Shown: piece after piece, positions 1-64,000 of the stretch
Layout: each line of letters opens with the position of its first letter
Position numbering within the stretch: the stretch's first letter is position 1
Assembly: GCA_963770895.1 (NCBI GenBank)
Contig: CAVYRF010000002.1
Span: 2,848,001 to 2,912,000, forward strand
DNA: 64,000 nt
Reading direction: 5' to 3'
Source of the DNA: an uncultured Acidobacteriota bacterium
GTDB taxonomy: Bacteria > Acidobacteriota > Thermoanaerobaculia > Multivoradales > UBA5704
Program-made: the position numbers and the translations under genes
The notes under the pieces: model-generated
What the model saw: the letters and a program-made list of their open reading frames with translations, nothing else
The model's database searches: none
Told to the model about the DNA's origin: nothing

Positions 1-1175
1 CAGAACAGGCCGCCCTGGGTCACGTGGACCGAGGTCAGCGGGATGGCATTGCCGCTGCCCGACAGGCCGCCGCTCTGCGAGGTGTGGTAGCTGGAAGTGA
101 TCTTCCAGCGCTTGTCGCCCGGCTGGTCGTCGATGCACAGCGTGTTGGCGCCGGCGACGCAGGGGCCGGAGGGCGCCAGGATGAGCTTGCCGACGTTGTT
201 GCCCTTGACCTCGGTGAACCAGATGTTGCCGTCGGGTCCGGCGGTGATGCCCGACGGGTTGGCCTTGGCGGTCGGCACTGCATATTCCGTGATCAGGCCC
301 GCGGTGGTGATCGCAGCCACCTGGTTGCCTTCCAGCTCGGTGAACCACAGGTTGCCGTCCGGTCCCGGAGTGATGAAGAACGGCACCGCGTTCCCCGTCG
401 GCACCGGGAATACGGTTGTCACGCCGGACGTGGTCATGCGGCCGACCTGGTTGGTCCCCGGGGCGGTAAACCACAGGTTGCCGTCCGGTCCGGCGGTGAT
501 CGCCAGCGATTGCGGGCTGCCCGGAATCGGGAACTCCTTGATGCTCGCGGTGGCGGGGGTGATGCGGCCGATCTGGCCGGGATTCGACTCGACAAACCAC
601 ACGTTGCCGTCCGGTCCGGCGGTGATGCCGAGGGGGCCGCTGTTCGCGGTGGGGGTCGTGTACTCCGTGATCGCGCCGCTGGTTGTAATCCTGCCAACCT
701 TGCCGCCGGAATACTCGGTGAACCAAAGGTTCTTGTCCGGTCCGACCGTGATATCGATGGGTTCGGCGCTGGCGGTCGGCAGCGGGTAGGTGGTAAACAC
801 CCCCGCCGGCGTCATGCGCCCGATCGCGCTGCTTTGGGCTTCGGCGAACCACAGGTTGCCGTCCGGTCCCTGGACGACGCGGGCCGGGTACTCGCTTTCC
901 AGGTTGCCGGGGGCCGTGAACTGATTGGTGACGGTGCCGGCCGTGGTCATCGAGTCGACGTGGCCGGCAATCAGCTCGGTAAACCAGAGCTCGCCATTGG
1001 GCCCGCTGGTGATCCCACCGGGCGCCGCCCCGGCCGGCGACACCGGGAACTCCTGAATGGTCGGCGCCGCCGCCAGCGCCGCCCCGGCGCCGCCCAGGGC
1101 CAGCGCCGCAATAAGAATGAGAGGAGCCGCCCAGGGACGGCCGCCGCGCGTAAGAAATTCGGATTGTGGGTTCAT
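1..1175 (-). CDS. Secreted Vgb-like (virginiamycin B lyase-type) beta-propeller repeat protein, runs off the left window edge
   Basis: Manual minus-strand translation from ATG at 1175: MNPQSEFL...LILIAALALGGAGAALAAAPTIQEFPVSP (signal peptide), then repeated 'ITAGPDGNLWFT'-like blades; not in the ORF track. Confidence 0.85.
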   Translation of the reverse strand, partial: MNPQSEFLTRGGRPWAAPLILIAALALGGAGAALAAAPTIQEFPVSPAGAAPGGITSGPNGELWFTELIAGHVDSMTTAGTVTNQFTAPGNLESEYPARVVQGPDGNLWFAEAQSSAIGRMTPAGVFTTYPLPTASAEPIDITVGPDKNLWFTEYSGGKVGRITTSGAITEYTTPTANSGPLGITAGPDGNVWFVESNPGQIGRITPATASIKEFPIPGSPQSLAITAGPDGNLWFTAPGTNQVGRMTTSGVTTVFPVPTGNAVPFFITPGPDGNLWFTELEGNQVAAITTAGLITEYAVPTAKANPSGITAGPDGNIWFTEVKGNNVGKLILAPSGPCVAGANTLCIDDQPGDKRWKITSSYHTSQSGGLSGSGNAIPLTSVHVTQGGLF

Positions 1176-1277
1176 CGGCTCACGCCCTCACAAGGTATGC
1201 CATTGAGGTCACCAGCTACGCTGGGGGCGGACACGCACCATTCGTCAAGGTAACACAGCCGATGCGCACACGTGCTT

Positions 1278-1361
1278 CACCCGGAGACACCCGGAGACAC
1301 CCGGAGACACCTGGTAGACACCTGGCGCACCTGGTAGGCACCTGGCGCCACCTGGGGCCAC
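1278..1361. repeat. Intergenic tandem array of eight ~10-bp units
   Basis: CACCCGGAGA x3 followed by five CACCTGG-N2-4 units. Confidence 0.9.
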
Positions 1362-1492
1362 GCCCGGCCGCTCCGGCGGCGTCGGTCTACAACCCGGGCG
1401 GCGTCGACCTCCGAGCGACCATGAACGACCCCGAGCGTGGAGCGCGGCTCCCTGGCCGGTCGGCAGCGGGGAGTCCGCTACACTAACGAGTC

Positions 1493-3589
1493 ATGGCCAT
1501 CGGCGGTGAGGCGGAGCTTGAGCGGGCGCGGCTGGAGCTGCGGCGGCTCGGGTACCTGGACCACGGGCTGGAGCGGTTCCTGCTGCAGGACGCGCTGCGG
1601 CCGCGGCGGCCGCTGCGCACGCTGGCGCTGCTGACGGCGAAGGTGGGGCTTTTGGGCGGCGGGGTGCTGGCGGTGGCGCTGGCGGTGGCGCTGGTGACGG
1701 CCAACGGCAGCCTGGCGTCGTCGCCGCTCGACCTGCCGGTGCTGTTCGTGCACCTGTTCCCGCCGGTTTCGGCGGCGGTGGGGGTGGCGTTCCTGCTGGT
1801 CTCCTCGGCGGTGCTGGTGGTGCTGCGGATCTATCCTATGCGCCGCATCGAAGGGGTGGCGCTGGCGGCGGCGTTCGCCGCCGGCGCCGCGACGCTGGCC
1901 GTGGCGCTGTGGGAGGCGCGGCTGAGCCTGGCGCAGCGCGGCGCGGCGCAGCGCGTGCTGCTCGGTCTGGCGGCGGCAGCGGCGGCGTACGCCCTGGCGC
2001 GGCTGGTCTATCAGGGGCTGTTCGCGTTGGTGATCCGCTTCACCCGCGGCGGCGGCGCCGCGGGGCTGCAGGCCTGGCGCTGGCGGCGTTGGGCGAGCGG
2101 CGCGCTGCTGGCCGGCGCGGCGCTGCTGGCGGTGCCGCTGCTGCTGGCGGCGCGCGAGCCGGCGGCGGCGCCGCCGCCGGTGCTGCCGATGGCGCCCGGC
2201 CAGCGGGTGCTGCTGATCGGGCTGGACGGGGTGCTCCCCGACGAGGTCGAATACCTGTTGCGGCGCGGCGATCTGCCGGCCTTTGCGGCGCTGGCGCGGC
2301 GCGGCGGCAGGCTCCTGCGCTACGCGCGTGCGGACGAGCCGCCGGCGGCCTTCTGGACCAGCCTGGCGACCGGAGTGGCGGCGCCCCGTCACGGCGTCGC
2401 GGCGCTCGACAGTTTCCTGCCGCTGGGGGTGCGCACGCCGCTGGCGCGCAGCGGCCTGCTGCGCGGCTACTGGAGCGGTGTCGAAGTGCCGCTGCACCTG
2501 GCGGTGTACCGTCCCGTCCTGGCCGACCGCCGCGGCGCCTTCACGGTCTGGGAGCTGGCGGCGCGCGGCGGCGCGCCGGTCCTGGCGGTCAACTGGTGGG
2601 CGACCTTCCCAGCTCCGCCGCTGCCCGGCATGGTGCTGTCGCACGACGCCTACCAGCTGCTCCAGCAGGGTGCGGCGTGGGCGGTGTCGGCGCCGGCGGC
2701 GGCGCCGGACCTGCTGCGCCAGATACGAGCGCTCGACGCCGGCACAGGCCTGCCGCGCGATGGATCGGCGCCGGCTTCCCTGGGCACCGGCGATGCCGCT
2801 GCCGGTGCGTCTGGCGCCGCCGCTACCCCTGGCGCTGTCCCTGGCGGCGCAGCTGCTTCTGGCGCTGCCACCTCCCTTGGCGGCGCCCCTGCTCCTGGCG
2901 CTGCCACCTCCCCTGGGGCCGCCGCTGCGTTTGGCGCTGCCGCTGCCCCTGGCACTGCCGGTGCCCCTGGCGCGGCCGCCGCGCCTCCTGCCGCCGATCG
3001 TCTTTTGGCGGCGGCGCTGCCCGCCGCGGTCGCCGCGGAGGTGGCGCGGCACTCGGTGATGCCGGACCAGTTCTACCGCCAGGTGTTCGCCGATCAGCTG
3101 GGGCGCCTGGCGCCGCCGCCGCGGGTGGCGGCGCTGTATCTGCCGGCGCTCGACATCGCCGCCGCGGGCTGGCAGGGCAGCTCGCTGGCGCTTGCGGATC
3201 TGGTGCGAGCCCAGCTCGTAGCGGCAGACCGCCTGTTGGCGCAGGCGCTGGCCCAGCCAGGCTGGGGGAGCGTCGCGGTGGTGTTCGATCCCGGCCGTCG
3301 TGGCCGGCAGGGCCAGCCGGCGGATGGCCGCGTGCTGCTCTGGGAAGACGGCGCCACCTGCGCCGCAGGCGAGCCCGACACGACGCCCGAAGCGGTCGCC
3401 GCGGGCCTGCTGCGCACGCTCGGCCTGCCGCAGAGCGCCGAGCTGCCGCCGCCGCCGCCGCAGTGCCGCTGGCCCGAACCGCCGGCGACGGTCGCCGGCT
3501 ACGGCGTACGCCAGCCGCAAGCATCCCCTGACGCGGCGGCCGACGGCGCCGAGTACCTGCAAAATCTTCGCTCCCTGGGTTATCTCTGA
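1493..3589 (+). CDS. Membrane-anchored alkaline phosphatase/nucleotide pyrophosphatase family protein
   Basis: N-terminal TM helices; VLLIGLDG and WTSLATG motifs; C-terminal LRSLGYL; internal Ala/Gly/Pro repeat at ~2790-2990. Confidence 0.75.
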   Translation: MAIGGEAELERARLELRRLGYLDHGLERFLLQDALRPRRPLRTLALLTAKVGLLGGGVLAVALAVALVTANGSLASSPLDLPVLFVHLFPPVSAAVGVAFLLVSSAVLVVLRIYPMRRIEGVALAAAFAAGAATLAVALWEARLSLAQRGAAQRVLLGLAAAAAAYALARLVYQGLFALVIRFTRGGGAAGLQAWRWRRWASGALLAGAALLAVPLLLAAREPAAAPPPVLPMAPGQRVLLIGLDGVLPDEVEYLLRRGDLPAFAALARRGGRLLRYARADEPPAAFWTSLATGVAAPRHGVAALDSFLPLGVRTPLARSGLLRGYWSGVEVPLHLAVYRPVLADRRGAFTVWELAARGGAPVLAVNWWATFPAPPLPGMVLSHDAYQLLQQGAAWAVSAPAAAPDLLRQIRALDAGTGLPRDGSAPASLGTGDAAAGASGAAATPGAVPGGAAASGAATSLGGAPAPGAATSPGAAAAFGAAAAPGTAGAPGAAAAPPAADRLLAAALPAAVAAEVARHSVMPDQFYRQVFADQLGRLAPPPRVAALYLPALDIAAAGWQGSSLALADLVRAQLVAADRLLAQALAQPGWGSVAVVFDPGRRGRQGQPADGRVLLWEDGATCAAGEPDTTPEAVAAGLLRTLGLPQSAELPPPPPQCRWPEPPATVAGYGVRQPQASPDAAADGAEYLQNLRSLGYL

Positions 3590-4959
3590 TGGCGCGACGG
3601 CGCGCGAGCGGTCGGAAAGGGACATCGCCGCCTGCTGAGTCCGAGGCGCGCAGGGCGCCGGCGGTGCCCGTGGTGCGGCGGAGAGCGGTCGCATGGTGTG
3701 GGGCGGCGGTGCTGCCGGCGTTGTTGCTGGCGGCGGCGGTCGCCGGTGGCATGGGCTGGCTTGGCGCCCCTGCCTGGGCGGCAGCCGCTGCCGCGCGGGC
3801 GCAAGTGGGTGGGGGAACGGCCGGTAGCGACGGCACGGCGAACCTGTCCGGCTTGCCGCGCGCTGCGGACGGCGCGCCGCCGCCGCCGGCCACGCCGCAG
3901 GCGCGGCGACGGGAGGCGGAGCTGGCGGCGCTGCGGGCTGAGATTGCCCAGCTGACGGCGCGGCTGGAGGCGGCGCGCCAGCAGCAGAGCGGCATCGAGG
4001 GCGAGCTGGCGGCGGCGGACCTGGCGCTCAGTTTGGAGGAGAAGCGCCTGGCGGAGGCGACGGCGGCGCGCGACGCGGCGGCCGACCGCGAGGCGGCCAG
4101 CGCCGCTGAGGTGAACGCGCTGACGGCGGCACTGGCCGAGCGTCGCGAGGACTTCCGGCGCCAGATCGTCGGCCTTTACAGGCTGGGGCGCCAGGGCTAC
4201 CTGCGGCTGTTCTCGGCGCTGAAGCCGGACGCGCGCCTGCTGCCGTCGATCCGGCTGGTGCGGTACCTGGTGCTGCACGATCGCGAGGTGATCGACCGCT
4301 ATCAGGAGACGCACGACCGCCTGGCGCGGCGCAGCGGCGAGCTGGCGGCCGAGCGGCTGGAGCGCGAAACCTGGGTGAGCCGCGAGCAGGAGCGCCGCCA
4401 CGCCCTGGTCGGCGCGCGCGAGCGCAAGGCGGCGCTGCTCACCCGGCTGCGCAACGAGCAGAGCGCCCTGGCGGTGCGCACCGCCGACCTGACGGAGCGC
4501 GAGCAGAAGCTGGCCGCCTTCCTCAACCTGCTGTACGGGCAGAGCTCGGCGGCCCTGGCGGGAACCCCCATGCAGCAGTTCCGCGGCGTGCTCGACTGGC
4601 CGGCGGCGGGGCCGGTGGTCGAGCGGTTCGGTCCGCAGCTCGATCCGCGCTATCGCACCAAGGTGCCGCACAACGGCATCGATCTGGCGACCTCCGCCGG
4701 CAGCGAGGTGAAGGTGGTCTATCCCGGCAAGATCCTGTACGCCGCGGCGTTCGAAGGCTACGGCCTGACCGTCGTGGCGCACCATCCGGGGCGGGTGTTG
4801 ACCCTGTACGCGGGGCTGTCGGAGCTGAGGAAAGCGAAGGACGATATGGTATCTTTAGGCGACCCGGTGGGGCTCGCCGCGGACCGGCTCTACTTCGAGA
4901 TCCGCGTCGAAAACCACCCCGAAGACCCGCTCACCTGGCTGCACAATTGGGTGCGCTGA
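3589..4959 (+). CDS. envC: EnvC-like murein hydrolase activator (coiled coil + M23 domain)
   Basis: Long coiled coil; HNGIDL; degenerate LYFEIR in place of HxH; upstream of ctpA-yibQ. Confidence 0.8.
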   Translation: MARRRASGRKGTSPPAESEARRAPAVPVVRRRAVAWCGAAVLPALLLAAAVAGGMGWLGAPAWAAAAAARAQVGGGTAGSDGTANLSGLPRAADGAPPPPATPQARRREAELAALRAEIAQLTARLEAARQQQSGIEGELAAADLALSLEEKRLAEATAARDAAADREAASAAEVNALTAALAERREDFRRQIVGLYRLGRQGYLRLFSALKPDARLLPSIRLVRYLVLHDREVIDRYQETHDRLARRSGELAAERLERETWVSREQERRHALVGARERKAALLTRLRNEQSALAVRTADLTEREQKLAAFLNLLYGQSSAALAGTPMQQFRGVLDWPAAGPVVERFGPQLDPRYRTKVPHNGIDLATSAGSEVKVVYPGKILYAAAFEGYGLTVVAHHPGRVLTLYAGLSELRKAKDDMVSLGDPVGLAADRLYFEIRVENHPEDPLTWLHNWVR

Positions 4960-4976
4960 AAGCTGCCGAGCCCCTC

Positions 4977-6239
4977 ATGAATCGAAGCCGCCTGCTCTTC
5001 CTGGTCTGCTCCGCTCTCCTCGTCCTGCCCATGCTGCTCGCCCTGGTGGTGGCGGCCGATCCGGCCCGCGGCGGACACTCCGCCCGCGAAGCACAGGACA
5101 AAGAAGAGGATAGCTACGACTCGTACCTCAAGTACCTCAAGGTGTTCAGCGAAGTGTTCAAGCTGGTGCGCGACGCCTACGTCGACCAGCCGCACACCGA
5201 CGCCCTGATGGCGGGCGCGCTCGAAGGCGTGACCGACGCCATGGACCCCTTCTCGGTCTACGTGCCGGCGTCGGCGGTGCCCGGCTACACGCACGCGCTG
5301 GCAACCGGCAAAAGCCTCAGCGGCCTGGGTTTCCTCAAGGAGCGCGGAGCCACCATCGTGATGTCGGTGGAAAAGGGCAGCCCGGCGGACACCGCCGGCC
5401 TCAAGGTGGGCGACCTGGTCGCCAAGCTCAACGGCGCTTCCACCCGCACCATGCCGCTGTGGCAGATGCAGGAAGCGATCGCCGCGGCGCCGGGCACCGC
5501 GGTCAGCACGGAAGTGATCCGGCTGGGAGTGCCGGTGTCGCTCACCTTCACGCTCAAGGCGTTCCCGCCGCCGGCGGTGACGGCCGCCGTGCTGGATGAA
5601 AACGGTGCGCCGGCTCCCGCCGCGGCCGGCGCCCACGCGACGCCTGGCGGTCTCGCCACGGTGGTGCGCATCCCCGGCTTCGATGCGGAGACCGCTGACC
5701 ACGTGCGCACCATGTTGAGCGCGGATCTGCACGGCAAGCTGGTGGTCGACCTGCGCGGCGTTTCGTCGGGCGATCCGGCGGTGGCCTACGACGTGGCGCG
5801 GCTCTTCGCCACCGGCGCGCTGGGGGCGCTGATCCGGCGTGACAGCGCGGTGCAGAGCTTCGCCTCGTCGACGCCTCCGGTGTGGCACGGCCGCCTGCTG
5901 GTGCTGGTGGATCGCGGCACCGGCGGCGCCGCCGAAGTGTTCGCGACCGTATTGCGCCAGCGCTCCGGGGCGGAGCTGGTGGGGGAGCGCACCCTGGGCT
6001 ACGCGGGACGGCGCGCCAGCGCCGACCTGTCGACCGGCAGCCGGCTGTTTTTCACCGACGCGTTCTACACCGGCCCCGACAAGAAGCCGATCAACGAATC
6101 GCTGAAGCCCGACGTGCAGGTGACCGAGCGCAGCCGCACGTTCCTCGAAAAGGACATCCCGACCAGCGAGTTGATCCTGCGGCGCGGCCTGCACCACCTG
6201 CTGGAAGAGTCGCCGGCGACCGCCAAAAAAGCGGCCTGA
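4977..6239 (+). CDS. S41/CtpA-family PDZ protease homolog, probably inactive
   Basis: Signal/TM segment, MDPFSVY, PDZ (GSPADTAGLKVGD), VDLRG, LKPDV; catalytic motifs altered. Confidence 0.8.
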   Translation: MNRSRLLFLVCSALLVLPMLLALVVAADPARGGHSAREAQDKEEDSYDSYLKYLKVFSEVFKLVRDAYVDQPHTDALMAGALEGVTDAMDPFSVYVPASAVPGYTHALATGKSLSGLGFLKERGATIVMSVEKGSPADTAGLKVGDLVAKLNGASTRTMPLWQMQEAIAAAPGTAVSTEVIRLGVPVSLTFTLKAFPPPAVTAAVLDENGAPAPAAAGAHATPGGLATVVRIPGFDAETADHVRTMLSADLHGKLVVDLRGVSSGDPAVAYDVARLFATGALGALIRRDSAVQSFASSTPPVWHGRLLVLVDRGTGGAAEVFATVLRQRSGAELVGERTLGYAGRRASADLSTGSRLFFTDAFYTGPDKKPINESLKPDVQVTERSRTFLEKDIPTSELILRRGLHHLLEESPATAKKAA

Positions 6240-6261
6240 CGGTTGCTGACCGTTTCCGCCG

Positions 6262-7449
6262 TTGCCAATTCGCAAACGCACGGTTCCCCGTTCTTCTCCC
6301 GGCCCGGCGCGCGGCCGCGCCTGGCGCGGGGTATGGCTGTTCACATTGGGCCTGCTGGTCGGCGCCGTGTCGACCTACGTCGCCTGCCGCAACGGGCCGC
6401 ACGGCGCGGGCCGCGGGCTTGCCGGCATCGGTTCGATCGCTGACGTCGCTTCCTGGTGGAGCGGCACCCGGACCGCGGATACCGGCCCGTCGGCCGCAGG
6501 CACCGACGGCGGCGCTGCGGCGCGGCGCCGGTCGGCGACCGCCAGGGGGCCGCACGCCGGCCGGTCGGCCGCCGCACCGGGTCACGCCGCCGCTGCCCTA
6601 CAGGTCACGCCGGCAGCCGATGGCGGCGAAGAGCCGGCGGGTGCCGCTCGCGACGAAGCTGCCGGCCGGTCCGAGGGCGGGGGTGGGGAAGCCGCCGGCC
6701 GGAGCGGCGCCCAGGCCGCCGCCGGTGGTGTCGCCGCTGGCGTCCATGCCGGCGGTCCGCCGCGCATCGCCCTGGTCATCGACGACCTCGGGCGCAGCCT
6801 GGACGAAGTGGACAGCCTGGAGCGCCTGGGAGTGCCGCTCACCTACGCCGTGCTGCCGTTCGAAAGCCAGACCGCGACGGTGGTCGCCGCCTTGCGCCGC
6901 CACCACCAGGAGATCCTCTGCCACCTGCCGATGGAGCCTCGGAGCGGCGGCAATCCGGGACCGGGGGCGCTGCGGCTCGGCATGTCGAGCGAGCAGCTGC
7001 GCCAATCGACCGCCGCCGCCCTGGCCGCGGTGCCGGGCGCGGTGGGGGTCAACAATCACATGGGGTCGGGTCTGTCGACCGACGAGCCGGCGATGACCGC
7101 GGTGCTGGGCGTTCTGGCCGCGCGCGGCCTCTTCTTTCTCGATTCGCGCACCAGCGCCCAGACCGTCGGCTACCGCGTCGCGACGTCCCTGGGAGTGCCG
7201 GCCGCCGAGCGCCAGGTGTTCCTGGACGACGACCTGCGCGCCGCGGCCGTCGCCGACCAGTTTCAGCACCTGCTCGACGTGGCGCTCGCCCGCGGCGAGG
7301 CCATCGCCATCGGCCACCCCCACCCGGCGACCCTGGCGACCCTGGCCGCCGAGGTGCCGCGCGCCCGCGCCCTCGGCTACCGCTTCGTCCTGGTCTCCGC
7401 CCTGCTGGATCGGCCGCCTGCCGCGCCCTCGCCGGCCGCGGCGCGTTAG
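6262..7449 (+). CDS. yibQ: Divergent polysaccharide deacetylase (YibQ family)
   Basis: IALVIDDLG, HLPMEP, NNHMGS, FLDSRT, AIGHPH motifs; start uncertain. Confidence 0.85.
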   Translation: MPIRKRTVPRSSPGPARGRAWRGVWLFTLGLLVGAVSTYVACRNGPHGAGRGLAGIGSIADVASWWSGTRTADTGPSAAGTDGGAAARRRSATARGPHAGRSAAAPGHAAAALQVTPAADGGEEPAGAARDEAAGRSEGGGGEAAGRSGAQAAAGGVAAGVHAGGPPRIALVIDDLGRSLDEVDSLERLGVPLTYAVLPFESQTATVVAALRRHHQEILCHLPMEPRSGGNPGPGALRLGMSSEQLRQSTAAALAAVPGAVGVNNHMGSGLSTDEPAMTAVLGVLAARGLFFLDSRTSAQTVGYRVATSLGVPAAERQVFLDDDLRAAAVADQFQHLLDVALARGEAIAIGHPHPATLATLAAEVPRARALGYRFVLVSALLDRPPAAPSPAAAR

Positions 7450-7462
7450 TGCCCCGCACTAG
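7447..7462. mobile_element. Collapsed relic of the MITE found at 42940-43106
   Basis: TAGTGCCCCGCACTAG: the first 13 nt equal the MITE left end and the sequence finishes with the right-end CACTAG. Confidence 0.55.
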
Positions 7463-7489
7463 CACCGGCCCAGGCGGGCCGCGGCGCGG

Positions 7490-10048
7490 CTACTCGCTGC
7501 GCAAGACTTCGATCGGGCGGCGCTTGAGGGCGCGGCCGCTGGCGCCCAGGCCGGCGGCGACGGTGAGCAGGACGCTGCCCAGGATGCCGATCGCGAGCGG
7601 CATCCATTCGAGCTGGCCGCTCAGGTTGAAGCCGCGGGTGATCACCGCCCAGGTGAGGGCGGCGGCGCCGCAGGCGCCGATGGCGCCGGCGACCAGGCCG
7701 ATCAGCGCGTATTCGACGGCGAAGTGGGAGGCGACGCCGGGGCGGGTCATGCCCAGGGTCTTGAGCAGGGCGACCTCGCGGCCGCGCCGCGCCGAGCCGG
7801 CGCTGATCGCGCCCGCCAGGATGGCGATGCCGGCGAGCACCGTGAAGCCGCCCAGGAAGCGCACGCCGAGCGCGATCCGGTTGAGCACCTTGGCGACCTT
7901 GTCGAGCAGCTCGCGCAGGCGCAGCAACGTGACGTTGGGATAGTTGGCCGCCAGCAGGTCCTGGACGCGCTGCTCGCCGCCCGGCGGCAGGCGGACGGAG
8001 GCGAAGCGTTGCTGCGGCGCCTGGTCCAGCACGCCAGGTTCGACCACCAGCGAGAAGTTGATGCCGAAGGTGCGCCAGTTCACCTCGCGGACGCTGGTGA
8101 CGGTGAGGTCGATCGGCACCCCCTCGACGTCGAAGCGCAGGACCGACCCCAGGTGCAGGCCCAGCTCTTCGGCGAACGACTTTTCGACGCTCACCTCGGG
8201 GCGCAGCGGGTCGCTCCACAGCGCCCCGGCGATGATCTTGTTGTCGGCGGGGAGCTGGCGCAGGTAGGTGAGGCGCTGCTCGCGCGTCAGCATCCAGCGG
8301 CGGTCGCGGTTGCGGTTGCGGCCCGTCCCGTCCTTGGTGCGGCGCGTGGCCAGGTCGTCGACGCTCACCCCGTCGATCGCCGCCAGGCGCGACGTGATCA
8401 CCGGCACCGATTCGATCCTGGTGGCGCCGGCGCGCTCCAGCAGCGCGCGCACGCCCGCCCATTGATCGGGCTGGATGTCGATCAGGAAGGCGCTGGGGGC
8501 GTCGGTCGGCAGCTGGCGCGTGAACTCGGCAGCCAGGCGGCGCTCGGTGAGCGACATGGCGAGCACCACCAGGACGCCCAGGCCCAGCGCGACGATGGCG
8601 CCGAACGTGGCGGCTCCCGGCCGCGCCAGAGCGGCCAGGCCCTGGCGCAGCCAGGGGCGCGCAAAGTCGCGCGGCAGGCGGCGCGCCAGGCTCACCACCA
8701 GCATTGCCGCGCCGGCCAGAACGGCGGTGACCAGCAGGATGCCGCCGGTGAATTCAACGCCGAGCAGCCACGAGCTGGCCTGCACCGCCGCCAGTGCCAG
8801 GATGCCGCCGACCAGGGCGGCCGCGGTCACCGCCGACGCCAGCGGGTGGCGAGGCAGCGGCTCGGCCTCGCGGCGCAGCACCCGCACCGGCGCCACCCGC
8901 AGCACCGCCGACAGCGGCGCCAGGCTGAATAGCAGCGCCACGCCCAGGCCCAGCCCCAGGCCGCGCGCCAGCGCCAGCGGCTGCCAGGGGTGCACCAGGT
9001 TGGGCGGAATCAGGTCCGGGAAAAGGCCGGGAAGCAGCTGCTGCACCGCCACCCCGGCGACGATGCCCACCAGGCTGCCGGCGAGGCCGAGCAGCGCCGT
9101 CTGCCCCAGGTAGAGCAGGAAGATTTCGCGTGGCCGCATCCCCAGGCACTTGAGCACCGCGATGGCGTCCAGCCGCCCGGCCAGCCAGGCGCGCACGCTT
9201 TCCGCCACGCCGATGCCGCCGACGAACAGCGACAGCAGCGCCACCAGGCCCAGGAACCGCTCGACGCGCGCCAGGTTGTCGCGCAACGCCGGCTGCGCGT
9301 CGCGGTAGGTTTCGACGCGGTAGAACGCGGGGTTGGGGATGGTGCGCTTGAGCCGGTTGGCGACCGCCTGCACCTGCGCGCCGGGCGTGCCGGCGGGGAA
9401 CTTGAGCAGCAGCCGGTAGGAGATGCGGCTGCCCTTGCCGGACAGCGGCGTGCGCGCCAGGCCGGCGCCTGAAATGAACACGCGCGGACCGACGGTGAGC
9501 GACAGCCCCACCCGGTCGGGCTCCGCCAGCACCACGCCGGCGATGCGGAACGGCACCCCGCCGATGCGCAGCCAGGCGCCGCGCGCCAGGTGCAGGCGCG
9601 CCAGCAGGTCGCCGGCTACCACCACGGCGTCCGGCGCCAGCAGCGTGTCGAGCGGCCGCGGCGGATCCAGCACCAGCTTGCCGTAGAACGGAAACTCGCC
9701 GGTCACCGCCTTGAGCTCGACCAGCTGGCTGGGGCCGGGGCGGCCGGCGGCGTCGGCGGGCGCGGCGACCACCGTGGGCGTCTCCTCGATCCGCGTCAGC
9801 GCCAGGCCGGGAGTGCCGGCGGTGGGGTCGAACCCCGCTGGCAGCGGCCGGCTGCCGGCGATCGCCAGGTCGGCGGCGAGCAGCTGGCGGGCCTCGACGC
9901 GGATGCCGTCGTCCAGGCTGGACGACAAGCCGGCGACTGCCACCACCGCCGACACCCCGACCGCCAGACAGGCGACGAAGAAGAGAAGCCGCCCGCGCGC
10001 GCCGCGCGATTCGCGCACCGCCGAACGCAGATACAGCGACAGGGTCAC
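7490..10048 (-). CDS. ybbP: ABC transporter permease, YbbP/FtsX-like
   Basis: Two FtsX-type halves; LLAADL, FLIDIQPDQ, LLKTLG motifs. Confidence 0.85.
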   Translation of the reverse strand: MTLSLYLRSAVRESRGARGRLLFFVACLAVGVSAVVAVAGLSSSLDDGIRVEARQLLAADLAIAGSRPLPAGFDPTAGTPGLALTRIEETPTVVAAPADAAGRPGPSQLVELKAVTGEFPFYGKLVLDPPRPLDTLLAPDAVVVAGDLLARLHLARGAWLRIGGVPFRIAGVVLAEPDRVGLSLTVGPRVFISGAGLARTPLSGKGSRISYRLLLKFPAGTPGAQVQAVANRLKRTIPNPAFYRVETYRDAQPALRDNLARVERFLGLVALLSLFVGGIGVAESVRAWLAGRLDAIAVLKCLGMRPREIFLLYLGQTALLGLAGSLVGIVAGVAVQQLLPGLFPDLIPPNLVHPWQPLALARGLGLGLGVALLFSLAPLSAVLRVAPVRVLRREAEPLPRHPLASAVTAAALVGGILALAAVQASSWLLGVEFTGGILLVTAVLAGAAMLVVSLARRLPRDFARPWLRQGLAALARPGAATFGAIVALGLGVLVVLAMSLTERRLAAEFTRQLPTDAPSAFLIDIQPDQWAGVRALLERAGATRIESVPVITSRLAAIDGVSVDDLATRRTKDGTGRNRNRDRRWMLTREQRLTYLRQLPADNKIIAGALWSDPLRPEVSVEKSFAEELGLHLGSVLRFDVEGVPIDLTVTSVREVNWRTFGINFSLVVEPGVLDQAPQQRFASVRLPPGGEQRVQDLLAANYPNVTLLRLRELLDKVAKVLNRIALGVRFLGGFTVLAGIAILAGAISAGSARRGREVALLKTLGMTRPGVASHFAVEYALIGLVAGAIGACGAAALTWAVITRGFNLSGQLEWMPLAIGILGSVLLTVAAGLGASGRALKRRPIEVLRSE

Positions 10049-11034
10049 CGCGCCACCAGCGGCACGTCCGCAGCTTCAGCTCCCTCGGCGTCGAGAGCCG
10101 GCGGCCCGCCGGCGGCCGGGGTCCCCGGCGGAGCCAGGTCCGGCGGCCCATCGCCGGTGCGACCATGGTCGATTCTTGGTGCAACGTCATGAGGGCGTTG
10201 GTCGGCAAGGTCCCGCGGGCGCGACGCCGACGCCGGATTGGCTGCGGCGCCTGGCCCGGCCTGGGCGGCGGCCGCGGCCGTCGCGGCGACATCGATGCGG
10301 CCGTCGCGCAGATGGATCTGGCGATCCGCCAGCGCCGCCACCGCCAGGTCGTGGGTCACCAGCACCAGCGTCGTTCCCTCCAGCCGCCGCAGCTCGGTCA
10401 GCAGCTGCAGCACCTTGCGGCCGGTCGCCCCGTCCAGGTTGCCGGTCGGCTCGTCCGCCAGCAGGATCGCGGGGCGCGCCGCGAAGGCGCGCGCCAGGGC
10501 AACCCGCTGCTGCTCGCCGCCCGACAGCTGGGACGGATAGTGATGGCCGCGGTCCGCCAGGCCGACCGCCGCCAGCAGCTGGTCCGCCCGCGCCGGCGGA
10601 TCGGCCAGCCCGGCCAGCTCGGCCGGCAGCAGCACGTTTTCGCGCGCCGTGAGGTTGCCCAGCAGCTGGAAGCTCTGGAAGACAAAGCCGACCTGGTGTC
10701 GCCGCAGGAGCGCCAGGGCATCTTCCGAGAGCCCCGAGATCGGCCGGCCATCGATCCGCACTTCGCCCGACGTGGGCCGGTCCAGCCCCGCCATCAGCGC
10801 CAGGAGCGTCGACTTGCCGCTGCCCGAAGGCCCCACCACGGCGACGAATTCGCCCGCCGCGATGCGCAGGTCCACGTCGTCCAGGATCGTCAGCTGGCGA
10901 TCGCCGGATGGCAATCGCCGCGTCAGGCCGGACAGCTCGATACGGGGCGCGGGTTGGGGAGGCATCGATGGCAGCGAAGAGGCGTGAAGGGGAGCGGGCC
11001 GCTGGACGGGGACTTGGACGCTTGGGAGCCTCAA
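10045..11034 (-). CDS. ybbA: ABC transporter ATP-binding protein, YbbA-like
   Basis: [25 protein letters not shown]; start uncertain. Confidence 0.9.
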
Positions 11035-11065
11035 CCAGGAGACGCGGCAGACATAGAATCCTTAC

Positions 11066-11869
11066 ATGCCGCGGAAACTCGCAACTCGCATCCTCCTGCC
11101 GCTTATTCCCGCCGCCCTGCCCGCTGCGTGCGTGCTGGCGCTCACCCTCGCCGCTCCCGCCGTACCCTTGCTGGCCCACCCTGCGTCGGTCGCGCCGGCC
11201 GCGGTGACGTCCTTGGTGCCAGCTCGGGCTGGTGCACCGACATCCTCTTCCTCTTCCTTGGCCCCGCCGCCGGGGCCTGCCGCGGGCGCGGGGTCACCGC
11301 TGGTGGTGTTTTTGGGTGACAGCCTGACGGCGGGCCTGGGCCTGGCCGCCGACCAGGCCTATCCGGCGGTGCTGGAGCGCCAGCTGCGCGCCGACGGCGT
11401 GGCGGCGCGCGTCATCAACGCCGGCGTGTCGGGCGACACCACCGCCGGCGGCCTGCGCCGTGAAACCTGGCTGCTCGCCCAGCACCCCGCCATCCTGGTC
11501 GTCGGCCTGGGCGCCAACGACGGCCTGCGCGGCGCCGCCGTCGCCGACGTCGAACGCAATCTGCGCGACATCGTCGCCAACGCCCGCAAAACCGGCGCCG
11601 CGGTGCTGCTGCTGGGCATGCAGATCCCGCCCAACTACGGCCCCGACTACGCCGGTGCCTTTGCCGCCGTCTACCCGCGCATCGCGCGCGATCTGCACGT
11701 GGCGCTGGTCCCCTTCCTGCTGGCCGGCGTCGGCGGCATCCCCAACCTCAACCAGGCCGACGGCATCCATCCCACCGCCGCCGGTCATCAGATCGTCGCC
11801 GCCAACGTCAAACCCTACCTGGAAGACCTGCTGCGCCACCGCCCCGCCGCCGCCGCGGCAGGCCACTAG
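11066..11869 (+). CDS. tesA: Arylesterase/acyl-CoA thioesterase I (SGNH/GDSL)
   Basis: GDSL, NAGVSGDTT, GAND, DGIHP; divergent from ybbA as in the known tesA-ybbAP locus. Confidence 0.9.
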   Translation: MPRKLATRILLPLIPAALPAACVLALTLAAPAVPLLAHPASVAPAAVTSLVPARAGAPTSSSSSLAPPPGPAAGAGSPLVVFLGDSLTAGLGLAADQAYPAVLERQLRADGVAARVINAGVSGDTTAGGLRRETWLLAQHPAILVVGLGANDGLRGAAVADVERNLRDIVANARKTGAAVLLLGMQIPPNYGPDYAGAFAAVYPRIARDLHVALVPFLLAGVGGIPNLNQADGIHPTAAGHQIVAANVKPYLEDLLRHRPAAAAAGH

Positions 11870-12705
11870 CCGGCGCGCTCCTGCTCCTTGGCTTCATCCC
11901 ACAGGGCGTCCATTTCGGCCAGGGTGGCCTGGGCGAGGGGGCGGTCGCGCGCGGCAAGGGCCTGCTCGACGTGCTGGAAGCGGCGGCGGAACTTGGCGTT
12001 GGCGGCGGCCAGGGCGGCCTCGGGATCGACGTCGAGCTTGCGGGCCAGGTTGGCGACGGCGAACAGCAGGTCGCCCAGCTCTTCGCGCACCGCGCCGGGC
12101 GTGTCGCCTGCCAGGGCGGCGCGGAGCTCGCGGATTTCCTCTTCGGCCTTGGTCAGAACATCGTCGGCGCGCGGCCAGTCGAATCCGACGCCGGCGGCTT
12201 TCTGGCTGATGCGATAGGCGGCCAGCAGCGCCGGCAGGGAGGCGGGCACGCCGGCGAGCAGCCCCGCGCGCGCCGGCTCTTCGGCGAGCTTGCGGCGCTC
12301 CCAGGCCGCGGCGACGGCGGCGGCGTCGGCAAGCTCCGCGCCGCCGAAGACATGAGGGTGGCGGGACACCATCTTGGTGCGCACCTGCTCGATCACGTCG
12401 GCCAGCTGGAAGGCGCCGGCTTCGGCGGCCAGGCGGCCGATGAAGGCTGTCTGAAACAGCACGTCGCCCAGCTCGCCGGCGATCTCCGTCCAGTCCGCGC
12501 CGTCGATGGCCGCGGCCAGCTCGTGGGCCTCCTCCAGCAGGTAGGCGCGCAGGTCGGCCAGATGCTGCTCGCGGTCCCACGGACAGCCGTCGGGCGCCCG
12601 CAAGCGCTCCACCAGGTCGAGCAGCGGCTGCAGGTCGGCGCCGCGCGCCGCGTCGGCAGCGCCAGGCGAACCGGCGGAGTGTGGCGGCTCGGTGGTTGGG
12701 GACAT
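11866..12705 (-). CDS. mazG: Nucleoside triphosphate pyrophosphohydrolase MazG
   Basis: GCPWDREQ, ELGDVLFQ, RHPHVF, GFDW, EELGDLLF. Confidence 0.95.
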   Translation of the reverse strand: MSPTTEPPHSAGSPGAADAARGADLQPLLDLVERLRAPDGCPWDREQHLADLRAYLLEEAHELAAAIDGADWTEIAGELGDVLFQTAFIGRLAAEAGAFQLADVIEQVRTKMVSRHPHVFGGAELADAAAVAAAWERRKLAEEPARAGLLAGVPASLPALLAAYRISQKAAGVGFDWPRADDVLTKAEEEIRELRAALAGDTPGAVREELGDLLFAVANLARKLDVDPEAALAAANAKFRRRFQHVEQALAARDRPLAQATLAEMDALWDEAKEQERAG

Positions 12706-13013
12706 GACGTTTGGTGTTCCTCGAAGTTCAGCCCGGCCGCGGTGGGGGTTTTGCGTCGCGCGGCACGGAACGTTGCCACCACTGTGTCACGACTCGGCCA
12801 AGGCCCTCCACGGGGTGCCGCCCAACGGTGCCAGCCAAACCACGTCCCCCCGGCGTGAGCCTGCCAGCCAGGGGGCGGCTCCTCATCCCCGCCGGGCCGC
12901 CGACGGACGCCCATCCCGCTTGCCGGGGTACACTTGCCCACCGGCGGGCCGCTTGCTACGATTTTTCAAGCTCAGCCGAAAACAATGCTGTCTGTTGGCG
13001 GGTGGAGGTGCTG

Positions 13014-13646
13014 GTGAGTGACGAAGGCAAGGCGCTGAAGATCACCGATAAGCGGATGTTCACCGCGGACGGTGAGCTGCGCGAAGAGTACCGATTCCTC
13101 GACCAGAAGACGGACGCCGCCGCCGAGCCCGCGGCGGCAGGTGGCGCGGTGGATGCGGCACGCGGCGCGACCCCGGCAGGCAGAGCCGGCGGGCCGGGCG
13201 CCGGGCCGGGGATGACCGGACCCGTCGCCGCGCCGTCGCCGGACTGGTCGTCCGGTGGTGTCGCCATGCGCGACGATGCCGCGCCGCAACCGGTGCGGCC
13301 GGCGGACCGCGGCGATCGCAATGACCGCGATGACCGCAGCGATCGCGGCGAGCCTGCCGACTACGGCGCCAGCGCGCGCCTGGAGCTGCCCGGCGCGCCG
13401 CCGGGCCTGGGGCCGACGTTTTACGACCTGGCGTCGGTGCTGGCGGAACCGATCCCGGTCTACCTGGGGGACGTGGAACTGCCGGACGGCCAATCGGCCG
13501 AAAACATCGAGGCGGCGCGTCTCTACATCGACCTGCTGGATGTCCTGCGGCAGAAGACCGCGGGCAACCTGACCGGCCAGGAAAGCGCCTTCCTGGAGGA
13601 CCTGTTGTACCGCTCGCGGGTCCGCTATGTCCAGAAGCGTGGATAG
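13014..13646 (+). CDS. DUF1844-domain protein
   Basis: GGAGG then GTG; N-terminal KITDKRMF; C-terminal IDLLDVLRQKTAGNLTGQESAFLEDLLY. Confidence 0.75.
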   Translation: MSDEGKALKITDKRMFTADGELREEYRFLDQKTDAAAEPAAAGGAVDAARGATPAGRAGGPGAGPGMTGPVAAPSPDWSSGGVAMRDDAAPQPVRPADRGDRNDRDDRSDRGEPADYGASARLELPGAPPGLGPTFYDLASVLAEPIPVYLGDVELPDGQSAENIEAARLYIDLLDVLRQKTAGNLTGQESAFLEDLLYRSRVRYVQKRG

Positions 13647-13673
13647 GCCGCCCATCGGCGCGGCCGGCGGAGC

Positions 13674-15473
13674 GTGAGCGTGCGCCCAGGCGCAGGCCCG
13701 CTGCTGGCGGCGGCGTGGGCGCTGGCCGGCCTGCTGGCGGCCCTCCCGGCGCCGGCTGCGGCGGCGCCGGCGGACGGCGATCCGGGGCAGCCCGCCGCGG
13801 GGATCGCGGTCAACACGGCGGGCGACGTGCCGGCGGCGGCGCGCGGCACCGGTTTCGAGGTGACGCCGGCGGTGCGCGGCCAGCTGCAACAGCTGCAGGT
13901 GGAGTGGCTGCGCTGGACGGGCGCCGCCGACCGCGAGCATTCCGAAAGCGCGGTGGGCGAAATGCTGGCGACCGCCGGCCAGATGGGCATGACGCGCCTG
14001 CCGGACCTGTCGCTGGGCGCCCTGGCGTGGGCGATGGAGTCGGCGCGCCACCACGATTTCGCGCGCGCCGAGTGGGCGCTGGCGGCGGCCGAGCGGCTGG
14101 ACCCGGGCCGCCCCGAACCGGCCTTCGCGGTGGCGGCCGTCGCCTGGCAGAGCCGTTCGTGGCTGCGCGCCGCCACCGCCCTGGGCAGCGCCTATTCGCG
14201 GCTCCTTCTGCTGCCGCTGCCGCGCTTCCTATGGCTGCAGGACCTGCTGATGTGGGGTGGGTGCCTGCTGCTGGTGACCGGCGGGCTGTTTGTCGCCGCA
14301 CTGCTGGCGACGCGCGGCGCCGGCCTGTTCCACGACTGCGTGCGGCTGTTTCCGGCGCGCCTGCCGCGCGCCCTGGCAATCCTGCTGGCGGCCGCGGTGC
14401 TGCTGTGGCCCCTGGCGCTGCCCGGCGGCCTGCTGTGGGCGCCGCTCCTGTGGTCGCTGCTGCTGTGGGGGTACGGCTCGGGGAGCGAGCGAACGGTGTT
14501 GATCGCCCTGTGGCTGCTGCTCGGCGCGGCGCCGGTGCTGATCGCGGCGCAGGAACGGGCGGTGGCGGTGCGGCTGTCGCCGCCGGTCAAGGCGCTGGAC
14601 AGCCTGCGCGAGCGCCGGCTGTATGGCGGGCTGTTCACCGACCTGGGAACTCTGCGCACCAGCCTGCCCGACAGCACGGCGGTCACGCACCTGGTGGCCG
14701 ACGTGCATCGGGTGTTCAACCAGTGGGACCTGGCGCGCGGTTTCTATCGCGAGGTGCTGGTCGCCGAGCCGCAGAACGCATCGGCGCTGCTGGATCTGGG
14801 CGTCTATGCCTACAACCGCGGCGACACCAACTCCGCCATCCAGTTCTTCCAGCAGGCCTCGGCGGCCGATCCGCACAATGCCGCCGCCGCGCAGTTCAAT
14901 CTCAGCCAGGCCTACAACGAGGCCTACCTGTTCGACGAGGCCCACCGCGCCCTGGCCCAGGCCAAGTCGATCGATGCCGAGGCGGTGGACCGCTGGCTGG
15001 CCAACGTGGATCAGGAAAAGGTGGTGGTCGCCGCCGGCGGTCTGGCGCTCATCCCCCAGATCGAAGCCAGCCTGGCGGGTGTCGCCCTGCGGCCGGACCT
15101 GGCCCGCCACGGCTCTTCGCTGATGGCGGCGCTCGGGCTGATCCTGGTGGCCGTGGCGCTGCACCTTGCCCGGCGGCCCTTCGGCTACACCGAGAGCAAT
15201 CTGCAGTGGCGGCTGGGCGGCCGCGCCCTGGACCGCTGGCGGCGGGCGCTGGTGCCGGGCCTGTCGGCGGTCGAGGCGGGAGAGGGCGCCCGCGCCTACC
15301 TGGCGCTGCTCACCCCGGCCGGCTTGCTGATGCTGCCGCTGTTCGAGCGCATGGGGTACCGCATCCCCTGGGGTTATGATGCGGGCAGCACCTTGCCATG
15401 GATCGTGTCGATCTCCGGACTGATGATCTACCTGGTCGTGCGGCTGCGCTGGGAGCTGCACAACGCGGTGTGA
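13674..15473 (+). CDS. TPR-containing membrane protein
   Basis: Signal peptide, several TM helices, TPR-like repeats (AQFNLSQAY). Confidence 0.7.
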   Translation: MSVRPGAGPLLAAAWALAGLLAALPAPAAAAPADGDPGQPAAGIAVNTAGDVPAAARGTGFEVTPAVRGQLQQLQVEWLRWTGAADREHSESAVGEMLATAGQMGMTRLPDLSLGALAWAMESARHHDFARAEWALAAAERLDPGRPEPAFAVAAVAWQSRSWLRAATALGSAYSRLLLLPLPRFLWLQDLLMWGGCLLLVTGGLFVAALLATRGAGLFHDCVRLFPARLPRALAILLAAAVLLWPLALPGGLLWAPLLWSLLLWGYGSGSERTVLIALWLLLGAAPVLIAAQERAVAVRLSPPVKALDSLRERRLYGGLFTDLGTLRTSLPDSTAVTHLVADVHRVFNQWDLARGFYREVLVAEPQNASALLDLGVYAYNRGDTNSAIQFFQQASAADPHNAAAAQFNLSQAYNEAYLFDEAHRALAQAKSIDAEAVDRWLANVDQEKVVVAAGGLALIPQIEASLAGVALRPDLARHGSSLMAALGLILVAVALHLARRPFGYTESNLQWRLGGRALDRWRRALVPGLSAVEAGEGARAYLALLTPAGLLMLPLFERMGYRIPWGYDAGSTLPWIVSISGLMIYLVVRLRWELHNAV

Positions 15474-15521
15474 CATCGCCGCCCATGCCGTGCACCCCTG
15501 ATTCTCGTGAGGTCGTCGTCG

Positions 15522-17387
15522 ATGGCGATTGAGGGCAGCCTTGACCTGTTCGGCCTGCCGGAGATCCTGCAGATGATCTCCCAGCAGGGCAAGACCGGGA
15601 TTCTCACCATCCAGGGGCAGCAGGACATCGTGGCGGTGTCGTTCCTGAGCGGCAAGATCGTCGCCGCCGATTCGTTGGCCCATACGATCGAAGAGGGGCT
15701 GGGACAGGTCCTGGTTGGCGAAGGGCTGCTCGGCGCCGCCGACTTTGCGCGCGCCAACGCCGAAAACCATGCCACGGGCGGCCGCCTGCTCGACTTCCTG
15801 GTCGATCGCGGCATTCTGGCTCGCCAGGACCTGATGGCCGCCCTGCGGTTGCAGACCATGCGGCAGCTGGGCACGTTGCTGCACTGGCAGCAGGGCGACT
15901 TCAAGTTCTACAGCGGCGACGAGGTTTCCTACGAAGATGGTTTCGAGCCCATCTCGGTGGAGGACCTGTTGCTGCGGTCGCTGGCGGAATTTTCGGCGCC
16001 GGCCGCGCCCGCCGTGCAGCCGCAGCCGGGCGGAGCGGGATCTGCCGCGCCGGGGATGGCGGCGGCGGGAGCTGCCGCCGGGATGGCCGCGGCGCCCGCG
16101 GCGCCCGCGCTGCCATGGTCGCAACCGGTCGCCGCACCACCGGCGCCAGCGTCCAGGCCGGTTGCGGCGACCGCCGCCGGCAGCCTGGACGCGGTCACCT
16201 CCGCCCAGGCGGGTCCCCTGGCCGGTGGACCACCCTTCCCGGCGCCGGCCGCGCCGCAGCCGGCGGCAGCCGGCGGCGGCACCGACCCGCGCGGGCGCCG
16301 GCCGGCCGGACGGCAGCGGCCCGACAGCGGTGAGCTGTGGCTGCCGGAAGTGCCTGAGCTGCCCGAGGTCTCGCTGCTGCCCCATGGGGCCGGCGGCGCC
16401 GGGGCGGCGCCGCCGTTTGCCGTGGCCGTGCCGCCGGCCGCCGCCGGGGCGTCGCGGGCCGCCGCACCAGCGGCTGGCGCCGGCGCCGCGGCGCCGCCTC
16501 GCGCCCCCGCCGTGAACCCGGTGCCGCCCGCCGGTGCCGCCGGCCCAGCCGGCTCCCCCGGCCTCCCCGGCTCCCCCGGTTCGTCCGGCTCCCTCGGCTC
16601 CCCCGGTTCGTCCGGCTCCCTCGGCTCCCCCGGCTCCCTCGGATCATCGCGCCAGCCGGCGGCCCCGCTGCCCTGGCCGGCGGCGGTGATGATCCCGCCG
16701 GCGTCCGCCGCCGCCGCCGCCGCCCGGCCGCGCGTCGAGCCGGTGCGGCAGCGTCCGGACGGTGCGCGGGGGCCGGCCGGCGCCGGCGCCGCCGCCCCTG
16801 GGGCGATGCCGGCCGTCGCCGCGGCCGCGGCGACGATCGCGGTCCCTCCCAGCCCCGGTGCCCCCGCTTATGTCGACACGCCGCCGCTGCCGGCCAAGTT
16901 CCGGCAGATGCGGATCGAGCGCACCGGCATGGTGCCTGGGAGCGAACGGCTGGTCGTCGGGCTGTTGGCGCTGGCGCTGGTCGGCCTGGTCGTCGGCGTC
17001 GTGCGCCGCCTGCCGCAGGCGGTGCCGCTGCCGTTTCCCTGGCAGCAGGCGGAGCGCGGCACGCTGGTGCGCAACCAGCGCGAGTCGCTCTACAACAAGA
17101 TCGATCGGGCCGCCAAGACGGCCTTCCTGCGCGACGGCCGCTTCCCGGACCGGTTGAGCCAGCTGGCCGAATCGGGCCTGCTTTCGCCGGCGGACCTGGT
17201 GGACCCGGACGGCGAGCCGCTGCGCTACACCGCCCGCGAGGACAGCTATCTGCTGCAGGCCGTGGCCGCCGGCCAGCCGGTCGCCGACAGCGAGGTGAGC
17301 GAATCGATCGCGGGCAACTTCCTGCTCGACCCCAACCTGCTGCAGAACCACGACCCCACCGGTCCGCCCGTGGTGTTGCTGGACTAG
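15522..17387 (+). CDS. DUF4388 (PatA-N-like) domain membrane protein
   Basis: MAIEGSLDLFGLPEILQMISQQGKTGILTI; long Pro/Ala linker with PGS/LGS 9-bp repeats; one TM helix. Confidence 0.8.
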   Translation: MAIEGSLDLFGLPEILQMISQQGKTGILTIQGQQDIVAVSFLSGKIVAADSLAHTIEEGLGQVLVGEGLLGAADFARANAENHATGGRLLDFLVDRGILARQDLMAALRLQTMRQLGTLLHWQQGDFKFYSGDEVSYEDGFEPISVEDLLLRSLAEFSAPAAPAVQPQPGGAGSAAPGMAAAGAAAGMAAAPAAPALPWSQPVAAPPAPASRPVAATAAGSLDAVTSAQAGPLAGGPPFPAPAAPQPAAAGGGTDPRGRRPAGRQRPDSGELWLPEVPELPEVSLLPHGAGGAGAAPPFAVAVPPAAAGASRAAAPAAGAGAAAPPRAPAVNPVPPAGAAGPAGSPGLPGSPGSSGSLGSPGSSGSLGSPGSLGSSRQPAAPLPWPAAVMIPPASAAAAAARPRVEPVRQRPDGARGPAGAGAAAPGAMPAVAAAAATIAVPPSPGAPAYVDTPPLPAKFRQMRIERTGMVPGSERLVVGLLALALVGLVVGVVRRLPQAVPLPFPWQQAERGTLVRNQRESLYNKIDRAAKTAFLRDGRFPDRLSQLAESGLLSPADLVDPDGEPLRYTAREDSYLLQAVAAGQPVADSEVSESIAGNFLLDPNLLQNHDPTGPPVVLLD

Positions 17388-17535
17388 CCGGCAACGCCGC
17401 CGCGCCACCGCGTCCCGTCTCCCGCAAGCCGTCGCCGCCGGGCCGCCGGGCGACCGGTCCGCCTCTCCGCGGGGAGCGGACTGCGCGCCGGAATAAATGT
17501 GCGTCCGATATTGTCAACATGGGTGTGGCCGATCT

Positions 17536-17564
17536 TTGACAGGGGGCCACTAAGGTTTTAAAAT
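17536..17564 (+). promoter_or_regulatory. Sigma70-type promoter of dnaK
   Basis: TTGACA-N17-TAAAAT. Confidence 0.85.
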
Positions 17565-17635
17565 TTCCAGCGCGGCGTGGGCAGAGGAGATCAGCGCGCC
17601 AGGCCGACTGAACCAAAATCAGGAGGAGAGAGCAC

Positions 17636-19582
17636 GTGAGCAAAATCATCGGAATCGACCTGGGCACGACCAACAGCGTCGTGGCCGTCATGGAAGGCAC
17701 CGAAGCCAAGGTGATCCCGAACGCCGAAGGCAACCGCACCACGCCGTCGGTCGTCGCCTTCACCAAGGGCGGCGAGCGCCTGGTCGGGCAGGTGGCCAAG
17801 CGGCAGTCGGTGACCAACCCCCGCAACACCGTCTTCTCGATCAAGCGCTTCATGGGGCGCAAGTACAGCGAGGTCAACGAAGAGATGAAGATGGTGCCCT
17901 ACGTCGTCGAGCGCGCCGACAACGGCGACGTGCGAGTGGCGGTGGAGGGCAAGAAGTACTCGCCGCCCGAGATCTCGGCGATGATCCTGGGCAAGCTGAA
18001 GCAGGCCGCCGAAGACTACCTGGGCGAGAAGGTGGACCAGGCGGTGATCACCGTGCCGGCCTACTTCAACGACTCGCAGCGCCAGGCGACCAAGGACGCC
18101 GGCCGCATCGCCGGCCTCACCGTCGAGCGGCTGGTCAACGAGCCCACGGCGGCGGCGCTGGCCTATGGCCTGGACAAGCAGAAGGACCAGACGATCGCCG
18201 TCTACGACTTCGGCGGCGGCACCTTCGACATCTCGATCCTGGAGGTGGGCGAGGGCGTGGTCGAAGTCAAGGCCACCAACGGCGACACCCACCTGGGCGG
18301 CGACAACGTCGACCAGCGCATCATCGACTGGCTGCTCGAGGAGTTCAAGAAGGACCAGGGCATCGACCTGGGCAACGACCCGATGGCGATCCAGCGCCTC
18401 AAGGAAGCGGCCGAAAAGGCCAAGATCGAGCTGTCGTCGGCTCTCGAGACGGACGTCAACCTGCCGTTCATCACCGCCGACGCCGCCGGCCCCAAGCATC
18501 TCAACCTGCGGCTGACGCGCAGCAAGCTCGAGCAGCTGGTGGCGGACCTGATCCAGCGCTCCATGGGTCCCTGTCAGCGGGCGCTCGACGACGCGCACCT
18601 GACCCCCAAGGACATCGACGAAGTGGTCCTGGTGGGCGGCCAGACGCGCATGCCGGCGATCCAGAAGCTGGTCAAGGACTTCTTCGGCAAGGAGCCGCAC
18701 AAGGGCGTCAACCCCGACGAGGTGGTGGCGGTCGGCGCCGCGATTCAGGGCGGCGTGCTGCGCGGCGACGTCAAGGACATGCTGCTGCTCGACGTGACCC
18801 CGCTGTCGCTCGGCATCGAAACCCTGGGCGGCGTGTTCACCAAGCTGATCGACCGCAACACCACGATCCCGGCGCGCAAGGGCGAGACCTTTTCGACTGC
18901 CGCCGACAACCAGACCTCGGTCGAGGTGCACGTGCTGCAGGGCGAGCGCGAGATGGCGCGCTACAACCGCACGCTCGGCAAGTTCCACCTCGACGGCATC
19001 CCGGCGGCGCCGCGCGGCCGGCCGCAGATCGAAGTGTCGTTCGACATCGACGCCAACGGCATCGTCCACGTTTCGGCCAAGGACCTTGGCACCGGCAAGG
19101 AGCAGAAGATCACCATCACCTCCTCCTCGGGCCTGAGCGACAGCGAGATCGACCGCATGGTCAAGGAGGCCGAATCGCATAGCGACGAGGACAAGGAGCG
19201 GCTGCGCCAGGTGGAGATCCGCAACCGCCTGGACGCCCTGGCCTACAACACCGAGAAGACCTACAACGAGCATAAGGAAAAGCTCGCCGCGGACGACAAG
19301 GGGCAGCTGGAGCAGGCGATCGCCGACGCCAAGAAGGCGCTCGAATCCGAAGACACCGGCAACATGGAGAAGGCGACCGCCAACCTCGAGCAGGCGTCGC
19401 ACAAGATGGCCGAGCGCCTGTACAAGGAGCAGGCGGCGGGTGCGGCGGGTGGTCCCGGATCAGGCCCTGCCGGTGGCGGCGCCGCCGGCTCTCAGGGCGC
19501 GGCCGGCCAGCGGTCCGGCGGCGGCGCGGGCGCCGACGAGGTGATCGACGCCGAGTACGTGGACGTCGACGAGAAGCGCTGA
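17636..19582 (+). CDS. dnaK: Chaperone DnaK
   Basis: [32 protein letters not shown]; AGGAGG RBS. Confidence 0.99.
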
Positions 19583-19593
19583 ACGGAGTTGGA

Positions 19594-20049
19594 ATGGCAC
19601 CGCTGCGCAAGACGTACCTCGATGAGTTGACGCGCATTCAGGAGCGCGTCAACGGTCTGTTCGAGCAGACGCTGGTTGCTGCCAACTTCGAGGACCGCGA
19701 CGCCGGCGCCCCTGGCAGCTGGGCGCCGGCGGTCGATCTCATCGAGGCGGAGGACGCCTACCTGCTCTTCGTGGAGCTGCCGGGAGTTCGCCGCGAAGAG
19801 GTGCAGCTGCAGGTGCGGGAGCGGCGGCTGGAGCTTTCCGGCCGCCGCCAGCCGCCCAGCGAGCATCGGACCTTTCTGCGCATGGAGCGTAGCTACGGTC
19901 CTTTTCGCCGCAGCTTCGAGCTGGCGGCGCCGATCGACGCGGACGCCATCACGGCCGAGCTGTCGCAGGGTATCCTGCGGGTACGCGTACCGAAGCGCCG
20001 TGACGGCGCCGGTCGCAGGGTGAACGTTCCGGTCGAGGAGAACCGCTGA
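19594..20049 (+). CDS. Hsp20/alpha-crystallin small heat-shock protein
   Basis: PAVDLIE, ELPGV, ERSYGPFRRSF, GILRVRVPK. Confidence 0.92.
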   Translation: MAPLRKTYLDELTRIQERVNGLFEQTLVAANFEDRDAGAPGSWAPAVDLIEAEDAYLLFVELPGVRREEVQLQVRERRLELSGRRQPPSEHRTFLRMERSYGPFRRSFELAAPIDADAITAELSQGILRVRVPKRRDGAGRRVNVPVEENR

Positions 20050-20435
20050 TGCAGTCCCGGCGCCGCGGCAGCCAGCCCAAGTACGTGATGATCAGCGTGG
20101 TGTCGGAGCGCTACGGCATCCACCCGCAGACCCTGCGCCTCTACGAGCGCGAAGGGCTGATCAAGCCGGCGCGCAGCTCCGGCAACACCCGCCTTTACGA
20201 CGAAGAGGCGATGCGCCGCCTGGAGATCATCCTCACCCTGACCCGCGACCTGGGCGTCAACCTCGCGGGCGTCGAAGTCATCCTCAACATGAAGGAGCGC
20301 ATGGAGCAGATGCAGGGCGAAGTCGACCGCCTGCTGGAGTTCGTGCGCAGCGAAGCCCAGGAACGCCGCCAGGCCATGGAGCGCCAGGGAGCCCTGGTGC
20401 GCGTGCGCGGCGGCCCCCTCACCAAACGCACGTAA
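20049..20435 (+). CDS. hspR: MerR-family heat-shock repressor HspR
   Basis: ISVVSERYGIHPQTLRLYEREGLIKPARS, LGVNLAGV. Confidence 0.9.
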   Translation: MQSRRRGSQPKYVMISVVSERYGIHPQTLRLYEREGLIKPARSSGNTRLYDEEAMRRLEIILTLTRDLGVNLAGVEVILNMKERMEQMQGEVDRLLEFVRSEAQERRQAMERQGALVRVRGGPLTKRT

Positions 20436-20477
20436 ATCAAGGTTGGGAAGCGCCCGCGCCGTGCTACGATTTTGCGC

Positions 20478-21308
20478 ATGGCGGTGCATGATGTCGAGCG
20501 AGCGGTGTGCCCGGGCTGCGGCGGGCGCGGGTGGGTGGTGCAGCTCGACGGCGGCGGGTCCGGTACGGCGCGCCCCTGTTTCTGCCGGCAGTACGAAGTG
20601 CTGCCGCGCCTGCTCGCCACCGCCGGCATCCCGGACCGCTACCGGGAGTGCCGCCTGGACAACTTCAAGGTCACCGGCGGCGCCACGCCGGTGCGCAACC
20701 AGCTGCTGGCGGCGCGCGCCGCGGCGCAGCGGTATACCAACGAGTTTCTGACCGAATCCGGCTTCGCCTCGTCGGGGCTGCTGTTCATCGGCCCGCCCGG
20801 CGCGGGCAAGACCCACCTGGCGGCCGGCGTGCTGGTGGAGCTGATCGAGCGCTACCAGGTGCGCGGCCGCTTCGTCGAGCTGAACACCTTTTTCAACCAG
20901 CTGCAGGCGACGTTCGGCGCGGTTGCCGGCGAGCCGAAGCAAGAGGTGCTGGCGCCGCTGCTCGACAGCCCGCTGCTGGTCATCGACGAGCTGGGGGCGC
21001 AGCAGCCGACGCCGTGGATCCGCGACGTGCTGTACCTGGTCATCAACACCCGCTACAGCCGCCGCCTGCCCACCCTCTTCACCACCAACTACCGTCTGCC
21101 CGCGACCGGTGGCGAAGTGCCGGTGGCGATGCAGAGCCTGGATCGCGGCCGCGATCCCGATCCCACCTGGGACGACGCGGCGGCGCTCGGCAGCCGGTTG
21201 CCGGCGATGCTGGTCAGCCGCCTCTATGAAATGGCCCAGCCGGTGGTGATGACCGGAGTTCCCGACTACCGGCGCGAGCAGAGCGTGCACAAGGCCCGCC
21301 GTCGATGA
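20478..21308 (+). CDS. DnaC/IstB-like AAA+ ATPase (helicase loader-like)
   Basis: CPGCGGRG...CFC zinc motif, GPPGAGKT, LLVIDELG, TTN, SRLYEM. Confidence 0.85.
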   Translation: MAVHDVERAVCPGCGGRGWVVQLDGGGSGTARPCFCRQYEVLPRLLATAGIPDRYRECRLDNFKVTGGATPVRNQLLAARAAAQRYTNEFLTESGFASSGLLFIGPPGAGKTHLAAGVLVELIERYQVRGRFVELNTFFNQLQATFGAVAGEPKQEVLAPLLDSPLLVIDELGAQQPTPWIRDVLYLVINTRYSRRLPTLFTTNYRLPATGGEVPVAMQSLDRGRDPDPTWDDAAALGSRLPAMLVSRLYEMAQPVVMTGVPDYRREQSVHKARRR

Positions 21309-23737
21309 TGCCGGGCCGTGCCGGCCGGCACTTCCTGCGCTCGTGCCGGGCACTGAGGTCGTGGCGGGCGCTGTGGGCGTTGCGTGCGCCGTACGCGTGG
21401 CGGGCGCCGGCTCTGCTGCTCATGCTCGCGGCCGCCGCCGCGGCGTGCTCCCCGGCCGGTCCGCGGCCGGTGACGCGTCCGCCTGGCGGAGCTTCCGTCG
21501 GCTCCAGCCCCAACGGCGGCGCCGCGGCCCCGGCACCCACGGCGCCCGCCGGCGCTGGCGCCGGGGCGGCGGCAGCGGGTGCCGGCAAGACGCCCGCGGC
21601 GCCGGCGGCACCGCTCGCTCCCGGCGGGGAGATGGCGCAGGCGCCGCGCATCGAAGCGATCGGCGACGCCGCCCAGGTGGCGCCCATCCTGCTGAAGGTC
21701 GGCCTGGCCAGCGACCTGCCGGGCGTGGCGCTGCCGTGCTGCGAGGCCGGCATGACGATCGCTTCGGCGCAAAAGGTCGTCGCGGCGCTGGCGCCGGTGC
21801 GCATCGAGCCGGCGGCGGGTGCCACACGGGAAGGGATCTACCGCCTGCAGGTGGCGGCGCTGCGCGACGAGCGGCAGGCGCAGGACCTGGCCAACCGCCT
21901 GGAGCGCGAAACCGGCCAGCCGGGCGACGCGCACTTCGACGCCGGCATCGACCTGTACCGCGTGCGCATCGGCCGCTACGCCAGCCGCGAAGCGGCGGAC
22001 AGCGACATGCGGCGCCTGTCCACCATGGGCGTGACCGGCGCGTTCGTGGTGTACGAAGGCGGCAGCGTGTCCGAACCGGCGCTGCGGGTGACGCAAGGCG
22101 ACATCGCCACCGTGCTGCCCGGCAGGTGGGTGGCCGTCGATCCGACCGGCGGCGGCACCGGCATCCGCGTCCAGGGCCATCGCTACCGCGGCCGCATCCT
22201 GGTGTACCTCAACGACCGCGGCACGCTCAACCTGATCAACGAGCTGCCGCTCGAGGACTACCTGCGTGGCGTGGTGCCGAGCGAAATGGGGCCCGAGCAG
22301 TATCGCCAGGTGGAGGCGCTCAAGGCGCAGGCGGTGGCCGCCCGCACCTATGCGCTGCGCAACCTGGGCGAGTTTGCGCGCGAGGGGTACGACATCTGCG
22401 CCACGCCGCGCTGCCAGGTCTATGGCGGCATGGATGCCGAGCATCCGCTGACCGACCGCGCGGTCAGCGAAACCGCCGGCCAGGTGCTGCTCTACCACGG
22501 CGAGCTGGTGGACGCCCTGTACAGCTCGACCTGCGGCGGCCACACCGAGGACGTGAAGGTCATGTTCCCGTTCAAGGACGAGCCGTACCTGAAGGCGGTG
22601 CCCTGCATGGAAGAAGGGACGGTGCGGCTGCAGGGCGACCTGCCCGCCGGCACCGCGTTCCCCGCCGGTCTGACGCGGCGCCTGCTGCCGGTCTTTGCCG
22701 CCGGCGCCCCGCCGGCGCAGCAGCTGGCGGCGCGGCTGGAGCACCTGGCGCTGCTCGCCGGGCTGCCGGCGCCGGACACCGATCGCCTCACCTCGATCGA
22801 CCGCCGGCAGGTGCAGCGCTTCGTCGCTTCGACGTTCGACATGGCGCTGGACTCGAAGGTGCTGCTGGCGCCGCAGGACGTCTCCTACCTGGTGAAGGAC
22901 CCGCCCGCCGACTGGAGCGACGAAGACCGCCGCCGCGCCGCGTACCTGGCCAGGAGCGGCCTGCTCACCGGCCCGCCCGATCAGCCGCTGCGCGACGATG
23001 ACATCGAGCGCATGCTGCTCGCCCTCTCCGAGATGCTGCAGGTGGTGCGGCGCGAGCAGGTGTCGTTCCTGTCGCTGGCCGACGGCAAGCTGACGGTGCG
23101 CGACGGCAAGGAGGACAAGACGGTCGCCATGCCCGAGCGGCTGGCGACCTTCCGCCGCAGCGGCAGCGACCTGACCGCCGACAGCCTGGGGATGGTGCCG
23201 GGCGACAACCTGACCCTGTTCTGGCAGGACACCCACCTGGTGGCGGCGGTGCAGGAGGTGAACCTGGAAGGGGTGGCGTTCGACCGCACCAGCCCGTACA
23301 GCTCGTGGACCCGCTTCCACACCGATGCGCAGCTGGCGGCGACGATCGCCACGCGCTTCCCCGGATTGGGCTTTCACAACTTCGAGATCCTCGAACGCGG
23401 CGTGTCGGGGCGGGTCGGCAAGATCCGCATCGAGGGCGACGGCGGACGGACGGCCGAAGTGGAAGGGCTGGCGGTGCGCTGGACGCTGGACGTGCCGGAC
23501 ACCCTGTTCACCGTCAAGCGGCTGACGCCGCCCAAGCGCGAGGCGGGGTGGCTGTTCACCGGCCGCGGCTGGGGGCACGGCGTCGGTCTCTGCCAGGTGG
23601 GAGCGTACGGCATGGCGCAGCGCGGCCACACCTATCGCGAGATCCTCACCCACTACTATTCGGGCGTCGAGCTGTCGCGGGTGCGCCTGAGCCCGTCGCC
23701 GCCGACGCCGACAGCCGCCACCGGCGCCCGCCACTAA
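21305..23737 (+). CDS. SpoIID/LytB lytic transglycosylase with SPOR domain, probable lipoprotein
   Basis: AAAC lipobox-like; SPOR (YRLQVAAL..YRVRIG); YLRGVVPSEM, KAQAVAARTYA, GWGHGVGLCQ; start uncertain. Confidence 0.88.
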   Translation: MMPGRAGRHFLRSCRALRSWRALWALRAPYAWRAPALLLMLAAAAAACSPAGPRPVTRPPGGASVGSSPNGGAAAPAPTAPAGAGAGAAAAGAGKTPAAPAAPLAPGGEMAQAPRIEAIGDAAQVAPILLKVGLASDLPGVALPCCEAGMTIASAQKVVAALAPVRIEPAAGATREGIYRLQVAALRDERQAQDLANRLERETGQPGDAHFDAGIDLYRVRIGRYASREAADSDMRRLSTMGVTGAFVVYEGGSVSEPALRVTQGDIATVLPGRWVAVDPTGGGTGIRVQGHRYRGRILVYLNDRGTLNLINELPLEDYLRGVVPSEMGPEQYRQVEALKAQAVAARTYALRNLGEFAREGYDICATPRCQVYGGMDAEHPLTDRAVSETAGQVLLYHGELVDALYSSTCGGHTEDVKVMFPFKDEPYLKAVPCMEEGTVRLQGDLPAGTAFPAGLTRRLLPVFAAGAPPAQQLAARLEHLALLAGLPAPDTDRLTSIDRRQVQRFVASTFDMALDSKVLLAPQDVSYLVKDPPADWSDEDRRRAAYLARSGLLTGPPDQPLRDDDIERMLLALSEMLQVVRREQVSFLSLADGKLTVRDGKEDKTVAMPERLATFRRSGSDLTADSLGMVPGDNLTLFWQDTHLVAAVQEVNLEGVAFDRTSPYSSWTRFHTDAQLAATIATRFPGLGFHNFEILERGVSGRVGKIRIEGDGGRTAEVEGLAVRWTLDVPDTLFTVKRLTPPKREAGWLFTGRGWGHGVGLCQVGAYGMAQRGHTYREILTHYYSGVELSRVRLSPSPPTPTAATGARH

Positions 23738-23754
23738 GCAGGAACCGCGCGGCT

Positions 23755-24531
23755 TCAGGGGGAGGCGGCCGGACGGAGCACCTGGGCGAGCAGCGAGATG
23801 GCGACGTCGAGGTGCTGGTCGGGTGCGAGCGCCGGGCCCAGCAGCTGGGCCTGGCCGGCGGGGGTGGCCAGCCGCTCGTCCCAGACGGCGCCCGGTACGT
23901 GGTGCCGCAGAAGGGCGGCCACCTGGGCGAAGTTGGCCTGCCGCGACGGGTGGAGCGCCGTGCCCAGCGAGCGGTAGAGCAGCTCGCCTTCGCGCCAGAC
24001 CAGCGGCGGCAGGCCGCGGCCGTAGAGGTGCAGGAAGCCGCGCCGCTCCAGGGCGTCGGGCCGCCGCGGCGGGGTCACCGCCTTGGTCATGATCAGGCCG
24101 CCGGACAGGGCGGCGCGCACCAGGCTCAGCTTGCGGGTGGGCCGCGGCTGGTGGGTCCTGTGGCGCACCACCTCGAAGCCGCGCAAGACCAGGTCGATGT
24201 CGGCGTAGCGCACCGTCAGCGGGGCGGCGGCACGCGCTTGGACCTGCACGGCGTCGGCGCCGAACTCAAAGCCGCGCACGACGAAGCGGCGGTCGTCGGT
24301 TTCGATCGCCGGCTGGTCCAGCAGCAGCGTGTCGAACCCGCGCTGTTGCAGGATGGCGGCCGTCTGGTGCGCCGGCTGGGGCGAGGAGAAGCTGGCGATG
24401 ACCGAGGGGCCGCCGCCCGGAGCACGCACGCGCGAGCTGGCTTCGTAGATCGTCTTGCCCAGGACCGCCGCCAGCTCGCGCGCCAGCAGCGCGTGGTTGC
24501 CCTTCAGGTTGTAGATCGCCAGAACGAGCAC
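23755..24531 (-). CDS. Hypothetical protein
   Basis: Normal-composition ORF filling the gap directly downstream of the response regulator. Confidence 0.65.
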   Translation of the reverse strand: MLVLAIYNLKGNHALLARELAAVLGKTIYEASSRVRAPGGGPSVIASFSSPQPAHQTAAILQQRGFDTLLLDQPAIETDDRRFVVRGFEFGADAVQVQARAAAPLTVRYADIDLVLRGFEVVRHRTHQPRPTRKLSLVRAALSGGLIMTKAVTPPRRPDALERRGFLHLYGRGLPPLVWREGELLYRSLGTALHPSRQANFAQVAALLRHHVPGAVWDERLATPAGQAQLLGPALAPDQHLDVAISLLAQVLRPAASP

Positions 24532-24535
24532 GCGG

Positions 24536-25045
24536 TCAAGGGGAGGATGCCGCGGCGGCGAAGTCGTCGAGCAGGCGCTTGAGCAGATCAGGTCCTACCG
24601 GCTTGACCAGGTGGAGGTCGAATCCGGCTTCCTCCGCCCGCTGCCGGTCGGTGTCGCGGCCGTACCCGGTGAGCGCCACCAGGTGGGTGGGCGCGTGGAT
24701 CGGGTCGGCGCGCAGCATGCGCGCCACGGCGTAGCCGTCCATGTCGGGCAGCCCGATGTCGCACAGCACCACGTCCGGGCGCGAACGCCTGGCAAGGTCC
24801 ACCCCGGTCGGTCCAGAGTGCGCGATTTGGACCGTGTGACCGAACAGCGCCAGGAGGTCGCCAAGCGTTTCGGCGGCGTCGTGGTTGTCTTCGATGATCA
24901 GGACGCGCAGGGTGCGCAAACCGCTGCCACCGGCAGCGCCGTGCCCGCCACTGTCTCCAGATCGGTCGTCTGGTCGATCGCCGGATCGGTCGTCTGGTCC
25001 GTCGCCGGGTCCGTCGCTTTCAAGCCCATGGCTTGAACCGCTCAT
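24536..25045 (-). CDS. Stand-alone response regulator receiver
   Basis: VLIIEDN, DVVLCDIGLPDMDG, ALTGYG, HLVKP. Confidence 0.9.
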   Translation of the reverse strand: MSGSSHGLESDGPGDGPDDRSGDRPDDRSGDSGGHGAAGGSGLRTLRVLIIEDNHDAAETLGDLLALFGHTVQIAHSGPTGVDLARRSRPDVVLCDIGLPDMDGYAVARMLRADPIHAPTHLVALTGYGRDTDRQRAEEAGFDLHLVKPVGPDLLKRLLDDFAAAASSP

Positions 25046-25070
25046 TGAGCGATTCTAGCAGCCAGCATCC

Positions 25071-25421
25071 CTAACGCCCATGGCGGAAGACCAACTCCAC
25101 GATCTGGTCGCAGGTGGCTTCCGCCACCGTCTCGCCCTGGCGCATTGCCGCCCGCGTCGCCTGCTTGAGGTGGTCGCGCAGCAGCTCGCGGCCGACGGCG
25201 CGCAGCGCTTCCTGCACCGAAGCGATCTGGGTCAGGATGTCGCCGCATACGCGGTCTTCCTCGATCATCCGCTGCAGCCCGCGCACCTGGCCTTCGATGC
25301 GCCGCAGCCGGTTGTAGCTGCGCACCTTGTCGGGGCCGTCGCCCGCCACCCTGGGGGTGTTGTCCTGCTCGAGCTCGGCGTCGTAGGGTCCGTCTAAAAC
25401 GAGTGTTGCTTGCTCTGACAT
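25071..25421 (-). CDS. CsoR/RcnR-family repressor
   Basis: NRLRRIEGQVRGLQRMIEEDRVCGDILTQIASV...DHL. Confidence 0.9.
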   Translation of the reverse strand: MSEQATLVLDGPYDAELEQDNTPRVAGDGPDKVRSYNRLRRIEGQVRGLQRMIEEDRVCGDILTQIASVQEALRAVGRELLRDHLKQATRAAMRQGETVAEATCDQIVELVFRHGR

Positions 25422-25716
25422 AGCATCCTCCCGCTAGAAAGGGTGAGGCGGCGGGCCGTTTGGGCGACAGAAATGCCATCTCGGATCGCAGGAAGTGTCT
25501 GTCTGCAGATCAATGTGATATGATTAAAGTCTGTAATTAATGATCATGCATACCCGCGACTATGAACAAGGCTCCGCTGGAGGGGTGCACTCGGCAGGGC
25601 GCGACGCACTAAGTTATAAAACTGCGGTTTTGCTGCGGGCCGGCAGGAGCTCCGAGACCGTCCGGACCACCCGACCGAAGAAGACCCCGGCCACTGCGGA
25701 GAAAAGAGAGGGACTC

Positions 25717-26142
25717 ATGTTGCGTCGTCGTGGCGTACTTCACTTCCTGGCCGTGGTGGCGGTCGCTCTACTGTTTCCTGGCGGCATTCACGCCCGCGCT
25801 ACCGGCGCTCCTGGTGTCACCGGCGCTTCCGGCGCCACCAGCGTCACCGGTTCCCCTGGCTCCCGTGGCGCTTCCGTCTCCACCGGCTCCACCCGCTCCA
25901 CCGGCTCCACCGTCTCCACCGGCTCCACCGGCTCCAATAGATTGACCGGCGCCCCGGCACATGCCGGAGCGCGGGTGGCAAGGACGCCGGCGCCGGCGGG
26001 CACCACCTCGACCGCGGCGGCGTTATGGCACTGGCTGGCGGACCTTGCCGGCCTGGCGCCCAAGGCCCAACCCGGCCACGGCGCTCCGGTGCGGACTCTG
26101 GGAGGCGGTTGCCCAAACCCGGACGGAGGCCCTTGCACCTGA
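25717..26142 (+). CDS. Small secreted precursor-like protein A (141 aa)
   Basis: GAGGG RBS; signal peptide MLRRRGVLHFLAVVAVALLFPGGIHA; STG repeats; LWHWLADL; C-terminus GGGCPNPDGGPCT. Confidence 0.75.
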   Translation: MLRRRGVLHFLAVVAVALLFPGGIHARATGAPGVTGASGATSVTGSPGSRGASVSTGSTRSTGSTVSTGSTGSNRLTGAPAHAGARVARTPAPAGTTSTAAALWHWLADLAGLAPKAQPGHGAPVRTLGGGCPNPDGGPCT

Positions 26143-26273
26143 CCGCCGGGCGCGGTGGCGGCAGGGTCGTCCTTCAGGCCGGCTGCCACCCGTCGCGATG
26201 GTCTGACTACGCGATGTGAGATAATTCTGTAATAATGTCTCGCGATGCGAACCCGAGGTCCCGAGGAGGTTCC

Positions 26274-28022
26274 GTGAACGACCACCCCACCGCCGCCGAG
26301 ATCGCCGGCATGGCCCGCGGCACCATTTCACGCAATGGCCTCCAGCGGATGGTGGCGCACCTGCTCGAAGGCTGCCAGCGCTGCGCCCGGCAGCTCGCTT
26401 CGGCAATCGAGCTGACGACGCCGGCGCAGGCTGCCGCCAGTACCGGCGCCGCCTGCAGCGGTGCCGGCCCTGCGCGCCGGTCCTCATCGCAAAGGCGTTC
26501 GCTGGCTCAGTCGGCGGCTCCTCAAGCCTATGACCAGGCCGCCTACGATCCGCCGATCGCCCGCGCCTGCGCCACGGCGCTACGCCACTTGCGCCAGCTT
26601 GAGCACGACCGCCGTCAGGTGCGCGCGGGGGAGCCTGACGCGGCGCCTCCGGCATCGTCACTGGCGGCAACGGCGCGGACGCCGGCCGCGAAGGCGACCA
26701 CCGCGCCGCTGGCCCTGGCGGCGACGCCGGCCCCAACTGCGCCGATGGCGACGCCGGCCCTGACTGGCCTGACTGCGATTCCGGCCCTGACTGACCTGGC
26801 CGCAACGCTGGCCACGACTCCTGCGACGAGGGCGGCGACCGCCAAGGCGACGGCGACGCCGGCCGGACAGGCTGACGCGGCGCCGCTTGCCGCGCTCGCT
26901 TCCCCCGGTGAGATCGCGCCGCAGGCGCGGCCGCCGGTCGCCGCCGCCGCGGCGCGAAGCCGGCGCAAGGATGGCTCCAAGGAGGGCGAGCGCCGGCACC
27001 CGGTCGCCCTGCTCAAGGTGGAAATGCTGCTCACCACGGCCTGGGATCTGCGCCACACCGACCCGCAAAAGATGCTCCAGATCGCCGAGCTGGCGCTCTC
27101 CGCGGCGGAGCGCCTGGATGGCTCCCGCCACGGCGAGGCGGCGGTGGCCGATCTGCGCGCCCGCGCCGCTGCCGAGCTGGGCAACGCCTACCGCGTCTGC
27201 GACGACTTCCTGCAGGCCGAGCGGATGATGGCCGAAGCGGTGCGCTGGCAGCGGCGGGGCAGCGGCGACCTGACGCTGGTGGTCCGCATCGGCGACCTGC
27301 TGGCATCGCTGCTGGTCGATCAGCGGCGATTCCCCGAAGCCGATGAGCTGCTCGACCAGGTGCAGAGCTACTACCAGAAGGAAAACGACCCCCACCTGGC
27401 CGGCCGGACGCTGATCAAGCGCGGTATCTTCGCCGGCTACGACGGCGCGCCGCGCCGCGCGCTCCGCTACCTGACGGAAGGGTTGGAGCTGATCGACGTG
27501 CAGCAGGACCGGCGCCTGGCGGTGCAGGCCGTGCACTCCATCCTGTGGAACCTGGTGGAATGCGAGCGCTACCGGCAGGCGCGCATCCACCTGTGGCGGA
27601 CGCGCGCGCTCCTGCTGGAGCACGGCGGGGAAATCTACCCGCTGCTGCTGCGCTGGCTGGAAGGGCGGATCGACGCCGGCCTGGGCGAGCTGGACCGCGC
27701 CGAGCGCGAGCTGGCGGCGACGCGCCAGGGGTTTGCGGACGCCGGCTACATCTTCAACGCCGCCCTGTCATCGCTCGACCTGGCCGCGGTGTGGCTGCGC
27801 CAGGGCAAGACCATGGCCGTGCGCCAGCTGGTCGAAGAGATGATAGCGACCTTTCGCGCCCTGCGCCTGGCGCGCGAAGCGGTGGCGGCGCTGCTCATCC
27901 TGCGCGAAGCGTGCGATCGCGACGAAGCGACCCTGGACCGCGTGCAGGCGGTGGCCGCGCTGCTCACCGAGCTGGAGCATCAGCAGCCGCGCCGTCACTC
28001 CGAAACGCCGGTCGCCGATTGA
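26274..28022 (+). CDS. Zinc-finger (zf-HC2-like) + TPR-like protein
   Basis: GGAGG + GTG; HPT...HLLEGCQRC; ELGNAYRV, LRWLEGRI, AALSSLDLA, REAVAAL. Confidence 0.8.
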   Translation: MNDHPTAAEIAGMARGTISRNGLQRMVAHLLEGCQRCARQLASAIELTTPAQAAASTGAACSGAGPARRSSSQRRSLAQSAAPQAYDQAAYDPPIARACATALRHLRQLEHDRRQVRAGEPDAAPPASSLAATARTPAAKATTAPLALAATPAPTAPMATPALTGLTAIPALTDLAATLATTPATRAATAKATATPAGQADAAPLAALASPGEIAPQARPPVAAAAARSRRKDGSKEGERRHPVALLKVEMLLTTAWDLRHTDPQKMLQIAELALSAAERLDGSRHGEAAVADLRARAAAELGNAYRVCDDFLQAERMMAEAVRWQRRGSGDLTLVVRIGDLLASLLVDQRRFPEADELLDQVQSYYQKENDPHLAGRTLIKRGIFAGYDGAPRRALRYLTEGLELIDVQQDRRLAVQAVHSILWNLVECERYRQARIHLWRTRALLLEHGGEIYPLLLRWLEGRIDAGLGELDRAERELAATRQGFADAGYIFNAALSSLDLAAVWLRQGKTMAVRQLVEEMIATFRALRLAREAVAALLILREACDRDEATLDRVQAVAALLTELEHQQPRRHSETPVAD

Positions 28023-28075
28023 GTCGCCCGCCGTCTGGAGGGCGGCGGCCGAACGGGTAGTGCAGACCGGTCGGG

Positions 28076-28624
28076 TCAGTCGTCGGGCCAGGAGTCTTGC
28101 GGCGGGATCTTGCCGCCGCCCAGCGGCAGCGGCGGCCCGACGCCGGCAGCGCCGGATGTGCCGGCGGGTGTCGTGGCTCCGATCAAGGTTTCTCGCGTTG
28201 CCGCCTTGAATCCGTCGCTCAATGCCGGCGGCCCGCCGCGATCCAGGACGCGGTCCAGAACGGCTTCGATGCGGCGGTCCAGCTCTTCGTTGGTCCACCG
28301 GCGCGACGGCGCCGGCGGCGGCGCGACGCGGCCGTAGCCCAGGCGCTGAAAGCTTTCCAGGACGCTGGTGGCGGCCGAGTCGCCGCCGTCTTCGACGCGC
28401 GGCTTGGCACACGCCAGCTGAAAGAAGCGCTCGGGTCTCATCCCGATCACTTCCAGGACGCGCAGGATGTGGCGGAGCTTGAGGTCGATGCGGCCGTTGA
28501 AGATGCGGTTGAGGGTTCCCGCTCCCAGATCGAGCCGGCGCTCGACCTCGCGCACCGAGAAGTCGGACAGCCGCACCAGGGCCTCGAGGACTCTCGCCAT
28601 GCGGCGGATGTCGTCGTCGACCAC
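28076..28624 (-). CDS. XRE-family HTH protein
   Basis: SVREVERRLDLGAGTLNRIFNGRIDLKLRHILRVLEVIG. Confidence 0.8.
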   Translation of the reverse strand: MVDDDIRRMARVLEALVRLSDFSVREVERRLDLGAGTLNRIFNGRIDLKLRHILRVLEVIGMRPERFFQLACAKPRVEDGGDSAATSVLESFQRLGYGRVAPPPAPSRRWTNEELDRRIEAVLDRVLDRGGPPALSDGFKAATRETLIGATTPAGTSGAAGVGPPLPLGGGKIPPQDSWPDD

Positions 28625-28745
28625 GGCGCGAGTCTACACCAGCCATCCCGGCCCACCGTTGCCGCGTCGCCTCGCCGCGGGATAGCATCCGTTGGCTTCG
28701 CAGCCTGCGCAGCGCGCCCGCGCTTTCAGATAGAGGAGGCTTCCG

Positions 28746-29894
28746 TTGGACTTTGCCCTGACCGACGAACAGCGCGCCATTCAAGCGACCGCCCGCGACT
28801 TCGCGCGCCAAGAGATCCATCCGATCGTCGACGAGATCGACGAAAGCCAGCGCTTCCCGCGCGAAGTGATGATGAAGGCGGGGGAGCTGGGCTTTCTCGG
28901 CATCATCTTTCCCGAAGAGTACGGCGGCGCCGGCCTCGGCTATGTCGAATACGTGCTGGTCGTCACCGAGCTGTCGCGCGTCGACCCCTCGGTCGGGATC
29001 AGCGTTGCCGCCCACAACTCCTTGTGCAGCAATCACATCTACAAGTTCGGCAGCGACGATCAACGGCGCCGGTGGCTGCGCCCCCTGGCGGCCGGGGAAA
29101 AGATCGGCGCCTGGAGTCTGACCGAGCCCGGTGCCGGCTCCGATGCCGCGGGGACGCGGACGCGGGCGGACCGGGTGGCGGGCGGCTGGGTGCTCAACGG
29201 CGCCAAGACGTTTACCACCCACGGCCGCGAGGGCGACATCTGCGTCGTCTTTGCCGTCACCGACCCGGCGGGTCCGCGCCACCACAACATCTCCGCCTTC
29301 GTGCTGGACAAGGGGATGGACGGCTTCCGCGCCGGCAAGAAGGAAAACAAGCTGGGCATCCGCGCCTCGGACACCTCCGAGGTGATCATGCAGGACTGCT
29401 TCGTGTCCGAGGACCGCCTGCTGGGCGACGCCGGCGAAGGCTTCATCCAGGCGCTCAAGATCCTGGACGGCGGGCGCATCTCGATCGCCGCCCTGGGGCT
29501 CGGCACCGCCAAGGGGGCGTACGACACCGCGCGCGCCTATGCCAAGGAGCGCCACCAGTTCGGCAAGCCGATCGCCGCCTTTCAGGCCATCCAGTTCATG
29601 CTGGCCGAAATGGCGACCACGGTTGCCGCCGCGGAATGCCTCACCCTGGCCGCCGCCGAAGCCATGGACCGCGGCGCCGACGTGTCGCGGCTGGCGTCCG
29701 AAGCCAAGCTGTACGCCGGTGAAGCCGCCGTCTTCTGCAGCGAGCGCGGCGTGCAGATCCACGGTGGCTACGGGTTCATCAAGGACTACCGGGCCGAGAA
29801 GTTCTACCGCGACGCCAAGATCTGCACCATCGGTGAAGGCACCAGCGAGATCCAGCGCCTGGTGATCGCGCGCCAGCTCCTCAAGGAGCGCTAG
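28746..29894 (+). CDS. Acyl-CoA dehydrogenase
   Basis: LTEPGAGSDA, KLGIRAS, QFGKPI, QIHGGYG, IGEGTSEIQR. Confidence 0.95.
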   Translation: MDFALTDEQRAIQATARDFARQEIHPIVDEIDESQRFPREVMMKAGELGFLGIIFPEEYGGAGLGYVEYVLVVTELSRVDPSVGISVAAHNSLCSNHIYKFGSDDQRRRWLRPLAAGEKIGAWSLTEPGAGSDAAGTRTRADRVAGGWVLNGAKTFTTHGREGDICVVFAVTDPAGPRHHNISAFVLDKGMDGFRAGKKENKLGIRASDTSEVIMQDCFVSEDRLLGDAGEGFIQALKILDGGRISIAALGLGTAKGAYDTARAYAKERHQFGKPIAAFQAIQFMLAEMATTVAAAECLTLAAAEAMDRGADVSRLASEAKLYAGEAAVFCSERGVQIHGGYGFIKDYRAEKFYRDAKICTIGEGTSEIQRLVIARQLLKER

Positions 29895-30901
29895 TGGCGG
29901 CGCTCGGGCGCAGCCGGCAGGATTGGCCGCTCGACGAGCTGGTGGCGCGTCTGATGGAGCGCCAGCCGCGCGCGCTGGGACGCGCTGTGTCGCTGGTGGA
30001 AGACGGCGGTGACGCGGCGCGGCAGCTCGTCGCGCGCGTCTATGGGCACACCGGCCGGGCGCGGGTGGTGGGGGTGACCGGTCCGCCCGGCGCCGGCAAG
30101 AGCACGCTGGTGGATCGCCTGGCTCGCCACTGTCGCGGGCGCGGCGAAACGGTGGGCATCCTGGCGGTCGACCCCACCAGCCCCTTCACCGGCGGCGCCC
30201 TGCTGGGCGACCGCATCCGCATGCAGAGCCACTACACCGACGGCGGCGTGTTCATCCGTTCGATGGCCACGCGCGGTGCGATGGGCGGTCTGGCGCGCGC
30301 CACCCGCGACGGGGTGGATCTGCTCGACGCCGCCGGATTCGACTGGGTGTTGGTCGAGACGGTGGGGGTGGGCCAGGACGAAGTGGACGTGGTGCGTTCG
30401 GTGGATTCCGTCGTGGTGGTCACCCTGCCCGGCCTGGGCGACGAGATCCAGGCGATCAAGGCGGGCATTCTGGAGATCGCCGACGTGTTCGTGATCAACA
30501 AGGCGGACCGCGAAGGAGTGGATCGTGCCTGGAAGGACCTTCACATGATGCTGTCGATCGGCGACCACGGTGCCTGGCTGCCGCCGGTGCTCAAGGTGAT
30601 CGCCACGCGCGACGAAGGCGTCGATCGGCTGCTGGCCGAGATCGACCGCCATCGCCGCCACCTGGAAGAGAGCGGCGAGCTCGCGGCCCGCCGCCGGTCG
30701 CACCTGCGGCTGCGCGTCGAAACCCTGCTCAAGGAGCGCGTCGTGGCGGCGGCCGACCGCCTGCTCGGCCTCGAACGCGAAGTCGAGCGCGGTTTCGCCG
30801 CCATGCTCGATCCCTACCAGGTGGCGGATCGGCTGTTTGCGGGCGTCGTCGACGGCGGCGCCGCTGCCGCCGCCACCGTCGCCGCGGAGCGAACGCTGTG
30901 A
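29894..30901 (+). CDS. meaB: Methylmalonyl-CoA mutase-associated GTPase MeaB
   Basis: GPPGAGKST, AVDPTSPFTGGALLGDRIRM, ETVGVGQ, NKAD. Confidence 0.95.
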   Translation: MAALGRSRQDWPLDELVARLMERQPRALGRAVSLVEDGGDAARQLVARVYGHTGRARVVGVTGPPGAGKSTLVDRLARHCRGRGETVGILAVDPTSPFTGGALLGDRIRMQSHYTDGGVFIRSMATRGAMGGLARATRDGVDLLDAAGFDWVLVETVGVGQDEVDVVRSVDSVVVVTLPGLGDEIQAIKAGILEIADVFVINKADREGVDRAWKDLHMMLSIGDHGAWLPPVLKVIATRDEGVDRLLAEIDRHRRHLEESGELAARRRSHLRLRVETLLKERVVAAADRLLGLEREVERGFAAMLDPYQVADRLFAGVVDGGAAAAATVAAERTL

Positions 30902-31359
30902 TCCGCGGCGTCGATCACATCGGCATCGCGGTGCGTTCGATCGCCGAAGGCCGGCTGTTCTACGAAGCGCTGGGGCTGCACGTCGAAGCCATCGAAGAGG
31001 TTCCCGGCGACCAGGTGCGGGTGGCGATGATCCCGTGCGGCGGCACCCACATCGAGCTGCTGGAGCCCACCTCGCCCGACTCGCCGGTGGCCCGCTTCCT
31101 CGATCGCCGGGGGCCCGGCCTGCACCACATCTGCCTGGCCAGCGACGGCCTGATCGCCGACGACGCGCAGCTGCGCCAGAGCGGCTATCGGGTGCTGCGC
31201 CCGGAGCCGACGCGCGGCGCCGGCGGCTGCTGGATCCAGTTCGTGCACCCGCAGAGCACCGGCGGCGTCCTGGTCGAGCTGTCGCAGCCGGGCGACGACA
31301 GCGACGGCGAGCCCGCGCTCGAGCCATCGCAGCCCCAGCCCCCGCCGCCCCGGCCATGA
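30898..31359 (+). CDS. mce: Methylmalonyl-CoA epimerase
   Basis: DHIGIAV, IELLEP, GLHHI, FVHP..GGVLVEL. Confidence 0.9.
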   Translation: MIRGVDHIGIAVRSIAEGRLFYEALGLHVEAIEEVPGDQVRVAMIPCGGTHIELLEPTSPDSPVARFLDRRGPGLHHICLASDGLIADDAQLRQSGYRVLRPEPTRGAGGCWIQFVHPQSTGGVLVELSQPGDDSDGEPALEPSQPQPPPPRP

Positions 31360-31724
31360 GAATCCGCGCCGGTTCGATCATTGTCGTGCACCTCAACAAC
31401 CCGACCGAGAAGTTCTGGGGGGTGCTGCAGGAGGTGGCGATGGCCGGCGTCTACCTGCGCGGCATCAGCGTCGACAGCTTCGACGACTGGATGGCGCAGG
31501 CGGTGCGCGGCAAGGACCAGACGCTCGGCCTCTGCTCCATGTTCGTGCCGCTGTTTCGCGTCGAGCGGATCTTCCTGGACGAGCCGGTGGGAGAGGTCGA
31601 GAGCTACCGCCAGCGCTTCTCCCGCCGCGTCGGGGTGGCGGTCGAGCGCTACCTGGACCTGGCCGATCCGGCCGGCGACGACGAAGGCGAAAAGGCCGGC
31701 TCGCCGCCGGAGATCCCCTCGTAA
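31356..31724 (+). CDS. Conserved-looking hypothetical protein
   Basis: ATGA overlap with mce; MRIRAGSIIVVHLNNPTEKFWGVL...FVPLFRVERIFLDE. Confidence 0.75.
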   Translation: MRIRAGSIIVVHLNNPTEKFWGVLQEVAMAGVYLRGISVDSFDDWMAQAVRGKDQTLGLCSMFVPLFRVERIFLDEPVGEVESYRQRFSRRVGVAVERYLDLADPAGDDEGEKAGSPPEIPS

Positions 31725-31753
31725 CCCCCGCGGCCCCGACCAGACCTCCGGCG

Positions 31754-32857
31754 TCAGTGTGCCGGCGCCCTTCCCAGGGGGTCTTCGTGCTCGCCGATCC
31801 GCCGTAGCAGGCGGTCCGTCAGGCGGCGTAGCGGCAGCGGTCGCGGTGGCAGCTCGGGCGTCGCCGGCTGGGCGGCATCCGCCAGGGAGCCGTCCTGCGC
31901 CAGGCCCAGGCCCCGCACCCCCGTCAGACACCCCAGCGCTTCCAGCGCCTGGCCGCTGGCCAGCGCCAGTCCGGCCTCCAGCCAGGCGCGCTCCAGGTCT
32001 TCGCCGGGAGCGGCTGGCAGGTCGTAGAGCAGCCGCGCTTCGTACAGCCGCTCGCGCGCCGCATCCCGGCTGCCCAGCGCCGCTTCGCAGATCGCCAGAC
32101 TGAGCAGCAGCCGCGCGGCCAGCGACGGCCATGCCGCCAGGTCGATCGCCTCCAGGGCAGCCCGCAGCTGCGGGCGCGCCTGCGCATAGTCGGCGTTCTC
32201 CTGCAGCAGGATGCCGGCCTGTGCGCGGCAGGCGGCCGCCGGCTCGGCATCCTCCAGCTGGCAGAACTGCTGCACGGCCTGGGTGAACAGTGCCACGGCC
32301 TCGTCGCGCGCCCCCTGGTCCACCCGCACCTGCGCCAGCCCCGCCGCCGCCAGGCCGCGTTCGCCGCTGGCCCCCGGCGGCACGAACGCCGCCATGGCCG
32401 CGAAGGACTCCTCCGCCGCCAGCCAGCGCTCGTCGTGCAGGTGGCACTTGCCGAGCAGCCAGCAGGCCAACGCCGCGGTGCGCCCGGCCGCCGTCCCCGG
32501 TTCCGCATCCAGCGCCAGCGCCACCGCCGCCGCCATCTCGGCCGCCTCCAAGTCCGGCACGCCTTCCAACAGCGCGCTCTCCGCCCGGTAGGCAAACAGC
32601 CGGGCCAGTGTTTCGCGCTGGAAGACCGGGTCCCGCCGCACCGCCTGCTGGCGCAGCCCGCGCGGCAGCCGCATCAGTTCTTCTCCCAACTCCCGGTCAA
32701 GCCCGCACGCCCTCACCATCGCCACCAACGACCGCAGCTCATAACCCTCGGGTCCGGCGGGGTGCCGCCGTGCCCGAAGTCCACCCGCATCCGGCAGTCG
32801 AGCCGGTGACAACCGGATGTCGCCATCGCCTCCCTCGCCAAGCTCGGAGTAGTCCAT
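31754..32857 (-). CDS. Divergent, possibly truncated TPR-like protein of the same family
   Basis: MDYSELG...; ACWLLGKCHL, RAWLEAGLALASG match family motifs; TACGCT 7 nt before the ATG. Confidence 0.65.
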   Translation of the reverse strand: MDYSELGEGGDGDIRLSPARLPDAGGLRARRHPAGPEGYELRSLVAMVRACGLDRELGEELMRLPRGLRQQAVRRDPVFQRETLARLFAYRAESALLEGVPDLEAAEMAAAVALALDAEPGTAAGRTAALACWLLGKCHLHDERWLAAEESFAAMAAFVPPGASGERGLAAAGLAQVRVDQGARDEAVALFTQAVQQFCQLEDAEPAAACRAQAGILLQENADYAQARPQLRAALEAIDLAAWPSLAARLLLSLAICEAALGSRDAARERLYEARLLYDLPAAPGEDLERAWLEAGLALASGQALEALGCLTGVRGLGLAQDGSLADAAQPATPELPPRPLPLRRLTDRLLRRIGEHEDPLGRAPAH

Positions 32858-33029
32858 CAAACTCAGCGTACGGGGTAACCTTCTGTCTGCCAAGCGTTTG
32901 CCGCAAATCCAGAACCTTGGTGAGGCTTCTTCGCCAGTTTCCCGGAGATTGCCGCCTCCGGTAACGCCGCGCCGCCTCGCGGCAGTTGTCACGATCTCGC
33001 CATTTTGGTGGCATGGAACAGCCTCAGGT

Positions 33030-33054
33030 GTGTCAATATCCGCTGTATTGGCAC
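33030..33054. promoter_or_regulatory. Candidate operator (inverted repeat)
   Basis: GTGTCAATA-N7-TATTGGCAC, 8/9 symmetric, in an A/T-rich divergent intergenic region. Confidence 0.5.
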
Positions 33055-33211
33055 TATTGAGGTCAAAAAGCACGACCAAAGAGTCGGGATTCACGAACTC
33101 GCGACTCCGCAATTGCGTCAATCGTGCGCGACCGTGCCTGCAGTGTCCCTGGGGAGGGTCTCCCGAGCCTGCCGCTGATGGCAGGATCTCGTGGTCCGAG
33201 GAAGGAGTGTT

Positions 33212-33553
33212 ATGCCCCGCATCCTCTGCTTTCTGGTTCTGTGCGTTCTGATTCTGGCTGTCCCGATGACCGCGTCCGCCGCTCAGGCGGGCCGGACAAC
33301 CGTCACATCGCATGGCAGCGGTGTGACCGCCTTCTGGTGGGCGATGCTTGAGCAGGTTTGGCACAATGCCACAACATTTAGCCCGTTCTGGCAACCGGCG
33401 CGAGGTGCCGGCGCTCAGCAGACCGGCAGCCGAGTGCGTCACTCCACGGTGACCACGCGGTCCACACCTCCGCTTACCGGCGGAGCCCATCTGGTGGATA
33501 ACAACTGCGACGGCGGATCGATGTTGGATCCCAACGGCCACTGCGGGGGCTGA
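33212..33553 (+). CDS. Small secreted precursor-like protein B (113 aa)
   Basis: AGGAAGGAG RBS; signal peptide MPRILCFLVLCVLILAVPMTASA; FWWAMLEQVW; C-terminus NNCDGGSMLDPNGHCGG. Confidence 0.8.
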   Translation: MPRILCFLVLCVLILAVPMTASAAQAGRTTVTSHGSGVTAFWWAMLEQVWHNATTFSPFWQPARGAGAQQTGSRVRHSTVTTRSTPPLTGGAHLVDNNCDGGSMLDPNGHCGG

Positions 33554-33620
33554 GCTATCTCCTTGCAGGTTACAGACGATCGCTCGGTCGGGTGCCGAGG
33601 CGAAGCTGGCGAGCGGGCTG

Positions 33621-35003
33621 TTATCCGGCGGCTTGCCGCAGCAGCTCGAAGGCGGCGAGAGCTTCGCGGTGTGTGCGCTGAGCACAAAACACCGCGGCGC
33701 TCTCGCGCGCCAAGGCTTGAGCCTCTGCCACCCGGCCGGCGGGAGCAAGAAGCGTCGCAAGCTCCAAGGACGCCAGAGCCGCGTCGTAGTTCACGTCGCA
33801 AGCGACAAACCGATTGCGCACTTCGGACAAGCTCGCGATGGCTTCGTCGACACGTCCCAGGCTGGCTGCCACTCGTCCTTTCAGCCACTGGACTCGGACC
33901 AGGTCCAAATCGCAGCCCAAGGGTTCGACCAGGCGGCGGGCCTCGTTCGCTACCGTGTCCGCCTCAGCGTAGCGTCGTAGCTCGCAAAGGCAATGCGCGA
34001 CCAGCAACCGGTGGATGAACAGGAGACGAGGTTGCGCAGTGCCGTCGATCAGCGTCGCCGCCTCTTCGACGGCGGCCATTGCACGCTCGCAGTGGCCGTC
34101 GTCGCAGTGGCCGAAGTCCAATAGGGCGCGCGCCTTGTTGAGCAGGATCCGCACCGGATCGGCGCCGCTCTCCAATGCCCGGTCAAGCAGGGCCAGCGCC
34201 TGGTTGGGGCGGCCCTGGTCGATGCGGAGAGAGGCTTCCAGCTCCAGCAGCAGGCTGCCGTGAAGCGAGCCGATGCCAGTGCTCCCCTGCCATAGCTCTG
34301 CCGCGCGGTTGAACGACTGATCAGCGCCCGGCAAGTCCGACGACACCCGCAAGGCGTTGCCGAGGTGAGCCCAGGTGTAGCCCTGGAGGCATTCACGACG
34401 GCGCCGATCCCCAGGTACAGCTTCGGCAATGTCCACGGCCAACTGCGCCAGCTCGATCGCTTCGCCAGGCGCCCGCGGCGTCAATTCAAGGCTCTTGGCA
34501 CAGAGCAGCACCGCCAGCGCTTCGCTCTGGAAGTCCGTGGCTTCTTCGACCAGGGCGCGGCGTTCCTGAGCGGATCTCTGGAGCAGCTTGGCGAGCAGCA
34601 GGGCAGCCCGATCGCCTGCGGAATTTGGCTTCGACGGCTCCGGCGGCTGGAGCGCCGGACGCAGGTGGGCGCGCAACAACTGCTGCAGATCATGCATCCA
34701 GTCCGAGGTGTCGGTGCGGCCGTGGCTGGAATCGGGTTTCTTGGCTGGCGAGCCCAACGTCTCCTTGCGCAGCTCGCGAATGCCCGCCAGGGCAACGCGC
34801 AGCGCGGCAGGGGTAAAGCCAAGCACCGAGCTGATGCGCTCCAGGGTTTCGGAGCTGGGCGTCTTACGTCCGGCTTCGATCGATGCCAGGTAACTGGTCC
34901 CTGTCCAGCCTAATGCGCGTGCGAGATCCTGCTGTTGCCATCCGCGACTCTGACGCAAAAGCCGTACTGCCAGGCCGAGCTCTGGAGGAGGCGGAGTGGT
35001 CAT
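33621..35003 (-). CDS. XRE-HTH + TPR-like regulator (paralog 2)
   Basis: LRQSRGWQQQDLARALG..YLASIEAGRKTPS; GYTWAHLGNALRV; WLKGRV; AALASLELA; start 35003 or 35030. Confidence 0.85.
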   Translation of the reverse strand: MTTPPPPELGLAVRLLRQSRGWQQQDLARALGWTGTSYLASIEAGRKTPSSETLERISSVLGFTPAALRVALAGIRELRKETLGSPAKKPDSSHGRTDTSDWMHDLQQLLRAHLRPALQPPEPSKPNSAGDRAALLLAKLLQRSAQERRALVEEATDFQSEALAVLLCAKSLELTPRAPGEAIELAQLAVDIAEAVPGDRRRRECLQGYTWAHLGNALRVSSDLPGADQSFNRAAELWQGSTGIGSLHGSLLLELEASLRIDQGRPNQALALLDRALESGADPVRILLNKARALLDFGHCDDGHCERAMAAVEEAATLIDGTAQPRLLFIHRLLVAHCLCELRRYAEADTVANEARRLVEPLGCDLDLVRVQWLKGRVAASLGRVDEAIASLSEVRNRFVACDVNYDAALASLELATLLAPAGRVAEAQALARESAAVFCAQRTHREALAAFELLRQAAG

Positions 35004-35051
35004 GGGATGTGGTGGCCGCAGGGATCTCACGCCGTCAGGATTGCCCAGCGA

Positions 35052-36521
35052 TCACGACGTGCTCCTGAAGCACAGCCCCGGATTGTGATGGGCGCTGCAA
35101 AGATAGGTCACCAGCTGGCGGCAGAGCTCGGCCGTCGCGGTCTCCTTCTCGGCCGCTTGCCGGAACAGCTCCAACGCCGCCTGCGCTTCGCGGTGGACCT
35201 GCTGGGCGCGAAAGATCGCGGCGCTCTGCCGAGCCAAGGTTTTGACTGCGCCGGTGCGGTTTTCGGAGGCTAGGATGGTGGCCAGCTCAAGAGACACCAG
35301 GGCGGCGTCCCATGCGTTGTCGCGAACGATGAAGTCGCTGCGCACCTGGTGGAAGGTCGCAATGGCTTCTTCGCTACGGCCGAGGCCCGCGGCCAGCTTG
35401 CCCTCCAACCAGAGAATGCGGACGAGGTCGATCTCATTGCCGAGTCGTTCCGCCAGCATCCGCACCTGGCCGATGATCCCCTGGGCCGCAGGATAGTTTT
35501 CGGCGTAGCACCAAGCGTGAGCGAGGTACTGCAGCTGGATGAGAAACAGCCTTGGCTCACGCTCCGCATTGATCAAGGGCGCAGTATCTTGTAGCAGGTC
35601 GATCGCGCGCTCGTACTCGGCGACGTCGATCAGGGCCTTGGCCTTGTTGAGCAGCAGTCTGGGCGGCGCATTGCTGCTCACCAGGGCTTGGTCCAGCACG
35701 GCCAGCGCTTGCCAGGGTTGCCCTTGGTGCAGTCGCAAGGACGCCTCCAGGTCGAGCAGACGGCTGCCATCGAGCAGGCCGGATTCGTCGCCGGAGTGCC
35801 AGAGCTTTTTGGCCTGGCGGAAGGCATCTTCGGCTGCGGGAAGGTCGGAGGAGACGCGCAGGGCGTTGCCGAGATGGGCCCAGGCGTAGCCCTGGACACG
35901 GCGAGGCCAGGGATCGGCGCCGGGGACCTGAGCGGCGATCTCAAGGGCCATGTGAGCCAGCTCGACGGCTTCCTTGGGCTTGCGGGGCGCGGCTTCCAGG
36001 CTGCGCTCGCAGAGCAGCTCGCAGAGGCCCCAGGTCTGGAATTCGGGGGCGTCTTCGATCAGGACGCGGCGCTCCTGGGGCGAGCGGCGCTGCAGGCGTG
36101 CCCAGAGGCCGTGGGCGGCGCGGCGCTCTTCGAGGACGCGGGCGTCGGACAGGACGCGGTCCAGGGTTTCGCGGGCGAAGTCGCGGACGCGGGCGGCGAT
36201 CTGGTCGGCGATGGCGTCGATGGGGAGCTTTTCGGTGTCGGTGGCGACGGCTTCGGTTCCCTGGGAGGCCTTGACCACCGACTGCACCCGGTCGAAGAAG
36301 GTGGCGGAGTAGCCGAGGGCGGCGAGCAGCTGGCGCTGGGTCTTGGCGGAGGGGGCGCGGACGGCTCGCTCGTAGTCGGAGACGCTGCCAGGTTTGAGCC
36401 CGGCTGCTTCGTCAAGGCGCTGTTGCGAGACGCCGCGCAGCACGCGCAGAACCATCAGGGTACCGGCGAGGGTGGTTCGCGGAGGTCCCCATTGAGACCG
36501 GACGCGCACGGTGGAAGCCAT
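35052..36521 (-). CDS. XRE-HTH + TPR-like regulator (paralog 1)
   Basis: LRVLRGVSQQRLDEAAGLKPGSVSDYERAVRAPS; GYAWAHLGNALRV; WLEGKL; AALVSLELA; GGAGG RBS. Confidence 0.85.
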   Translation of the reverse strand: MASTVRVRSQWGPPRTTLAGTLMVLRVLRGVSQQRLDEAAGLKPGSVSDYERAVRAPSAKTQRQLLAALGYSATFFDRVQSVVKASQGTEAVATDTEKLPIDAIADQIAARVRDFARETLDRVLSDARVLEERRAAHGLWARLQRRSPQERRVLIEDAPEFQTWGLCELLCERSLEAAPRKPKEAVELAHMALEIAAQVPGADPWPRRVQGYAWAHLGNALRVSSDLPAAEDAFRQAKKLWHSGDESGLLDGSRLLDLEASLRLHQGQPWQALAVLDQALVSSNAPPRLLLNKAKALIDVAEYERAIDLLQDTAPLINAEREPRLFLIQLQYLAHAWCYAENYPAAQGIIGQVRMLAERLGNEIDLVRILWLEGKLAAGLGRSEEAIATFHQVRSDFIVRDNAWDAALVSLELATILASENRTGAVKTLARQSAAIFRAQQVHREAQAALELFRQAAEKETATAELCRQLVTYLCSAHHNPGLCFRSTS

Positions 36522-36725
36522 CGGTGATCCTCCCGAGACAGAGTCGCCATTTAAGAAACACGGTGCGCTCCAGCCCTGTGTGCGATCCGCGGAGCGCCTG
36601 CCGATCTGTTATTTCCCGGTAGAGATCTTAAGTGAGCGTGGCAAACCTGTCACGCCGGCCGGCGGCAAATCGTTGATTGTGGCGGCGCGGCGCGGCGAGA
36701 TGATTACTTTTTGAGCCGTGCTTTG

Positions 36726-37520
36726 CTAGAACTGCACATTGGAGATAAAAAATGTCGCGGGGTCGACCTTCTTTGCCACCAGGTCGGCGGCGTTCTCGGC
36801 CGTCAGTACGAACTGTCCCGCCTTTTCGTGAGTCGGCGTTTTCATCAGCAGCTCGACCAGCTGCACCTGCTGGGGGAACCGCTCGCGCGCGCGCAGCAGG
36901 GCGTTGGCGCTGGCGTTGAGGGTCTGGAAGACCGACCCTTCCGATCCGGTGGTGAATTCCAGCAGCAGCCGGTCGGGCTGCGAACCGGTGAACATCTCGA
37001 CGTCGTCCATCCCCTGGGAGTGGAAGAAGTCGCGCAGGTCGGCGGTGACGTCGGCGTGGGCATAGGGGGCGTGCGGCAGCGCCGCGAAGTCGACGTTGCC
37101 GGCATAGGTTCGCGCCGCCGCTCCCGGCTTGGTGTCGGTGGTCCGCTTGGCGGTCGGCAGCTCGCGGGAGGACGGCCGGTGGGTGGCGATGAGGTCGCTC
37201 AGGTTCTTGTCCTGCGCCGCCGGCAGCTCGTGGCCGGGAACGACCTTGGTGGTCCCCAGGTCGGTCGTGCCGTAATCCTTGGTGCGATTGGCGGCTTCGG
37301 TGCGCGGCACGTCGATCTGCTTGGCGTCGATGAAGGTCTGGATGCCGTTGGGCAGGGTGATGATGGCGTGCCCGTCCTTGACCTCATACTTGTCCTTTGC
37401 CGCGATCCGGGAGCCGTCCTTGAGCCAGATGACGTAGGCGGCGAGCGGTGTGACGCCGACCAGCGTCAGCAGCGCCAGGGCGCAGCAGAGAACCGGCATG
37501 GAAAGTCGGGACGAGCGCAT
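36726..37520 (-). CDS. Secreted hypothetical protein
   Basis: Signal peptide; YVIWLKDGSRI N-terminal domain; GGAG RBS. Confidence 0.75.
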   Translation of the reverse strand: MRSSRLSMPVLCCALALLTLVGVTPLAAYVIWLKDGSRIAAKDKYEVKDGHAIITLPNGIQTFIDAKQIDVPRTEAANRTKDYGTTDLGTTKVVPGHELPAAQDKNLSDLIATHRPSSRELPTAKRTTDTKPGAAARTYAGNVDFAALPHAPYAHADVTADLRDFFHSQGMDDVEMFTGSQPDRLLLEFTTGSEGSVFQTLNASANALLRARERFPQQVQLVELLMKTPTHEKAGQFVLTAENAADLVAKKVDPATFFISNVQF

Positions 37521-37552
37521 TGCGATCTCCTTTGGGCTGCGCCGATTCTAGA

Positions 37553-38449
37553 CTAGTGATCTGAGTCGGGGAAATCGATAGCGGGCGGCGCCGCAGGACG
37601 CAGCCGCCGCCACGCCGGGCCCAGGCCGCGGGGGAACAGCAGCAGGAAGTAGAGACCGGCGAGGATGCCGGTCGCCGCTCCCGGGATCTGGTCGAAGGCC
37701 TGCTGGCGCAGGTTGAAACCCATCGGGCGGGCCTGCCACTTGACCAGCACGCCCAGCGCCGACGCCAGCGCCGGCAGGTACCAGACCAGGATGGCGAGCC
37801 CCAGGAAGCGCAAGGCGGGAAGCTGCCAGGCAAGGCTCCGGTCGCGGGGTTCGCCGGGTTCGTCGCGGTCGCCCGGGTCGCGGCGGTCGCCGCGGCCGGC
37901 GGCCGCCGCGGCCGGCGACGGGCCGAGCAGGGCCGCGGCGACCGGCAGGCGCCGCGACAGCAGCCACAGGCCGGCGACCACCAGCAGCAGGTCGACCGCG
38001 ACGCCGGCGGCGGTGTAGCCGAACAGGTCGCCCTGGCTGTTGCGGGTGAACAGCAGCCAGGTGGAGTAGCTGGCGGCGGTCACGATGCGCGACAGCAGCA
38101 GGATGGCAAGGGCGCAGACGCCGGCCACGGCCACGCCCAACGCCGGCCCCGTCGCCGCGGCCCCCTCCGCCGTTGCCGTCGTGGGGGCGCCGGCCGCCTC
38201 TTCCGCGGGGGCGACCAGCCAGCCCGCCAGCGCCCGCCGCCCGGCGAGCAGGGCCAGGCCGAAGGTGGCGTGCAGCAGCAGGCTGACCACGCCGCCGACC
38301 AGCGCCGCCTGGATCTGCAGCTGGCCGCCGATCATCTGGCCGCTGCGCGGCAGCGCCGGCAGCAGCTGCGACAGACCGATCAGCGCCAGGAGCAACGAAT
38401 ACAGGCCGGCCAGGCCGAACACCAGCGCTCCCAGATCGCGGCTCTTCAT
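37553..38449 (-). CDS. Hypothetical multi-pass membrane protein
   Basis: MKSRDLGALVFGLAG...; about six hydrophobic helices. Confidence 0.65.
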   Translation of the reverse strand: MKSRDLGALVFGLAGLYSLLLALIGLSQLLPALPRSGQMIGGQLQIQAALVGGVVSLLLHATFGLALLAGRRALAGWLVAPAEEAAGAPTTATAEGAAATGPALGVAVAGVCALAILLLSRIVTAASYSTWLLFTRNSQGDLFGYTAAGVAVDLLLVVAGLWLLSRRLPVAAALLGPSPAAAAAGRGDRRDPGDRDEPGEPRDRSLAWQLPALRFLGLAILVWYLPALASALGVLVKWQARPMGFNLRQQAFDQIPGAATGILAGLYFLLLFPRGLGPAWRRLRPAAPPAIDFPDSDH

Positions 38450-38569
38450 CGACGCTTGCCTCCCCCGTTCCCCCGCCGCCGCCAGGCCGGCGGACGCCCG
38501 ATGGGGCTCTGGTATCATAGCGTCCCGCCTCAAGCCGCCGGCGGGCGGCAGACCCGGAGAGTCGACGCC

Positions 38570-39601
38570 ATGTTGATCGTGATGAAGATGGATGCAGCGC
38601 CGGAGCAGGTCACCGGCGTGGTGCGCAAGATCGAGTCGCACGGCCTCAAGGCCCACCCCATCGCCGGCGCCCAGCGCACCGCCATCGGCATCACCGGCAA
38701 CATCGGCGTCGTGGACCGCGCGCTGTTCGCTTCCCTGCCGGGGGTGCTCGAAGTCATCCGGGTCAGCCACCCCTACAAGCTGGTGTCGCGCGAATTCCGG
38801 CCGCAGGACACGGTGGTGGAGATCGGCGGCGTGCGGATCGGCGGTCCGGAATTTGTCGTCATCGGCGGCCCCTGCTCGGTGGAAAGCTACGAGCAGACCC
38901 TGCGCATCGCCCAGAGCGTCAAGGCGGCGGGTGCGCGCCTGCTGCGCGGCGGCGCCTACAAGCCGCGCACCAGCCCCTACAGCTTTCAGGGGCTGGGTGA
39001 AGAGGGCTTGCGCATCCTGGCGCGCGTGCGCGCTGAAACCGGCCTGCCGGTGGTGACGGAAGCGACCGACATCGACGTGCTGGACCAGGTGGTCGAATAC
39101 GCCGACGCGGTGCAGATCGGCGCCCGCAACATGCAGAACTACACCCTGCTCAAACGCGTCGGGCGCTGCGCCCGGCCGGTGCTGCTCAAACGCGGCATGA
39201 CGGCGACGGTGACCGAGCTGCTGCTGGCCGCCGAATACATCCTGGACCAGGGCAACCCCAACGTGGTGCTGTGCGAACGCGGCATCCGCACCTTCGCCGA
39301 CCACAGCCGCAACACCCTGGACCTGACGGCGGTGCCGGTGGTCAAGCGCATCAGCCACCTGCCGATCATCACCGATCCCAGCCACGCCAGCGGCGACCGC
39401 GCGCGGGTGCTGCCGCTCGCCCGCGCTTCGGTGGCGGTGGGGGCGGACGGGGTGATGATCGAGGTCCACGATCATCCCGACCAGGCGCTCTCCGACGGCG
39501 ACCAGGCCCTGCTCCCCGAAGAGTTCGAGCGCCTGATGGCCGCGGTGCGCCTGCTGGCGCCGGCGGTGGACCGCAGCGTCCCGACCTATGCTGCCCGCTG
39601 A
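38570..39601 (+). CDS. aroF: DAHP synthase (type I-beta)
   Basis: [38 protein letters not shown]. Confidence 0.95.
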
Positions 39602-40796
39602 GCGCGAGCGTTCCGGGCTGCTGGTCCTCGAAGACGGCAGCGTCTTCGAAGGCGCGGCCGCGGTCGCCGGCACGCGCTTCGGCGAGGTCGTCTTCAACAC
39701 CTCGATGACCGGCTATCAGGAGGTGCTGACCGACCCCTCCTACCGCGGCCAGATCGTCGTCATGACGCAGCCCCACATCGGCAACTACGGCACCGCGGCC
39801 GCCGTCGCCGAATCGGCGCGGCCCTGGGTGGAGGGCTTCGTCGCCCGCCAGTTCACCGGCCGCCCCTCCAACTTTGCCAGCGACGAAGGCCTGCTGCCGT
39901 ACCTGGGCCGCTGGCAGGTGCCGGCGCTGCACGGCATCGACACCCGCGCCCTGGTGCGGCGGCTGCGCGATCGCGGGGCGCTGCGCGGCGTGATCACCTC
40001 GGAGCGCTCGACCGTCCAGCCCTTGCTGGCCGAGCTGGCCGACTTTCCCCTGATGGCCGGCCGCGCCCTGGTGGACGAAGTGACCACGGCGCGCCCCTAC
40101 CAGGTGCCGGCCGACGCGATCGCCGGGGCGGACCTGGCGAGCGGCGCGGCGGCGGCCCGCTGCCATCTGGCGGTCTACGACTTCGGCGTCAAGTCCAACA
40201 TCCTGCGGGCGCTGGCGCGGCGCGGCGCGCGCCTGACGGTGCTGCCGGCCCACACCCCGGCGCGCGACTGCCTGGCGCTCGGCGTCGACGGGGTGGTGCT
40301 GTCCAACGGCCCCGGCGACCCCGAGCCGCTGGTCGACATCGTCGCCGCGGTGCAGGAGCTGCTGGCGGCGCGCACGCCGGTGCTCGGCATCTGCCTGGGC
40401 CACCAGCTGCTGGGGCTGGCGCTGGGGGGGACGACGTTCAAGCTCAAGTTCGGCCACCACGGCGGCAACCAGCCGGTGCGCGACGTGCGCACGGGGCAGG
40501 TGGCGATCACCAGCCAGAACCACGGCTTCGCGGTGCGCGCCGAAACGCTGCCGGCCAGCTGCCAGGTGACCCAGCTGAACCTCAACGACGGCACCGTCGA
40601 AGGCTTCGACGTGGCCGGCTTCCCGGTCTACTCGGTGCAGTACCACCCCGAAGCGGCGCCCGGGCCGCACGACGCGGCCAGTCTGTTCGACCGCTTCTTG
40701 CACGCGGTCACTCCCGGCGCCGGCGGCGCCACGACCGCGCCCCACGCGCCAGATACCGCCGGCTCGCCCGGCGACCCGTCGCCGCACCCTTCATGA
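39588..40796 (+). CDS. carA: Carbamoyl-phosphate synthase small subunit
   Basis: [45 protein letters not shown]. Confidence 0.96.
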
Positions 40797-42052
40797 GCGC
40801 CGGCGCGCCGGACCGCGGCGTGCCGCTCGCCAGGTCGCTGGTCTGGACGGTCGCCTGGCGCTTCCTGCGCGGTCGCGGCGCCGGCCGCAGCCGGCTGCTC
40901 GGCGGCACGGCGCGCGCCGCGCTGGCCGCCACGGCGCTGGGGGTGACGGCGATGGTGATCGCCATGGCGCTGATGACCGGCTATCGCGAGGACCTGCAGA
41001 GCAAGCTGATCCGCGGCAACGCCGCCGTCGTGGCCTATCCGCTGGAGTCCGGTGCCGCCGGCAGGCTGGACGCGGCGCATTGGAACCGCCTGCAGCGCAT
41101 CCCCGGCGTGCGCAAGGTCGGGCGGGTGGCCTACGGGCAGGGGTCGCTGGCCAGCGCCCGGCGCGGCGACGGCGTCGACGTGGTGCTGCGCGGCGTCGAA
41201 CCGGAAGGCGGCCAGCTGGGCGCCGGCGCGGCGGACCTGGCGCCGTCGGCGCAGGGCCTGCCGGGGGTGGTCATCGGCGCCGACCTGGCAAGCCGTCTGG
41301 ACGTGCATCCCGGGGAAGTGATGCGCCTGGTGGCGCTCGGCTTCGAGGAGGGGCGCCCGCGCTTCCGCTTCCTGAGCGTCGAGCTGCGCCGCACGTTCAG
41401 CACCGGCTTTGCCGAGTTCGACCGCAGCTGGGTGCTGCTCGATCGCTCGCGGGTGGAGCACGCCATGGGGCTGCGGGAATCGTCCGACCTGCTGGAGTTC
41501 ACCGTCGCCGACCCGGCGACGGCGCCGGCGATTGCCGAAAAGGTCTCGCGCGTGCTCGATTCGGGCTACGCGGTCACCGACTGGCAGCAGCTCAACCGCG
41601 AGCTGTTCACCGCCTTGCGCGTGCAGCAGGCGGCGCTCTTCGTGGTGCTCGGCCTGATCGTGCTGGTGTCGACCTTCAACGTCGCCTCGACCCTGGTGGT
41701 GCTGGTGCGCGAGCGGATGCGCGACATCGGCGTGCTGGGGGCGCTGGGCCTGGCGCCGGGACGCCTGCGCCTGGTCTTTCTGGCGTACGGCGGCATCCTG
41801 GGGAGCGCCGGCACCCTGCTCGGCGTCGCCGTGGGCTCGGCGGCGGCCTGGGTGCTGACGACGTTCCACCTCATCCACTTCGATTCGGACGTCGCGGCAA
41901 TCTACTTCATCAGCTTCGTGCCGTTCCGCGTCTCCGGCGGCGACCTGGCCGCCGTGGTGGGTTTCGCGCTCGCCGTCACCCTGCTCGCCTGCTGCGTGCC
42001 GGCCTGGCGCGCGGCGCGGGTGGACCCCTCGGCAGCCCTGCGCTACGAGTAG
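40793..42052 (+). CDS. LolC/E-like ABC permease
   Basis: Four TM helices, periplasmic MacB-type domain, [17 protein letters not shown]. Confidence 0.85.
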
Positions 42053-42177
42053 CGCCCGGCGGCCGCCCGCCGCCCGCCGCCCCCCGCCGTCGCCGGCCGG
42101 TCGGCTCCGGCCGCCCCGCTCCAGCCGCCTGGATGCCGATCCAAACACTTGATTCGCTTGCTGCGTATACCAATATG

Positions 42178-42249
42178 GAGCAGGCGAAAAAGACAATCTC
42201 CTCTCCACCTCCCTCCTCCAAGCCCCGCCCGACGCGGGGCCTTTTTTTG
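42178..42249 (+). ncRNA. Candidate small RNA with CU-rich anti-SD tract
   Basis: A/T-rich promoter-like segment upstream, CTCCTCTCCACCTCCCTCCTCC tract, then an intrinsic terminator; 5' end approximate. Confidence 0.35.
42222..42248 (+). terminator. Rho-independent terminator
   Basis: GCCCCGC-CCGAC-GCGGGGC followed by C and T7. Confidence 0.9.
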
Positions 42250-42333
42250 CTCGCCGCGGTCCACCGCGGCAGCCGGAGCGTGGCTCGGCAGCCCGCAGGG
42301 GTTCCCCGAGGAGGTCGTGCCGGTTGAGCGGGT

Positions 42334-42939
42334 CTAGTGAGATTGCGGGTTGGTGGAGGGCGCGGCCGGCGGTGTCGAGCGGTCGTTGTCGAGCGGCGAG
42401 AGCGGCGCGACGGCGGGCGGCTGCGGCGGGTGGAGGCGCCACCACCAGGGCCACTGCGCGGGCTTGAGCCTGCCCATCTGCCCCGGACCTTCCAGGGCCA
42501 GCCGGGACACCAGGTCGACGTAGCGCTGATCCTGGTCGGGAGTCAGCAGCGCCCGGCTGTCCAGCACGTTGGACACCACGGACTGTTCGAGGCCGAGGTA
42601 GATGCCGGCGCCCTCGCGCAGCAACTCGTCGAGGCGCGCCTGGTCGGGGTGCGGGCGGATCAGCTCGGCGCGCACCTCTTTGCGGATCTCGGGCAGGCGG
42701 ACGCGCGGCGCGGCGGTTTCGCTGAAGAACTGGCGCTGGCGCTCGATGAAGCGCCGCCGCGCGGGCCCTTCAAGCCCCAGGCGATCAGCCAGCTGCTGCA
42801 GCCGTCCGGCGGCCGCGGGGCGCAGCGCTTCCTGCTGGGTGCGGGCGACCGCCGGGCTGCTCAGCGCGAGGTCGATCAGCAGCCCCAGGTTGAGGCCGAC
42901 CGACAGCAGGAGCGCAAGCAGCGGCCACCAGCGCCTCAC
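42334..42939 (-). CDS. Periplasmic heavy-metal sensor / Spy-CpxP-ZraP family protein
   Basis: LLLSVGLNLGLL anchor, helical body, LLTPDQ motif; third gene of the ECF operon. Confidence 0.8.
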   Translation of the reverse strand: MRRWWPLLALLLSVGLNLGLLIDLALSSPAVARTQQEALRPAAAGRLQQLADRLGLEGPARRRFIERQRQFFSETAAPRVRLPEIRKEVRAELIRPHPDQARLDELLREGAGIYLGLEQSVVSNVLDSRALLTPDQDQRYVDLVSRLALEGPGQMGRLKPAQWPWWWRLHPPQPPAVAPLSPLDNDRSTPPAAPSTNPQSH

Positions 42940-43106
42940 CTAGTGCCCCGCACGGTTACTTCGTTTGCCATTCGCTTGCCCTCCACGCCCCTGGCTTCGT
43001 TGCGCCTCCTCGACATACGTTTCGACTATGCCTGCGTCGGCGGCGCCTCGCCAGGAACGGGGATGGCGGCGCGACTGACAAGCGGATTAACCGTGCGGGA
43101 CACTAG
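42940..43106. mobile_element. MITE-like element with CTAG at both ends and ~36-bp imperfect terminal inverted repeats
   Basis: CTAGTGCCCCGCACGGTTACTTCGTTTGCCATTCGC vs reverse complement of the right end CTAGTGTCCCGCACGGTTAATCCGCTTGTCAGTCGC (30/36); internal hairpins; no transposase. Confidence 0.85.
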
Positions 43107-43602
43107 TCGCCTCGGCGGGCGGCGCTGGCGGCGGATCGCCAGGGGCCGTGTCGAGCAGCGCCCAGTAGCTTTCGGCCAGCGCCGGCAACCCTGCCGCCTG
43201 GCCGCGGTCGTCTAGCGGCGGCCGCACTCCCAGGCCGGCGCCCAGCAGCAGGCCGGCGACGAGCGCCGCGGCGCCGGTGGCGCGCACCCACTTGGGGATG
43301 GCCGCCCAGCTGATCGGCGCGGTGCGGGACGCCGCGGCAGCCGCGTTTGCCGCCCGGATGTTGGCGGGGGGCAGGGGCGAGGGCACGGTGGCGCGGACGT
43401 GGGCCATCAGCCGGCCGCCGAAGCCCAGCGGCACCGGTGCCGCCGGCGGCTCCGTCAACCGCGTCCAGGTCGCCTCAAGCCGCCGGTAGCGGACCGCCAG
43501 GCCAGGATCGCGCCCGAGGCGGTCGCGCAACGCGCGCTCCCGCTCCGCCGGCAGTTCGCCGTGGAGCAGCCGCATCAGGTCCAAATCCGGGTCGTGCGTC
43601 AT
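43087..43602 (-). CDS. Membrane anti-sigma factor
   Basis: LMRLLHGEL.. N-terminus, one TM helix, directly downstream of the ECF sigma; last residues come from the MITE. Confidence 0.75.
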   Translation of the reverse strand: MTHDPDLDLMRLLHGELPAERERALRDRLGRDPGLAVRYRRLEATWTRLTEPPAAPVPLGFGGRLMAHVRATVPSPLPPANIRAANAAAAASRTAPISWAAIPKWVRATGAAALVAGLLLGAGLGVRPPLDDRGQAAGLPALAESYWALLDTAPGDPPPAPPAEATSVPHG

Positions 43603-43620
43603 GCCAGCCTTCTCTCCCGA

Positions 43621-44238
43621 TCATGAAACCCGCGGGGCGGCGGATTCCTGCGCCGCCTCGACGCGGCGCATGGCGCGGAACAGGCGGCTCTCCACCGCCC
43701 CCTCGGAGATCCCCAGGACTTCGGCGATCTGCCGGTAGGACATCCCTTCGAAGCGTGCCAGGACCAGCACCGCGCGCTGGTTGGGTGGCAGCTTGGCGAT
43801 GGCGCGCCGGGTGTCCTGCCAGCGCTGGCGCGCGGCGAGCACGGCGGCGGCGTCGGGGCTGCCGTCGGGCGGATCGAACGGCGCCGCGTCGCGCTCGTCC
43901 GCCGTCTCCCAGGGGACGAAACGCACCAGGCGCCGGCGGCGCAGCTTGTTGAGGCAGTGGTTGGTGGCGATGCGGTAGAGCCAGGTGTAGACCTGCCCCT
44001 GCGGGCGGAAGTCGGCGGCCTTGCGATAGGCCTTCAGGAACACCTCCTGCGCGGCGTCGCGGGCCTCCTCGGCATCGCCCAGCAGGCGCTCGCACAGCCG
44101 CAGCAGCCGTTCCTGGTGGGTTTCGACCAGCGAGGTGAATGCCTCGGTGTCGCCGGCCGCGACGCGGGCCAGGGCCTCCCAGCCCGGATCGGCCACCGGT
44201 TCCGGTCGCAGGTCGCTCACCATGTCAGCGCGGCCCAT
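43621..44238 (-). CDS. ECF RNA polymerase sigma factor
   Basis: DAAQEVFLKAY, TWLYRIATN, MSYRQIAEVLGISEGAVESRLFRA. Confidence 0.95.
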   Translation of the reverse strand: MGRADMVSDLRPEPVADPGWEALARVAAGDTEAFTSLVETHQERLLRLCERLLGDAEEARDAAQEVFLKAYRKAADFRPQGQVYTWLYRIATNHCLNKLRRRRLVRFVPWETADERDAAPFDPPDGSPDAAAVLAARQRWQDTRRAIAKLPPNQRAVLVLARFEGMSYRQIAEVLGISEGAVESRLFRAMRRVEAAQESAAPRVS

Positions 44239-44273
44239 CCCATCGGCGGGCGGTTGATGGCAGAATCCCGCCT

Positions 44274-45461
44274 GTGATCGAACGCATCCAACGCTACCTC
44301 ACCGATCCGGCCAGCGCCTCGTTCGAGGAGCTGGCGCTCGCAGTCTTCGCCTACCAGTACGCCAACGTCGAACCCTACCGGCGCATGTGCGACAGCCGCG
44401 GCGCCACCCCCGGCACGATCGCCGACTGGCGCCAGGTGCCGCTGGTGCCGGCGGAAGCGTTCAAGCGGGTGCGGCTGGCTGCCGCGCCGCCGCAGGAGAT
44501 CTTCCGCAGCAGCGGCACGGCCGGCAGCCTTGCGGCTGGCGCCGCGCCGGTCGCTACCGGCGCCCCCGGCGACGGCGCGGCAGAGGCTGGTGACGGCTCG
44601 GGTGCCGCCAGCGCGCCGTCCGCCGATGCGCCGCCGGACGGCGGCCGCAGCGTCCACTACCATCCGTTCCCCGACCTCTACCGGCGCACCATCGACGCCA
44701 GTTTTCCGATGTACTGCCTCCCCCGCACGGGCGGCGACCTGCGCTTCCCGATGCTGTCGCTGGTGCCGTCGCGCGCGCAGCTGCCGGACTCCAGCCTGTC
44801 GTTCATGATCGATCATGTGCTGACCCGATTCGGTGCCTCCGGCAGCGTCGTGGCCTGCGGCAAGCGCGGCGTCGAAGCCGTGCCGGCCCGTTCGTGGGCC
44901 GCGGTGCAGCAGCGGGCCGGCGCCCCGGCGGTGGTGCTGACCACCTCCCTGGCGCTGTCGCAGTGGCTCGACGCACTCGAACGGCAGGATTTGCGCTTCC
45001 GCCTGCCAGCCGGCAGCGCGGTGTTCGAGACCGGCGGTTTCAAAGGTCGTGCCGGGGAGGTCTCGGTGGCGCGCGAGCGGGTGCGCCTGGCGCAGCGGCT
45101 GGGGGTGCCGTCGCACGCCGTGGTGCGCGAATACGGCATGACCGAGCTGACCAGCCAGTGCTACACGCGCGTCCTGCAGGGGAGCGATCCCGACCACTTC
45201 GTGGCGCCGCACTGGGTGCGCGTGCGGGTCCTCGACCCCGCCACGCTGACCGAAGCAAAGCACGGCGCGCCGGGCCTCCTCGCGATCTTCGACCTGGCCA
45301 ACCTGGGTTCGGCGGCGCACCTGCTGACCGCCGACATGGGCGAGGCGGAGGGGGAGGGCTTCCGGCTGCTCGGCCGCGCCGCCGGCGCCGAGCTGCGCGG
45401 CTGCTCGCTCACCGCCGAAGAGCTGTTTGCCGCCGGCGACCCCGGCGCCGCCGCCGGCTGA
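44274..45461 (+). CDS. LuxE-like acyl-protein synthetase
   Basis: FRSSGT, ETGGFKGR, EYGMTELTSQ, LLGRAAGAELRGCS. Confidence 0.85.
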   Translation: MIERIQRYLTDPASASFEELALAVFAYQYANVEPYRRMCDSRGATPGTIADWRQVPLVPAEAFKRVRLAAAPPQEIFRSSGTAGSLAAGAAPVATGAPGDGAAEAGDGSGAASAPSADAPPDGGRSVHYHPFPDLYRRTIDASFPMYCLPRTGGDLRFPMLSLVPSRAQLPDSSLSFMIDHVLTRFGASGSVVACGKRGVEAVPARSWAAVQQRAGAPAVVLTTSLALSQWLDALERQDLRFRLPAGSAVFETGGFKGRAGEVSVARERVRLAQRLGVPSHAVVREYGMTELTSQCYTRVLQGSDPDHFVAPHWVRVRVLDPATLTEAKHGAPGLLAIFDLANLGSAAHLLTADMGEAEGEGFRLLGRAAGAELRGCSLTAEELFAAGDPGAAAG

Positions 45462-45478
45462 AGCCCGCCGGCGGCCGC

Positions 45479-47455
45479 TCAAGCCGCCGGACCCGACGCG
45501 ATCGGGGCGGCCAGACAGGCCTCGGGGATGCCCCAGGCGTCCACCAGAGGCAACGCCAGCGTCCTTAGCTGGCCGCACAGGCGATCCACCTGGCGGCGCA
45601 CCGCCTTGGCCTGCACCGGCTCCATGTGGCCGCTCTCCAGAAACCAGGCGGCGTCGGCTTCGATGCGCGACAGGGCAAAGAGGTCGCGCAGCGCGGTCAG
45701 CGCCGGCCCGCAGCCGTCCGCCGCGGGCGGCTGCCCGCCGTCGGCCGGCGCCCCGTTCGCGGCATCGGCAGCGGTGGCGTCGGCGGCATCGGCGATGCCT
45801 TCGGCGACGATCCGCTCGGCGTAGGCATGGCCCAGGGCCAGCAGATGGGTCTGGCACTGGTTGAAGGCGGCCAGCGGGGTGGCGCCCTGGGCGATGGCGT
45901 GCTGCAGCCGCCGCGCCACGCTCGCCAGCAGGTGCTCCTCGCGCAGCCGCAGCAGGCCCGCCTGGAACTGCGGGTCGCACAGGTGCTCGGGATCGGTGCG
46001 GCGGTTGGCGATCGGGTTGCGCTCGGCGAGCGCGGCGGCGGCGCGCTCGGCGGCGTAAAGGCCGAGCGAGATGAAATTCATGTGGCCCAGGTGCTCGCGG
46101 TGGGAGCTGAGCAGGCCCTTGGCCACCTGTTGCAGCAGCACCGTGTTGTCGCCCTCGAAGGTGGTGTAGATGTCGGCGTCGCCCCGCAGCAGCGGCAACC
46201 GGTTGGCGGTCAGGTACCCCTGGCCGCCGCAGCACTCGCGGCAGGTCTGCAGGGTGGCGACCGCATGCCACGAAGCGTACGCCTTGAGCGCCGCGGCCAG
46301 CCCCTCGACCTCGCGCGTCTCCGTCTCGCCGGCCTCGCTGCGGGCGAGGAAGCGGGCGACCAGCCGCTTGTGGGCGAAGTCGAGCGCGTAGGTGACGGCG
46401 AGCGGCGGCAGCAGGCGGCGCTGGTGGGACGGGTAGTCGAGCAGCGCCAGCTCCGCCTCGCCCGGCGGCCCGAACTGGTGGCGGCTGCTGCCGTAGCGCA
46501 GGGCGATGGCCAGCCCCGACTTGGCCGCCGAGACCGCGGCGGCGGCGACGCTGATGCGGCCGCCGATCAGCGTCCCCAGCATGGTGAAGAAGCGCCGGGC
46601 CGGGCTGGCGATGGGGCTGGTGTAGGTGCCGTCCGGCGCCACCGCGGCAAAGCGGTCAAGCAGGTTGTCGCGCGGCACCCGCACCCGCGCAAAGCTGATG
46701 CGGCCGTTGTCGACGCCGTTGAGACCCCCCTTGTCGCCGCAGTCGGCCAGGGTGACGCCGGGCGCCGGGGTGCCGGCGTCGTCGCGGATCGGCACCACGA
46801 AGGCGTGCACGCCGTGCGACGCGCCGCCGGTCTCGAGCTGCGCGAAGACCGTCGCCAGGCGGCCGTGGCGCGCCGCGTTGCCGATCCAGTCCTTGCGGTC
46901 CAGCGGCCGCGGGGTGTCGATCTCGAACTCGCCCGCCGCGGCGTCGTAGCGCGCGACGGTGCCGATGTCCGCCACGTTCGAGCCGTGCAGCGTCTCCGAC
47001 ATGGCAAAGCAGCCCGGCAGCTCGAGCGTCCCCGCCGCGGGCAGGTAGGCCCGGTGGTGGCGCTCGGTTCCCAGCTGCAAAATGCTGCCGGCGAACAGGC
47101 CGAACTGCACGCCGAACTTCACCAGCAGGCTGCCGTCGTGCAGCGCCAGCGTCTCGAACGCGGCGATGAACGACCCCAGGTCGTCCTCGCCGCCCGCCTG
47201 GCGCGGCAGCGACAGCGCCCCGAAGCCGCGCCGCGCCAGCTCCCTGCACCAAGCCAGCACCTGCTCCCGATAGCGCTCGCGGTCGGCGAGCACGCCTTCG
47301 TCCACGTGGCGGAACCCCGGCTCGGCCAGCGTCGCCCGCATCCGCGCCCGCACCGCCCCGTAGGGCGCATCCAGCCGCTCGCGCAGCGCCGCCACGTCCA
47401 CCCGTATCACCCCCTCGGGCCGCGCCGCCGCCCCTGCCGCCTGGTCTGAAGACAT
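45479..47455 (-). CDS. Acyl-CoA oxidase/dehydrogenase
   Basis: GCFAMSETLHGSNV, KDWIGN, GLNGVDNG, RECCGGQGY, TFEGDNTVL. Confidence 0.9.
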   Translation of the reverse strand: MSSDQAAGAAARPEGVIRVDVAALRERLDAPYGAVRARMRATLAEPGFRHVDEGVLADRERYREQVLAWCRELARRGFGALSLPRQAGGEDDLGSFIAAFETLALHDGSLLVKFGVQFGLFAGSILQLGTERHHRAYLPAAGTLELPGCFAMSETLHGSNVADIGTVARYDAAAGEFEIDTPRPLDRKDWIGNAARHGRLATVFAQLETGGASHGVHAFVVPIRDDAGTPAPGVTLADCGDKGGLNGVDNGRISFARVRVPRDNLLDRFAAVAPDGTYTSPIASPARRFFTMLGTLIGGRISVAAAAVSAAKSGLAIALRYGSSRHQFGPPGEAELALLDYPSHQRRLLPPLAVTYALDFAHKRLVARFLARSEAGETETREVEGLAAALKAYASWHAVATLQTCRECCGGQGYLTANRLPLLRGDADIYTTFEGDNTVLLQQVAKGLLSSHREHLGHMNFISLGLYAAERAAAALAERNPIANRRTDPEHLCDPQFQAGLLRLREEHLLASVARRLQHAIAQGATPLAAFNQCQTHLLALGHAYAERIVAEGIADAADATAADAANGAPADGGQPPAADGCGPALTALRDLFALSRIEADAAWFLESGHMEPVQAKAVRRQVDRLCGQLRTLALPLVDAWGIPEACLAAPIASGPAA

Positions 47456-47656
47456 GCTCCCCCCGCGCCGTGCCGCGCCGTCCACCGGCCGGATGCCGGA
47501 TGCCCCGCCTCCACCCACCCGCGCTGTCGCTCGTCCGCTGCGATCAGTCTACTCCCGCGCGCCGTCGGCGATCGTCGCCGCCATCCGCGATCGGCCGCGA
47601 CCGTCTGCCCCTCTGGATGGCGGGCAGTTTTATTCTGAGGGCATAATCGCGGTCGC

Positions 47657-49147
47657 ATGGAGCGAGCCTTGGGAAGCGCCCTGCGCGACTACCAGCTGCC
47701 GGCGGCGGTCCGCCGGCCTGTGCTGTACCAGGCCGCGGCCGGCGGCGGCGCCTCCTACGTCGCCGCGCGTTGGAACGCGGCTGCGCTGGCGAATGTGGCG
47801 GCGGTGCTCGCCAGGGGTGCCGGCGCCCTGCAATCGGTGTCGGATCAGGAACTGCTGGATGCGTGGGCGGATACCGTGGAGGCGTTCCTGGACCCGCGTT
47901 CGCCCGAGCGGCGCGACCTGGCGCCGGCGCTGGCGGCGACCAGCAACCTGTCGCCGGCGGGTCTGGCGGCGGCCCTCGCGGCGGTGGTGGGAGGCGTGCG
48001 CCGCGAAGCCGCCGGTGCCGTGCTGCGCCGCGGCGCGGCCTTGCGCCAGGCGCCGCCCCGAGCGGCGGCCGCGGCGCGGCCGGGCTTTGCCGGCGGAGCG
48101 CCGGCGCTCGACGGTCCAAGGGCGGGCGCTGACGCCGACGCTCCCGTTCTGGTGATCCTGGCTTCCAACCTGCCGGGCCTGGCGGTGCAGCCGCTGCTGG
48201 CGGCGCTGGCGCTGCGGCGGCCGGTGCTGCTCAAGTCGTCTTCGGCGGAACCGCTGTTCGCGCCGGCATTTGTCGCCGCCCTGGCGCGGCGTGAGCCCTG
48301 CCTGGGCGAAGCCATCGCGGCGGTGACCTGGCGCGGCGGCGACGCGGACCTGGAAGCGCCGCTGCTGGCCGCGGTGGGTACGGTTGTCGCCTACGGCGAA
48401 GCCGCGACCGTGGCGGACCTGCGGCGGCGCGCGGCGGCACCGGTGGTCGCCTATGGCCCCAAGATGAGCCTGGCGGTGGTGGCGCCCGGCGGCGACGTCG
48501 ACCTGGCCGCGGTGGCGGCGGGTCTGGCACGTGACGTGGCCCTGCTGGACCAGCGCGGCTGCCTTTCGGTCGTCGCCGTCTACGTGAGTGGAGGCGCAGG
48601 TGCGGCATCTGCAACCGGTGTGGCCGCCGCAGGCAGCTCCCATGCCGCCGCCTCCGATCGTGATCGCGCTGGCGAAGCTGCGCTCCGGCTTGCCGCGGCG
48701 CTGCATGCGGCGCTGGCCGATCTGGCGGAGCTCTGGCCGCCGGGGGCGGCGCCGGTCGGCGCGCTGGCGGCGGTGCAGCACGCTCGCCTTAGCGGTGAGA
48801 TGGAGGGCGCGTGGAGCGTCCCGCCGGCAGGGTCACCGCTAGCGGCGCCGGCGGCCGGCACTGTCCTGGTGGAGCCGGACCCGCGGTTGCGACCGTCCCC
48901 CGGCTTGCGGACCGTGCGCGTCCATCCGCTGGCGGACCTGAACCACCTGCCTGGCATCCTGGCGCCGTGGACCGGCCGGCTGCAGGGCGCCGCGCTGGCC
49001 GGCGCCGCCGCCTGGGACCTGGTGCCCCGCCTGACTGAGCTGGGCCTGTCGCGGTTTGCCGCGCCCGGCGACCTGCAGGCCGCCGACGCTTCATGGCAGA
49101 ACGGCGGTGTCGACCTGCTCGCCGCGCTGGCCGCCCCGCAGCCCTGA
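47657..49147 (+). CDS. LuxC-like acyl-CoA reductase
   Basis: ILASNLP, LLKSSS, AYGPKMS, catalytic DQRGCLS. Confidence 0.85.
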   Translation: MERALGSALRDYQLPAAVRRPVLYQAAAGGGASYVAARWNAAALANVAAVLARGAGALQSVSDQELLDAWADTVEAFLDPRSPERRDLAPALAATSNLSPAGLAAALAAVVGGVRREAAGAVLRRGAALRQAPPRAAAAARPGFAGGAPALDGPRAGADADAPVLVILASNLPGLAVQPLLAALALRRPVLLKSSSAEPLFAPAFVAALARREPCLGEAIAAVTWRGGDADLEAPLLAAVGTVVAYGEAATVADLRRRAAAPVVAYGPKMSLAVVAPGGDVDLAAVAAGLARDVALLDQRGCLSVVAVYVSGGAGAASATGVAAAGSSHAAASDRDRAGEAALRLAAALHAALADLAELWPPGAAPVGALAAVQHARLSGEMEGAWSVPPAGSPLAAPAAGTVLVEPDPRLRPSPGLRTVRVHPLADLNHLPGILAPWTGRLQGAALAGAAAWDLVPRLTELGLSRFAAPGDLQAADASWQNGGVDLLAALAAPQP

Positions 49148-49274
49148 CCGCAAGCCCGGCCGACCGGCTTTGGATCATGCCGCGTTGCACCCGGCCGGGA
49201 GTGCCGGCCCAGGCGACAGCCCCGGCCGGCTTGCCGGGACTGCCAGGAAGGGCGGACAGCCCCGGCAGCGTCCT

Positions 49275-50114
49275 CTAGCTGTGCGTGCCCTTGAGGATCT
49301 GGACCAGCATGGTTTCGGGGGAGTTCCAGGACAGGCCGGTGATGCGGCCGATCTCTTTGTCGCCCAGGTAGACGATGCCGGTGGGCACGCCCGAAATGGC
49401 GTTTTCCTTGGCGATCGGTTCGGTGCCGAAGTGCGGCGGCAGGCCGAAGTATTCGATGTGGATGTTGGAACCCTTCAGCTGCTGTTCGACCTTGATGGCG
49501 TGCGGCACCATTTCCCGGCAGTGCGGGCACCAGCTGCCGAAATAGATGCGCAGGCGCACCGCGCGCGGCTCCTTGCGCAGCGCGGCGACCGCCGCGGCGT
49601 TGGTCTGGTAGGCGGCGGCGCGCGTTCCGTATTCGGGGTTGTGCTCGACGACTTCTTCGGCGCGGTGCAGACCGACCAGCGGCGGCGTCGGCCGCAGCTC
49701 GACGGGCTTGCCGTCCACCTTGAAGTGGACCACCTCTTCGATGAAATCGATCCCGCCCTGCTGCGCCAGCACGGCGCCGGGAAGCAGGTCGATCGAGCCG
49801 TCCGGTTTCTTGTCCACCTTCATCAGGTTCACCGTCTGGGCGGAGTTGGAAGAGGGCAGCAGCAACACCGGCGAGGTCAGCGACGACGAGATGATGAGCA
49901 TGCCGCCCACCCGCTGGCTCATGTAGATCTCGGCCGGCACCTGCTTGCCCGCGAGCACCACCACGTAGTCGCTGGTGCGGGTAAAGTCCCGCATGGCGCC
50001 GTCTCCGGGACCGGGGGAAGCGGCCTGAGCCGCGGCCAAGGTGGCAGGGCCGCCGGCGGCAAGCAAGCAGATGGCCAAGATCGCTGCGACGGTCGAGAGC
50101 TGGCGGTGGGTCAT
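49275..50114 (-). CDS. Secreted thioredoxin-family protein
   Basis: Signal peptide, GSWCPHC, GVPT cis-Pro loop. Confidence 0.85.
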   Translation of the reverse strand: MTHRQLSTVAAILAICLLAAGGPATLAAAQAASPGPGDGAMRDFTRTSDYVVVLAGKQVPAEIYMSQRVGGMLIISSSLTSPVLLLPSSNSAQTVNLMKVDKKPDGSIDLLPGAVLAQQGGIDFIEEVVHFKVDGKPVELRPTPPLVGLHRAEEVVEHNPEYGTRAAAYQTNAAAVAALRKEPRAVRLRIYFGSWCPHCREMVPHAIKVEQQLKGSNIHIEYFGLPPHFGTEPIAKENAISGVPTGIVYLGDKEIGRITGLSWNSPETMLVQILKGTHS

Positions 50115-50124
50115 CGATTGGGCC

Positions 50125-51324
50125 TCATGAACGGTGGTGATCGGCGGCGGCGGCGCTTGCGGTCGGCAGCGGCGGCAGGCCGGAGAAAGTGGCCGTCACG
50201 CGCCCGTCCTGCACGGCGAACGAGCGGGGAAGCCGGCGATACAAAGGGCGCAGCAGCTCGGCGGGTGCTTCGGCGACGCGGAAGGCGGGACCCCATTTCC
50301 AGAAGAACGTGCGCTGGCGCGCCTCATCCGAGGCGGTCAGCACCCACACCGCCGCGGCGCCGGGCGAGCCCGCATAGGCGTTGAGCGCCGGCACCGCCTT
50401 GGCGAGCGCGTCGTCGTCGATGTCGTCGAGCACCACCATGTGATTGCCGTGGTCCAGGTCGGGCACGATGGTGTTGAGGCAGGCGCCGCCGCCGCGCGGA
50501 TCGCCGGCGCAGAGCTGGTCGACCGACGCGCCCGGCTTGAGGCGGGTGGCAAGGTCGTCGAGCGGCAGCGCCGGCGCCCGCCAGGCGAACACCACGACCG
50601 CCGCCGTGAACACCGCGACGACCAGGGTGCGCGCGGTGGGCGCCGTCCGGCGCGGCGCCGGGGCGCGGCCTCGCCAGGCCAGGAGCAGCGCCGGCACCAG
50701 CAGCAGCAGGTCCTGCCAGAAGGCCGCCGCCGGTGTGCGCTGGACCAGATTGCCAAAGCAGCCGCACGAGGCGCCGGCCGCGGTCTGGCCGTGCGCCGCC
50801 AGCCACCAGCTGCGGCCGTTGAGCGCCACGAAGAGCGCCACCAGCAGCGTCACCGGCACCAGCACCCACAGCCGCCGCAGTCCCAGCAGCAGCGCCATGC
50901 CCAGCGCCGCTTCCACCGCCAGGGCGGCAAGTGCAAAGATCTCAAAGGTTTCGGGGATCGCCGGGGCCTGTCCGCCCGGCGCTGCGCCAACGCCGCCAGC
51001 GCCGCCGGTCCCCGCGCCGCCCGCAACGGTTGCGGGCATCGCCCACGACAGCAGCCCTTCGTCCTGCAGCAGCTGGGCAAACGCATGCGGATCCAGCGCC
51101 TTGCCCCAGACCGCCACCAGCAGCACGGCGCCCAGCAGGCAGCCGCCGGCCGTGCCGAGCCATCGCCAGAGCCGCCCCGCGCCGGCACCGGCCGGCGCCG
51201 CCAGCGGGCGCAGCGCCCAATCGCGCTCGGCGCGCCGGGTGACGGACTGCGGGCGCTGGGCGGTGGCTGGGGAGGTGGCGTCCGGTGGGTTCATGGAGTC
51301 CATGCGCGGCATCTGGCGGCTCAT
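50125..51324 (-). CDS. MauE/DoxX-family redox membrane protein
   Basis: VWGKALDP, VEAALG, SCGCFG; ATGA overlap with the uvrA stop; start uncertain. Confidence 0.75.
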   Translation of the reverse strand: MSRQMPRMDSMNPPDATSPATAQRPQSVTRRAERDWALRPLAAPAGAGAGRLWRWLGTAGGCLLGAVLLVAVWGKALDPHAFAQLLQDEGLLSWAMPATVAGGAGTGGAGGVGAAPGGQAPAIPETFEIFALAALAVEAALGMALLLGLRRLWVLVPVTLLVALFVALNGRSWWLAAHGQTAAGASCGCFGNLVQRTPAAAFWQDLLLLVPALLLAWRGRAPAPRRTAPTARTLVVAVFTAAVVVFAWRAPALPLDDLATRLKPGASVDQLCAGDPRGGGACLNTIVPDLDHGNHMVVLDDIDDDALAKAVPALNAYAGSPGAAAVWVLTASDEARQRTFFWKWGPAFRVAEAPAELLRPLYRRLPRSFAVQDGRVTATFSGLPPLPTASAAAADHHRS

Positions 51325-54212
51325 TCTACAGCCGCCGCCATCACGATCGGGCTTTCGGGTGCCGCCCAGCCCAGGTGACGCCGCAGCTCGTCGGCGGTGG
51401 GGCTCACCACGCGGTCCAGAAACGTTTCCAGCGGGCCGCAGAAAAGCAGCGCGCCGCCGTGGACGCCGCCGCCGGGTCCCAGGTCGACGATCCAGTCGCA
51501 GCGGGCCAGCAGGTCGGGGCTGTGCTCGACCACGATCACCCCGTCGCCGCGCTGCACCAGGCGGCGCAGGGTGTGGCAGAGCAGGTCGATGTCGGCCAGG
51601 TGCAGCCCGGTCGTCGGCTCGTCGAACAGGAACAGGCGCTTGCCTTCGGCCGCCGGGCGGTCCAGAAAGCTGGCCAGCTTGAGCCGCTGCGCTTCGCCGC
51701 CCGACAGGGTCGACGTCGGCTGGCCGAGCCGCAGGTAGCCCAGCCCGGCGTCGGCCAGCAGGCGCAGGCGGCGGCACAGCCGCTTCTGCTCGGCAAAGGC
51801 TTCGATCGCCTGGTCGACGGTCAGCTCCAGCGTCTCCGCGATGTTGCGCCGCAGGTAGCGGACGGCCAGCACCTCGGGGCGGAAGCGGCGCCCCTGGCAG
51901 GTTTCGCACGCCACCGTCACCGGCGCCATGAACTGCATGTCCACCTCGGTCACGCCGGTGCCCTCGCAGGCGGGACAGCGACCGCTTTCGACGTTGAAGG
52001 AGAAGTGGGCGGCGCTGATGCCGCGGGCGCGCGCTTCGGGCGTCGCGGCGTACAGCTTGCGGATCTCGTCGTAGGCCTTGATGTAGGTGATCGGGTTGGA
52101 GCGCGCCGAGCGGCCGAGCGGCCGCTGGTCGACCAGCGTCACGTCGGCCAGGCCCTCCAGGCCGGCCAGCTGGTCGCACTCTCCCGGTTCGACGTCCACC
52201 ACGCCGCGCGCCCGCTGGTAGGTGCCGTACAGCACGTTTTCGACCAGCGTCGACTTGCCCGAGCCCGACACGCCGGTGACCGCCACCAGGGCGCCCAGCG
52301 GCACCTCGACGTCGATGCCGCGCAGGTTGTGGGCGCGGGCGCCGCGGATCGCGACGCGCGGCATCGCCGACAGCTCCTCGCCGAGCGAATCCCAGCCCTG
52401 TTCGCGGCGGAAGCGGGCGACGTGCTGGCGGGCGGGGGTGCGCGGGCGCTGGCGCAGGTAGCGGCCGGTGAGCGATTCCTCGCAGGCCAGGATGTCGGCC
52501 AGCGGGCCCTCCACCACCACCTGGCCGCCGCGCTCGCCGGCCGCCGGCCCCAGGTCGATCACGTGGTCGGCGCCGCGGATCAGCGTGCGGTCGTGCTCCA
52601 CCACCAGCACGGTGTTGCCGCGCTTCGCCAGGTCGCGCAACAGCTCCAGCAGGCGGCCGCTGTCCTGAGGATGCAGCCCGATGGTCGGTTCGTCCAGGAC
52701 GTAGAGCGTGCTGGTCAGCCCCGAGCCGAGCGCCGCCGACAGGTGGATGCGCTGCGTCTCGCCGCCCGAAACCGTGCGCGCCTGGCGGCTCAGGGTCAGG
52801 TAGTCGAGCCCCACCCGGTGCAGCACCTCGATGCGCTCGCCCAGCTCGTCGAGCAGGTGCCCGGCGATCTCGCGCTCGCGCGGCGTGAAGCGCTCCGCCG
52901 CCAGCCAGGCGCGCAGCTGCTCGACGCTCATGTCGCTCAGGCCGGGCAGCGTCTGGCCGTGCAGGCGCACCGCCACCGCCTCGGGGCGCAGCCGCCGGCC
53001 GCCGCAGGCGGTGCACGGCGTGTAGGAGCGGTAGCGGGCCAGCAGCACGCGCACGTGCACCTTGTAGGTGCGCTGCTCGAGCCAGGCGAAAAAGTCGGTC
53101 AGGTTGACGAAGCTGCCCTGCCCGCTCCACACCCATTCGCGCTCGGCTTCCGGCAGCTCCGCCCAGGGCAGGTCGACCGCGATGCGGCGCCGCCGCGCCG
53201 CCCGCAGCAGCCCGTCGTACAGCTCCTCGTAGGCCGGCGTGTTCCAGGGCGCGATCGGCCGTTCGGCCAGCGACCGCCGCGGGTCGGGGATCACCCGCTC
53301 GCGGTCGATGCCGATCACCCGGCCGAACCCCTGGCAGGTGGGGCAGGCGCCCAGCGGCGAATTGAACGAAAAGAGCGGCGGCGTCGGCCGCCGCACCGTT
53401 TCGCCGCACACCGGGCACCCCAGCTCGCGCGCGAAATACCGCACCCCCGCGGACCCCAGCGCTTCGATGCGCCCGCCGCCCAGCCGGTAGCCCTCTTCGA
53501 TCGTCGACACCACCCGCGCCGCCGCTTCGGCGTGCGCCGGGAAGCGCCCCAGCGCCAGCGGCAGCGGGTCGAGCGCCGCCGGCCACCGCTCGCCGGGCTC
53601 CATGCGCACGATCGCCGCCCGCGCCAGGGCATCGGCGCCGCCACCAGAGCCGGCGTCGTCGCCGTGCAGCCGCCGGTTGAAACCCTGGCGGATCAGCTCC
53701 GCCAGCGCCTCGTCGGCGCCGCGCTGCGGCCGCCGCACCTTGGCCACCAGCACAAAGGGGTCGCCCACCGACCCGGCGGCCAGGTCCAGCGCCGCCTCCT
53801 CGGGTGTGAACGCGCGCGCCTGCCCATGCCCGTGCGGGCACCCCACCTCACCCAGGTGGGTGAACAGCAGCCGCATCACGTCGTGGATCTCGGTGATCGT
53901 GCCCACCGTCGAGCGCGCGTTGCGGACGCCGTTGCGGGCCTCCAGCGCCACCGCCGGCAAAATGTTGTGGATCGCGTCCACCGGCGGCCGCTCCATCTGG
54001 TCCAGGAACTGCCGCGCATACGTCGACATCGATTCGACAAAACGCCGCTGCCCTTCGGCAAACACCGTATCGAACGCCAGCGACGACTTGCCGGCGCCCG
54101 AAGGCCCCGTCACCACCGTCACCGCGCGATGCGGCACCCGGCAGCTGATTGCCTTTAAATTGTGTGTCCGGGCCCGTTCGACCCTGATCGCGGCTCGCTC
54201 GTCCATCGACAT
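51321..54212 (-). CDS. uvrA: Excinuclease ABC subunit UvrA
   Basis: ARTHNLK, GPSGAGKSSLAFDT, FSFNSPLGACPTC, GVSGSGKS, LSGGEAQRLKLA. Confidence 0.93.
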   Translation of the reverse strand: MSMDERAAIRVERARTHNLKAISCRVPHRAVTVVTGPSGAGKSSLAFDTVFAEGQRRFVESMSTYARQFLDQMERPPVDAIHNILPAVALEARNGVRNARSTVGTITEIHDVMRLLFTHLGEVGCPHGHGQARAFTPEEAALDLAAGSVGDPFVLVAKVRRPQRGADEALAELIRQGFNRRLHGDDAGSGGGADALARAAIVRMEPGERWPAALDPLPLALGRFPAHAEAAARVVSTIEEGYRLGGGRIEALGSAGVRYFARELGCPVCGETVRRPTPPLFSFNSPLGACPTCQGFGRVIGIDRERVIPDPRRSLAERPIAPWNTPAYEELYDGLLRAARRRRIAVDLPWAELPEAEREWVWSGQGSFVNLTDFFAWLEQRTYKVHVRVLLARYRSYTPCTACGGRRLRPEAVAVRLHGQTLPGLSDMSVEQLRAWLAAERFTPREREIAGHLLDELGERIEVLHRVGLDYLTLSRQARTVSGGETQRIHLSAALGSGLTSTLYVLDEPTIGLHPQDSGRLLELLRDLAKRGNTVLVVEHDRTLIRGADHVIDLGPAAGERGGQVVVEGPLADILACEESLTGRYLRQRPRTPARQHVARFRREQGWDSLGEELSAMPRVAIRGARAHNLRGIDVEVPLGALVAVTGVSGSGKSTLVENVLYGTYQRARGVVDVEPGECDQLAGLEGLADVTLVDQRPLGRSARSNPITYIKAYDEIRKLYAATPEARARGISAAHFSFNVESGRCPACEGTGVTEVDMQFMAPVTVACETCQGRRFRPEVLAVRYLRRNIAETLELTVDQAIEAFAEQKRLCRRLRLLADAGLGYLRLGQPTSTLSGGEAQRLKLASFLDRPAAEGKRLFLFDEPTTGLHLADIDLLCHTLRRLVQRGDGVIVVEHSPDLLARCDWIVDLGPGGGVHGGALLFCGPLETFLDRVVSPTADELRRHLGWAAPESPIVMAAAVE

Positions 54213-54446
54213 CCCGCAGCGCCCCCGCCCGCTCACCGCCCCAACCCCACCGCCCCGCCCGGCGCCAGCCCGCGCAAGAGCCGGCGCCCCAGCGCCCCCG
54301 TCGCAGGCGAAGCGCTCATGATACTCCGACTTCGCAACCGGTTCCCCGCGTAACGGGCCAGTGACGAAAAGCCCATCCGCATCCCGTACCATTCCCCCGA
54401 TCGCGCCGCGGCCGGCTGCTATGCTTGGTGCGAGGAGGGCACACGG

Positions 54447-54977
54447 TTGGATTTCGGCGCAGTGCTGGGCACCGTTGCGGTGTTTCTGACCAGCAGGAAT
54501 TGCCGTTTTGCTCTCATCGGAGGCGTGGCGCTCGCAGCCTATGGCCTGGCGCGCACGACCCTCGACCTGGATCTGCTCGTCGAGGCGGATGCTCAGGATG
54601 GCCTGATTTCCTTCCTGGAATCGCTGGGTTTTGCGACGCTCTACCGATCGACGGGTTACTCGAACCACCTTCATCCTGATCCAGCATGGGGGCGACTCGA
54701 CTGCGTGTATGTTCGCGGAGCAACCAGCGATCAGCTGTTTGCCGCCTGCCGCACCGCCGCGGTGCCCGGCGGCTTGCAGCTCCCCTTGCCGAAGCCCGAG
54801 CACCTGGCTGCGCTGAAAGTGCTGGCGATGAAAAACGATCCCGGTCGTACCTTGCAAGACATGGCCGACATCCGCTTTCTCCTCCAACTGCCGCAGGTCG
54901 ATCGTGGGGAGGTGCGGGCCTATTTCGAGAAGCACGGCCTGGTGGAGCGCTTTGATGAGATCGAACGGTTCCTCTGA
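54447..54977 (+). CDS. Nucleotidyltransferase (DUF6036/AbiEii-like), putative toxin-antitoxin component
   Basis: LIGGVALAAYGLARTTLDLD, LAALKVLA, QDMADI. Confidence 0.8.
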   Translation: MDFGAVLGTVAVFLTSRNCRFALIGGVALAAYGLARTTLDLDLLVEADAQDGLISFLESLGFATLYRSTGYSNHLHPDPAWGRLDCVYVRGATSDQLFAACRTAAVPGGLQLPLPKPEHLAALKVLAMKNDPGRTLQDMADIRFLLQLPQVDRGEVRAYFEKHGLVERFDEIERFL

Positions 54978-55167
54978 TTTGCTGGGTGTTGGCGATCTGC
55001 CGACCACGGAGGAAGACGTCCTGGCGCTGCGCAGGTTGCACCCGGCGGCAGGCGGCGACTGGCTCGCTCAGCTTACGTCTCTGGCGGCACAGGTGCCGCA
55101 GGCGCCGCCGGGTGGCGCGGTCCGCCAGCGGCGGACGTTCGCCGGACTGGCCCCCTTCGAACTGTAG
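54955..55167 (+). CDS. Small protein overlapping the nucleotidyltransferase gene, putative partner
   Basis: GGAG + ATG; MRSNGSSD..DLPTTEEDVLALRR...PFEL. Confidence 0.6.
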   Translation: MRSNGSSDLLGVGDLPTTEEDVLALRRLHPAAGGDWLAQLTSLAAQVPQAPPGGAVRQRRTFAGLAPFEL

Positions 55168-55190
55168 GGCAGGGCGCTCGGCTGCTGCGG

Positions 55191-57839
55191 CTAGCGCGGC
55201 ACGTGGGGCTGGTTGCTGCGCGGGGGCGGCGGGGTGTCCTGGTCGCCGCCTCGATCGTCGCGGTCGTCGCGGTCGGTGCGGTCGGCGGCGCTGGAGCGGG
55301 GGTGGGGCGGGGGCGTTGCGGGGTGGGCGTTGGGGTCGTCTTTGGGCTTGCCGTCGGATTTGCCGTCTTGCTCTTCGTCGTGGCCGCCGAAGATGCGGTG
55401 GAGCCAGCGGCGGAAGGGGTGGCTGACGGGCTGCTTGTCGTCGGGACGGCCGTTGGCGGATTGGCCTGGGGCGGCGCCGGGCTCGCCTTCCGGGTGCTGA
55501 CCTCCGGGAGCGCCTGGAGTGCCGGGCGGCTGGGGACCGATGGCGGCGTCGGCGGCCAGGTCGGGGTGGAGGCTGCACTGTTCGGAGGGGACTTCGCCGT
55601 TCCAGAAGACCTCGGTCAGGGTCTCCGGGCAGCTTTCGGTGGCGAGCAGGCCGCTTTCGGGGTCGATGAGGGCGGAGTCGATGCCGCTGGGCTGCGGGAA
55701 GGTGGAGTAGCCGCCGGGCGGAGTGACGGCGACGGTGAAGCGGCTCCAGATGGGCAGCGCCGCGCGTGCGCCCGACAGGCGGGTCACGGCGTTGTCGTCG
55801 TAGCCCACCCAGACGACGGTGGAGCGCTCGGGCGCGAAGCCGCCGAACCAGCTGTCGCGGCGGTCGTTGGTGGTGCCGGTCTTGCCGGCCAGCTTGCCGT
55901 GCAGGTGCCAGTCGGAGCCGGCGCCGGTGCCGCGCTCCAGGACTCCGATCATCAGCGAGGTGACCAGGTAGTTGGCCTGGGGTGTGAGCACGCGCACCCT
56001 GACGGGCAGCGGCTTGCCTTCGATGCGCTTGCCGTGGCTGTCGACGACCGCCTCCAGGCCGTGCACCGGCGGGCGGATGCCGCCGGCGGCCAGGCTGGCA
56101 TAGACGGTCGCCAGCTCGATCGGCGCCACGGCGGTGGCACCCAGGGCGACGGCGGGGAAGGGCTCCATGCGCGTGGTGATGCCGAGCGCGTGGGCCAGCG
56201 AGACGATGCGCGGAATGCCGACTTCCATCGCCAGGCGGGCGGTGGCGGGGTTGTAGCTGTGCTCGAGCGCGGTGCGGACGGTCACCCAGCCGTGAAATTC
56301 GCCGTCGTCGTTCTTGGGGCTCCAGGTGCGGCCGCCGGATTCGATCTCCAGCGGCTCGTCTTCGAGAAAGGTGGCGGGGGTGGCGCGGTGCTCTTCGAAG
56401 GCTGCGGCGTAGACGATGGGCTTGAAGGCGCTGCCGGTCTGGCGGTTGGCCTGGCTGACGCGATCGAACTGGCTCTGGTCGTAACGCCGGCCGCCGATGT
56501 AGGCCAGGATTTCGCCGGTGGCCGGCTGGATGGAGACGAGCGCCACCTGCAGCGCCGACGCCTTGCCCTTTTCGTAGCCTTTTTCGGCGGTGGCCAGGCC
56601 GGCGTCGATCGCCGCCTGCGCCGCCTGTTCGTCATCCCAGCTGAGGGTCGAGTACAGCGAGTAGCCGCCGTCTTCCAGGTCGTCGACGTCGAAGCGCCTG
56701 GCGGCCTCGGCGGTGACGGCGTCGGCGAAGTAGGGGGCGCGCCGCCGCACCAGCGGTTCCGGCGCCACGGCGACCGGCGTGGCCAGCGCCGCCGCGACGT
56801 GTTCCTTGTCGGCGAGGCCGAGCGCCTGCATGCGGTGGAGCACCCAGTCGCGGCGCTCCCTGGCGCGATCGGGGTGGAACAGCGGCGAATACGCCGCCGG
56901 CGCCGGGATGATGCCGGCCAGCGTCGCCGCCTCGGCCAGGTTGAGCTGGCTGGCGTCCTTGCCGAAGTAGGCGCGGGAGGCGGCCCCCATGCCCATGACG
57001 TTGACGCCGCCGCTGCGCCCCAGGTAGATCTCGTTGAGGTAGGCGGTCAGGATCTCGCGCTTGCTGTAGCGCATCTCCAGCATCACCGCCAGGACCGCCT
57101 CCTGGATCTTGCGGGTCAGCTTGCGTTCCTGGCTGAGATAGATGTTCTTGACCACCTGCTGGGTCAGGGTGCTGCCGCCCTGGCGCAGCTGGCCGCCGCG
57201 CACGTTCACCCACAGGGCGCGCAGAATGCTGCTGGGCGCCACTCCGGAATGGCTGAAGAAGCTGTCGTCTTCGGCGGCGATGACGGCGTTGATCAGGTTT
57301 TCGGCCACTTCGTCGACGGTGACCGGCCGGCGCTCCAGCTGGTCGGGGCCGTAGTAGGAGGCGAGCAGCGGCGGCTCCAGCTCCGCCTTGGCCACCGGCT
57401 GGCCGTTGAGCGTCATGGCCGCCACGCGGGCGCCGTGCCAGGCTACCTCCAGCAGGCCGCCGCCCTGGCGCCCGTCCGGCAGAAAGAAGCTGCGCAGGTG
57501 CACCGACAGGCTGTCGGGAGCGGTGCGATAGCGGCCCGGCGGCAGGACCGCGGCGCCGGGCTCCTCGCGGTAGCCCTCGCCCGTCAGGTCCTTGACCAGG
57601 CGCTCGACCGGCACGGCGCGCCCCTCTTCCAGCTGGGTCGGCCGGGCGTACAGGCGCGACGGCTGGCGGAAGGTGATCTGCTCGAAGCGGCTGGACAGCC
57701 GCCAGAACGGCCGCAGCACAAAAAACCCGACGGCGCCGCCGACCAGCAGGATGGCGCCGGCGGCGACGAACCACCAGGGATGGCGCCGCCAGACCGGCGG
57801 GCCGCCTGCGCCGCGGGCGCTACCGTTTGCTGACGTCAT
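55191..57839 (-). CDS. mrcB: Class A penicillin-binding protein (PBP1B-like)
   Basis: UB2H-like region, AAED, GGSTLTQQ, RKIQE, GSAFKP (SxxK), SYN, KTGT. Confidence 0.9.
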   Translation of the reverse strand: MTSANGSARGAGGPPVWRRHPWWFVAAGAILLVGGAVGFFVLRPFWRLSSRFEQITFRQPSRLYARPTQLEEGRAVPVERLVKDLTGEGYREEPGAAVLPPGRYRTAPDSLSVHLRSFFLPDGRQGGGLLEVAWHGARVAAMTLNGQPVAKAELEPPLLASYYGPDQLERRPVTVDEVAENLINAVIAAEDDSFFSHSGVAPSSILRALWVNVRGGQLRQGGSTLTQQVVKNIYLSQERKLTRKIQEAVLAVMLEMRYSKREILTAYLNEIYLGRSGGVNVMGMGAASRAYFGKDASQLNLAEAATLAGIIPAPAAYSPLFHPDRARERRDWVLHRMQALGLADKEHVAAALATPVAVAPEPLVRRRAPYFADAVTAEAARRFDVDDLEDGGYSLYSTLSWDDEQAAQAAIDAGLATAEKGYEKGKASALQVALVSIQPATGEILAYIGGRRYDQSQFDRVSQANRQTGSAFKPIVYAAAFEEHRATPATFLEDEPLEIESGGRTWSPKNDDGEFHGWVTVRTALEHSYNPATARLAMEVGIPRIVSLAHALGITTRMEPFPAVALGATAVAPIELATVYASLAAGGIRPPVHGLEAVVDSHGKRIEGKPLPVRVRVLTPQANYLVTSLMIGVLERGTGAGSDWHLHGKLAGKTGTTNDRRDSWFGGFAPERSTVVWVGYDDNAVTRLSGARAALPIWSRFTVAVTPPGGYSTFPQPSGIDSALIDPESGLLATESCPETLTEVFWNGEVPSEQCSLHPDLAADAAIGPQPPGTPGAPGGQHPEGEPGAAPGQSANGRPDDKQPVSHPFRRWLHRIFGGHDEEQDGKSDGKPKDDPNAHPATPPPHPRSSAADRTDRDDRDDRGGDQDTPPPPRSNQPHVPR

Positions 57840-57861
57840 CAGGGGTTGCTCTCGACGGGCG

Positions 57862-58233
57862 TCAGGCGATCCTGGCGCGGCGCGCCGCGACGAACGAGCG
57901 GATGCACAGGACCAGGAAGACGCCGCACAGCACCAACATCGCCATCTGGTCGATCACCGCGGCGCGGTGCGCCAGCGGCTGGCCGGCGAGCAGCGCCGGC
58001 AGCTGGGGCAGCGCCCGCATCGGCCCCAGAAAGCCGATCAGCGCGAGCACCGCCGCGGCGTGCATGGCGTGCCTGCGCAACGCTTCGCGGCGCGCCAGCC
58101 AGCCGCAGACCAGCAGGAGCAGGCCGATGGCCGCCGGGATCAGGGCGGTAGGGCTGGTGCGGCCGGTCGCAAAGTAGCCGCCGAACCCCAGCGCGGTGAG
58201 CGCCAGCCCGAATCCAAGGGTCACGTTCGCCAT
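57862..58233 (-). CDS. Small membrane protein (TMEM14-like)
   Basis: GGAGG RBS; MANVTLGFG..TSPTALIPA..AMHAA..CIRSFVAARR. Confidence 0.75.
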   Translation of the reverse strand: MANVTLGFGLALTALGFGGYFATGRTSPTALIPAAIGLLLLVCGWLARREALRRHAMHAAAVLALIGFLGPMRALPQLPALLAGQPLAHRAAVIDQMAMLVLCGVFLVLCIRSFVAARRARIA

Positions 58234-58461
58234 CGTCATCCGCCTCCAGCCGGACAAGGGTAACACGCAGGCCCCCTGCCTCCAGCCGCGGTGCCCGTAC
58301 CCGTGTGCCGGGCGCGGCAGCGTGCCGGCCGCCGTCGCCGGGGACGAGCACCCCGCCGCCGCGCCGGGTGCTCTGAGTGGCCATGGGGGCGAGACCGGGT
58401 GGCGGGGGTGGCGGGGGGCCGGGAAGGCGGAGGCGGGCGAGGGTGTTATGATCCACGGCCC

Positions 58462-60417
58462 ATGATCGCGGTATCCGACCTCGCCAAATCTTTCGGCCCC
58501 CAGACGCTGTTCGAGGGGGTCTCGATGCAGTTCAACCCCGGCAACCGGTACGGCCTGGTGGGGGCGAACGGCTCGGGCAAATCCACGTTCCTCAAAATCC
58601 TCACCGGCGAAGAGCAGTTGAGCGCCGGCACGCTCGCCATCCCCAAGCGGCTGAAGCTGGGCGTCCTCAAGCAGGACCACTATCGCTACGAATCGATGCC
58701 CATCCTGGAAGTGGCGATGATGGGCAATCACGACGTGTGGGAAGCCATGGTGGAAAAGGAGCGGATGCTGGCGCACGATCCGCAGCATCCTGAGGGGGAC
58801 CCCCAGGCCGAATTCGACGCCGATCGCTACGCCGAGCTCGAAGAGCTGATCCTGCATCACGACGGCTACACGCTGGAATCGCGCGCCGGCGAAGTGCTGG
58901 AGGGGCTCGGCATCCCCACGGCGGTGCACCGCCAGGCGCTGTCGACGCTGTCGGGCGGCTTCAAGCTGCGCGTGCTGCTCGGGCAGGTGCTGGCCGCCGA
59001 CCCCGACGCCCTGCTGCTCGACGAGCCCACCAACCATCTGGACATCCTGTCGATCCGCTGGCTGGAAAAGTTCCTGGAGAGCTACAAGGGGACGGCGATC
59101 GTGATCTCGCACGATCACCGCTTCCTGGACAACATCTGCACCCACATCGTGGACGTCGACTACGAAACGATCCTGCTCTATCCGGGCAACTACACGGCCT
59201 TCGCCGCCGCCAAGGTCGCCGAGCGCGACCGCAAGGAAGCAGAGATCGGCAAGCGCGAAAAGCAGATCGCCGACCACCAGGCGTTCGTCGACCGTTTCCG
59301 CGCCAAGGCCACCAAGGCGCGCCAGGCGCAGAGCAAGATCAAGATGATCGAAAAGATCGTCATCGATCGCCTGCCGCAGAGCTCGCGCCGCTATCCGACG
59401 TTCAAGTTCCAGCAGGTGCGGCCGAGCGGCCGCCAGACGCTGGAGATCACCGGCGTATCCAAGGCCTACGCCGGCAAGCCGGTGCTGTCGGACGTGTCGC
59501 TCACCGTGCAGCGCGGCGACCGCCTGGCGATCATCGGCCCCAACGGCATCGGCAAGTCCACCCTGCTCAAGATCGCCATGGGCGAAGTCGAAGCCGACGC
59601 CGGCAAGATCGACTGGGGCTACGAGACCCACCGCGGCTACTTCTCGCAGGAGCACACCGAGATCAAGGCCGGCGGCAAGCAGAGCGTCGAGGCGTGGCTG
59701 TGGGAGTCGGTGCCCACCGAGCCGATCGGGTTCGTGCGCGGCAACCTGGGGCAGGTGCTGTTTTCGGGCGACGACGTCAAGAAGCAGGTGGGCAGCCTGT
59801 CGGGCGGCGAGGCGGCGCGCCTGGTGTTCTGCCGCCTGTCGGTGACCAAGCCCAACGTGCTGATCCTGGACGAACCCACCAACCACCTGGACCTGGAGGC
59901 CATCGAGGCGCTGGTCGAAGGGCTGAAGGCCTACGACGGCACGCTCATCTTCGTCTCCCACGACCGCTGGTTCGTGTCGCAGCTGGCCAACCGCGTGCTG
60001 GAGATCTCGCCGCGCGGCATCCAGGACTTCCCCGGCACCTACGAGGAGTACCTGGAGCGGCTGGGCGACGACCACCTGGACGCCGAAGCGGTGCTGCGCA
60101 TGCGCCGCGAGCAGAAAAAGAAGTCGGCGGCGCGCGCCGCGGCCCCGGCGCTCGACGACCGCGAGCGGCGCCAGCGCCGGCGCGACCTGGGCCGCCGCCG
60201 CGACGACATCACCACCGCCGTCGAGCAGGCCGAAGCGCGCGTCCACACCATCAACGAGATGTTCTGCGATCCCACCTTCTTCGACCGCACCTCGCGCGAC
60301 CAGGTGCGCAAGCTGGAAGACGAGCAGAAGCGGCTCAACGCCAAGGTCGTGGAGCTGATGGCCACCTGGGAAGAGATCGAAACCGAGATGGCCAGCCTGT
60401 CCGAAGACTCCGCCTAG
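58462..60417 (+). CDS. ABC-F family ATPase
   Basis: Two NBDs (GANGSGKS, GPNGIGKS), LDEPTNHLD x2, no TM domains. Confidence 0.93.
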   Translation: MIAVSDLAKSFGPQTLFEGVSMQFNPGNRYGLVGANGSGKSTFLKILTGEEQLSAGTLAIPKRLKLGVLKQDHYRYESMPILEVAMMGNHDVWEAMVEKERMLAHDPQHPEGDPQAEFDADRYAELEELILHHDGYTLESRAGEVLEGLGIPTAVHRQALSTLSGGFKLRVLLGQVLAADPDALLLDEPTNHLDILSIRWLEKFLESYKGTAIVISHDHRFLDNICTHIVDVDYETILLYPGNYTAFAAAKVAERDRKEAEIGKREKQIADHQAFVDRFRAKATKARQAQSKIKMIEKIVIDRLPQSSRRYPTFKFQQVRPSGRQTLEITGVSKAYAGKPVLSDVSLTVQRGDRLAIIGPNGIGKSTLLKIAMGEVEADAGKIDWGYETHRGYFSQEHTEIKAGGKQSVEAWLWESVPTEPIGFVRGNLGQVLFSGDDVKKQVGSLSGGEAARLVFCRLSVTKPNVLILDEPTNHLDLEAIEALVEGLKAYDGTLIFVSHDRWFVSQLANRVLEISPRGIQDFPGTYEEYLERLGDDHLDAEAVLRMRREQKKKSAARAAAPALDDRERRQRRRDLGRRRDDITTAVEQAEARVHTINEMFCDPTFFDRTSRDQVRKLEDEQKRLNAKVVELMATWEEIETEMASLSEDSA

Positions 60418-60497
60418 CCCGCCGCCGGCGCTCCGCCGGCTGGCGGCTCCGGCCCCCCCTTCCCCCTCCTCCTGCCGGACCCATGGTCCGCCGGCGG

Positions 60498-60509
60498 TGA
60501 CATCTGTCA
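60498..60509. promoter_or_regulatory. DesR/YvfU-type response regulator box
   Basis: TGACA-TC-TGTCA palindrome upstream of the ABC-DesKR operon. Confidence 0.65.
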
Positions 60510-60601
60510 GCGCAAAGTGGTGACGCGGGGTACCTGTGGCGGCGGGGGCCCGGTGCGAGACTGCCTGCACGATGACCGGCGACGGTCGGGGGAGGCAGAC
60601 G

Positions 60602-61540
60602 ATGGACAGACGACACGACGTGGTGGCCGAGCTGGAGTGGGCGAGCAAGGGGTTCGGCGCGGTCAAGGCGGTTGCGGAGCTCGACTTCGAAGTGCGGGCG
60701 GGCGAGGTGGTGGCGCTGCTGGGACCGAACGGCGCCGGCAAGACGACGACGGTGCGGCTGTTGATGGGCCTGGTGCGGCCGAGCGCCGGTGCGGCGCGGG
60801 CGTTCGGGCTGGACCCGTCAAAGCCGGCGGCGCGGATGCGGATGGGCGCCATGCTGCAGGTATCCAAGGTGCCCGAAACGCTCAAGGTGCGCGAGCACAT
60901 CGAGCTGTTTTCCAGCTACTACCCGCGGCCGCTGCCGTTTGCCGAGGTGGTGGCGGCGGCCGGCCTGGGCGGTCTCGAAGAGCGCTACTTTGGCAAGCTG
61001 TCCGGCGGCCAGCGCCAGCGGGTGCTGTTCGCGCTGGCGATCTGCGGCGATCCGCAGCTGCTGTTCCTGGACGAGCCGAGCGCGGCGCTCGACGTCGAAG
61101 CGCGGCGTTCGCTCTGGGACCGCATCGAGGCGCGGCGGCGGGCCGGCGGTTCGGTGCTGCTGACCACCCACAACCTGGAAGAGGCGGACCGCCTGGCGGA
61201 CCGCATCGTGCTGCTCGACCGCGGCCGCGTGCTGGCCGAGGGGACGCCGGCGCAGATCAAGGCGCGGGTGGCCGGCCGCACGGTGCGGGCGCGTACGACG
61301 CTCGGCAGGGCCGACCTGGAACGGCTGCCCGGCCTGCTGGCGGTGCGTCACGAGGCGGAGGAACACGTCGAGCTGCTGGCCGCCGAACCGGAGCGGCTGG
61401 TGGCGGCGCTGCTCGCCGCCGATCCGGCGCTGAGCGAGCTGGAAGTGCGCGGTGTCGGCCTGGAGGAAGCCTTTCTGGCCCTGACCTGCGGCCTGGCCGC
61501 GGGGGATGAAGCGCGGCGCGACAAGGAGGTGGCGGCATGA
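60602..61540 (+). CDS. ABC transporter ATP-binding protein (YvfR-like)
   Basis: GPNGAGKT, LSGGQRQR, FLDEP; GGAGG RBS. Confidence 0.9.
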   Translation: MDRRHDVVAELEWASKGFGAVKAVAELDFEVRAGEVVALLGPNGAGKTTTVRLLMGLVRPSAGAARAFGLDPSKPAARMRMGAMLQVSKVPETLKVREHIELFSSYYPRPLPFAEVVAAAGLGGLEERYFGKLSGGQRQRVLFALAICGDPQLLFLDEPSAALDVEARRSLWDRIEARRRAGGSVLLTTHNLEEADRLADRIVLLDRGRVLAEGTPAQIKARVAGRTVRARTTLGRADLERLPGLLAVRHEAEEHVELLAAEPERLVAALLAADPALSELEVRGVGLEEAFLALTCGLAAGDEARRDKEVAA

Positions 61541-62364
61541 GCTCTCAGACGGTGGTGATGAACGCCGGCGGCGTTGCCCCGGGGCCGGCCCCGGCGAGCC
61601 GGCGGCTGGCCCGGATCTACTGGCTGGAGGCGAAGTCGGAGGCGCTCAAGACGTTGCGCCTGCCGGCGTACCTGGCGCCGATGTTCGCCTTTCCGATCAT
61701 GTTCTACCTGCTGTTCGGCGTGGCGATGAACCCCGGCGCCGGGGTCGGTGGCGTGCCCATCGCCGTGTACCTGCTGGCGACCTATGGGGTGTGGGGCGTG
61801 CTGAACGTGTCGCTGTTCGGGTTCGGCGTCGGCGTCGCGGCCGAGCGCGGGCAGGGGTGGCTGCTGCTCAAGCGCTCGACCCCCATGCCGCCGCTGGCCA
61901 ACCTGGTAGGACGCTTGGCAAGCTGCGCCGTGTTCTGTGCCGCGGTGGTGGCGGTGCTGTTCGCGGTCGGCGTGACGGTAGGGCACGTGCGGCTGCCGGC
62001 GCCGACGATGCTGGCGCTGGGCGCGGTGCTGGTGAGCGGCACGCTGCCGTTTGCCGCCTTCGGTCTGGCGGTGGGCTATTGGGCGGGGCCCAACTCGGCG
62101 TCGATGGTGTGCAACCTGCTGGCACTGCCGATCTCCTTCGCCTCGGGCCTGTGGATTCCGTTCCGCATGCTGCCGCGGGCCATGCAGAGCGTGGCGCACG
62201 CCCTGCCGGCCTATCACTTCGCGCAGCTGGCGCTGGGGGTGGTGGGCGCCGCCAACAGCCAGCCCATCGCGTGGAGCCTGCTCTACCTGGGCGGCTTCAC
62301 CGTCGGGATGCTGCTCCTGGCGCGGCTGGGCTATCAGCGCGACGAAGGGCGCACGTTCGGCTGA
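61537..62364 (+). CDS. ABC-2 permease (YvfS-like)
   Basis: Six TM helices, ERGQGW, SGLWIP. Confidence 0.88.
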   Translation: MSSQTVVMNAGGVAPGPAPASRRLARIYWLEAKSEALKTLRLPAYLAPMFAFPIMFYLLFGVAMNPGAGVGGVPIAVYLLATYGVWGVLNVSLFGFGVGVAAERGQGWLLLKRSTPMPPLANLVGRLASCAVFCAAVVAVLFAVGVTVGHVRLPAPTMLALGAVLVSGTLPFAAFGLAVGYWAGPNSASMVCNLLALPISFASGLWIPFRMLPRAMQSVAHALPAYHFAQLALGVVGAANSQPIAWSLLYLGGFTVGMLLLARLGYQRDEGRTFG

Positions 62365-62396
62365 GCGGCGCGGTACCGCGGTACCATGGAGAAGCC

Positions 62397-63599
62397 ATGC
62401 GACGACTGCTGCCTTGCGACCCGCACATCGCCTGGACGCCCTACGTCTGGCTGGCCTACCTGGGTCTCTTCCTGCTGGTGCCGGCGATGCGCCACGCCGG
62501 CCCGCTGGAATGGACGCTGGACCTGATCGCGGTGGCGGTGTTTCTGGTGCTGTACTTCACCGGCTACTGGGTGTCGGGGGGGCGGCTGGTGCTGATCGCG
62601 GCGGCGATCTTCGCGATCGGCGCCGCGTTCGCTCCCAGCAATGCCAACGCCTCGGTGTTTTGCGTCTACGCCGCCGCCTTTGCCGGCCGGTTCGCGCCGG
62701 CGCGCCGCGCGCTCCAGGCCATCGGGGTGCTGGTGGCGCTGGAGGCGATCGAAAGCCTGGCGCTGCACCTGCCGGCCGACTTCTGGGTGTCCGCAATGGC
62801 CTTCACCATGCTGATCGGCGGCCTGTGCATGCACCAGGCCGAGCTGCGGCGGGCGGCCCAGCGGCTTGCCGAGTCGCAGGCCGAGGTGCAGCAGCTGGTG
62901 CGCATCGCCGAGCGCGAACGCATCGCCCGCGACCTGCACGATCTGCTGGGCCACACCCTGTCGCTGATCGCGCTCAAGGCCGAGCTGGCGGGCAAGCTGC
63001 TGGCGATCTCGCCGGAGCGTGCCGCGGCGGAGATCCGCGACGTCGAAACCGTCACCCGCGACGCCCTGCGCGAGGTGCGCGCCGCCATCGGCGGTTACCG
63101 CTCCGAGGGGCTGCCGGCCGAGCTCGCGCGGGCGCGCCTGGTCCTGGAAGCGGCCGGGGTGCGGCCCGAATATTTCATCATGCCGCTCGCCCTTCCGGCC
63201 GCGGCTGAAGCCGCGCTGGCCCTGGCGGTGCAGGAAGCGGTGACCAACGTCGTCCGCCACGCCGGCGCCGCGGTGTGCAGCATTACGCTCGAGCGCCGCG
63301 AGGGCGCCGTGCGGCTGGAGATCGCCGACGACGGCCGCGGCGGCGCCGCCGCCGCGGTGGCCGGTGCGGCCGGCGCGGGGATGGGTCTGCGCGCCATGCG
63401 CGAGCGCCTGGCGGGGCTCGGCGGCCAGTTTGAGATCAGCGCGGTCGGCGAGGCCGGCGGCACCCGTCTGGTTATCACCTTGCCATACCGCGACCCGGCG
63501 GCGGGGGTGGGCGTAAAGGCGGCGGCGGCCGAGGCCGCGGTGCGCCTGGCGGAGGCGGGAGCGGTGGCGCCTCGCCTGGCGCCGGAGCGCGCCCGGTGA
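62397..63599 (+). CDS. DesK-like sensor histidine kinase (HisKA_3)
   Basis: TM helices, ERERIARDLHDLLGHTLS, EAVTNVVRH, DDGRG. Confidence 0.92.
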   Translation: MRRLLPCDPHIAWTPYVWLAYLGLFLLVPAMRHAGPLEWTLDLIAVAVFLVLYFTGYWVSGGRLVLIAAAIFAIGAAFAPSNANASVFCVYAAAFAGRFAPARRALQAIGVLVALEAIESLALHLPADFWVSAMAFTMLIGGLCMHQAELRRAAQRLAESQAEVQQLVRIAERERIARDLHDLLGHTLSLIALKAELAGKLLAISPERAAAEIRDVETVTRDALREVRAAIGGYRSEGLPAELARARLVLEAAGVRPEYFIMPLALPAAAEAALALAVQEAVTNVVRHAGAAVCSITLERREGAVRLEIADDGRGGAAAAVAGAAGAGMGLRAMRERLAGLGGQFEISAVGEAGGTRLVITLPYRDPAAGVGVKAAAAEAAVRLAEAGAVAPRLAPERAR

Positions 63600-64000
63600 T
63601 CCGGGTGCTGCTCGCCGAGGATCAGTCGCTGGTCCTCGGCGCCCTGGCGGCGCTCCTCGACCTGGAAGCGGACATCGAAGTGGTGGCGCGGGCGCGCGAC
63701 GGCCGCGAGGCGCTGCGCCTGGCCGAGGAGTCGGCGCCCGACGTGGTGCTCACCGACATCGAGATGCCCGAGATGAGCGGCCTGGACCTGGCCGCCGAGC
63801 TGCGGCGCCGCGGCAACCCGGCGCGCGTCGTGATCGTCACCACCTTCGCGCGCAGCGGCTACCTGCAGCGCGCGCTGGCCGCCGGCGTCGCCGGCTACCT
63901 GCTCAAGGATTCGCCCGCCGAGCGTCTGGCCGACGCGGTGCGGCGCGTGCACGCCGGTTTGCGGGCCATCGACCCGGAGCTTGCCACCTCGGCCTGGGAG
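63596..64000 (+). CDS. DesR/NarL-family response regulator, truncated by the window end
   Basis: GTGA overlap; MIRVLLAEDQ, DIEMP, TTF, GYLLKD. Confidence 0.9.
   Translation, partial: MIRVLLAEDQSLVLGALAALLDLEADIEVVARARDGREALRLAEESAPDVVLTDIEMPEMSGLDLAAELRRRGNPARVVIVTTFARSGYLQRALAAGVAGYLLKDSPAERLADAVRRVHAGLRAIDPELATSAWE

Follow-up and report, generated by a model that had tools for sequence, protein, structure and literature searches.

The analysed DNA, a stretch of 64,000 nucleotides (the window) from an uncultured Acidobacteriota bacterium, contains one gene system in two separate cassettes, and all eight genes of the region were confirmed. They appear to be gene cassettes of soil Acidobacteria, in each of which a small peptide for export is encoded together with sensor-regulator proteins of the cytoplasm. 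The system is real and RRNPP-like, and its signalling function is putative. By analogy, the cassette pair resembles the peptide cell-to-cell signalling of Gram-positive bacteria. To our knowledge, such signalling with cytoplasmic receptors has so far come only from Gram-positive bacteria, and no description of the cassette system was found in the literature. We proposed that the two cassettes form a peptide-sensor system working like RRNPP quorum sensing, a reading to which we give about an even chance.

Cassette 1 runs from the secreted-peptide gene pep1 through T1, which combines a TPR domain with a His/Cys N-terminal module, to a separately encoded HTH protein (Table 1). Cassette 2 comprises the XRE-HTH and TPR regulators T4 and T3, the convergent secreted-peptide gene pep2 and the HTH-less TPR paralog T2. 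The cassettes were regarded as independent rather than as one locus because three housekeeping genes separate them. An earlier note on this DNA had described two modules, each with a small secreted ORF and with fused or separate XRE-HTH domains, and cassettes 1 and 2 bore this out. The annotation of ORFs and neighbouring genes also agreed with its statement that no peptide importer or processing protease gene lies within the window. Two start positions of that note had to be revised: pep1 had been started at 25540, but its signal peptide begins at the ATG at 25717, and T1 had been started at 26274, where 26235 is more likely because the conserved N-terminus in the alignment begins before 26274.

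Table 1. Features of the two cassettes and of the DNA between them (positions in the window).
Feature	Position	Strand	Description
pep1	25717..26142	+	141-aa precursor; open frame back to 25540
T1	26235..28022	+	595-aa sensor, predicted cytoplasmic
Separate HTH protein	28076..28624	-	182 aa, convergent with T1; N-terminal XRE-like HTH, variable tail
Three housekeeping genes	28746..31359		acyl-CoA dehydrogenase, MeaB, glyoxalase-type epimerase
T2	31754..32857	-	367-aa TPR-only paralog, no HTH, divergent from pep2
Inverted repeat	33165..33188	.	9-nt arms, 6-nt spacer; pep2 leader, 24-47 nt before start codon
pep2	33212..33553	+	113-aa precursor; open frame back to 33191
T3	33621..35030	-	469-aa XRE-HTH + TPR regulator
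T4	35052..36521	-	489-aa XRE-HTH + TPR regulator, 21 bp upstream of T3, same strand

The G+C content over 32-36 kb was 66-68% against ~72%, and cassette 2 had no DNA match in nine same-genus genomes and is therefore variable. The PADLOC models HTH_VI, RmrA, capH and control protein matched the HTH of T3 and T4. Such features would suit an anti-phage defence or mobile-element addiction module under XRE-type repressors. However, the PADLOC matches span the generic HTH only, no effector, nuclease, toxin, integrase or phage genes were found in the window region or among recurrent neighbours, and cassette 1 is syntenic amid housekeeping genes in seven same-genus loci. The defence role suggested earlier thus gained no support and is most improbable.

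The pep1 precursor consists of a Sec-type signal peptide, a Gly/Ser/Thr-rich insert, the Trp/Leu amphipathic helix LWHWLADL and a C-terminal loop C-P-N-P-D-G-G-P-C, which is followed by one residue and the stop. In pep2, a signal peptide ending in ..TASA and the Trp-rich helix FWWAMLEQVW precede a C-terminal loop C-x6-DPNG-H-C, then GG and the stop. A purine-rich SD-like stretch was found at the pep1 start and an AAGGAG Shine-Dalgarno at the pep2 start, with the signal peptide read from 33212. No Pfam or NCBIfam family matched pep1, and pep2 was matched by the peptide profile of other genomes (E 0.0028). For pep1, pep2 and another 21 precursors encoded in this genome, signal peptides were called by sequence rules only, namely a basic n-region, a hydrophobic run of at least 9 residues as the h-region and an AxA-type site, and by these rules the precursors are predicted to be exported; their genes also have a Shine-Dalgarno sequence. 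The precursor length was 95-150 aa for most of the best 150 library relatives.

The peptides share a conserved core, a DP-x-G turn that usually lies between two Cys and is often repeated (up to four times); x can be N, D, S, H, Y, F, W or L, depending on the family member. A conserved C-terminal motif had been given as [DN]P[DN]G; the motif is present, but its core is DP-x-G, usually between two Cys. In the loops, G-C, D-P, G and C hardly change and the intervening residues vary, the last loop ends 2-5 residues ahead of the stop, and some precursors have a linear ..DP[YN]GG end without Cys.

The Trp-rich helix is conserved across all precursor subtypes, and its role is otherwise unexplained. 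It could be accounted for by a secretion-coupled feedback, in which the TPR domain would bind the precursor before its export from the cytoplasm, through the signal peptide or the Trp-rich helix, and the regulator would report export capacity. TPR chaperone co-activators of type III secretion provide a model for this arrangement, which would agree with cytoplasmic receptors and make re-import unnecessary. We consider it rather improbable, since the most conserved precursor columns are the loops and not the helix, and cassettes differ in the number of loops and in the P-x-G residue, as they would in a specificity element. Moreover, it would be hard to see why one general process needs dozens of sensors side by side.

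The homology of the four TPR proteins, claimed in the earlier note, was confirmed. By BLASTP, T3 and T4 shared 43% identity over 457 residues (E 3e-102), T1 and T3 30% over 311 residues (E 8e-19), and T2 and T3 30% over only 152 residues (E 1e-4). When a profile of eight T2-type paralogs was compared with the HTH-TPR profile (hhalign), a probability of 98% and an E of 1.6e-13 were obtained over 307 columns. One sensor domain appears to be common to all four proteins, with T2 recognisable only by profile comparison. In the alignment, the motifs LGNA[YL]RV and WL[EK]G[RK], which had been assigned to all four, occurred in T1, T3 and T4 but only in degenerate form in T2; AAL.SL[DE]LA and REA.AA were present in T1, T3 and T4, in agreement with the three of four expected.

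T3 is built of an HTH (residues 17-77), a disordered linker (95-135) and a TPR superhelix (137-469). The curated HTH_3 cut-off of 23 bits was passed by both T3 (E 4.8e-13, 49.4 bits) and T4 (E 7.3e-9, 36.0 bits), which are XRE-family HTH regulators. TPR_12 was above its cut-off in T3 (37.6 bits), and the TPR matches of T4 were under the cut-off. In this genome the family profile scored highest on T4 (E 3.9e-175), and 323 relatives of T3 were recorded at E<=0.001 among 8000 candidates scored. Residues 17-57 of T1 form a three-helix His/Cys module (H17, H42-x4-C47-x2-C50), the four residues being nearly invariant in an alignment of 20 sequences. Next comes a disordered linker rich in Ala, Thr and Pro, in which orthologs lack ~130 residues, and the TPR domain occupies residues 256-583. 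Pfam gave only sub-threshold TPR_12 matches for T1 (E 1.1e-4) and T2 (E 7.7e-4). T2 lacks the last, C-terminal part of the sensor domain, and its subfamily counts nine ORFs in this genome. The separate HTH protein showed sub-threshold matches to HTH_31 (E 8.6e-5) and HTH_3 (E 3.5e-4, 21.0 bits; cut-off 23). In other genomes, 10 of 19 loci have it next to the T1 ortholog, and in this genome six of its nine relatives at E<1e-8 are no more than 250 bp away from a T-family gene. No convincing transmembrane segment was found by hydropathy in any family member (T1 maximum hydrophobic segment <= KD 1.43), and the sensors are predicted to be cytoplasmic.

The AF2 models of T3 (mean pLDDT 88.9) and T1 (95-98 in the TPR, 83-87 in the N-module) gave an all-helical repeat solenoid with pLDDT >90. 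RRNPP receptors were among the best structural matches, and the best bacterial ones were Rap, NprR and AimR: RapF with peptide (Z 23.7), phi3T Rap with pheromone (Z 23.4), NprR-NprX (Z 21.7) and AimR with ligand (Z 19.4). The TPR fold is generic, however, since Rap is equalled in score by APC/C subunits and LGN, and the top Foldseek ranks were designed TPR proteins. The best structural match of all was APPBP2 (PDB 8jal; Z 29.5, rmsd 2.7 A over 296 residues), likewise a TPR solenoid. As the substrate receptor of CRL2, it recognises a short peptide with Gly and Pro at the C-terminus of its targets, the RxxGP degron. It is a eukaryotic ubiquitin-ligase subunit of 17% identity, and a functional relation is not implied.

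The six-frame ORFs of this genome were scanned with a peptide HMM derived from 43 precursors found in other genomes. All 17 ORFs matched at E<0.05 lay within 595 bp of a T-family ORF, when the 600-bp territory around such ORFs made up 1.81% of the genome; three weaker matches (E>=0.11) lay at least 21 kb away. The linkage of peptide and sensor exceeds chance and is strong. The family comprises 58 ORFs spread over 29 loci of this genome, and 24 peptide genes were located at 20 of these loci. By the patterns used, no peptide gene was seen at 9 of the 29 loci here and at 9 of 80 loci elsewhere. Of the 80 loci in other Thermoanaerobaculia MAGs, 56 had a loop-peptide ORF immediately downstream of a family member (at least 380 aa) and encoded on the other strand, and in 37 of these 56 a second family gene was divergent from the peptide gene. 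At T1-type loci of other genomes, 13 of 19 had a co-directional upstream ORF ending in the DP-x-G motif. Both the multi-paralog family and its genome-wide and cross-genome linkage to peptide genes, as put forward earlier, were thus established. All named relatives belong to Thermoanaerobaculia or Acidobacteriota, and in a 301-genome sample of the phylum only six genomes had a match, all six from the window's own class.

The inverted repeat sits between the promoter region of the peptide gene and its ribosome-binding site and is a candidate operator or leader hairpin. Comparable elements precede peptide genes in other genomes, and the folding energy at the pep2 repeat was ordinary (z -0.12). 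A peptide gene head-to-head with one regulator and with an inverted repeat in its leader is the usual regulator-target layout, and it speaks against signalling that plain local regulation would equally place a regulator beside its target gene. The Cys-loop protein would then be the product itself, an antimicrobial, metal-binding, adhesive or matrix effector, the HTH-TPR protein would control its expression, and the TPR would sense another cue or protein. Large proteins rich in such motifs exist: in two library proteins (731 and 783 aa), xDP[ND]G[KR] units recur in tandem by the dozen between other domains, so the DP-x-G motif could be a structural repeat. Among the neighbour genes of the 80 loci and the window region, no dedicated exporter, protease or importer linked to the cassettes was found. 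On the other hand, besides the 183 sensor genes and the peptides, the recurrent family in the 80 loci was a single small helical protein, with no consistent cargo, immunity or export genes, and one genome would have to maintain at least 24 versions of a very small effector, with one to three regulators dedicated to each. We regard such local regulation of a secreted effector as possible, although unlikely.

The rates of divergence at the syntenic T1 locus bear on the same question. Across 6-7 same-genus genomes, identity was 85-91% for the acyl-CoA dehydrogenase, 71-77% for the N-terminal HTH domain of the separate HTH protein (6 same-genus syntenic loci), 56-66% for the T1 TPR domain and 41-60% for the T1 N-terminal module, and the peptide gave no tblastn match. 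Peptide and sensor diverge fast. That the sensor does so faster than the DNA-binding domain would be unexpected for a sensor of a common cue.

The relation to RRNPP systems was also assessed directly. When a profile of 71 family members was searched against all PDB sequences, only XRE HTH and generic TPR chains, and none of RRNPP type, were seen among the best 60 of 96 matches at E<=0.01, and no RRNPP-specific Pfam or NCBIfam model was matched by the window's proteins. According to PMC10075063, the computational signature of RRNPP systems has five criteria, including a propeptide of 10-100 aa and a receptor of 250-500 aa; T3/T4 with pep2 agree with four of the five. The precursors carry Sec-type signal peptides by sequence rules. 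T2, T3 and T4 (367, 469 and 489 aa) fall within the receptor range, and T1 (595 aa) exceeds it because of the linker insert that orthologs lack. TPR repeats are indicated by Pfam TPR_12 in T3, the AF2 solenoids and the top-matching TPR structures. The genes are direct neighbours, with 92 bp between the pep1 stop and the T1 start, 67 bp between the pep2 and T3 stops, tail to tail, and 354 bp between the pep2 and T2 starts. Only the propeptides, of 113 aa (pep2) and 141 aa (pep1), lie near the limit but above it.

Like NprR-NprX, PlcR-PapR and AimR-AimP, the system joins a cytoplasmic N-terminal XRE HTH to a C-terminal TPR superhelix of similar size, with structural similarity of Z 19-22. A small signal-peptide gene directly adjoins the receptor gene, the candidate active part is at the precursor C-terminus, and many paralogous pairs occur per genome. 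In contrast, RRNPP systems are known from Bacillota and their plasmids or phages, whereas the cassettes and their relatives are hosted by a class of the diderm Acidobacteriota. The cassette precursors are longer and contain the Trp-rich helix, which is absent from RRNPP, and their genes are ordered convergently or divergently, with two regulators around one peptide gene. The known RRNPP pheromones are linear and unmodified, as stated in the abstract of PMC12998947, whereas the cassette core is a turn that is mostly closed by two Cys. The RRNPP-like reading of the earlier note therefore holds for layout, linkage, paralogs and structural matches, but not for sequence homology and precursor length. 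T2 and its eight paralogs also recall Rap-Phr, as a sensor domain without a DNA-binding domain and with Rap as the best bacterial structural match (Z 23-24), but T2 has neither the N-terminal three-helix phosphatase-type domain nor sequence homology, and the C-terminal end of its sensor is missing.

For signalling, the following mechanism was proposed. The precursor of each cassette would be exported by Sec and cut downstream of the Trp-rich helix into short peptides built on the DP-x-G turn, which a disulfide would close where two Cys flank it. The peptides would pass the outer membrane, build up outside the cell, re-enter and bind the concave face of the common ~330-residue TPR domain in the adjacent cytoplasmic proteins, and binding would switch the output. 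In T3 and T4 this would be the fused XRE HTH, and in T1 the His/Cys module, which probably holds or releases the separate HTH protein; T2, having no output domain, may act by protein contact like Rap proteins. Among the regulated genes, the likely first target would be the peptide gene itself. It counts against signalling that, in a diderm, a periplasmic disulfide peptide would need two passages through the outer membrane and one through the inner membrane before it could meet a receptor in the cytoplasm. Possible supporting machinery lies elsewhere in the genome: two Opp/Dpp-type binding-protein genes (SBP_bac_5, PF00496), which show only that such transporters are present, and one gene of a DsbA-like protein.

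The N-terminal module of T1, with three helices and conserved H17, H42, C47 and C50, resembles the ZAS (zf-HC2) domain, whose anti-sigma motif is H-x3-C-x2-C. T1 itself was rejected as a ZAS anti-sigma factor, because it has H-x4-C-x2-C, gives no zf-HC2 match even at E<=10 and neighbours an XRE-like HTH and not a sigma factor; it also differs in having no transmembrane segment. Other family members of this genome carry the true H-x3-C-x2-C with sub-threshold zf-HC2 matches (E 0.0019 and 0.03), and two zf-HC2-like members adjoin ECF-sigma-like genes. Across the family, the sensor is accompanied by a fused HTH, by the His/Cys module and a separate HTH, by no output, or, at these two other loci of this genome, by an adjacent ECF-sigma-like gene.

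The genome of the window amounted to 8.16 Mb in three contigs, with the window lying in contig 2, and its nearest named relatives belonged to the Thermoanaerobaculia of the Acidobacteriota. Two cassettes were located between 25.5 and 36.5 kb of the window. They were separated by three housekeeping genes, encoding an acyl-CoA dehydrogenase, a MeaB GTPase and a glyoxalase-fold epimerase. The G+C content was 70-72% across the window and fell to 66-68% at 32-36 kb. Each cassette combined a gene for a small exported precursor (pep1 or pep2) with one or more genes for TPR proteins that have one sensor domain in common (T1-T4); the coordinates are collected in the table. Parts of the stretch 31700-36600 were carried by eight sequencing runs of DNA or unknown type from four studies, and no RNA run was listed.

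Cassette genes and accompanying features (positions are those of the window unless a locus is named; G000, genome of the window, with contigs C1 and C2; L001-L080, loci from other Thermoanaerobaculia MAGs; L087-L089, loci of G000)
Feature	Position	Strand	Remark
pep1	25717-26142	+	cassette 1
Insert in pep1	25795-25960		Gly/Ser/Thr-rich, low complexity; missing from orthologs
T1	26235-28022	+	cassette 1
Separate HTH protein, 182 aa	28076-28624	-	cassette 1, convergent with T1
T2	31754-32857	-	cassette 2, head to head with pep2
Inverted repeat in pep2 leader	33165-33188		9 nt
pep2	33212-33553	+	cassette 2, tail to tail with T3
T3	33621-35030	-	cassette 2
T4	35052-36521	-	cassette 2, in tandem with T3
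264-aa protein	36726-37520	-	adjoins T4; signal-peptide-like N-terminus; no Pfam family; weak NCBIfam lipoprotein match (E 0.014)
ECF-sigma-like genes, 175-187 aa	G000 C2:5718550-5719086, C2:5720086-5721342, C2:2999411-2999938		adjoin sensor-family members with a His/Cys N-terminal module
Double-HTH frames, 700-790 aa	G000 C2:5559411-5561789, C2:4274525-4276666, C2:1905121-1907214		L087-L089
GNAT-like proteins	G000 C2:492554-493444, C2:3842688-3843287, C1:1693382-1694269
Small helical protein (example)	L004:3350-3652
Leader element	L001-L078, e.g. L008:5800-5887 and L025:5594-5681	both -
Genes preceded by AT-rich box	G000 C2:5556236, C2:3839122, C2:1901571, C1:2039573
Acido-Lenti-1 RNA (RF01687)	L008:3427-3473	+	41.1 bits (gathering score 37)
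Acido-Lenti-1 RNA (RF01687)	L008:3255-3302	-	32.3 bits

The homology of the four TPR-like proteins, claimed in the earlier note, was borne out by BLAST for T1, T3 and T4 and by profile comparison for T2; the motifs ascribed to these proteins were found in three of the four. T3 and T4 were 43% identical, and T1 and T3 shared 30% identity over the C-terminal 311 residues (E 8e-19). The BLAST match between T2 and T3 was marginal (E 1e-4), and the profile of the T2 subfamily aligned with the HTH-TPR profile over 307 columns with 98% probability (E 1.6e-13); the last part of the sensor domain was missing from the T2 of the window. An XRE-type HTH was recorded above the Pfam cut-off in T3 and T4, as was TPR_12 in T3, and the Pfam matches of T1, T2 and the separate HTH protein all fell below it. 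Scans with NCBIfam and PADLOC gave nothing past generic HTH and TPR; a role of the cassettes in defence was considered highly improbable.

The structure model of T3 (pLDDT 88.9) consisted of an HTH, a disordered linker and a helical solenoid of 330 residues. For T1, the pLDDT was 76 overall and 95-98 in the solenoid, and a three-helix N-terminal module was modeled confidently. Four residues of ligand type in this module, H17, H42, C47 and C50, were nearly invariant, and the module resembled the zinc-binding anti-sigma motif; the spacing in T1 was off by one residue and T1 was without a Pfam match to it. Weak zf-HC2 matches were obtained for two paralogs elsewhere in the genome. No convincing membrane segment was found in the 57 called sensor-family genes of the genome. 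T1 also contained an Ala/Thr/Pro-rich low-complexity insert of approximately 130 residues (residues ~130-255) that was missing from its orthologs. At three trio loci, open frames carried two XRE HTH domains, one near either end; they could represent regulator fusions or pairs of genes merged into a single frame.

Both pep1 and pep2 started with a basic n-region, a hydrophobic core and an AxA-type site, and pep2 was preceded by the ribosome-binding site AAGGAG. The signal peptide was followed by a Trp-rich amphipathic helix and, at the extreme C-terminus, by a DP[ND]G turn between two Cys residues. This anatomy was shared by precursors genome-wide, in which the C-x2-DP-x-G-x1-3-C loop occurred one to four times; in some cassettes of the genome the precursor ended in a linear, Cys-free ..DP[YN]GG. 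Alignment of 46 precursors showed near-invariance at the loop positions G-C, D-P, G and C. The precursors fell into no Pfam or NCBIfam family, and the ESM Atlas returned only unnamed Acidobacteriota clusters, every score being below 0.9. When a profile of the 46-sequence alignment was searched against 1.84 billion proteins, 2687 representatives at 50% identity were matched at E<=0.001 and 1057 at E<=1e-10; the best 150 library relatives were mostly 95-150 aa long.

Two candidate assignments were rejected. The Pfam Collagen match of pep1 (E 5.5e-4) was below the cut-off and due to the low-complexity insert, and a RiPP cluster was dismissed because no modifying enzyme recurred among the 80 loci and the sole NCBIfam RiPP match had an E of 0.099. 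Two large secreted proteins of the library, P0151 (783 aa) and P0177 (731 aa), had unrelated N- and C-terminal regions separated by dozens of xDP[ND]G[KR] units in tandem, and could be polyprotein-type peptide precursors or contain a structural repeat.

Six-frame translation of the genome gave 58 sensor-family ORFs (E<1e-8), distributed over 29 loci. A peptide HMM whose 43 source precursors all came from other genomes matched 17 ORFs at E<0.05 in the genome of the window, and all 17 lay within 595 bp of a sensor-family ORF, in a territory that made up 1.81% of the genome. The co-localisation of peptide and TPR genes, which the earlier note had proposed as a check, was thus found genome-wide. 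By HMM and motif scans together, 24 peptide genes were placed at 20 of the 29 sensor-family loci, and none was seen at the other nine. The linkage also held in other genomes. Among the 80 loci from other Thermoanaerobaculia MAGs, a strict-motif ORF was present in 47 and a broader DP-x-G loop ORF in 24 of the remaining 33, with 23 of these 24 in the same convergent position. Under a stricter positional rule, 56 of the 80 loci had a full-length regulator with a peptide gene immediately downstream on the other strand, and in 37 of these 56 a second sensor-family gene diverged from the peptide gene. In the T1-type cassettes of related genomes, a co-directional upstream ORF with a terminal DP-x-G motif occurred in 13 of 19 loci and the separate HTH protein in 10 of 19. 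Six of the nine relatives of the latter protein in the genome (E<1e-8) were situated within 250 bp of a sensor-family gene.

A small helical protein of ~85-110 aa recurred at 41 of the 80 loci (45 genes), ~100-700 bp upstream of the convergent regulator and on the opposite strand. It was sometimes fused to, or placed after, a mini-protein of ~80 aa with an HLLxGCxxC motif resembling the N-terminal module of T1. The genome of the window had five relatives of it, only one at a sensor-family locus and none in the window. Proteins resembling GNAT-type acetyltransferases, judged by eye, were noted at three sensor-family loci of the genome, and 4 of the 80 loci from other MAGs also had them.

Sensor matches at E<=1e-20 were recorded in 6 of 301 genomes sampled evenly from the phylum, and all six belonged to the class of the window; 19 of 21 relatives had matches, with 1 to 32 per genome. 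Cassette 1 was syntenic in seven loci of the same genus. No DNA match to cassette 2 was found in nine same-genus genomes, and it was therefore assigned to a variable repertoire. At the syntenic cassette-1 locus the identity was 85-91% for the acyl-CoA dehydrogenase, 71-77% for the HTH domain, 56-66% for the sensor (TPR) domain and 41-60% for the N-terminal module; the peptide gave no tblastn match and kept its loop scaffold. When peptides were classed as polar or as aromatic/His/Leu at P-x-G, 8 changes of class were counted over the tree of the 50 labelled receptors, compared with a mean of 14.8 and a minimum of 9 in 300 label shuffles. Because relatives share labels, this pattern was read as co-inheritance and not as co-evolution.

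The Foldseek comparison of the sensor suggested in the earlier note gave generic TPR matches only; a separate fold comparison retrieved Rap, NprR and AimR. The highest score was that of APPBP2, the receptor of a C-terminal degron (Z 29.5, rmsd 2.7 Å over 296 residues), and further matches were RapF with peptide (Z 23.7), phi3T Rap with pheromone (Z 23.4), NprR-NprX (Z 21.7), MalT domain III (Z 21.5) and AimR (Z 19.4); APC/C and LGN TPR proteins scored Z 20-23. No RRNPP protein was among the matches listed for the sensor-family sequence profile against the PDB. Compared with the RRNPP signature in the available text of PMC10075063, the present system had the secretion, receptor length, TPRs and adjacency, four of five criteria, whereas its precursors slightly exceeded the propeptide size. 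The RRNPP-like reading of the earlier note was kept for the layout: on paper the cassettes would work like RRNPP, and, judged by sequence, they are not members of that superfamily.

It was proposed, at about an even chance, that the cassettes serve peptide signalling. The precursor would be exported and then cleaved after the Trp-rich helix; the peptide would be closed by a disulfide and accumulate, and would then re-enter the cell, bind the sensor and switch the output. A DsbA-like gene and two Opp-type binding proteins were present in the genome, and VKOR was not found in it. One sensor was seen in three wirings, namely with a fused HTH, with the His/Cys module and a separate HTH, and with an adjacent ECF-sigma-like gene; this was regarded as the strongest new argument for the TPR domain being the common input module. 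Against peptide signalling stand the problem of crossing the outer membrane, the nine loci at which no peptide gene was seen and the large proteins with tandem DPNG units. Its main rival, that the cassettes perform plain local regulation of a secreted effector, was considered rather unlikely, and a feedback on secretion improbable. Co-folding of the T3 TPR domain (residues 130-469, using an alignment) and residues 32-120 of pep2, its exported part, was run without controls and gave an uninformative score of 0.01 against a mark of 0.32.

The peptide-signalling proposal was extended tentatively, at somewhat less than an even chance, to dozens of private channels per genome in a diderm soil class. 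Multi-copy precursors would yield disulfide-closed DP-x-G nonapeptide rings, with the P-x-G residue and the loop flanks as the channel code, and each ring would have its own cytoplasmic TPR sensor, whose output would be a fused HTH, a separate HTH reached through the zinc-finger-like module, or an ECF sigma factor. Quorum sensing or kin discrimination of the RRNPP type would then have been invented independently outside Gram-positives. The available text of PMC10075063 and PMC12700828 assigns peptide signalling via cytoplasmic TPR receptors to Bacillota and their mobile elements and presents RRNPP(A) as a Bacillota system; a search of the full text of main articles yielded no account of such a system from Acidobacteriota or from any Gram-negative. 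If true, the proposal would extend TPR-receptor peptide signalling to the Acidobacteriota, a dominant yet poorly cultured soil phylum, and would raise the question of how a ring peptide passes through two membranes. It would also provide a natural library of peptide-sensor pairs (2687 precursor clusters at 50% identity), useful for specificity studies and orthogonal synthetic circuits. The available text of PMC12700828 notes the need for a RRNPPA outgroup, and the sensor family could be tried as one.

Within 70 nt upstream of the peptide start codon, the trio-type cassettes found in other genomes had a conserved inverted repeat, CGGCC-ATGGA-GGCCG, which was flanked by outer complementary arms, and a CUCC stretch (anti-Shine-Dalgarno) that could base-pair with the Shine-Dalgarno sequence. 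Folding of 43 leaders gave a mean z of -2.0, with z < -2 in 26 and a paired Shine-Dalgarno in 35. The outer stems rest on single-sequence folds; RNAalifold on MAFFT leader alignments gave no consensus in one run and only the inner 4-bp stem in another. Leaders in the genome of the window were weaker (mean z -0.55). The inverted repeat of the pep2 leader had an unremarkable folding z, and none was found in the pep1 leader. The half-site spacing of the leader repeat was 10 bp, which suits an HTH dimer, and the element could equally be an operator or an RNA switch/leader hairpin. Rfam gave nothing in the window at the gathering score and nothing on the leaders of five loci, and a sigma-70 promoter scan around pep2 returned 0 sites. 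A nearly identical AT-rich box of ~20 nt (..AAAAAGTGTATTTTTAACC..) was observed ~95 nt before four paralogous peptide genes and may be a promoter or a binding site. The two Acido-Lenti-1 RNA matches were situated just upstream of a regulator gene of another genome.

What the first reader, a model, noticed from the sequence alone, without database searches (positions are those of the whole stretch)
25717..33553. Two small secreted proteins share an architecture ending in a Cys-bracketed [DN]-P-[DN]-G motif
Protein A (25717-26142) and protein B (33212-33553) differ in sequence but share a layout: Sec signal peptide, low-complexity Ser/Thr/Gly linker, Trp-rich amphipathic helix (ALWHWLADL / AFWWAMLEQVW), second linker, and C-terminus GGGCPNPDGGPCT / CDGGSMLDPNGHCGG. 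Each tail has two Cys flanking the NPDG/DPNG turn. Inference: the tail is a disulfide-closed mature peptide (signal or RiPP-like core) and the Trp helix is a processing or membrane-recognition element. Asx-Gly and Asp-Pro bonds are chemically labile, so modification or self-cleavage is possible. Annotation pipelines would likely miss these or call them hypothetical.
Basis: partly seen in the sequence, partly recalled or inferred. Interest (0 to 1): 0.85.

Follow-up and report, generated by a model that had tools for sequence, protein, structure and literature searches.

The report
Exported DPxG peptides paired with TPR sensors
The two small genes are real members of a large family of exported peptides in soil Acidobacteria, each encoded beside an intracellular sensor protein that probably binds the peptide's tail, a layout resembling the peptide signalling known so far only from Gram-positive bacteria.

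Summary
Both ORFs exist as described. They are not an isolated pair. The genome (8.16 Mb, Thermoanaerobaculia-like Acidobacteriota) holds at least 25 paralogs: signal peptide, Trp/Leu helix, linker, then 1-4 units ending in D-P-x-G at or near the C-terminus. The Cys bracket is optional; about half lack it.

All 24 of 24 copies tested lie within 592 bp of a gene from one TPR sensor family. Only 1.95% of the genome lies that close to such a gene. All 14 of 14 peptide loci from 14 other genomes show the same pairing.

Sensors come in two classes. Those beside B carry an XRE-type HTH. The one downstream of A carries a His/Cys-motif N-domain instead.

A complex model places A's N-P-D-G in the sensor's TPR groove: ipSAE 0.78 against 0.00 for the best control.

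My best reading, at 0.5, is RRNPP-like export, re-entry and sensing. The RiPP and self-cleavage ideas found no support. No expression data exist.

This scan reported the same cassette before on other DNA. My four literature searches found no description of it.

The parts
25717..26142 (+). Peptide gene A, 141 aa: signal peptide, Gly/Ser/Thr linker, Trp helix (residues 102-110, nt 26020-26046), tail GGGCPNPDGGPCT (nt 26101-26139)
   Evidence: Relative P0013 has an identical 13-residue tail. Residues 130-139 form the modelled interface.
25874..25936 (+). 9-bp x 7 tandem repeat that encodes the (G-S-T)n part of A's linker
   Evidence: It explains the sub-threshold Collagen hit (22.6 bits against a cut-off of 27.2). 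P0013 lacks it.
26235..28022 (+). Class II sensor, 595 aa, 92 bp downstream of A on the same strand: N-terminal helices with H17...H-x4-C47-x2-C50, a disordered Ala/Thr/Pro linker, and a TPR superhelix at 256-583
   Evidence: Pfam TPR_12. Alignment A2. AF2 model with pLDDT above 90 over the TPR part. Sensor HMM score 370.7 bits. Complex model.
28076..28624 (-). Small stand-alone HTH protein, 182 aa, convergent with the class II sensor. Whether it belongs to the module is uncertain.
   Evidence: HTH_31 at 8.6e-05 and HTH_3 at 3.4e-04, both below their cut-offs. I noted no HTH_3 match beside the other class II sensor genes in the genome-wide list (read by eye).
31754..32857 (-). Shortened sensor paralog, about 367 aa if it starts at the ATG at 32857, divergent from B. 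Its N-terminal motif is degenerate and its C-terminus is truncated.
   Evidence: Sensor HMM score 168.7 bits. Alignment A2. Third-position GC rises only from about 32800. The start codon is uncertain.
33168..33185 (+). Inverted repeat CCTGCC-GCTGAT-GGCAGG in B's leader, about 27-44 nt upstream of the ATG
   Evidence: Many paralogs have similar GC-stem hairpins. No shuffled control was run.
33212..33553 (+). Peptide gene B, 113 aa: signal peptide, Trp helix (residues 40-50, nt 33329-33361), linker, tail CDGGSMLDPNGHCGG (nt 33506-33550)
   Evidence: Two non-synonymous variants (F41S, G65V) in soil DNA contigs.
33621..35030 (-). Class I sensor, 469 aa: XRE-type HTH plus TPR, convergent with B (67-bp gap)
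   Evidence: HTH_3 at 4.7e-13 and TPR_12 at 2.4e-09. AF2 model with pLDDT 84.9. Fold matches. Sensor HMM score 340.1 bits.
35052..36521 (-). Second class I sensor, 489 aa, in tandem upstream of the first
   Evidence: HTH_3 at 7.3e-09. Sensor HMM score 396.3 bits.

Best explanation
A and B are two fast-diverging members of a lineage-specific family of Sec-exported pro-peptides. Each gene travels with one to three genes for a cytoplasmic TPR sensor. I propose the following sequence. The precursor is exported. In the Cys-bearing members, the periplasm closes the C-x-DPxG-x-C loop by a disulfide. One or more C-terminal DPxG units are released, and multi-unit precursors give several. The unit re-enters a cell. 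It then binds the concave groove of the cognate sensor's TPR superhelix and changes what the sensor's N-terminal domain does. In class I sensors (beside B) that domain is an XRE-type DNA-binding domain. In class II sensors (downstream of A) it is a small His/Cys-motif helical domain of unknown output. D-P-x-G would be the family-wide anchor, read by conserved groove residues. The flanking residues and variable groove positions would set the pairing. This works like RRNPP peptide signalling, but in a diderm bacterium. Shown here: the genes, the family, the strict adjacency, its conservation across genomes, and the sensor fold. Modelled only: binding. Inferred only: export, cleavage, re-entry and the regulatory output.
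For: Family: 21 paralogs align with P invariant and D and G at 90% or more, and a 25th copy turned up beside an 'orphan' sensor. The profile finds 542 cluster representatives at E of 0.001 or less among 1.84 billion proteins. Adjacency: 24 of 24 peptide genes lie 592 bp or less from one of 50 sensor-family ORFs, while only 1.95% of the genome lies within 1 kb of one. 14 of 14 peptide loci from 14 other genomes hold a sensor ORF within their 1.5-kb flanks. Peptide and nearest-sensor similarities co-vary, with Mantel r 0.563 and 0 of 2000 permutations reaching it. Distribution: 24 of 24 genomes of the same family have matches. Sensors: HTH_3 plus TPR in B's two neighbours. I saw no N-terminal signal sequence, and no uncharged hydrophobic span: 8 of 25 have a 19-residue window of 1.6 or more, but each contains charged residues. 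Binding model: ipSAE 0.78 (runs 0.80, 0.77, 0.78) against a best control of 0.00. That mark was reached by 58 of 80 solved complexes and 2 of 110 mismatched pairs. The runs agree in at least 35% of contacts, and partner pLDDT is at least 41. The confident peptide contacts are residues 130-139, with N134-P135-D136-G137 against sensor residues 317, 320, 321, 354, 355, 358, 391, 395 and 398. N317, R320, S358 and W474 are kept in 79-91% of 47 sensors. By motif, the matching residues N224, R227, S266 and W381 are invariant in 12 class I sensors. RRNPP receptors likewise use conserved Asn on the concave TPR face to hold the peptide (PMC4794775, passages read). Units inside one precursor are more alike than units in different precursors (0.556 against 0.306; 0 of 2000 shuffles). 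The genome has two Opp/Dpp-type binding proteins.
Against: There is no expression or peptide data. The binding evidence is a single model built with my own alignments. Solved TPR-peptide complexes exist (Rap-Phr, NprR-NprX, LGN, APPBP2), so the pass may partly reflect likeness, and the peptide's own fold is uncertain (pLDDT 41-49). Taken as a set, the 30 contact residues are not significantly more conserved than the rest of the domain (0.486 against 0.432; 431 of 5000 random sets reach it). My pick of four polar residues was made after seeing the data. Fold matches do not single out RRNPP: APPBP2 (Z 30.1) and TSK (Z 25.9) score above RapF (Z 24.3). A diderm cell needs outer-membrane passage both ways, and a loop of about 1 kDa is large for porins (my knowledge). 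A disulfide would be reduced once back in the cytoplasm. Co-variation of peptide and sensor shows that the cassette duplicates as a module, not that the two bind. The conserved Trp helix has no role in this scheme. Precursors of 67-180 aa are longer than typical RRNPP pro-peptides (recalled).
Confidence: 0.5

Rival explanations
1. Export-coupled feedback with no cell-to-cell signal. The cytoplasmic sensor binds the tail of the not-yet-exported precursor, so that the rate of export sets the free or bound state of the sensor. This is the logic of secreted anti-regulators and of TPR chaperone/co-activator circuits in type III secretion (recalled).
For: It uses the same adjacency and docking evidence. 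It needs no outer-membrane passage, no importer and no cleavage. It also fits the fact that sensor and precursor are made in the same compartment.
Against: Sec substrates are normally exported quickly. Multi-unit precursors and within-precursor unit similarity point to released units. Optional periplasmic disulfide loops would serve no purpose. I can name no precedent for this with a Sec substrate.
Confidence: 0.17
2. The small proteins are extracellular effectors in their own right, for example Trp-helix membrane-active or bacteriocin-like peptides, or surface or metal-binding loops. The neighbouring HTH-TPR proteins merely regulate them, and the modelled docking is an artefact.
For: They carry a Trp-rich amphipathic helix after a signal peptide. 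They diverge very fast: with A as query, 1 of 91 other genomes of the family gave a hit; with B, 2 of 91; all three E-values were above 1e-4. There are many paralogs per genome. The complex evidence is one model.
Against: No immunity, exporter or lysis gene recurs beside them. The conserved part is the C-terminal DPxG, not only the helix. Sensor classes with different N-domains share the same groove residues. The controls scored 0.00.
Confidence: 0.2
3. RiPP precursor: the Cys-bracketed tail is a core peptide that a dedicated maturase modifies enzymatically.
For: A leader-like helix followed by short Cys-bearing repeats resembles multi-core precursors. The genome has radical-SAM islands elsewhere, according to earlier scan notes that I did not check.
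Against: No radical SAM, YcaO, lanthionine-synthetase or peptidase-transporter family appears among the 42 neighbouring proteins scanned. A Sec signal peptide is unusual for RiPP precursors (my knowledge). Many members have no Cys.
Confidence: 0.05
4. Chance ORFs in GC-rich DNA that happen to share a motif.
For: Third-position GC is only 0.73-0.75. Long spurious ORFs are common at 71% GC. No RNA evidence exists.
Against: There are 542 related cluster representatives. Shine-Dalgarno sites stand before nearly all copies. The positional link to one gene family is strict in 15 genomes. A's tail is conserved in an independent metagenome protein.
Confidence: 0.03

Closest known systems
RRNPP / RRNPPA peptide quorum sensing of Bacillota and their phages and plasmids (PlcR-PapR, NprR-NprX, AimR-AimP, PrgX, Rgg-SHP)
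   Same: A small gene for an exported pro-peptide lies next to the gene for its cytoplasmic receptor. The receptor is an XRE-type HTH plus a TPR superhelix (B's neighbours). The active part of the peptide sits at the C-terminus. A conserved Asn lies on the concave TPR face (PMC4794775, passages). NprR (Z 22.6) and AimR (Z 19.4) are among the structural matches.
   Different: The host is a diderm Acidobacteriota, whereas RRNPP is described as a Bacillota trait (PMC10075063, introduction passage and abstract; PMC12700828, search listing and abstract start only). Pfam and NCBIfam report only generic TPR and HTH families for the sensors. The precursors are longer, carry a conserved Trp helix, often have 2-4 repeated units and often have Cys-bracketed loops. 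The family shares a D-P-x-G anchor. There are about 25 cassettes per genome, often with two or three sensors per peptide.
Rap-Phr of Bacillus and its phages
   Same: Among prokaryotic structures, Rap proteins are the best matches to the sensor fold: RapF Z 24.3, RapJ Z 23.9, phage phi3T Rap Z 23.8; RapI TM 0.78 normalised by target length. Like Rap, the class II sensor downstream of A has no HTH. Instead it has a small N-terminal helical domain before the TPR part (helices 20-28, 33-44 and 48-60 in the model). The peptide gene lies directly beside it on the same strand.
   Different: The gene order is reversed: peptide first here, whereas phr follows rap (recalled). The N-domain carries an H...H-x4-C-x2-C motif not known from Rap. 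No response-regulator or ComA-like target has been identified. The linker is disordered.
Eukaryotic TPR peptide receptors (APPBP2 with its RxxGP C-degron; LGN/Pins)
   Same: These give the highest fold scores: APPBP2 Z 30.1, rmsd 2.6 over 299 residues; LGN is the top Foldseek match. They bind extended peptides, C-terminal ones in the case of APPBP2, in the concave groove.
   Different: They are unrelated in sequence (11-18% identity), organism and function. The match shows a generic peptide-binding TPR superhelix, not kinship.
Zinc-binding anti-sigma (ZAS) domains
   Same: The class II N-domain has a His, then a His and two Cys, in short helices. An ECF sigma gene lies beside 2 of about 10 class II loci.
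   Different: The spacing is H-x4-C-x2-C, not the H-x3-C-x2-C I recall for ZAS. No zf-HC2 or other Pfam hit appears even at E up to 5. No sigma gene lies near A; the nearest is about 17 kb away.

Membership tests
RRNPP(A) receptor-peptide systems | Cytoplasmic receptor whose ligand-binding part is a TPR-type superhelix | tested here: met
   TPR_12 and related hits. AF2 models with pLDDT above 90 over the repeat region. I saw no signal sequence and no uncharged hydrophobic span in 25 sensors. The HTH domain implies a cytoplasmic location.
RRNPP(A) receptor-peptide systems | Fold closer to solved RRNPP receptors than to other TPR proteins | tested here: inconclusive
   Rap Z 23.3-24.3, NprR Z 22.1-22.6 and AimR Z 18.6-19.4, but APPBP2 at 30.1, TSK at 25.9, APC/C subunits at about 23, MalT at 22.0 and LGN at 21.8 are equal or higher.
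RRNPP(A) receptor-peptide systems | Sequence membership in a described RRNPP receptor family | tested here: inconclusive
   Pfam and NCBIfam returned only generic HTH and TPR families for the sensors. I did not check which dedicated RRNPP models these libraries hold.
RRNPP(A) receptor-peptide systems | N-terminal XRE-type HTH (PlcR/NprR/PrgX/Rgg/AimR branch) | tested here: met
   Met for the class I sensors beside B (HTH_3 at 4.7e-13 and 7.3e-09). Not met for the class II sensor beside A, which has no HTH hit and in that respect resembles Rap.
RRNPP(A) receptor-peptide systems | Adjacent small gene encoding an exported pro-peptide | tested here: met
   24 of 24 peptide genes within 592 bp of a sensor gene. 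14 of 14 in other genomes. 22 of 23 pass a crude signal-peptide test.
RRNPP(A) receptor-peptide systems | Peptide held in the concave groove through conserved Asn | tested here: inconclusive
   Model only. D136 and G137 of A lie against N317, which is kept in 79% of 47 sensors; the matching N224 is invariant in 12 class I sensors. The RRNPP feature is taken from PMC4794775 (passages).
RRNPP(A) receptor-peptide systems | Proteolytic release of a short mature peptide and re-import by an oligopeptide permease | not testable with these tools
   The genome has 2 SBP_bac_5 genes, which is permissive only. No peptidomics and no RNA runs are available.
RRNPP(A) receptor-peptide systems | Occurrence in Bacillota or their mobile elements | tested here: not met
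   The closest MeaB relatives (up to 84% identity) are all Thermoanaerobaculia or Acidobacteriota MAGs. So I file this as 'works like RRNPP', not as a member.
RiPP precursor | A maturase gene (radical SAM, YcaO, Lan, peptidase-ABC exporter) recurring beside the precursor | tested here: not met
   None among the 42 neighbouring proteins scanned (10, 14 and 13 proteins).
ZAS-type anti-sigma factor (class II sensor N-domain) | H-x3-C-x2-C zinc motif, zf-HC2 profile match and a co-encoded ECF sigma | tested here: not met
   The spacing is H-x4-C-x2-C. 0 of 7 N-terminal segments hit zf-HC2 at E up to 5. A sigma gene is adjacent in only 2 of about 10 class II loci, and not at A.

The most novel reading that the evidence does not exclude
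Thermoanaerobaculia run a peptide-pheromone system with cytoplasmic TPR receptors, the first outside Gram-positive bacteria. Each genome would carry about 25 private channels. The pheromone would be a beta-turn unit, often disulfide-stapled, built on a shared D-P-x-G anchor, and multi-unit precursors would deliver several pheromone copies each. A second receptor class, with the His/Cys N-domain, would couple the same ligand type to a non-DNA-binding output such as sigma-factor control.
Probability: 0.4. Interest if true: 0.9.

Novelty: new variant of a known kind. Interest (0 to 1): 0.78.

Why it matters
Genetically encoded peptide signals read by cytoplasmic TPR receptors are treated as a hallmark of Bacillota and their phages and plasmids. 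The abstract and an introduction passage of PMC10075063 say so. Finding the same logic, built from unrelated sequence families, in an abundant and almost uncultured soil lineage with an outer membrane would matter in three ways. It would show that this mode of communication evolved or spread far more widely than thought. It would raise the question of how such peptides cross the outer membrane. And it would give about 25 candidate signal-receptor pairs per genome that can be tested with synthetic peptides without growing the organism. The shared D-P-x-G anchor, with variable flanks, also offers a simple model for how many parallel channels stay insulated from one another.

Tried and rejected
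- **Expression.** No RNA holder is listed for window 25400-35100. The four runs I laid are DNA contigs only. They show the organism in soil metagenomes and two non-synonymous variants in B.
- **Close orthologs of A and B.** With A as query, 1 of 91 other genomes of the family gave a hit (E 3.7e-4). With B, 2 of 91 did (1.5e-4 and 7.6e-4). A dN/dS analysis was therefore not possible; only A against P0013 could be compared.
- **Sensor relatives by pattern scan.** 540 stretches matched a pattern but none was confirmed.
- **Per-member phmmer runs.** These failed for a technical reason and I did not repeat them.
- **Pfam and NCBIfam on the peptides.** Nothing appeared except a sub-threshold Collagen hit caused by A's (G-S-T)n repeat.
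- **ESM Atlas.** It returned only unnamed Acidobacteriota clusters at 0.85-0.87, below the 0.9 level, so these are leads only.
- **Contact residues as a set.** They are not significantly more conserved than the rest of the domain (431 of 5000 random sets reach the observed value).
- **zf-HC2 / anti-sigma reading of the class II N-domain.** No profile support.
- **Phylum-wide search.** 0 of 300 other genomes matched at E of 1e-6 or less. However, only 16 candidates per genome were scored, and only one genome of the window's own family was in the sample. This bounds false positives more than it maps the family's range.
- **P0083.** This is a 2442-residue PKD-repeat protein that matches the profile only through the PKD turn S-T-D-P-E-G, so it is a false positive.
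- **Leader hairpins.** I saw them upstream of many copies but ran no control.
- **Self-cleavage at Asp-Pro or Asn-Gly.** Not testable here.

Full report
**Observation.** The window is G000:C2:2848001-2912000, from an 8.16-Mb, 71% GC genome in three contigs. Each ATG is preceded by a Shine-Dalgarno-like stretch. Their third-position GC (0.75 and 0.73) is lower than that of neighbouring genes (0.83-0.95), so composition alone does not settle whether they code.

5 of 91,021 stop-to-stop ORFs of at least 40 codons carry Cys...[DN]P[DN]G...Cys in the last 25 residues. Shuffled tails gave a mean of 0.5 and a maximum of 3 in 20 rounds. All five hits share the signal/helix/tail layout.

**The family.** A looser pattern, C-x(1-6)-[DN]P[DNS]G-x(1-4)-C, gave 21 ORFs. 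By eye, 12 of these have the full layout, several with two to four tandem loops. A search for [DN]PxG in the last 16 residues combined with a signal-like N-terminus added members that have no Cys at all and end in DPNG, DPNGG, DPNGGG, DPYGG, NPDG or DPDGAL. Weak HMM hits pointed to the same genes.

Twenty-one paralogs align with P invariant and with D and G in at least 90% (alignment A1). A 25th copy, whose tail has EPNG between two Cys, lies directly upstream of a sensor that had seemed to have no peptide.

So the Cys bracket is a subfamily trait. The conserved element is a unit of roughly [DE]-x-G-(C)-x-[ILMA]-D-P-x-G-(x-C). 22 of 23 members pass a crude signal-peptide test. Pfam and NCBIfam have no model for them.

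**Surroundings.** Downstream of A, on the same strand after 92 bp, lies a 595-residue TPR protein (26235-28022). B lies between a shortened TPR paralog (31754-32857, minus strand) and two tandem XRE-HTH plus TPR proteins (33621-35030 and 35052-36521, minus strand). The other paralogs have the same kind of neighbours: HTH_3 plus TPR proteins of 450-830 residues, or TPR proteins of about 470-670 residues without an HTH directly downstream.

An HMM of the last 330 residues of 25 neighbours finds 50 ORFs of 100 bits or more in the genome. 24 of 24 peptide genes lie 592 bp or less from one of them. Only 1.95% of the genome lies within 1 kb of such an ORF. 34 of the 50 sensors have a peptide gene within 3 kb. 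The HMM was built from neighbours, but the peptides were found by motif, without reference to their neighbours.

In 14 of 14 peptide loci taken from 14 other genomes, a sensor-domain ORF lies within the 1.5-kb flanks. Similarity between peptides correlates with similarity between their nearest sensors (Mantel r 0.563; 0 of 2000 permutations reach it). This shows that cassettes duplicate as modules. It does not show binding.

**Distribution.** The closest relatives of the window's MeaB (up to 84% identity) are all soil MAGs labelled Thermoanaerobaculia, Acidobacteriota or Holophagales. The peptide profile matches 24 of 24 genomes of the same family, with up to 24 matches per genome. It matches 5 of 16 genomes from other families of the order.

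A stricter, shallower search across the phylum found none in 300 other genomes. That sample held only one genome of the window's family, and only 16 candidates per genome were scored.

Across 1.84 billion cluster representatives, 542 score E of 0.001 or less. Of the 149 small ones listed, 126 have the last D-P-x-G within 8 residues of the C-terminus, 93 have a Cys-bracketed unit and 76 have two or more units. One large hit is a PKD-repeat protein and is a false positive.

Individual peptides diverge fast. With A as query, 1 of 91 other genomes of the family gave a hit; with B, 2 of 91; all were weak. A's one close relative, the metagenome protein P0013, keeps the helix and an identical 13-residue tail. 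Its linker cannot be aligned with A's and lacks A's 9-bp x 7 repeat.

**The sensors.** Class I sensors (beside B) have an XRE-type HTH and a TPR superhelix. Class II sensors (downstream of A, and in at least eight other loci) have no HTH. They share an N-terminal H17...H-x4-C47-x2-C50 motif in three short helices. This motif has no Pfam match. An ECF sigma gene lies beside only 2 of about 10 such loci.

Both classes share the motifs G-N-A-x-R-V, A-S-L and W-L-x-G-R (consensus lines). I saw no signal sequence and no convincing membrane span, so I take the sensors to be cytoplasmic.

Foldseek puts LGN/Pins and Rap proteins on top for both models, with PlcR at rank 37 for class I. VIA-align ranks APPBP2 (Z 30.1) and TSK (25.9) first, then RapF (24.3), RapJ (23.9), phage Rap (23.8), NprR (22.6), MalT (22.0), LGN (21.8) and AimR (19.4). 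The best prokaryotic matches are therefore RRNPP receptors, but the fold is a generic peptide-binding TPR superhelix.

**Binding model.** I folded A residues 92-141 with residues 250-595 of its downstream sensor. The score was ipSAE 0.78 (three runs: 0.80, 0.77, 0.78), against 0.00 for the best of three controls. That mark was reached by 58 of 80 solved complexes and 2 of 110 mismatched pairs. The runs agree in at least 35% of contacts, and the partner's pLDDT is at least 41.

The confident peptide contacts are residues 130-139. N134-P135-D136-G137 sit in the groove against residues on successive repeats (273-277, 317-323, 354-362, 391-402, 428-438, 467-474, 507-511). N317, R320, S358 and W474 are kept in 79-91% of 47 sensors. 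By motif, the matching residues are invariant in 12 class I sensors.

RRNPP receptors also hold their peptides through conserved Asn on the concave face (PMC4794775, passages read).

Several cautions apply. I used my own alignments. Similar complexes have been solved, so the pass may come partly from likeness. The peptide's own fold is uncertain. The 30 contacts taken as a set are not significantly more conserved than the rest of the domain (0.486 against 0.432; 431 of 5000 random sets reach it). I picked out the four polar residues after seeing the data. The Trp helix is not in the confident interface.

**Repeated units.** In 21 precursors with two or more units, units within a precursor share 0.556 of the non-defining positions, against 0.306 between precursors (0 of 2000 shuffles reach this). 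This fits precursors that release several copies of one peptide. It equally fits recent internal duplication.

**Mechanism and rivals.** My best reading, at 0.5, is that the family works like RRNPP signalling. The precursor is exported by Sec, and the disulfide closes in the periplasm where Cys are present. C-terminal units are released and re-enter a cell; two Opp/Dpp-type binding proteins exist. The unit then binds in the groove of the adjacent sensor. Only the genes, the pairing and the fold are shown. Binding is modelled. Export, cleavage, re-entry and output are inferred.

The rivals are as follows:
- Export-coupled feedback, in which the sensor binds the unexported precursor (0.17).
- An extracellular effector that the neighbouring proteins merely regulate (0.20).
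- A RiPP precursor (0.05). No maturase appears among the 42 neighbouring proteins scanned.
- Chance ORFs (0.03).

I file the system as working like RRNPP, not as a member. The host phylum fails the family's definition, and no sequence kinship was found.

**Novelty.** Four full-text searches found no description of the system. 'RRNPP' plus 'Acidobacteria' gave 0 papers. 'RRNPPA', 'evolutionary' and 'phyla' gave 4 papers, all on Gram-positive systems or plasmids, judged from the listing. 'Thermoanaerobaculia' plus 'quorum sensing' gave 7 papers, none on this by title and abstract start. 'Acidobacteria', 'signaling peptide', 'tetratricopeptide' and 'helix-turn-helix' gave 0 papers. Supplements and subscription journals were not searched.

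Earlier notes of this scan describe the same cassette at another place in this genome and in four other genomes, and read it the same way. I reached my reading, before opening those notes.

- the Cys-free D-P-x-G members;
- the class II sensor with its His/Cys N-domain;
- the adjacency statistics;
- the placement of A and B as divergent members of the family;
- the modelled docking of the invariant D-P-x-G on conserved groove residues.

Noticed in passing
window 33168-33185; the leaders of many paralogs in G000, e.g. upstream of L003:6426 and of L018:8273 and L018:8870: Many peptide genes carry a GC-stem inverted repeat with a 5-6 nt loop (for example GGCC-AATTCC-GGCC) about 30-45 nt upstream of the ATG. 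Nearly all have a GAAAGGAG-type ribosome-binding site. The repeat could be an operator for the HTH sensors or a 5' RNA hairpin. In two near-identical copies the stem keeps pairing through G-U changes.
   Followed up: partly
window 26235-26420, and the N-termini of the class II sensors in L011, L012, L013, L014, L015, L016, L019 and L002: A shared H...H-x4-C-x2-C motif in three short helices replaces the HTH. It has no Pfam match. An ECF sigma gene lies next to two such loci: L012:5389-5916, and between peptide and sensor in L014. This hints at an anti-sigma-like output.
   Followed up: partly
window 25874-25936: A 9-bp x 7 tandem repeat encodes the (G-S-T)n linker of A. The closest relative, P0013, lacks it, so linker length varies between strains.
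   Followed up: yes
L001:4119-4487 (G000:C1:514438-514806): This is a second copy of the neighbouring peptide gene. It lacks a start codon and the D-P-x-G tail, and is probably a decayed duplicate inside a sensor cluster.
   Followed up: no
G000:C2:493-506 kb (L005, L006): A dense cluster holds at least five sensor genes, several with two HTH_3 domains in one protein, and three peptide genes. One peptide ORF there (L006:6415-6954) runs on past its loops into the antisense strand of the next gene.
   Followed up: no
window 44139-49144: A LuxE-like acyl-protein synthetase, an acyl-CoA oxidase and a LuxC-like acyl-CoA reductase lie together next to an ECF sigma gene (43624-44238). This is a possible fatty-aldehyde or fatty-alcohol pathway.
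   Followed up: no
window 17636-20435: DnaK, an Hsp20 and a MerR-family (HspR-like) regulator sit in a row, followed by an IstB-like ATPase ORF (20472-21308) with no visible transposase partner.
   Followed up: no
window 33333 and 33405: Soil DNA contigs carry two non-synonymous variants in B. F41S, at the start of the Trp helix, appears in two runs. G65V, in the linker, appears in one run. No synonymous variants were listed.
   Followed up: partly
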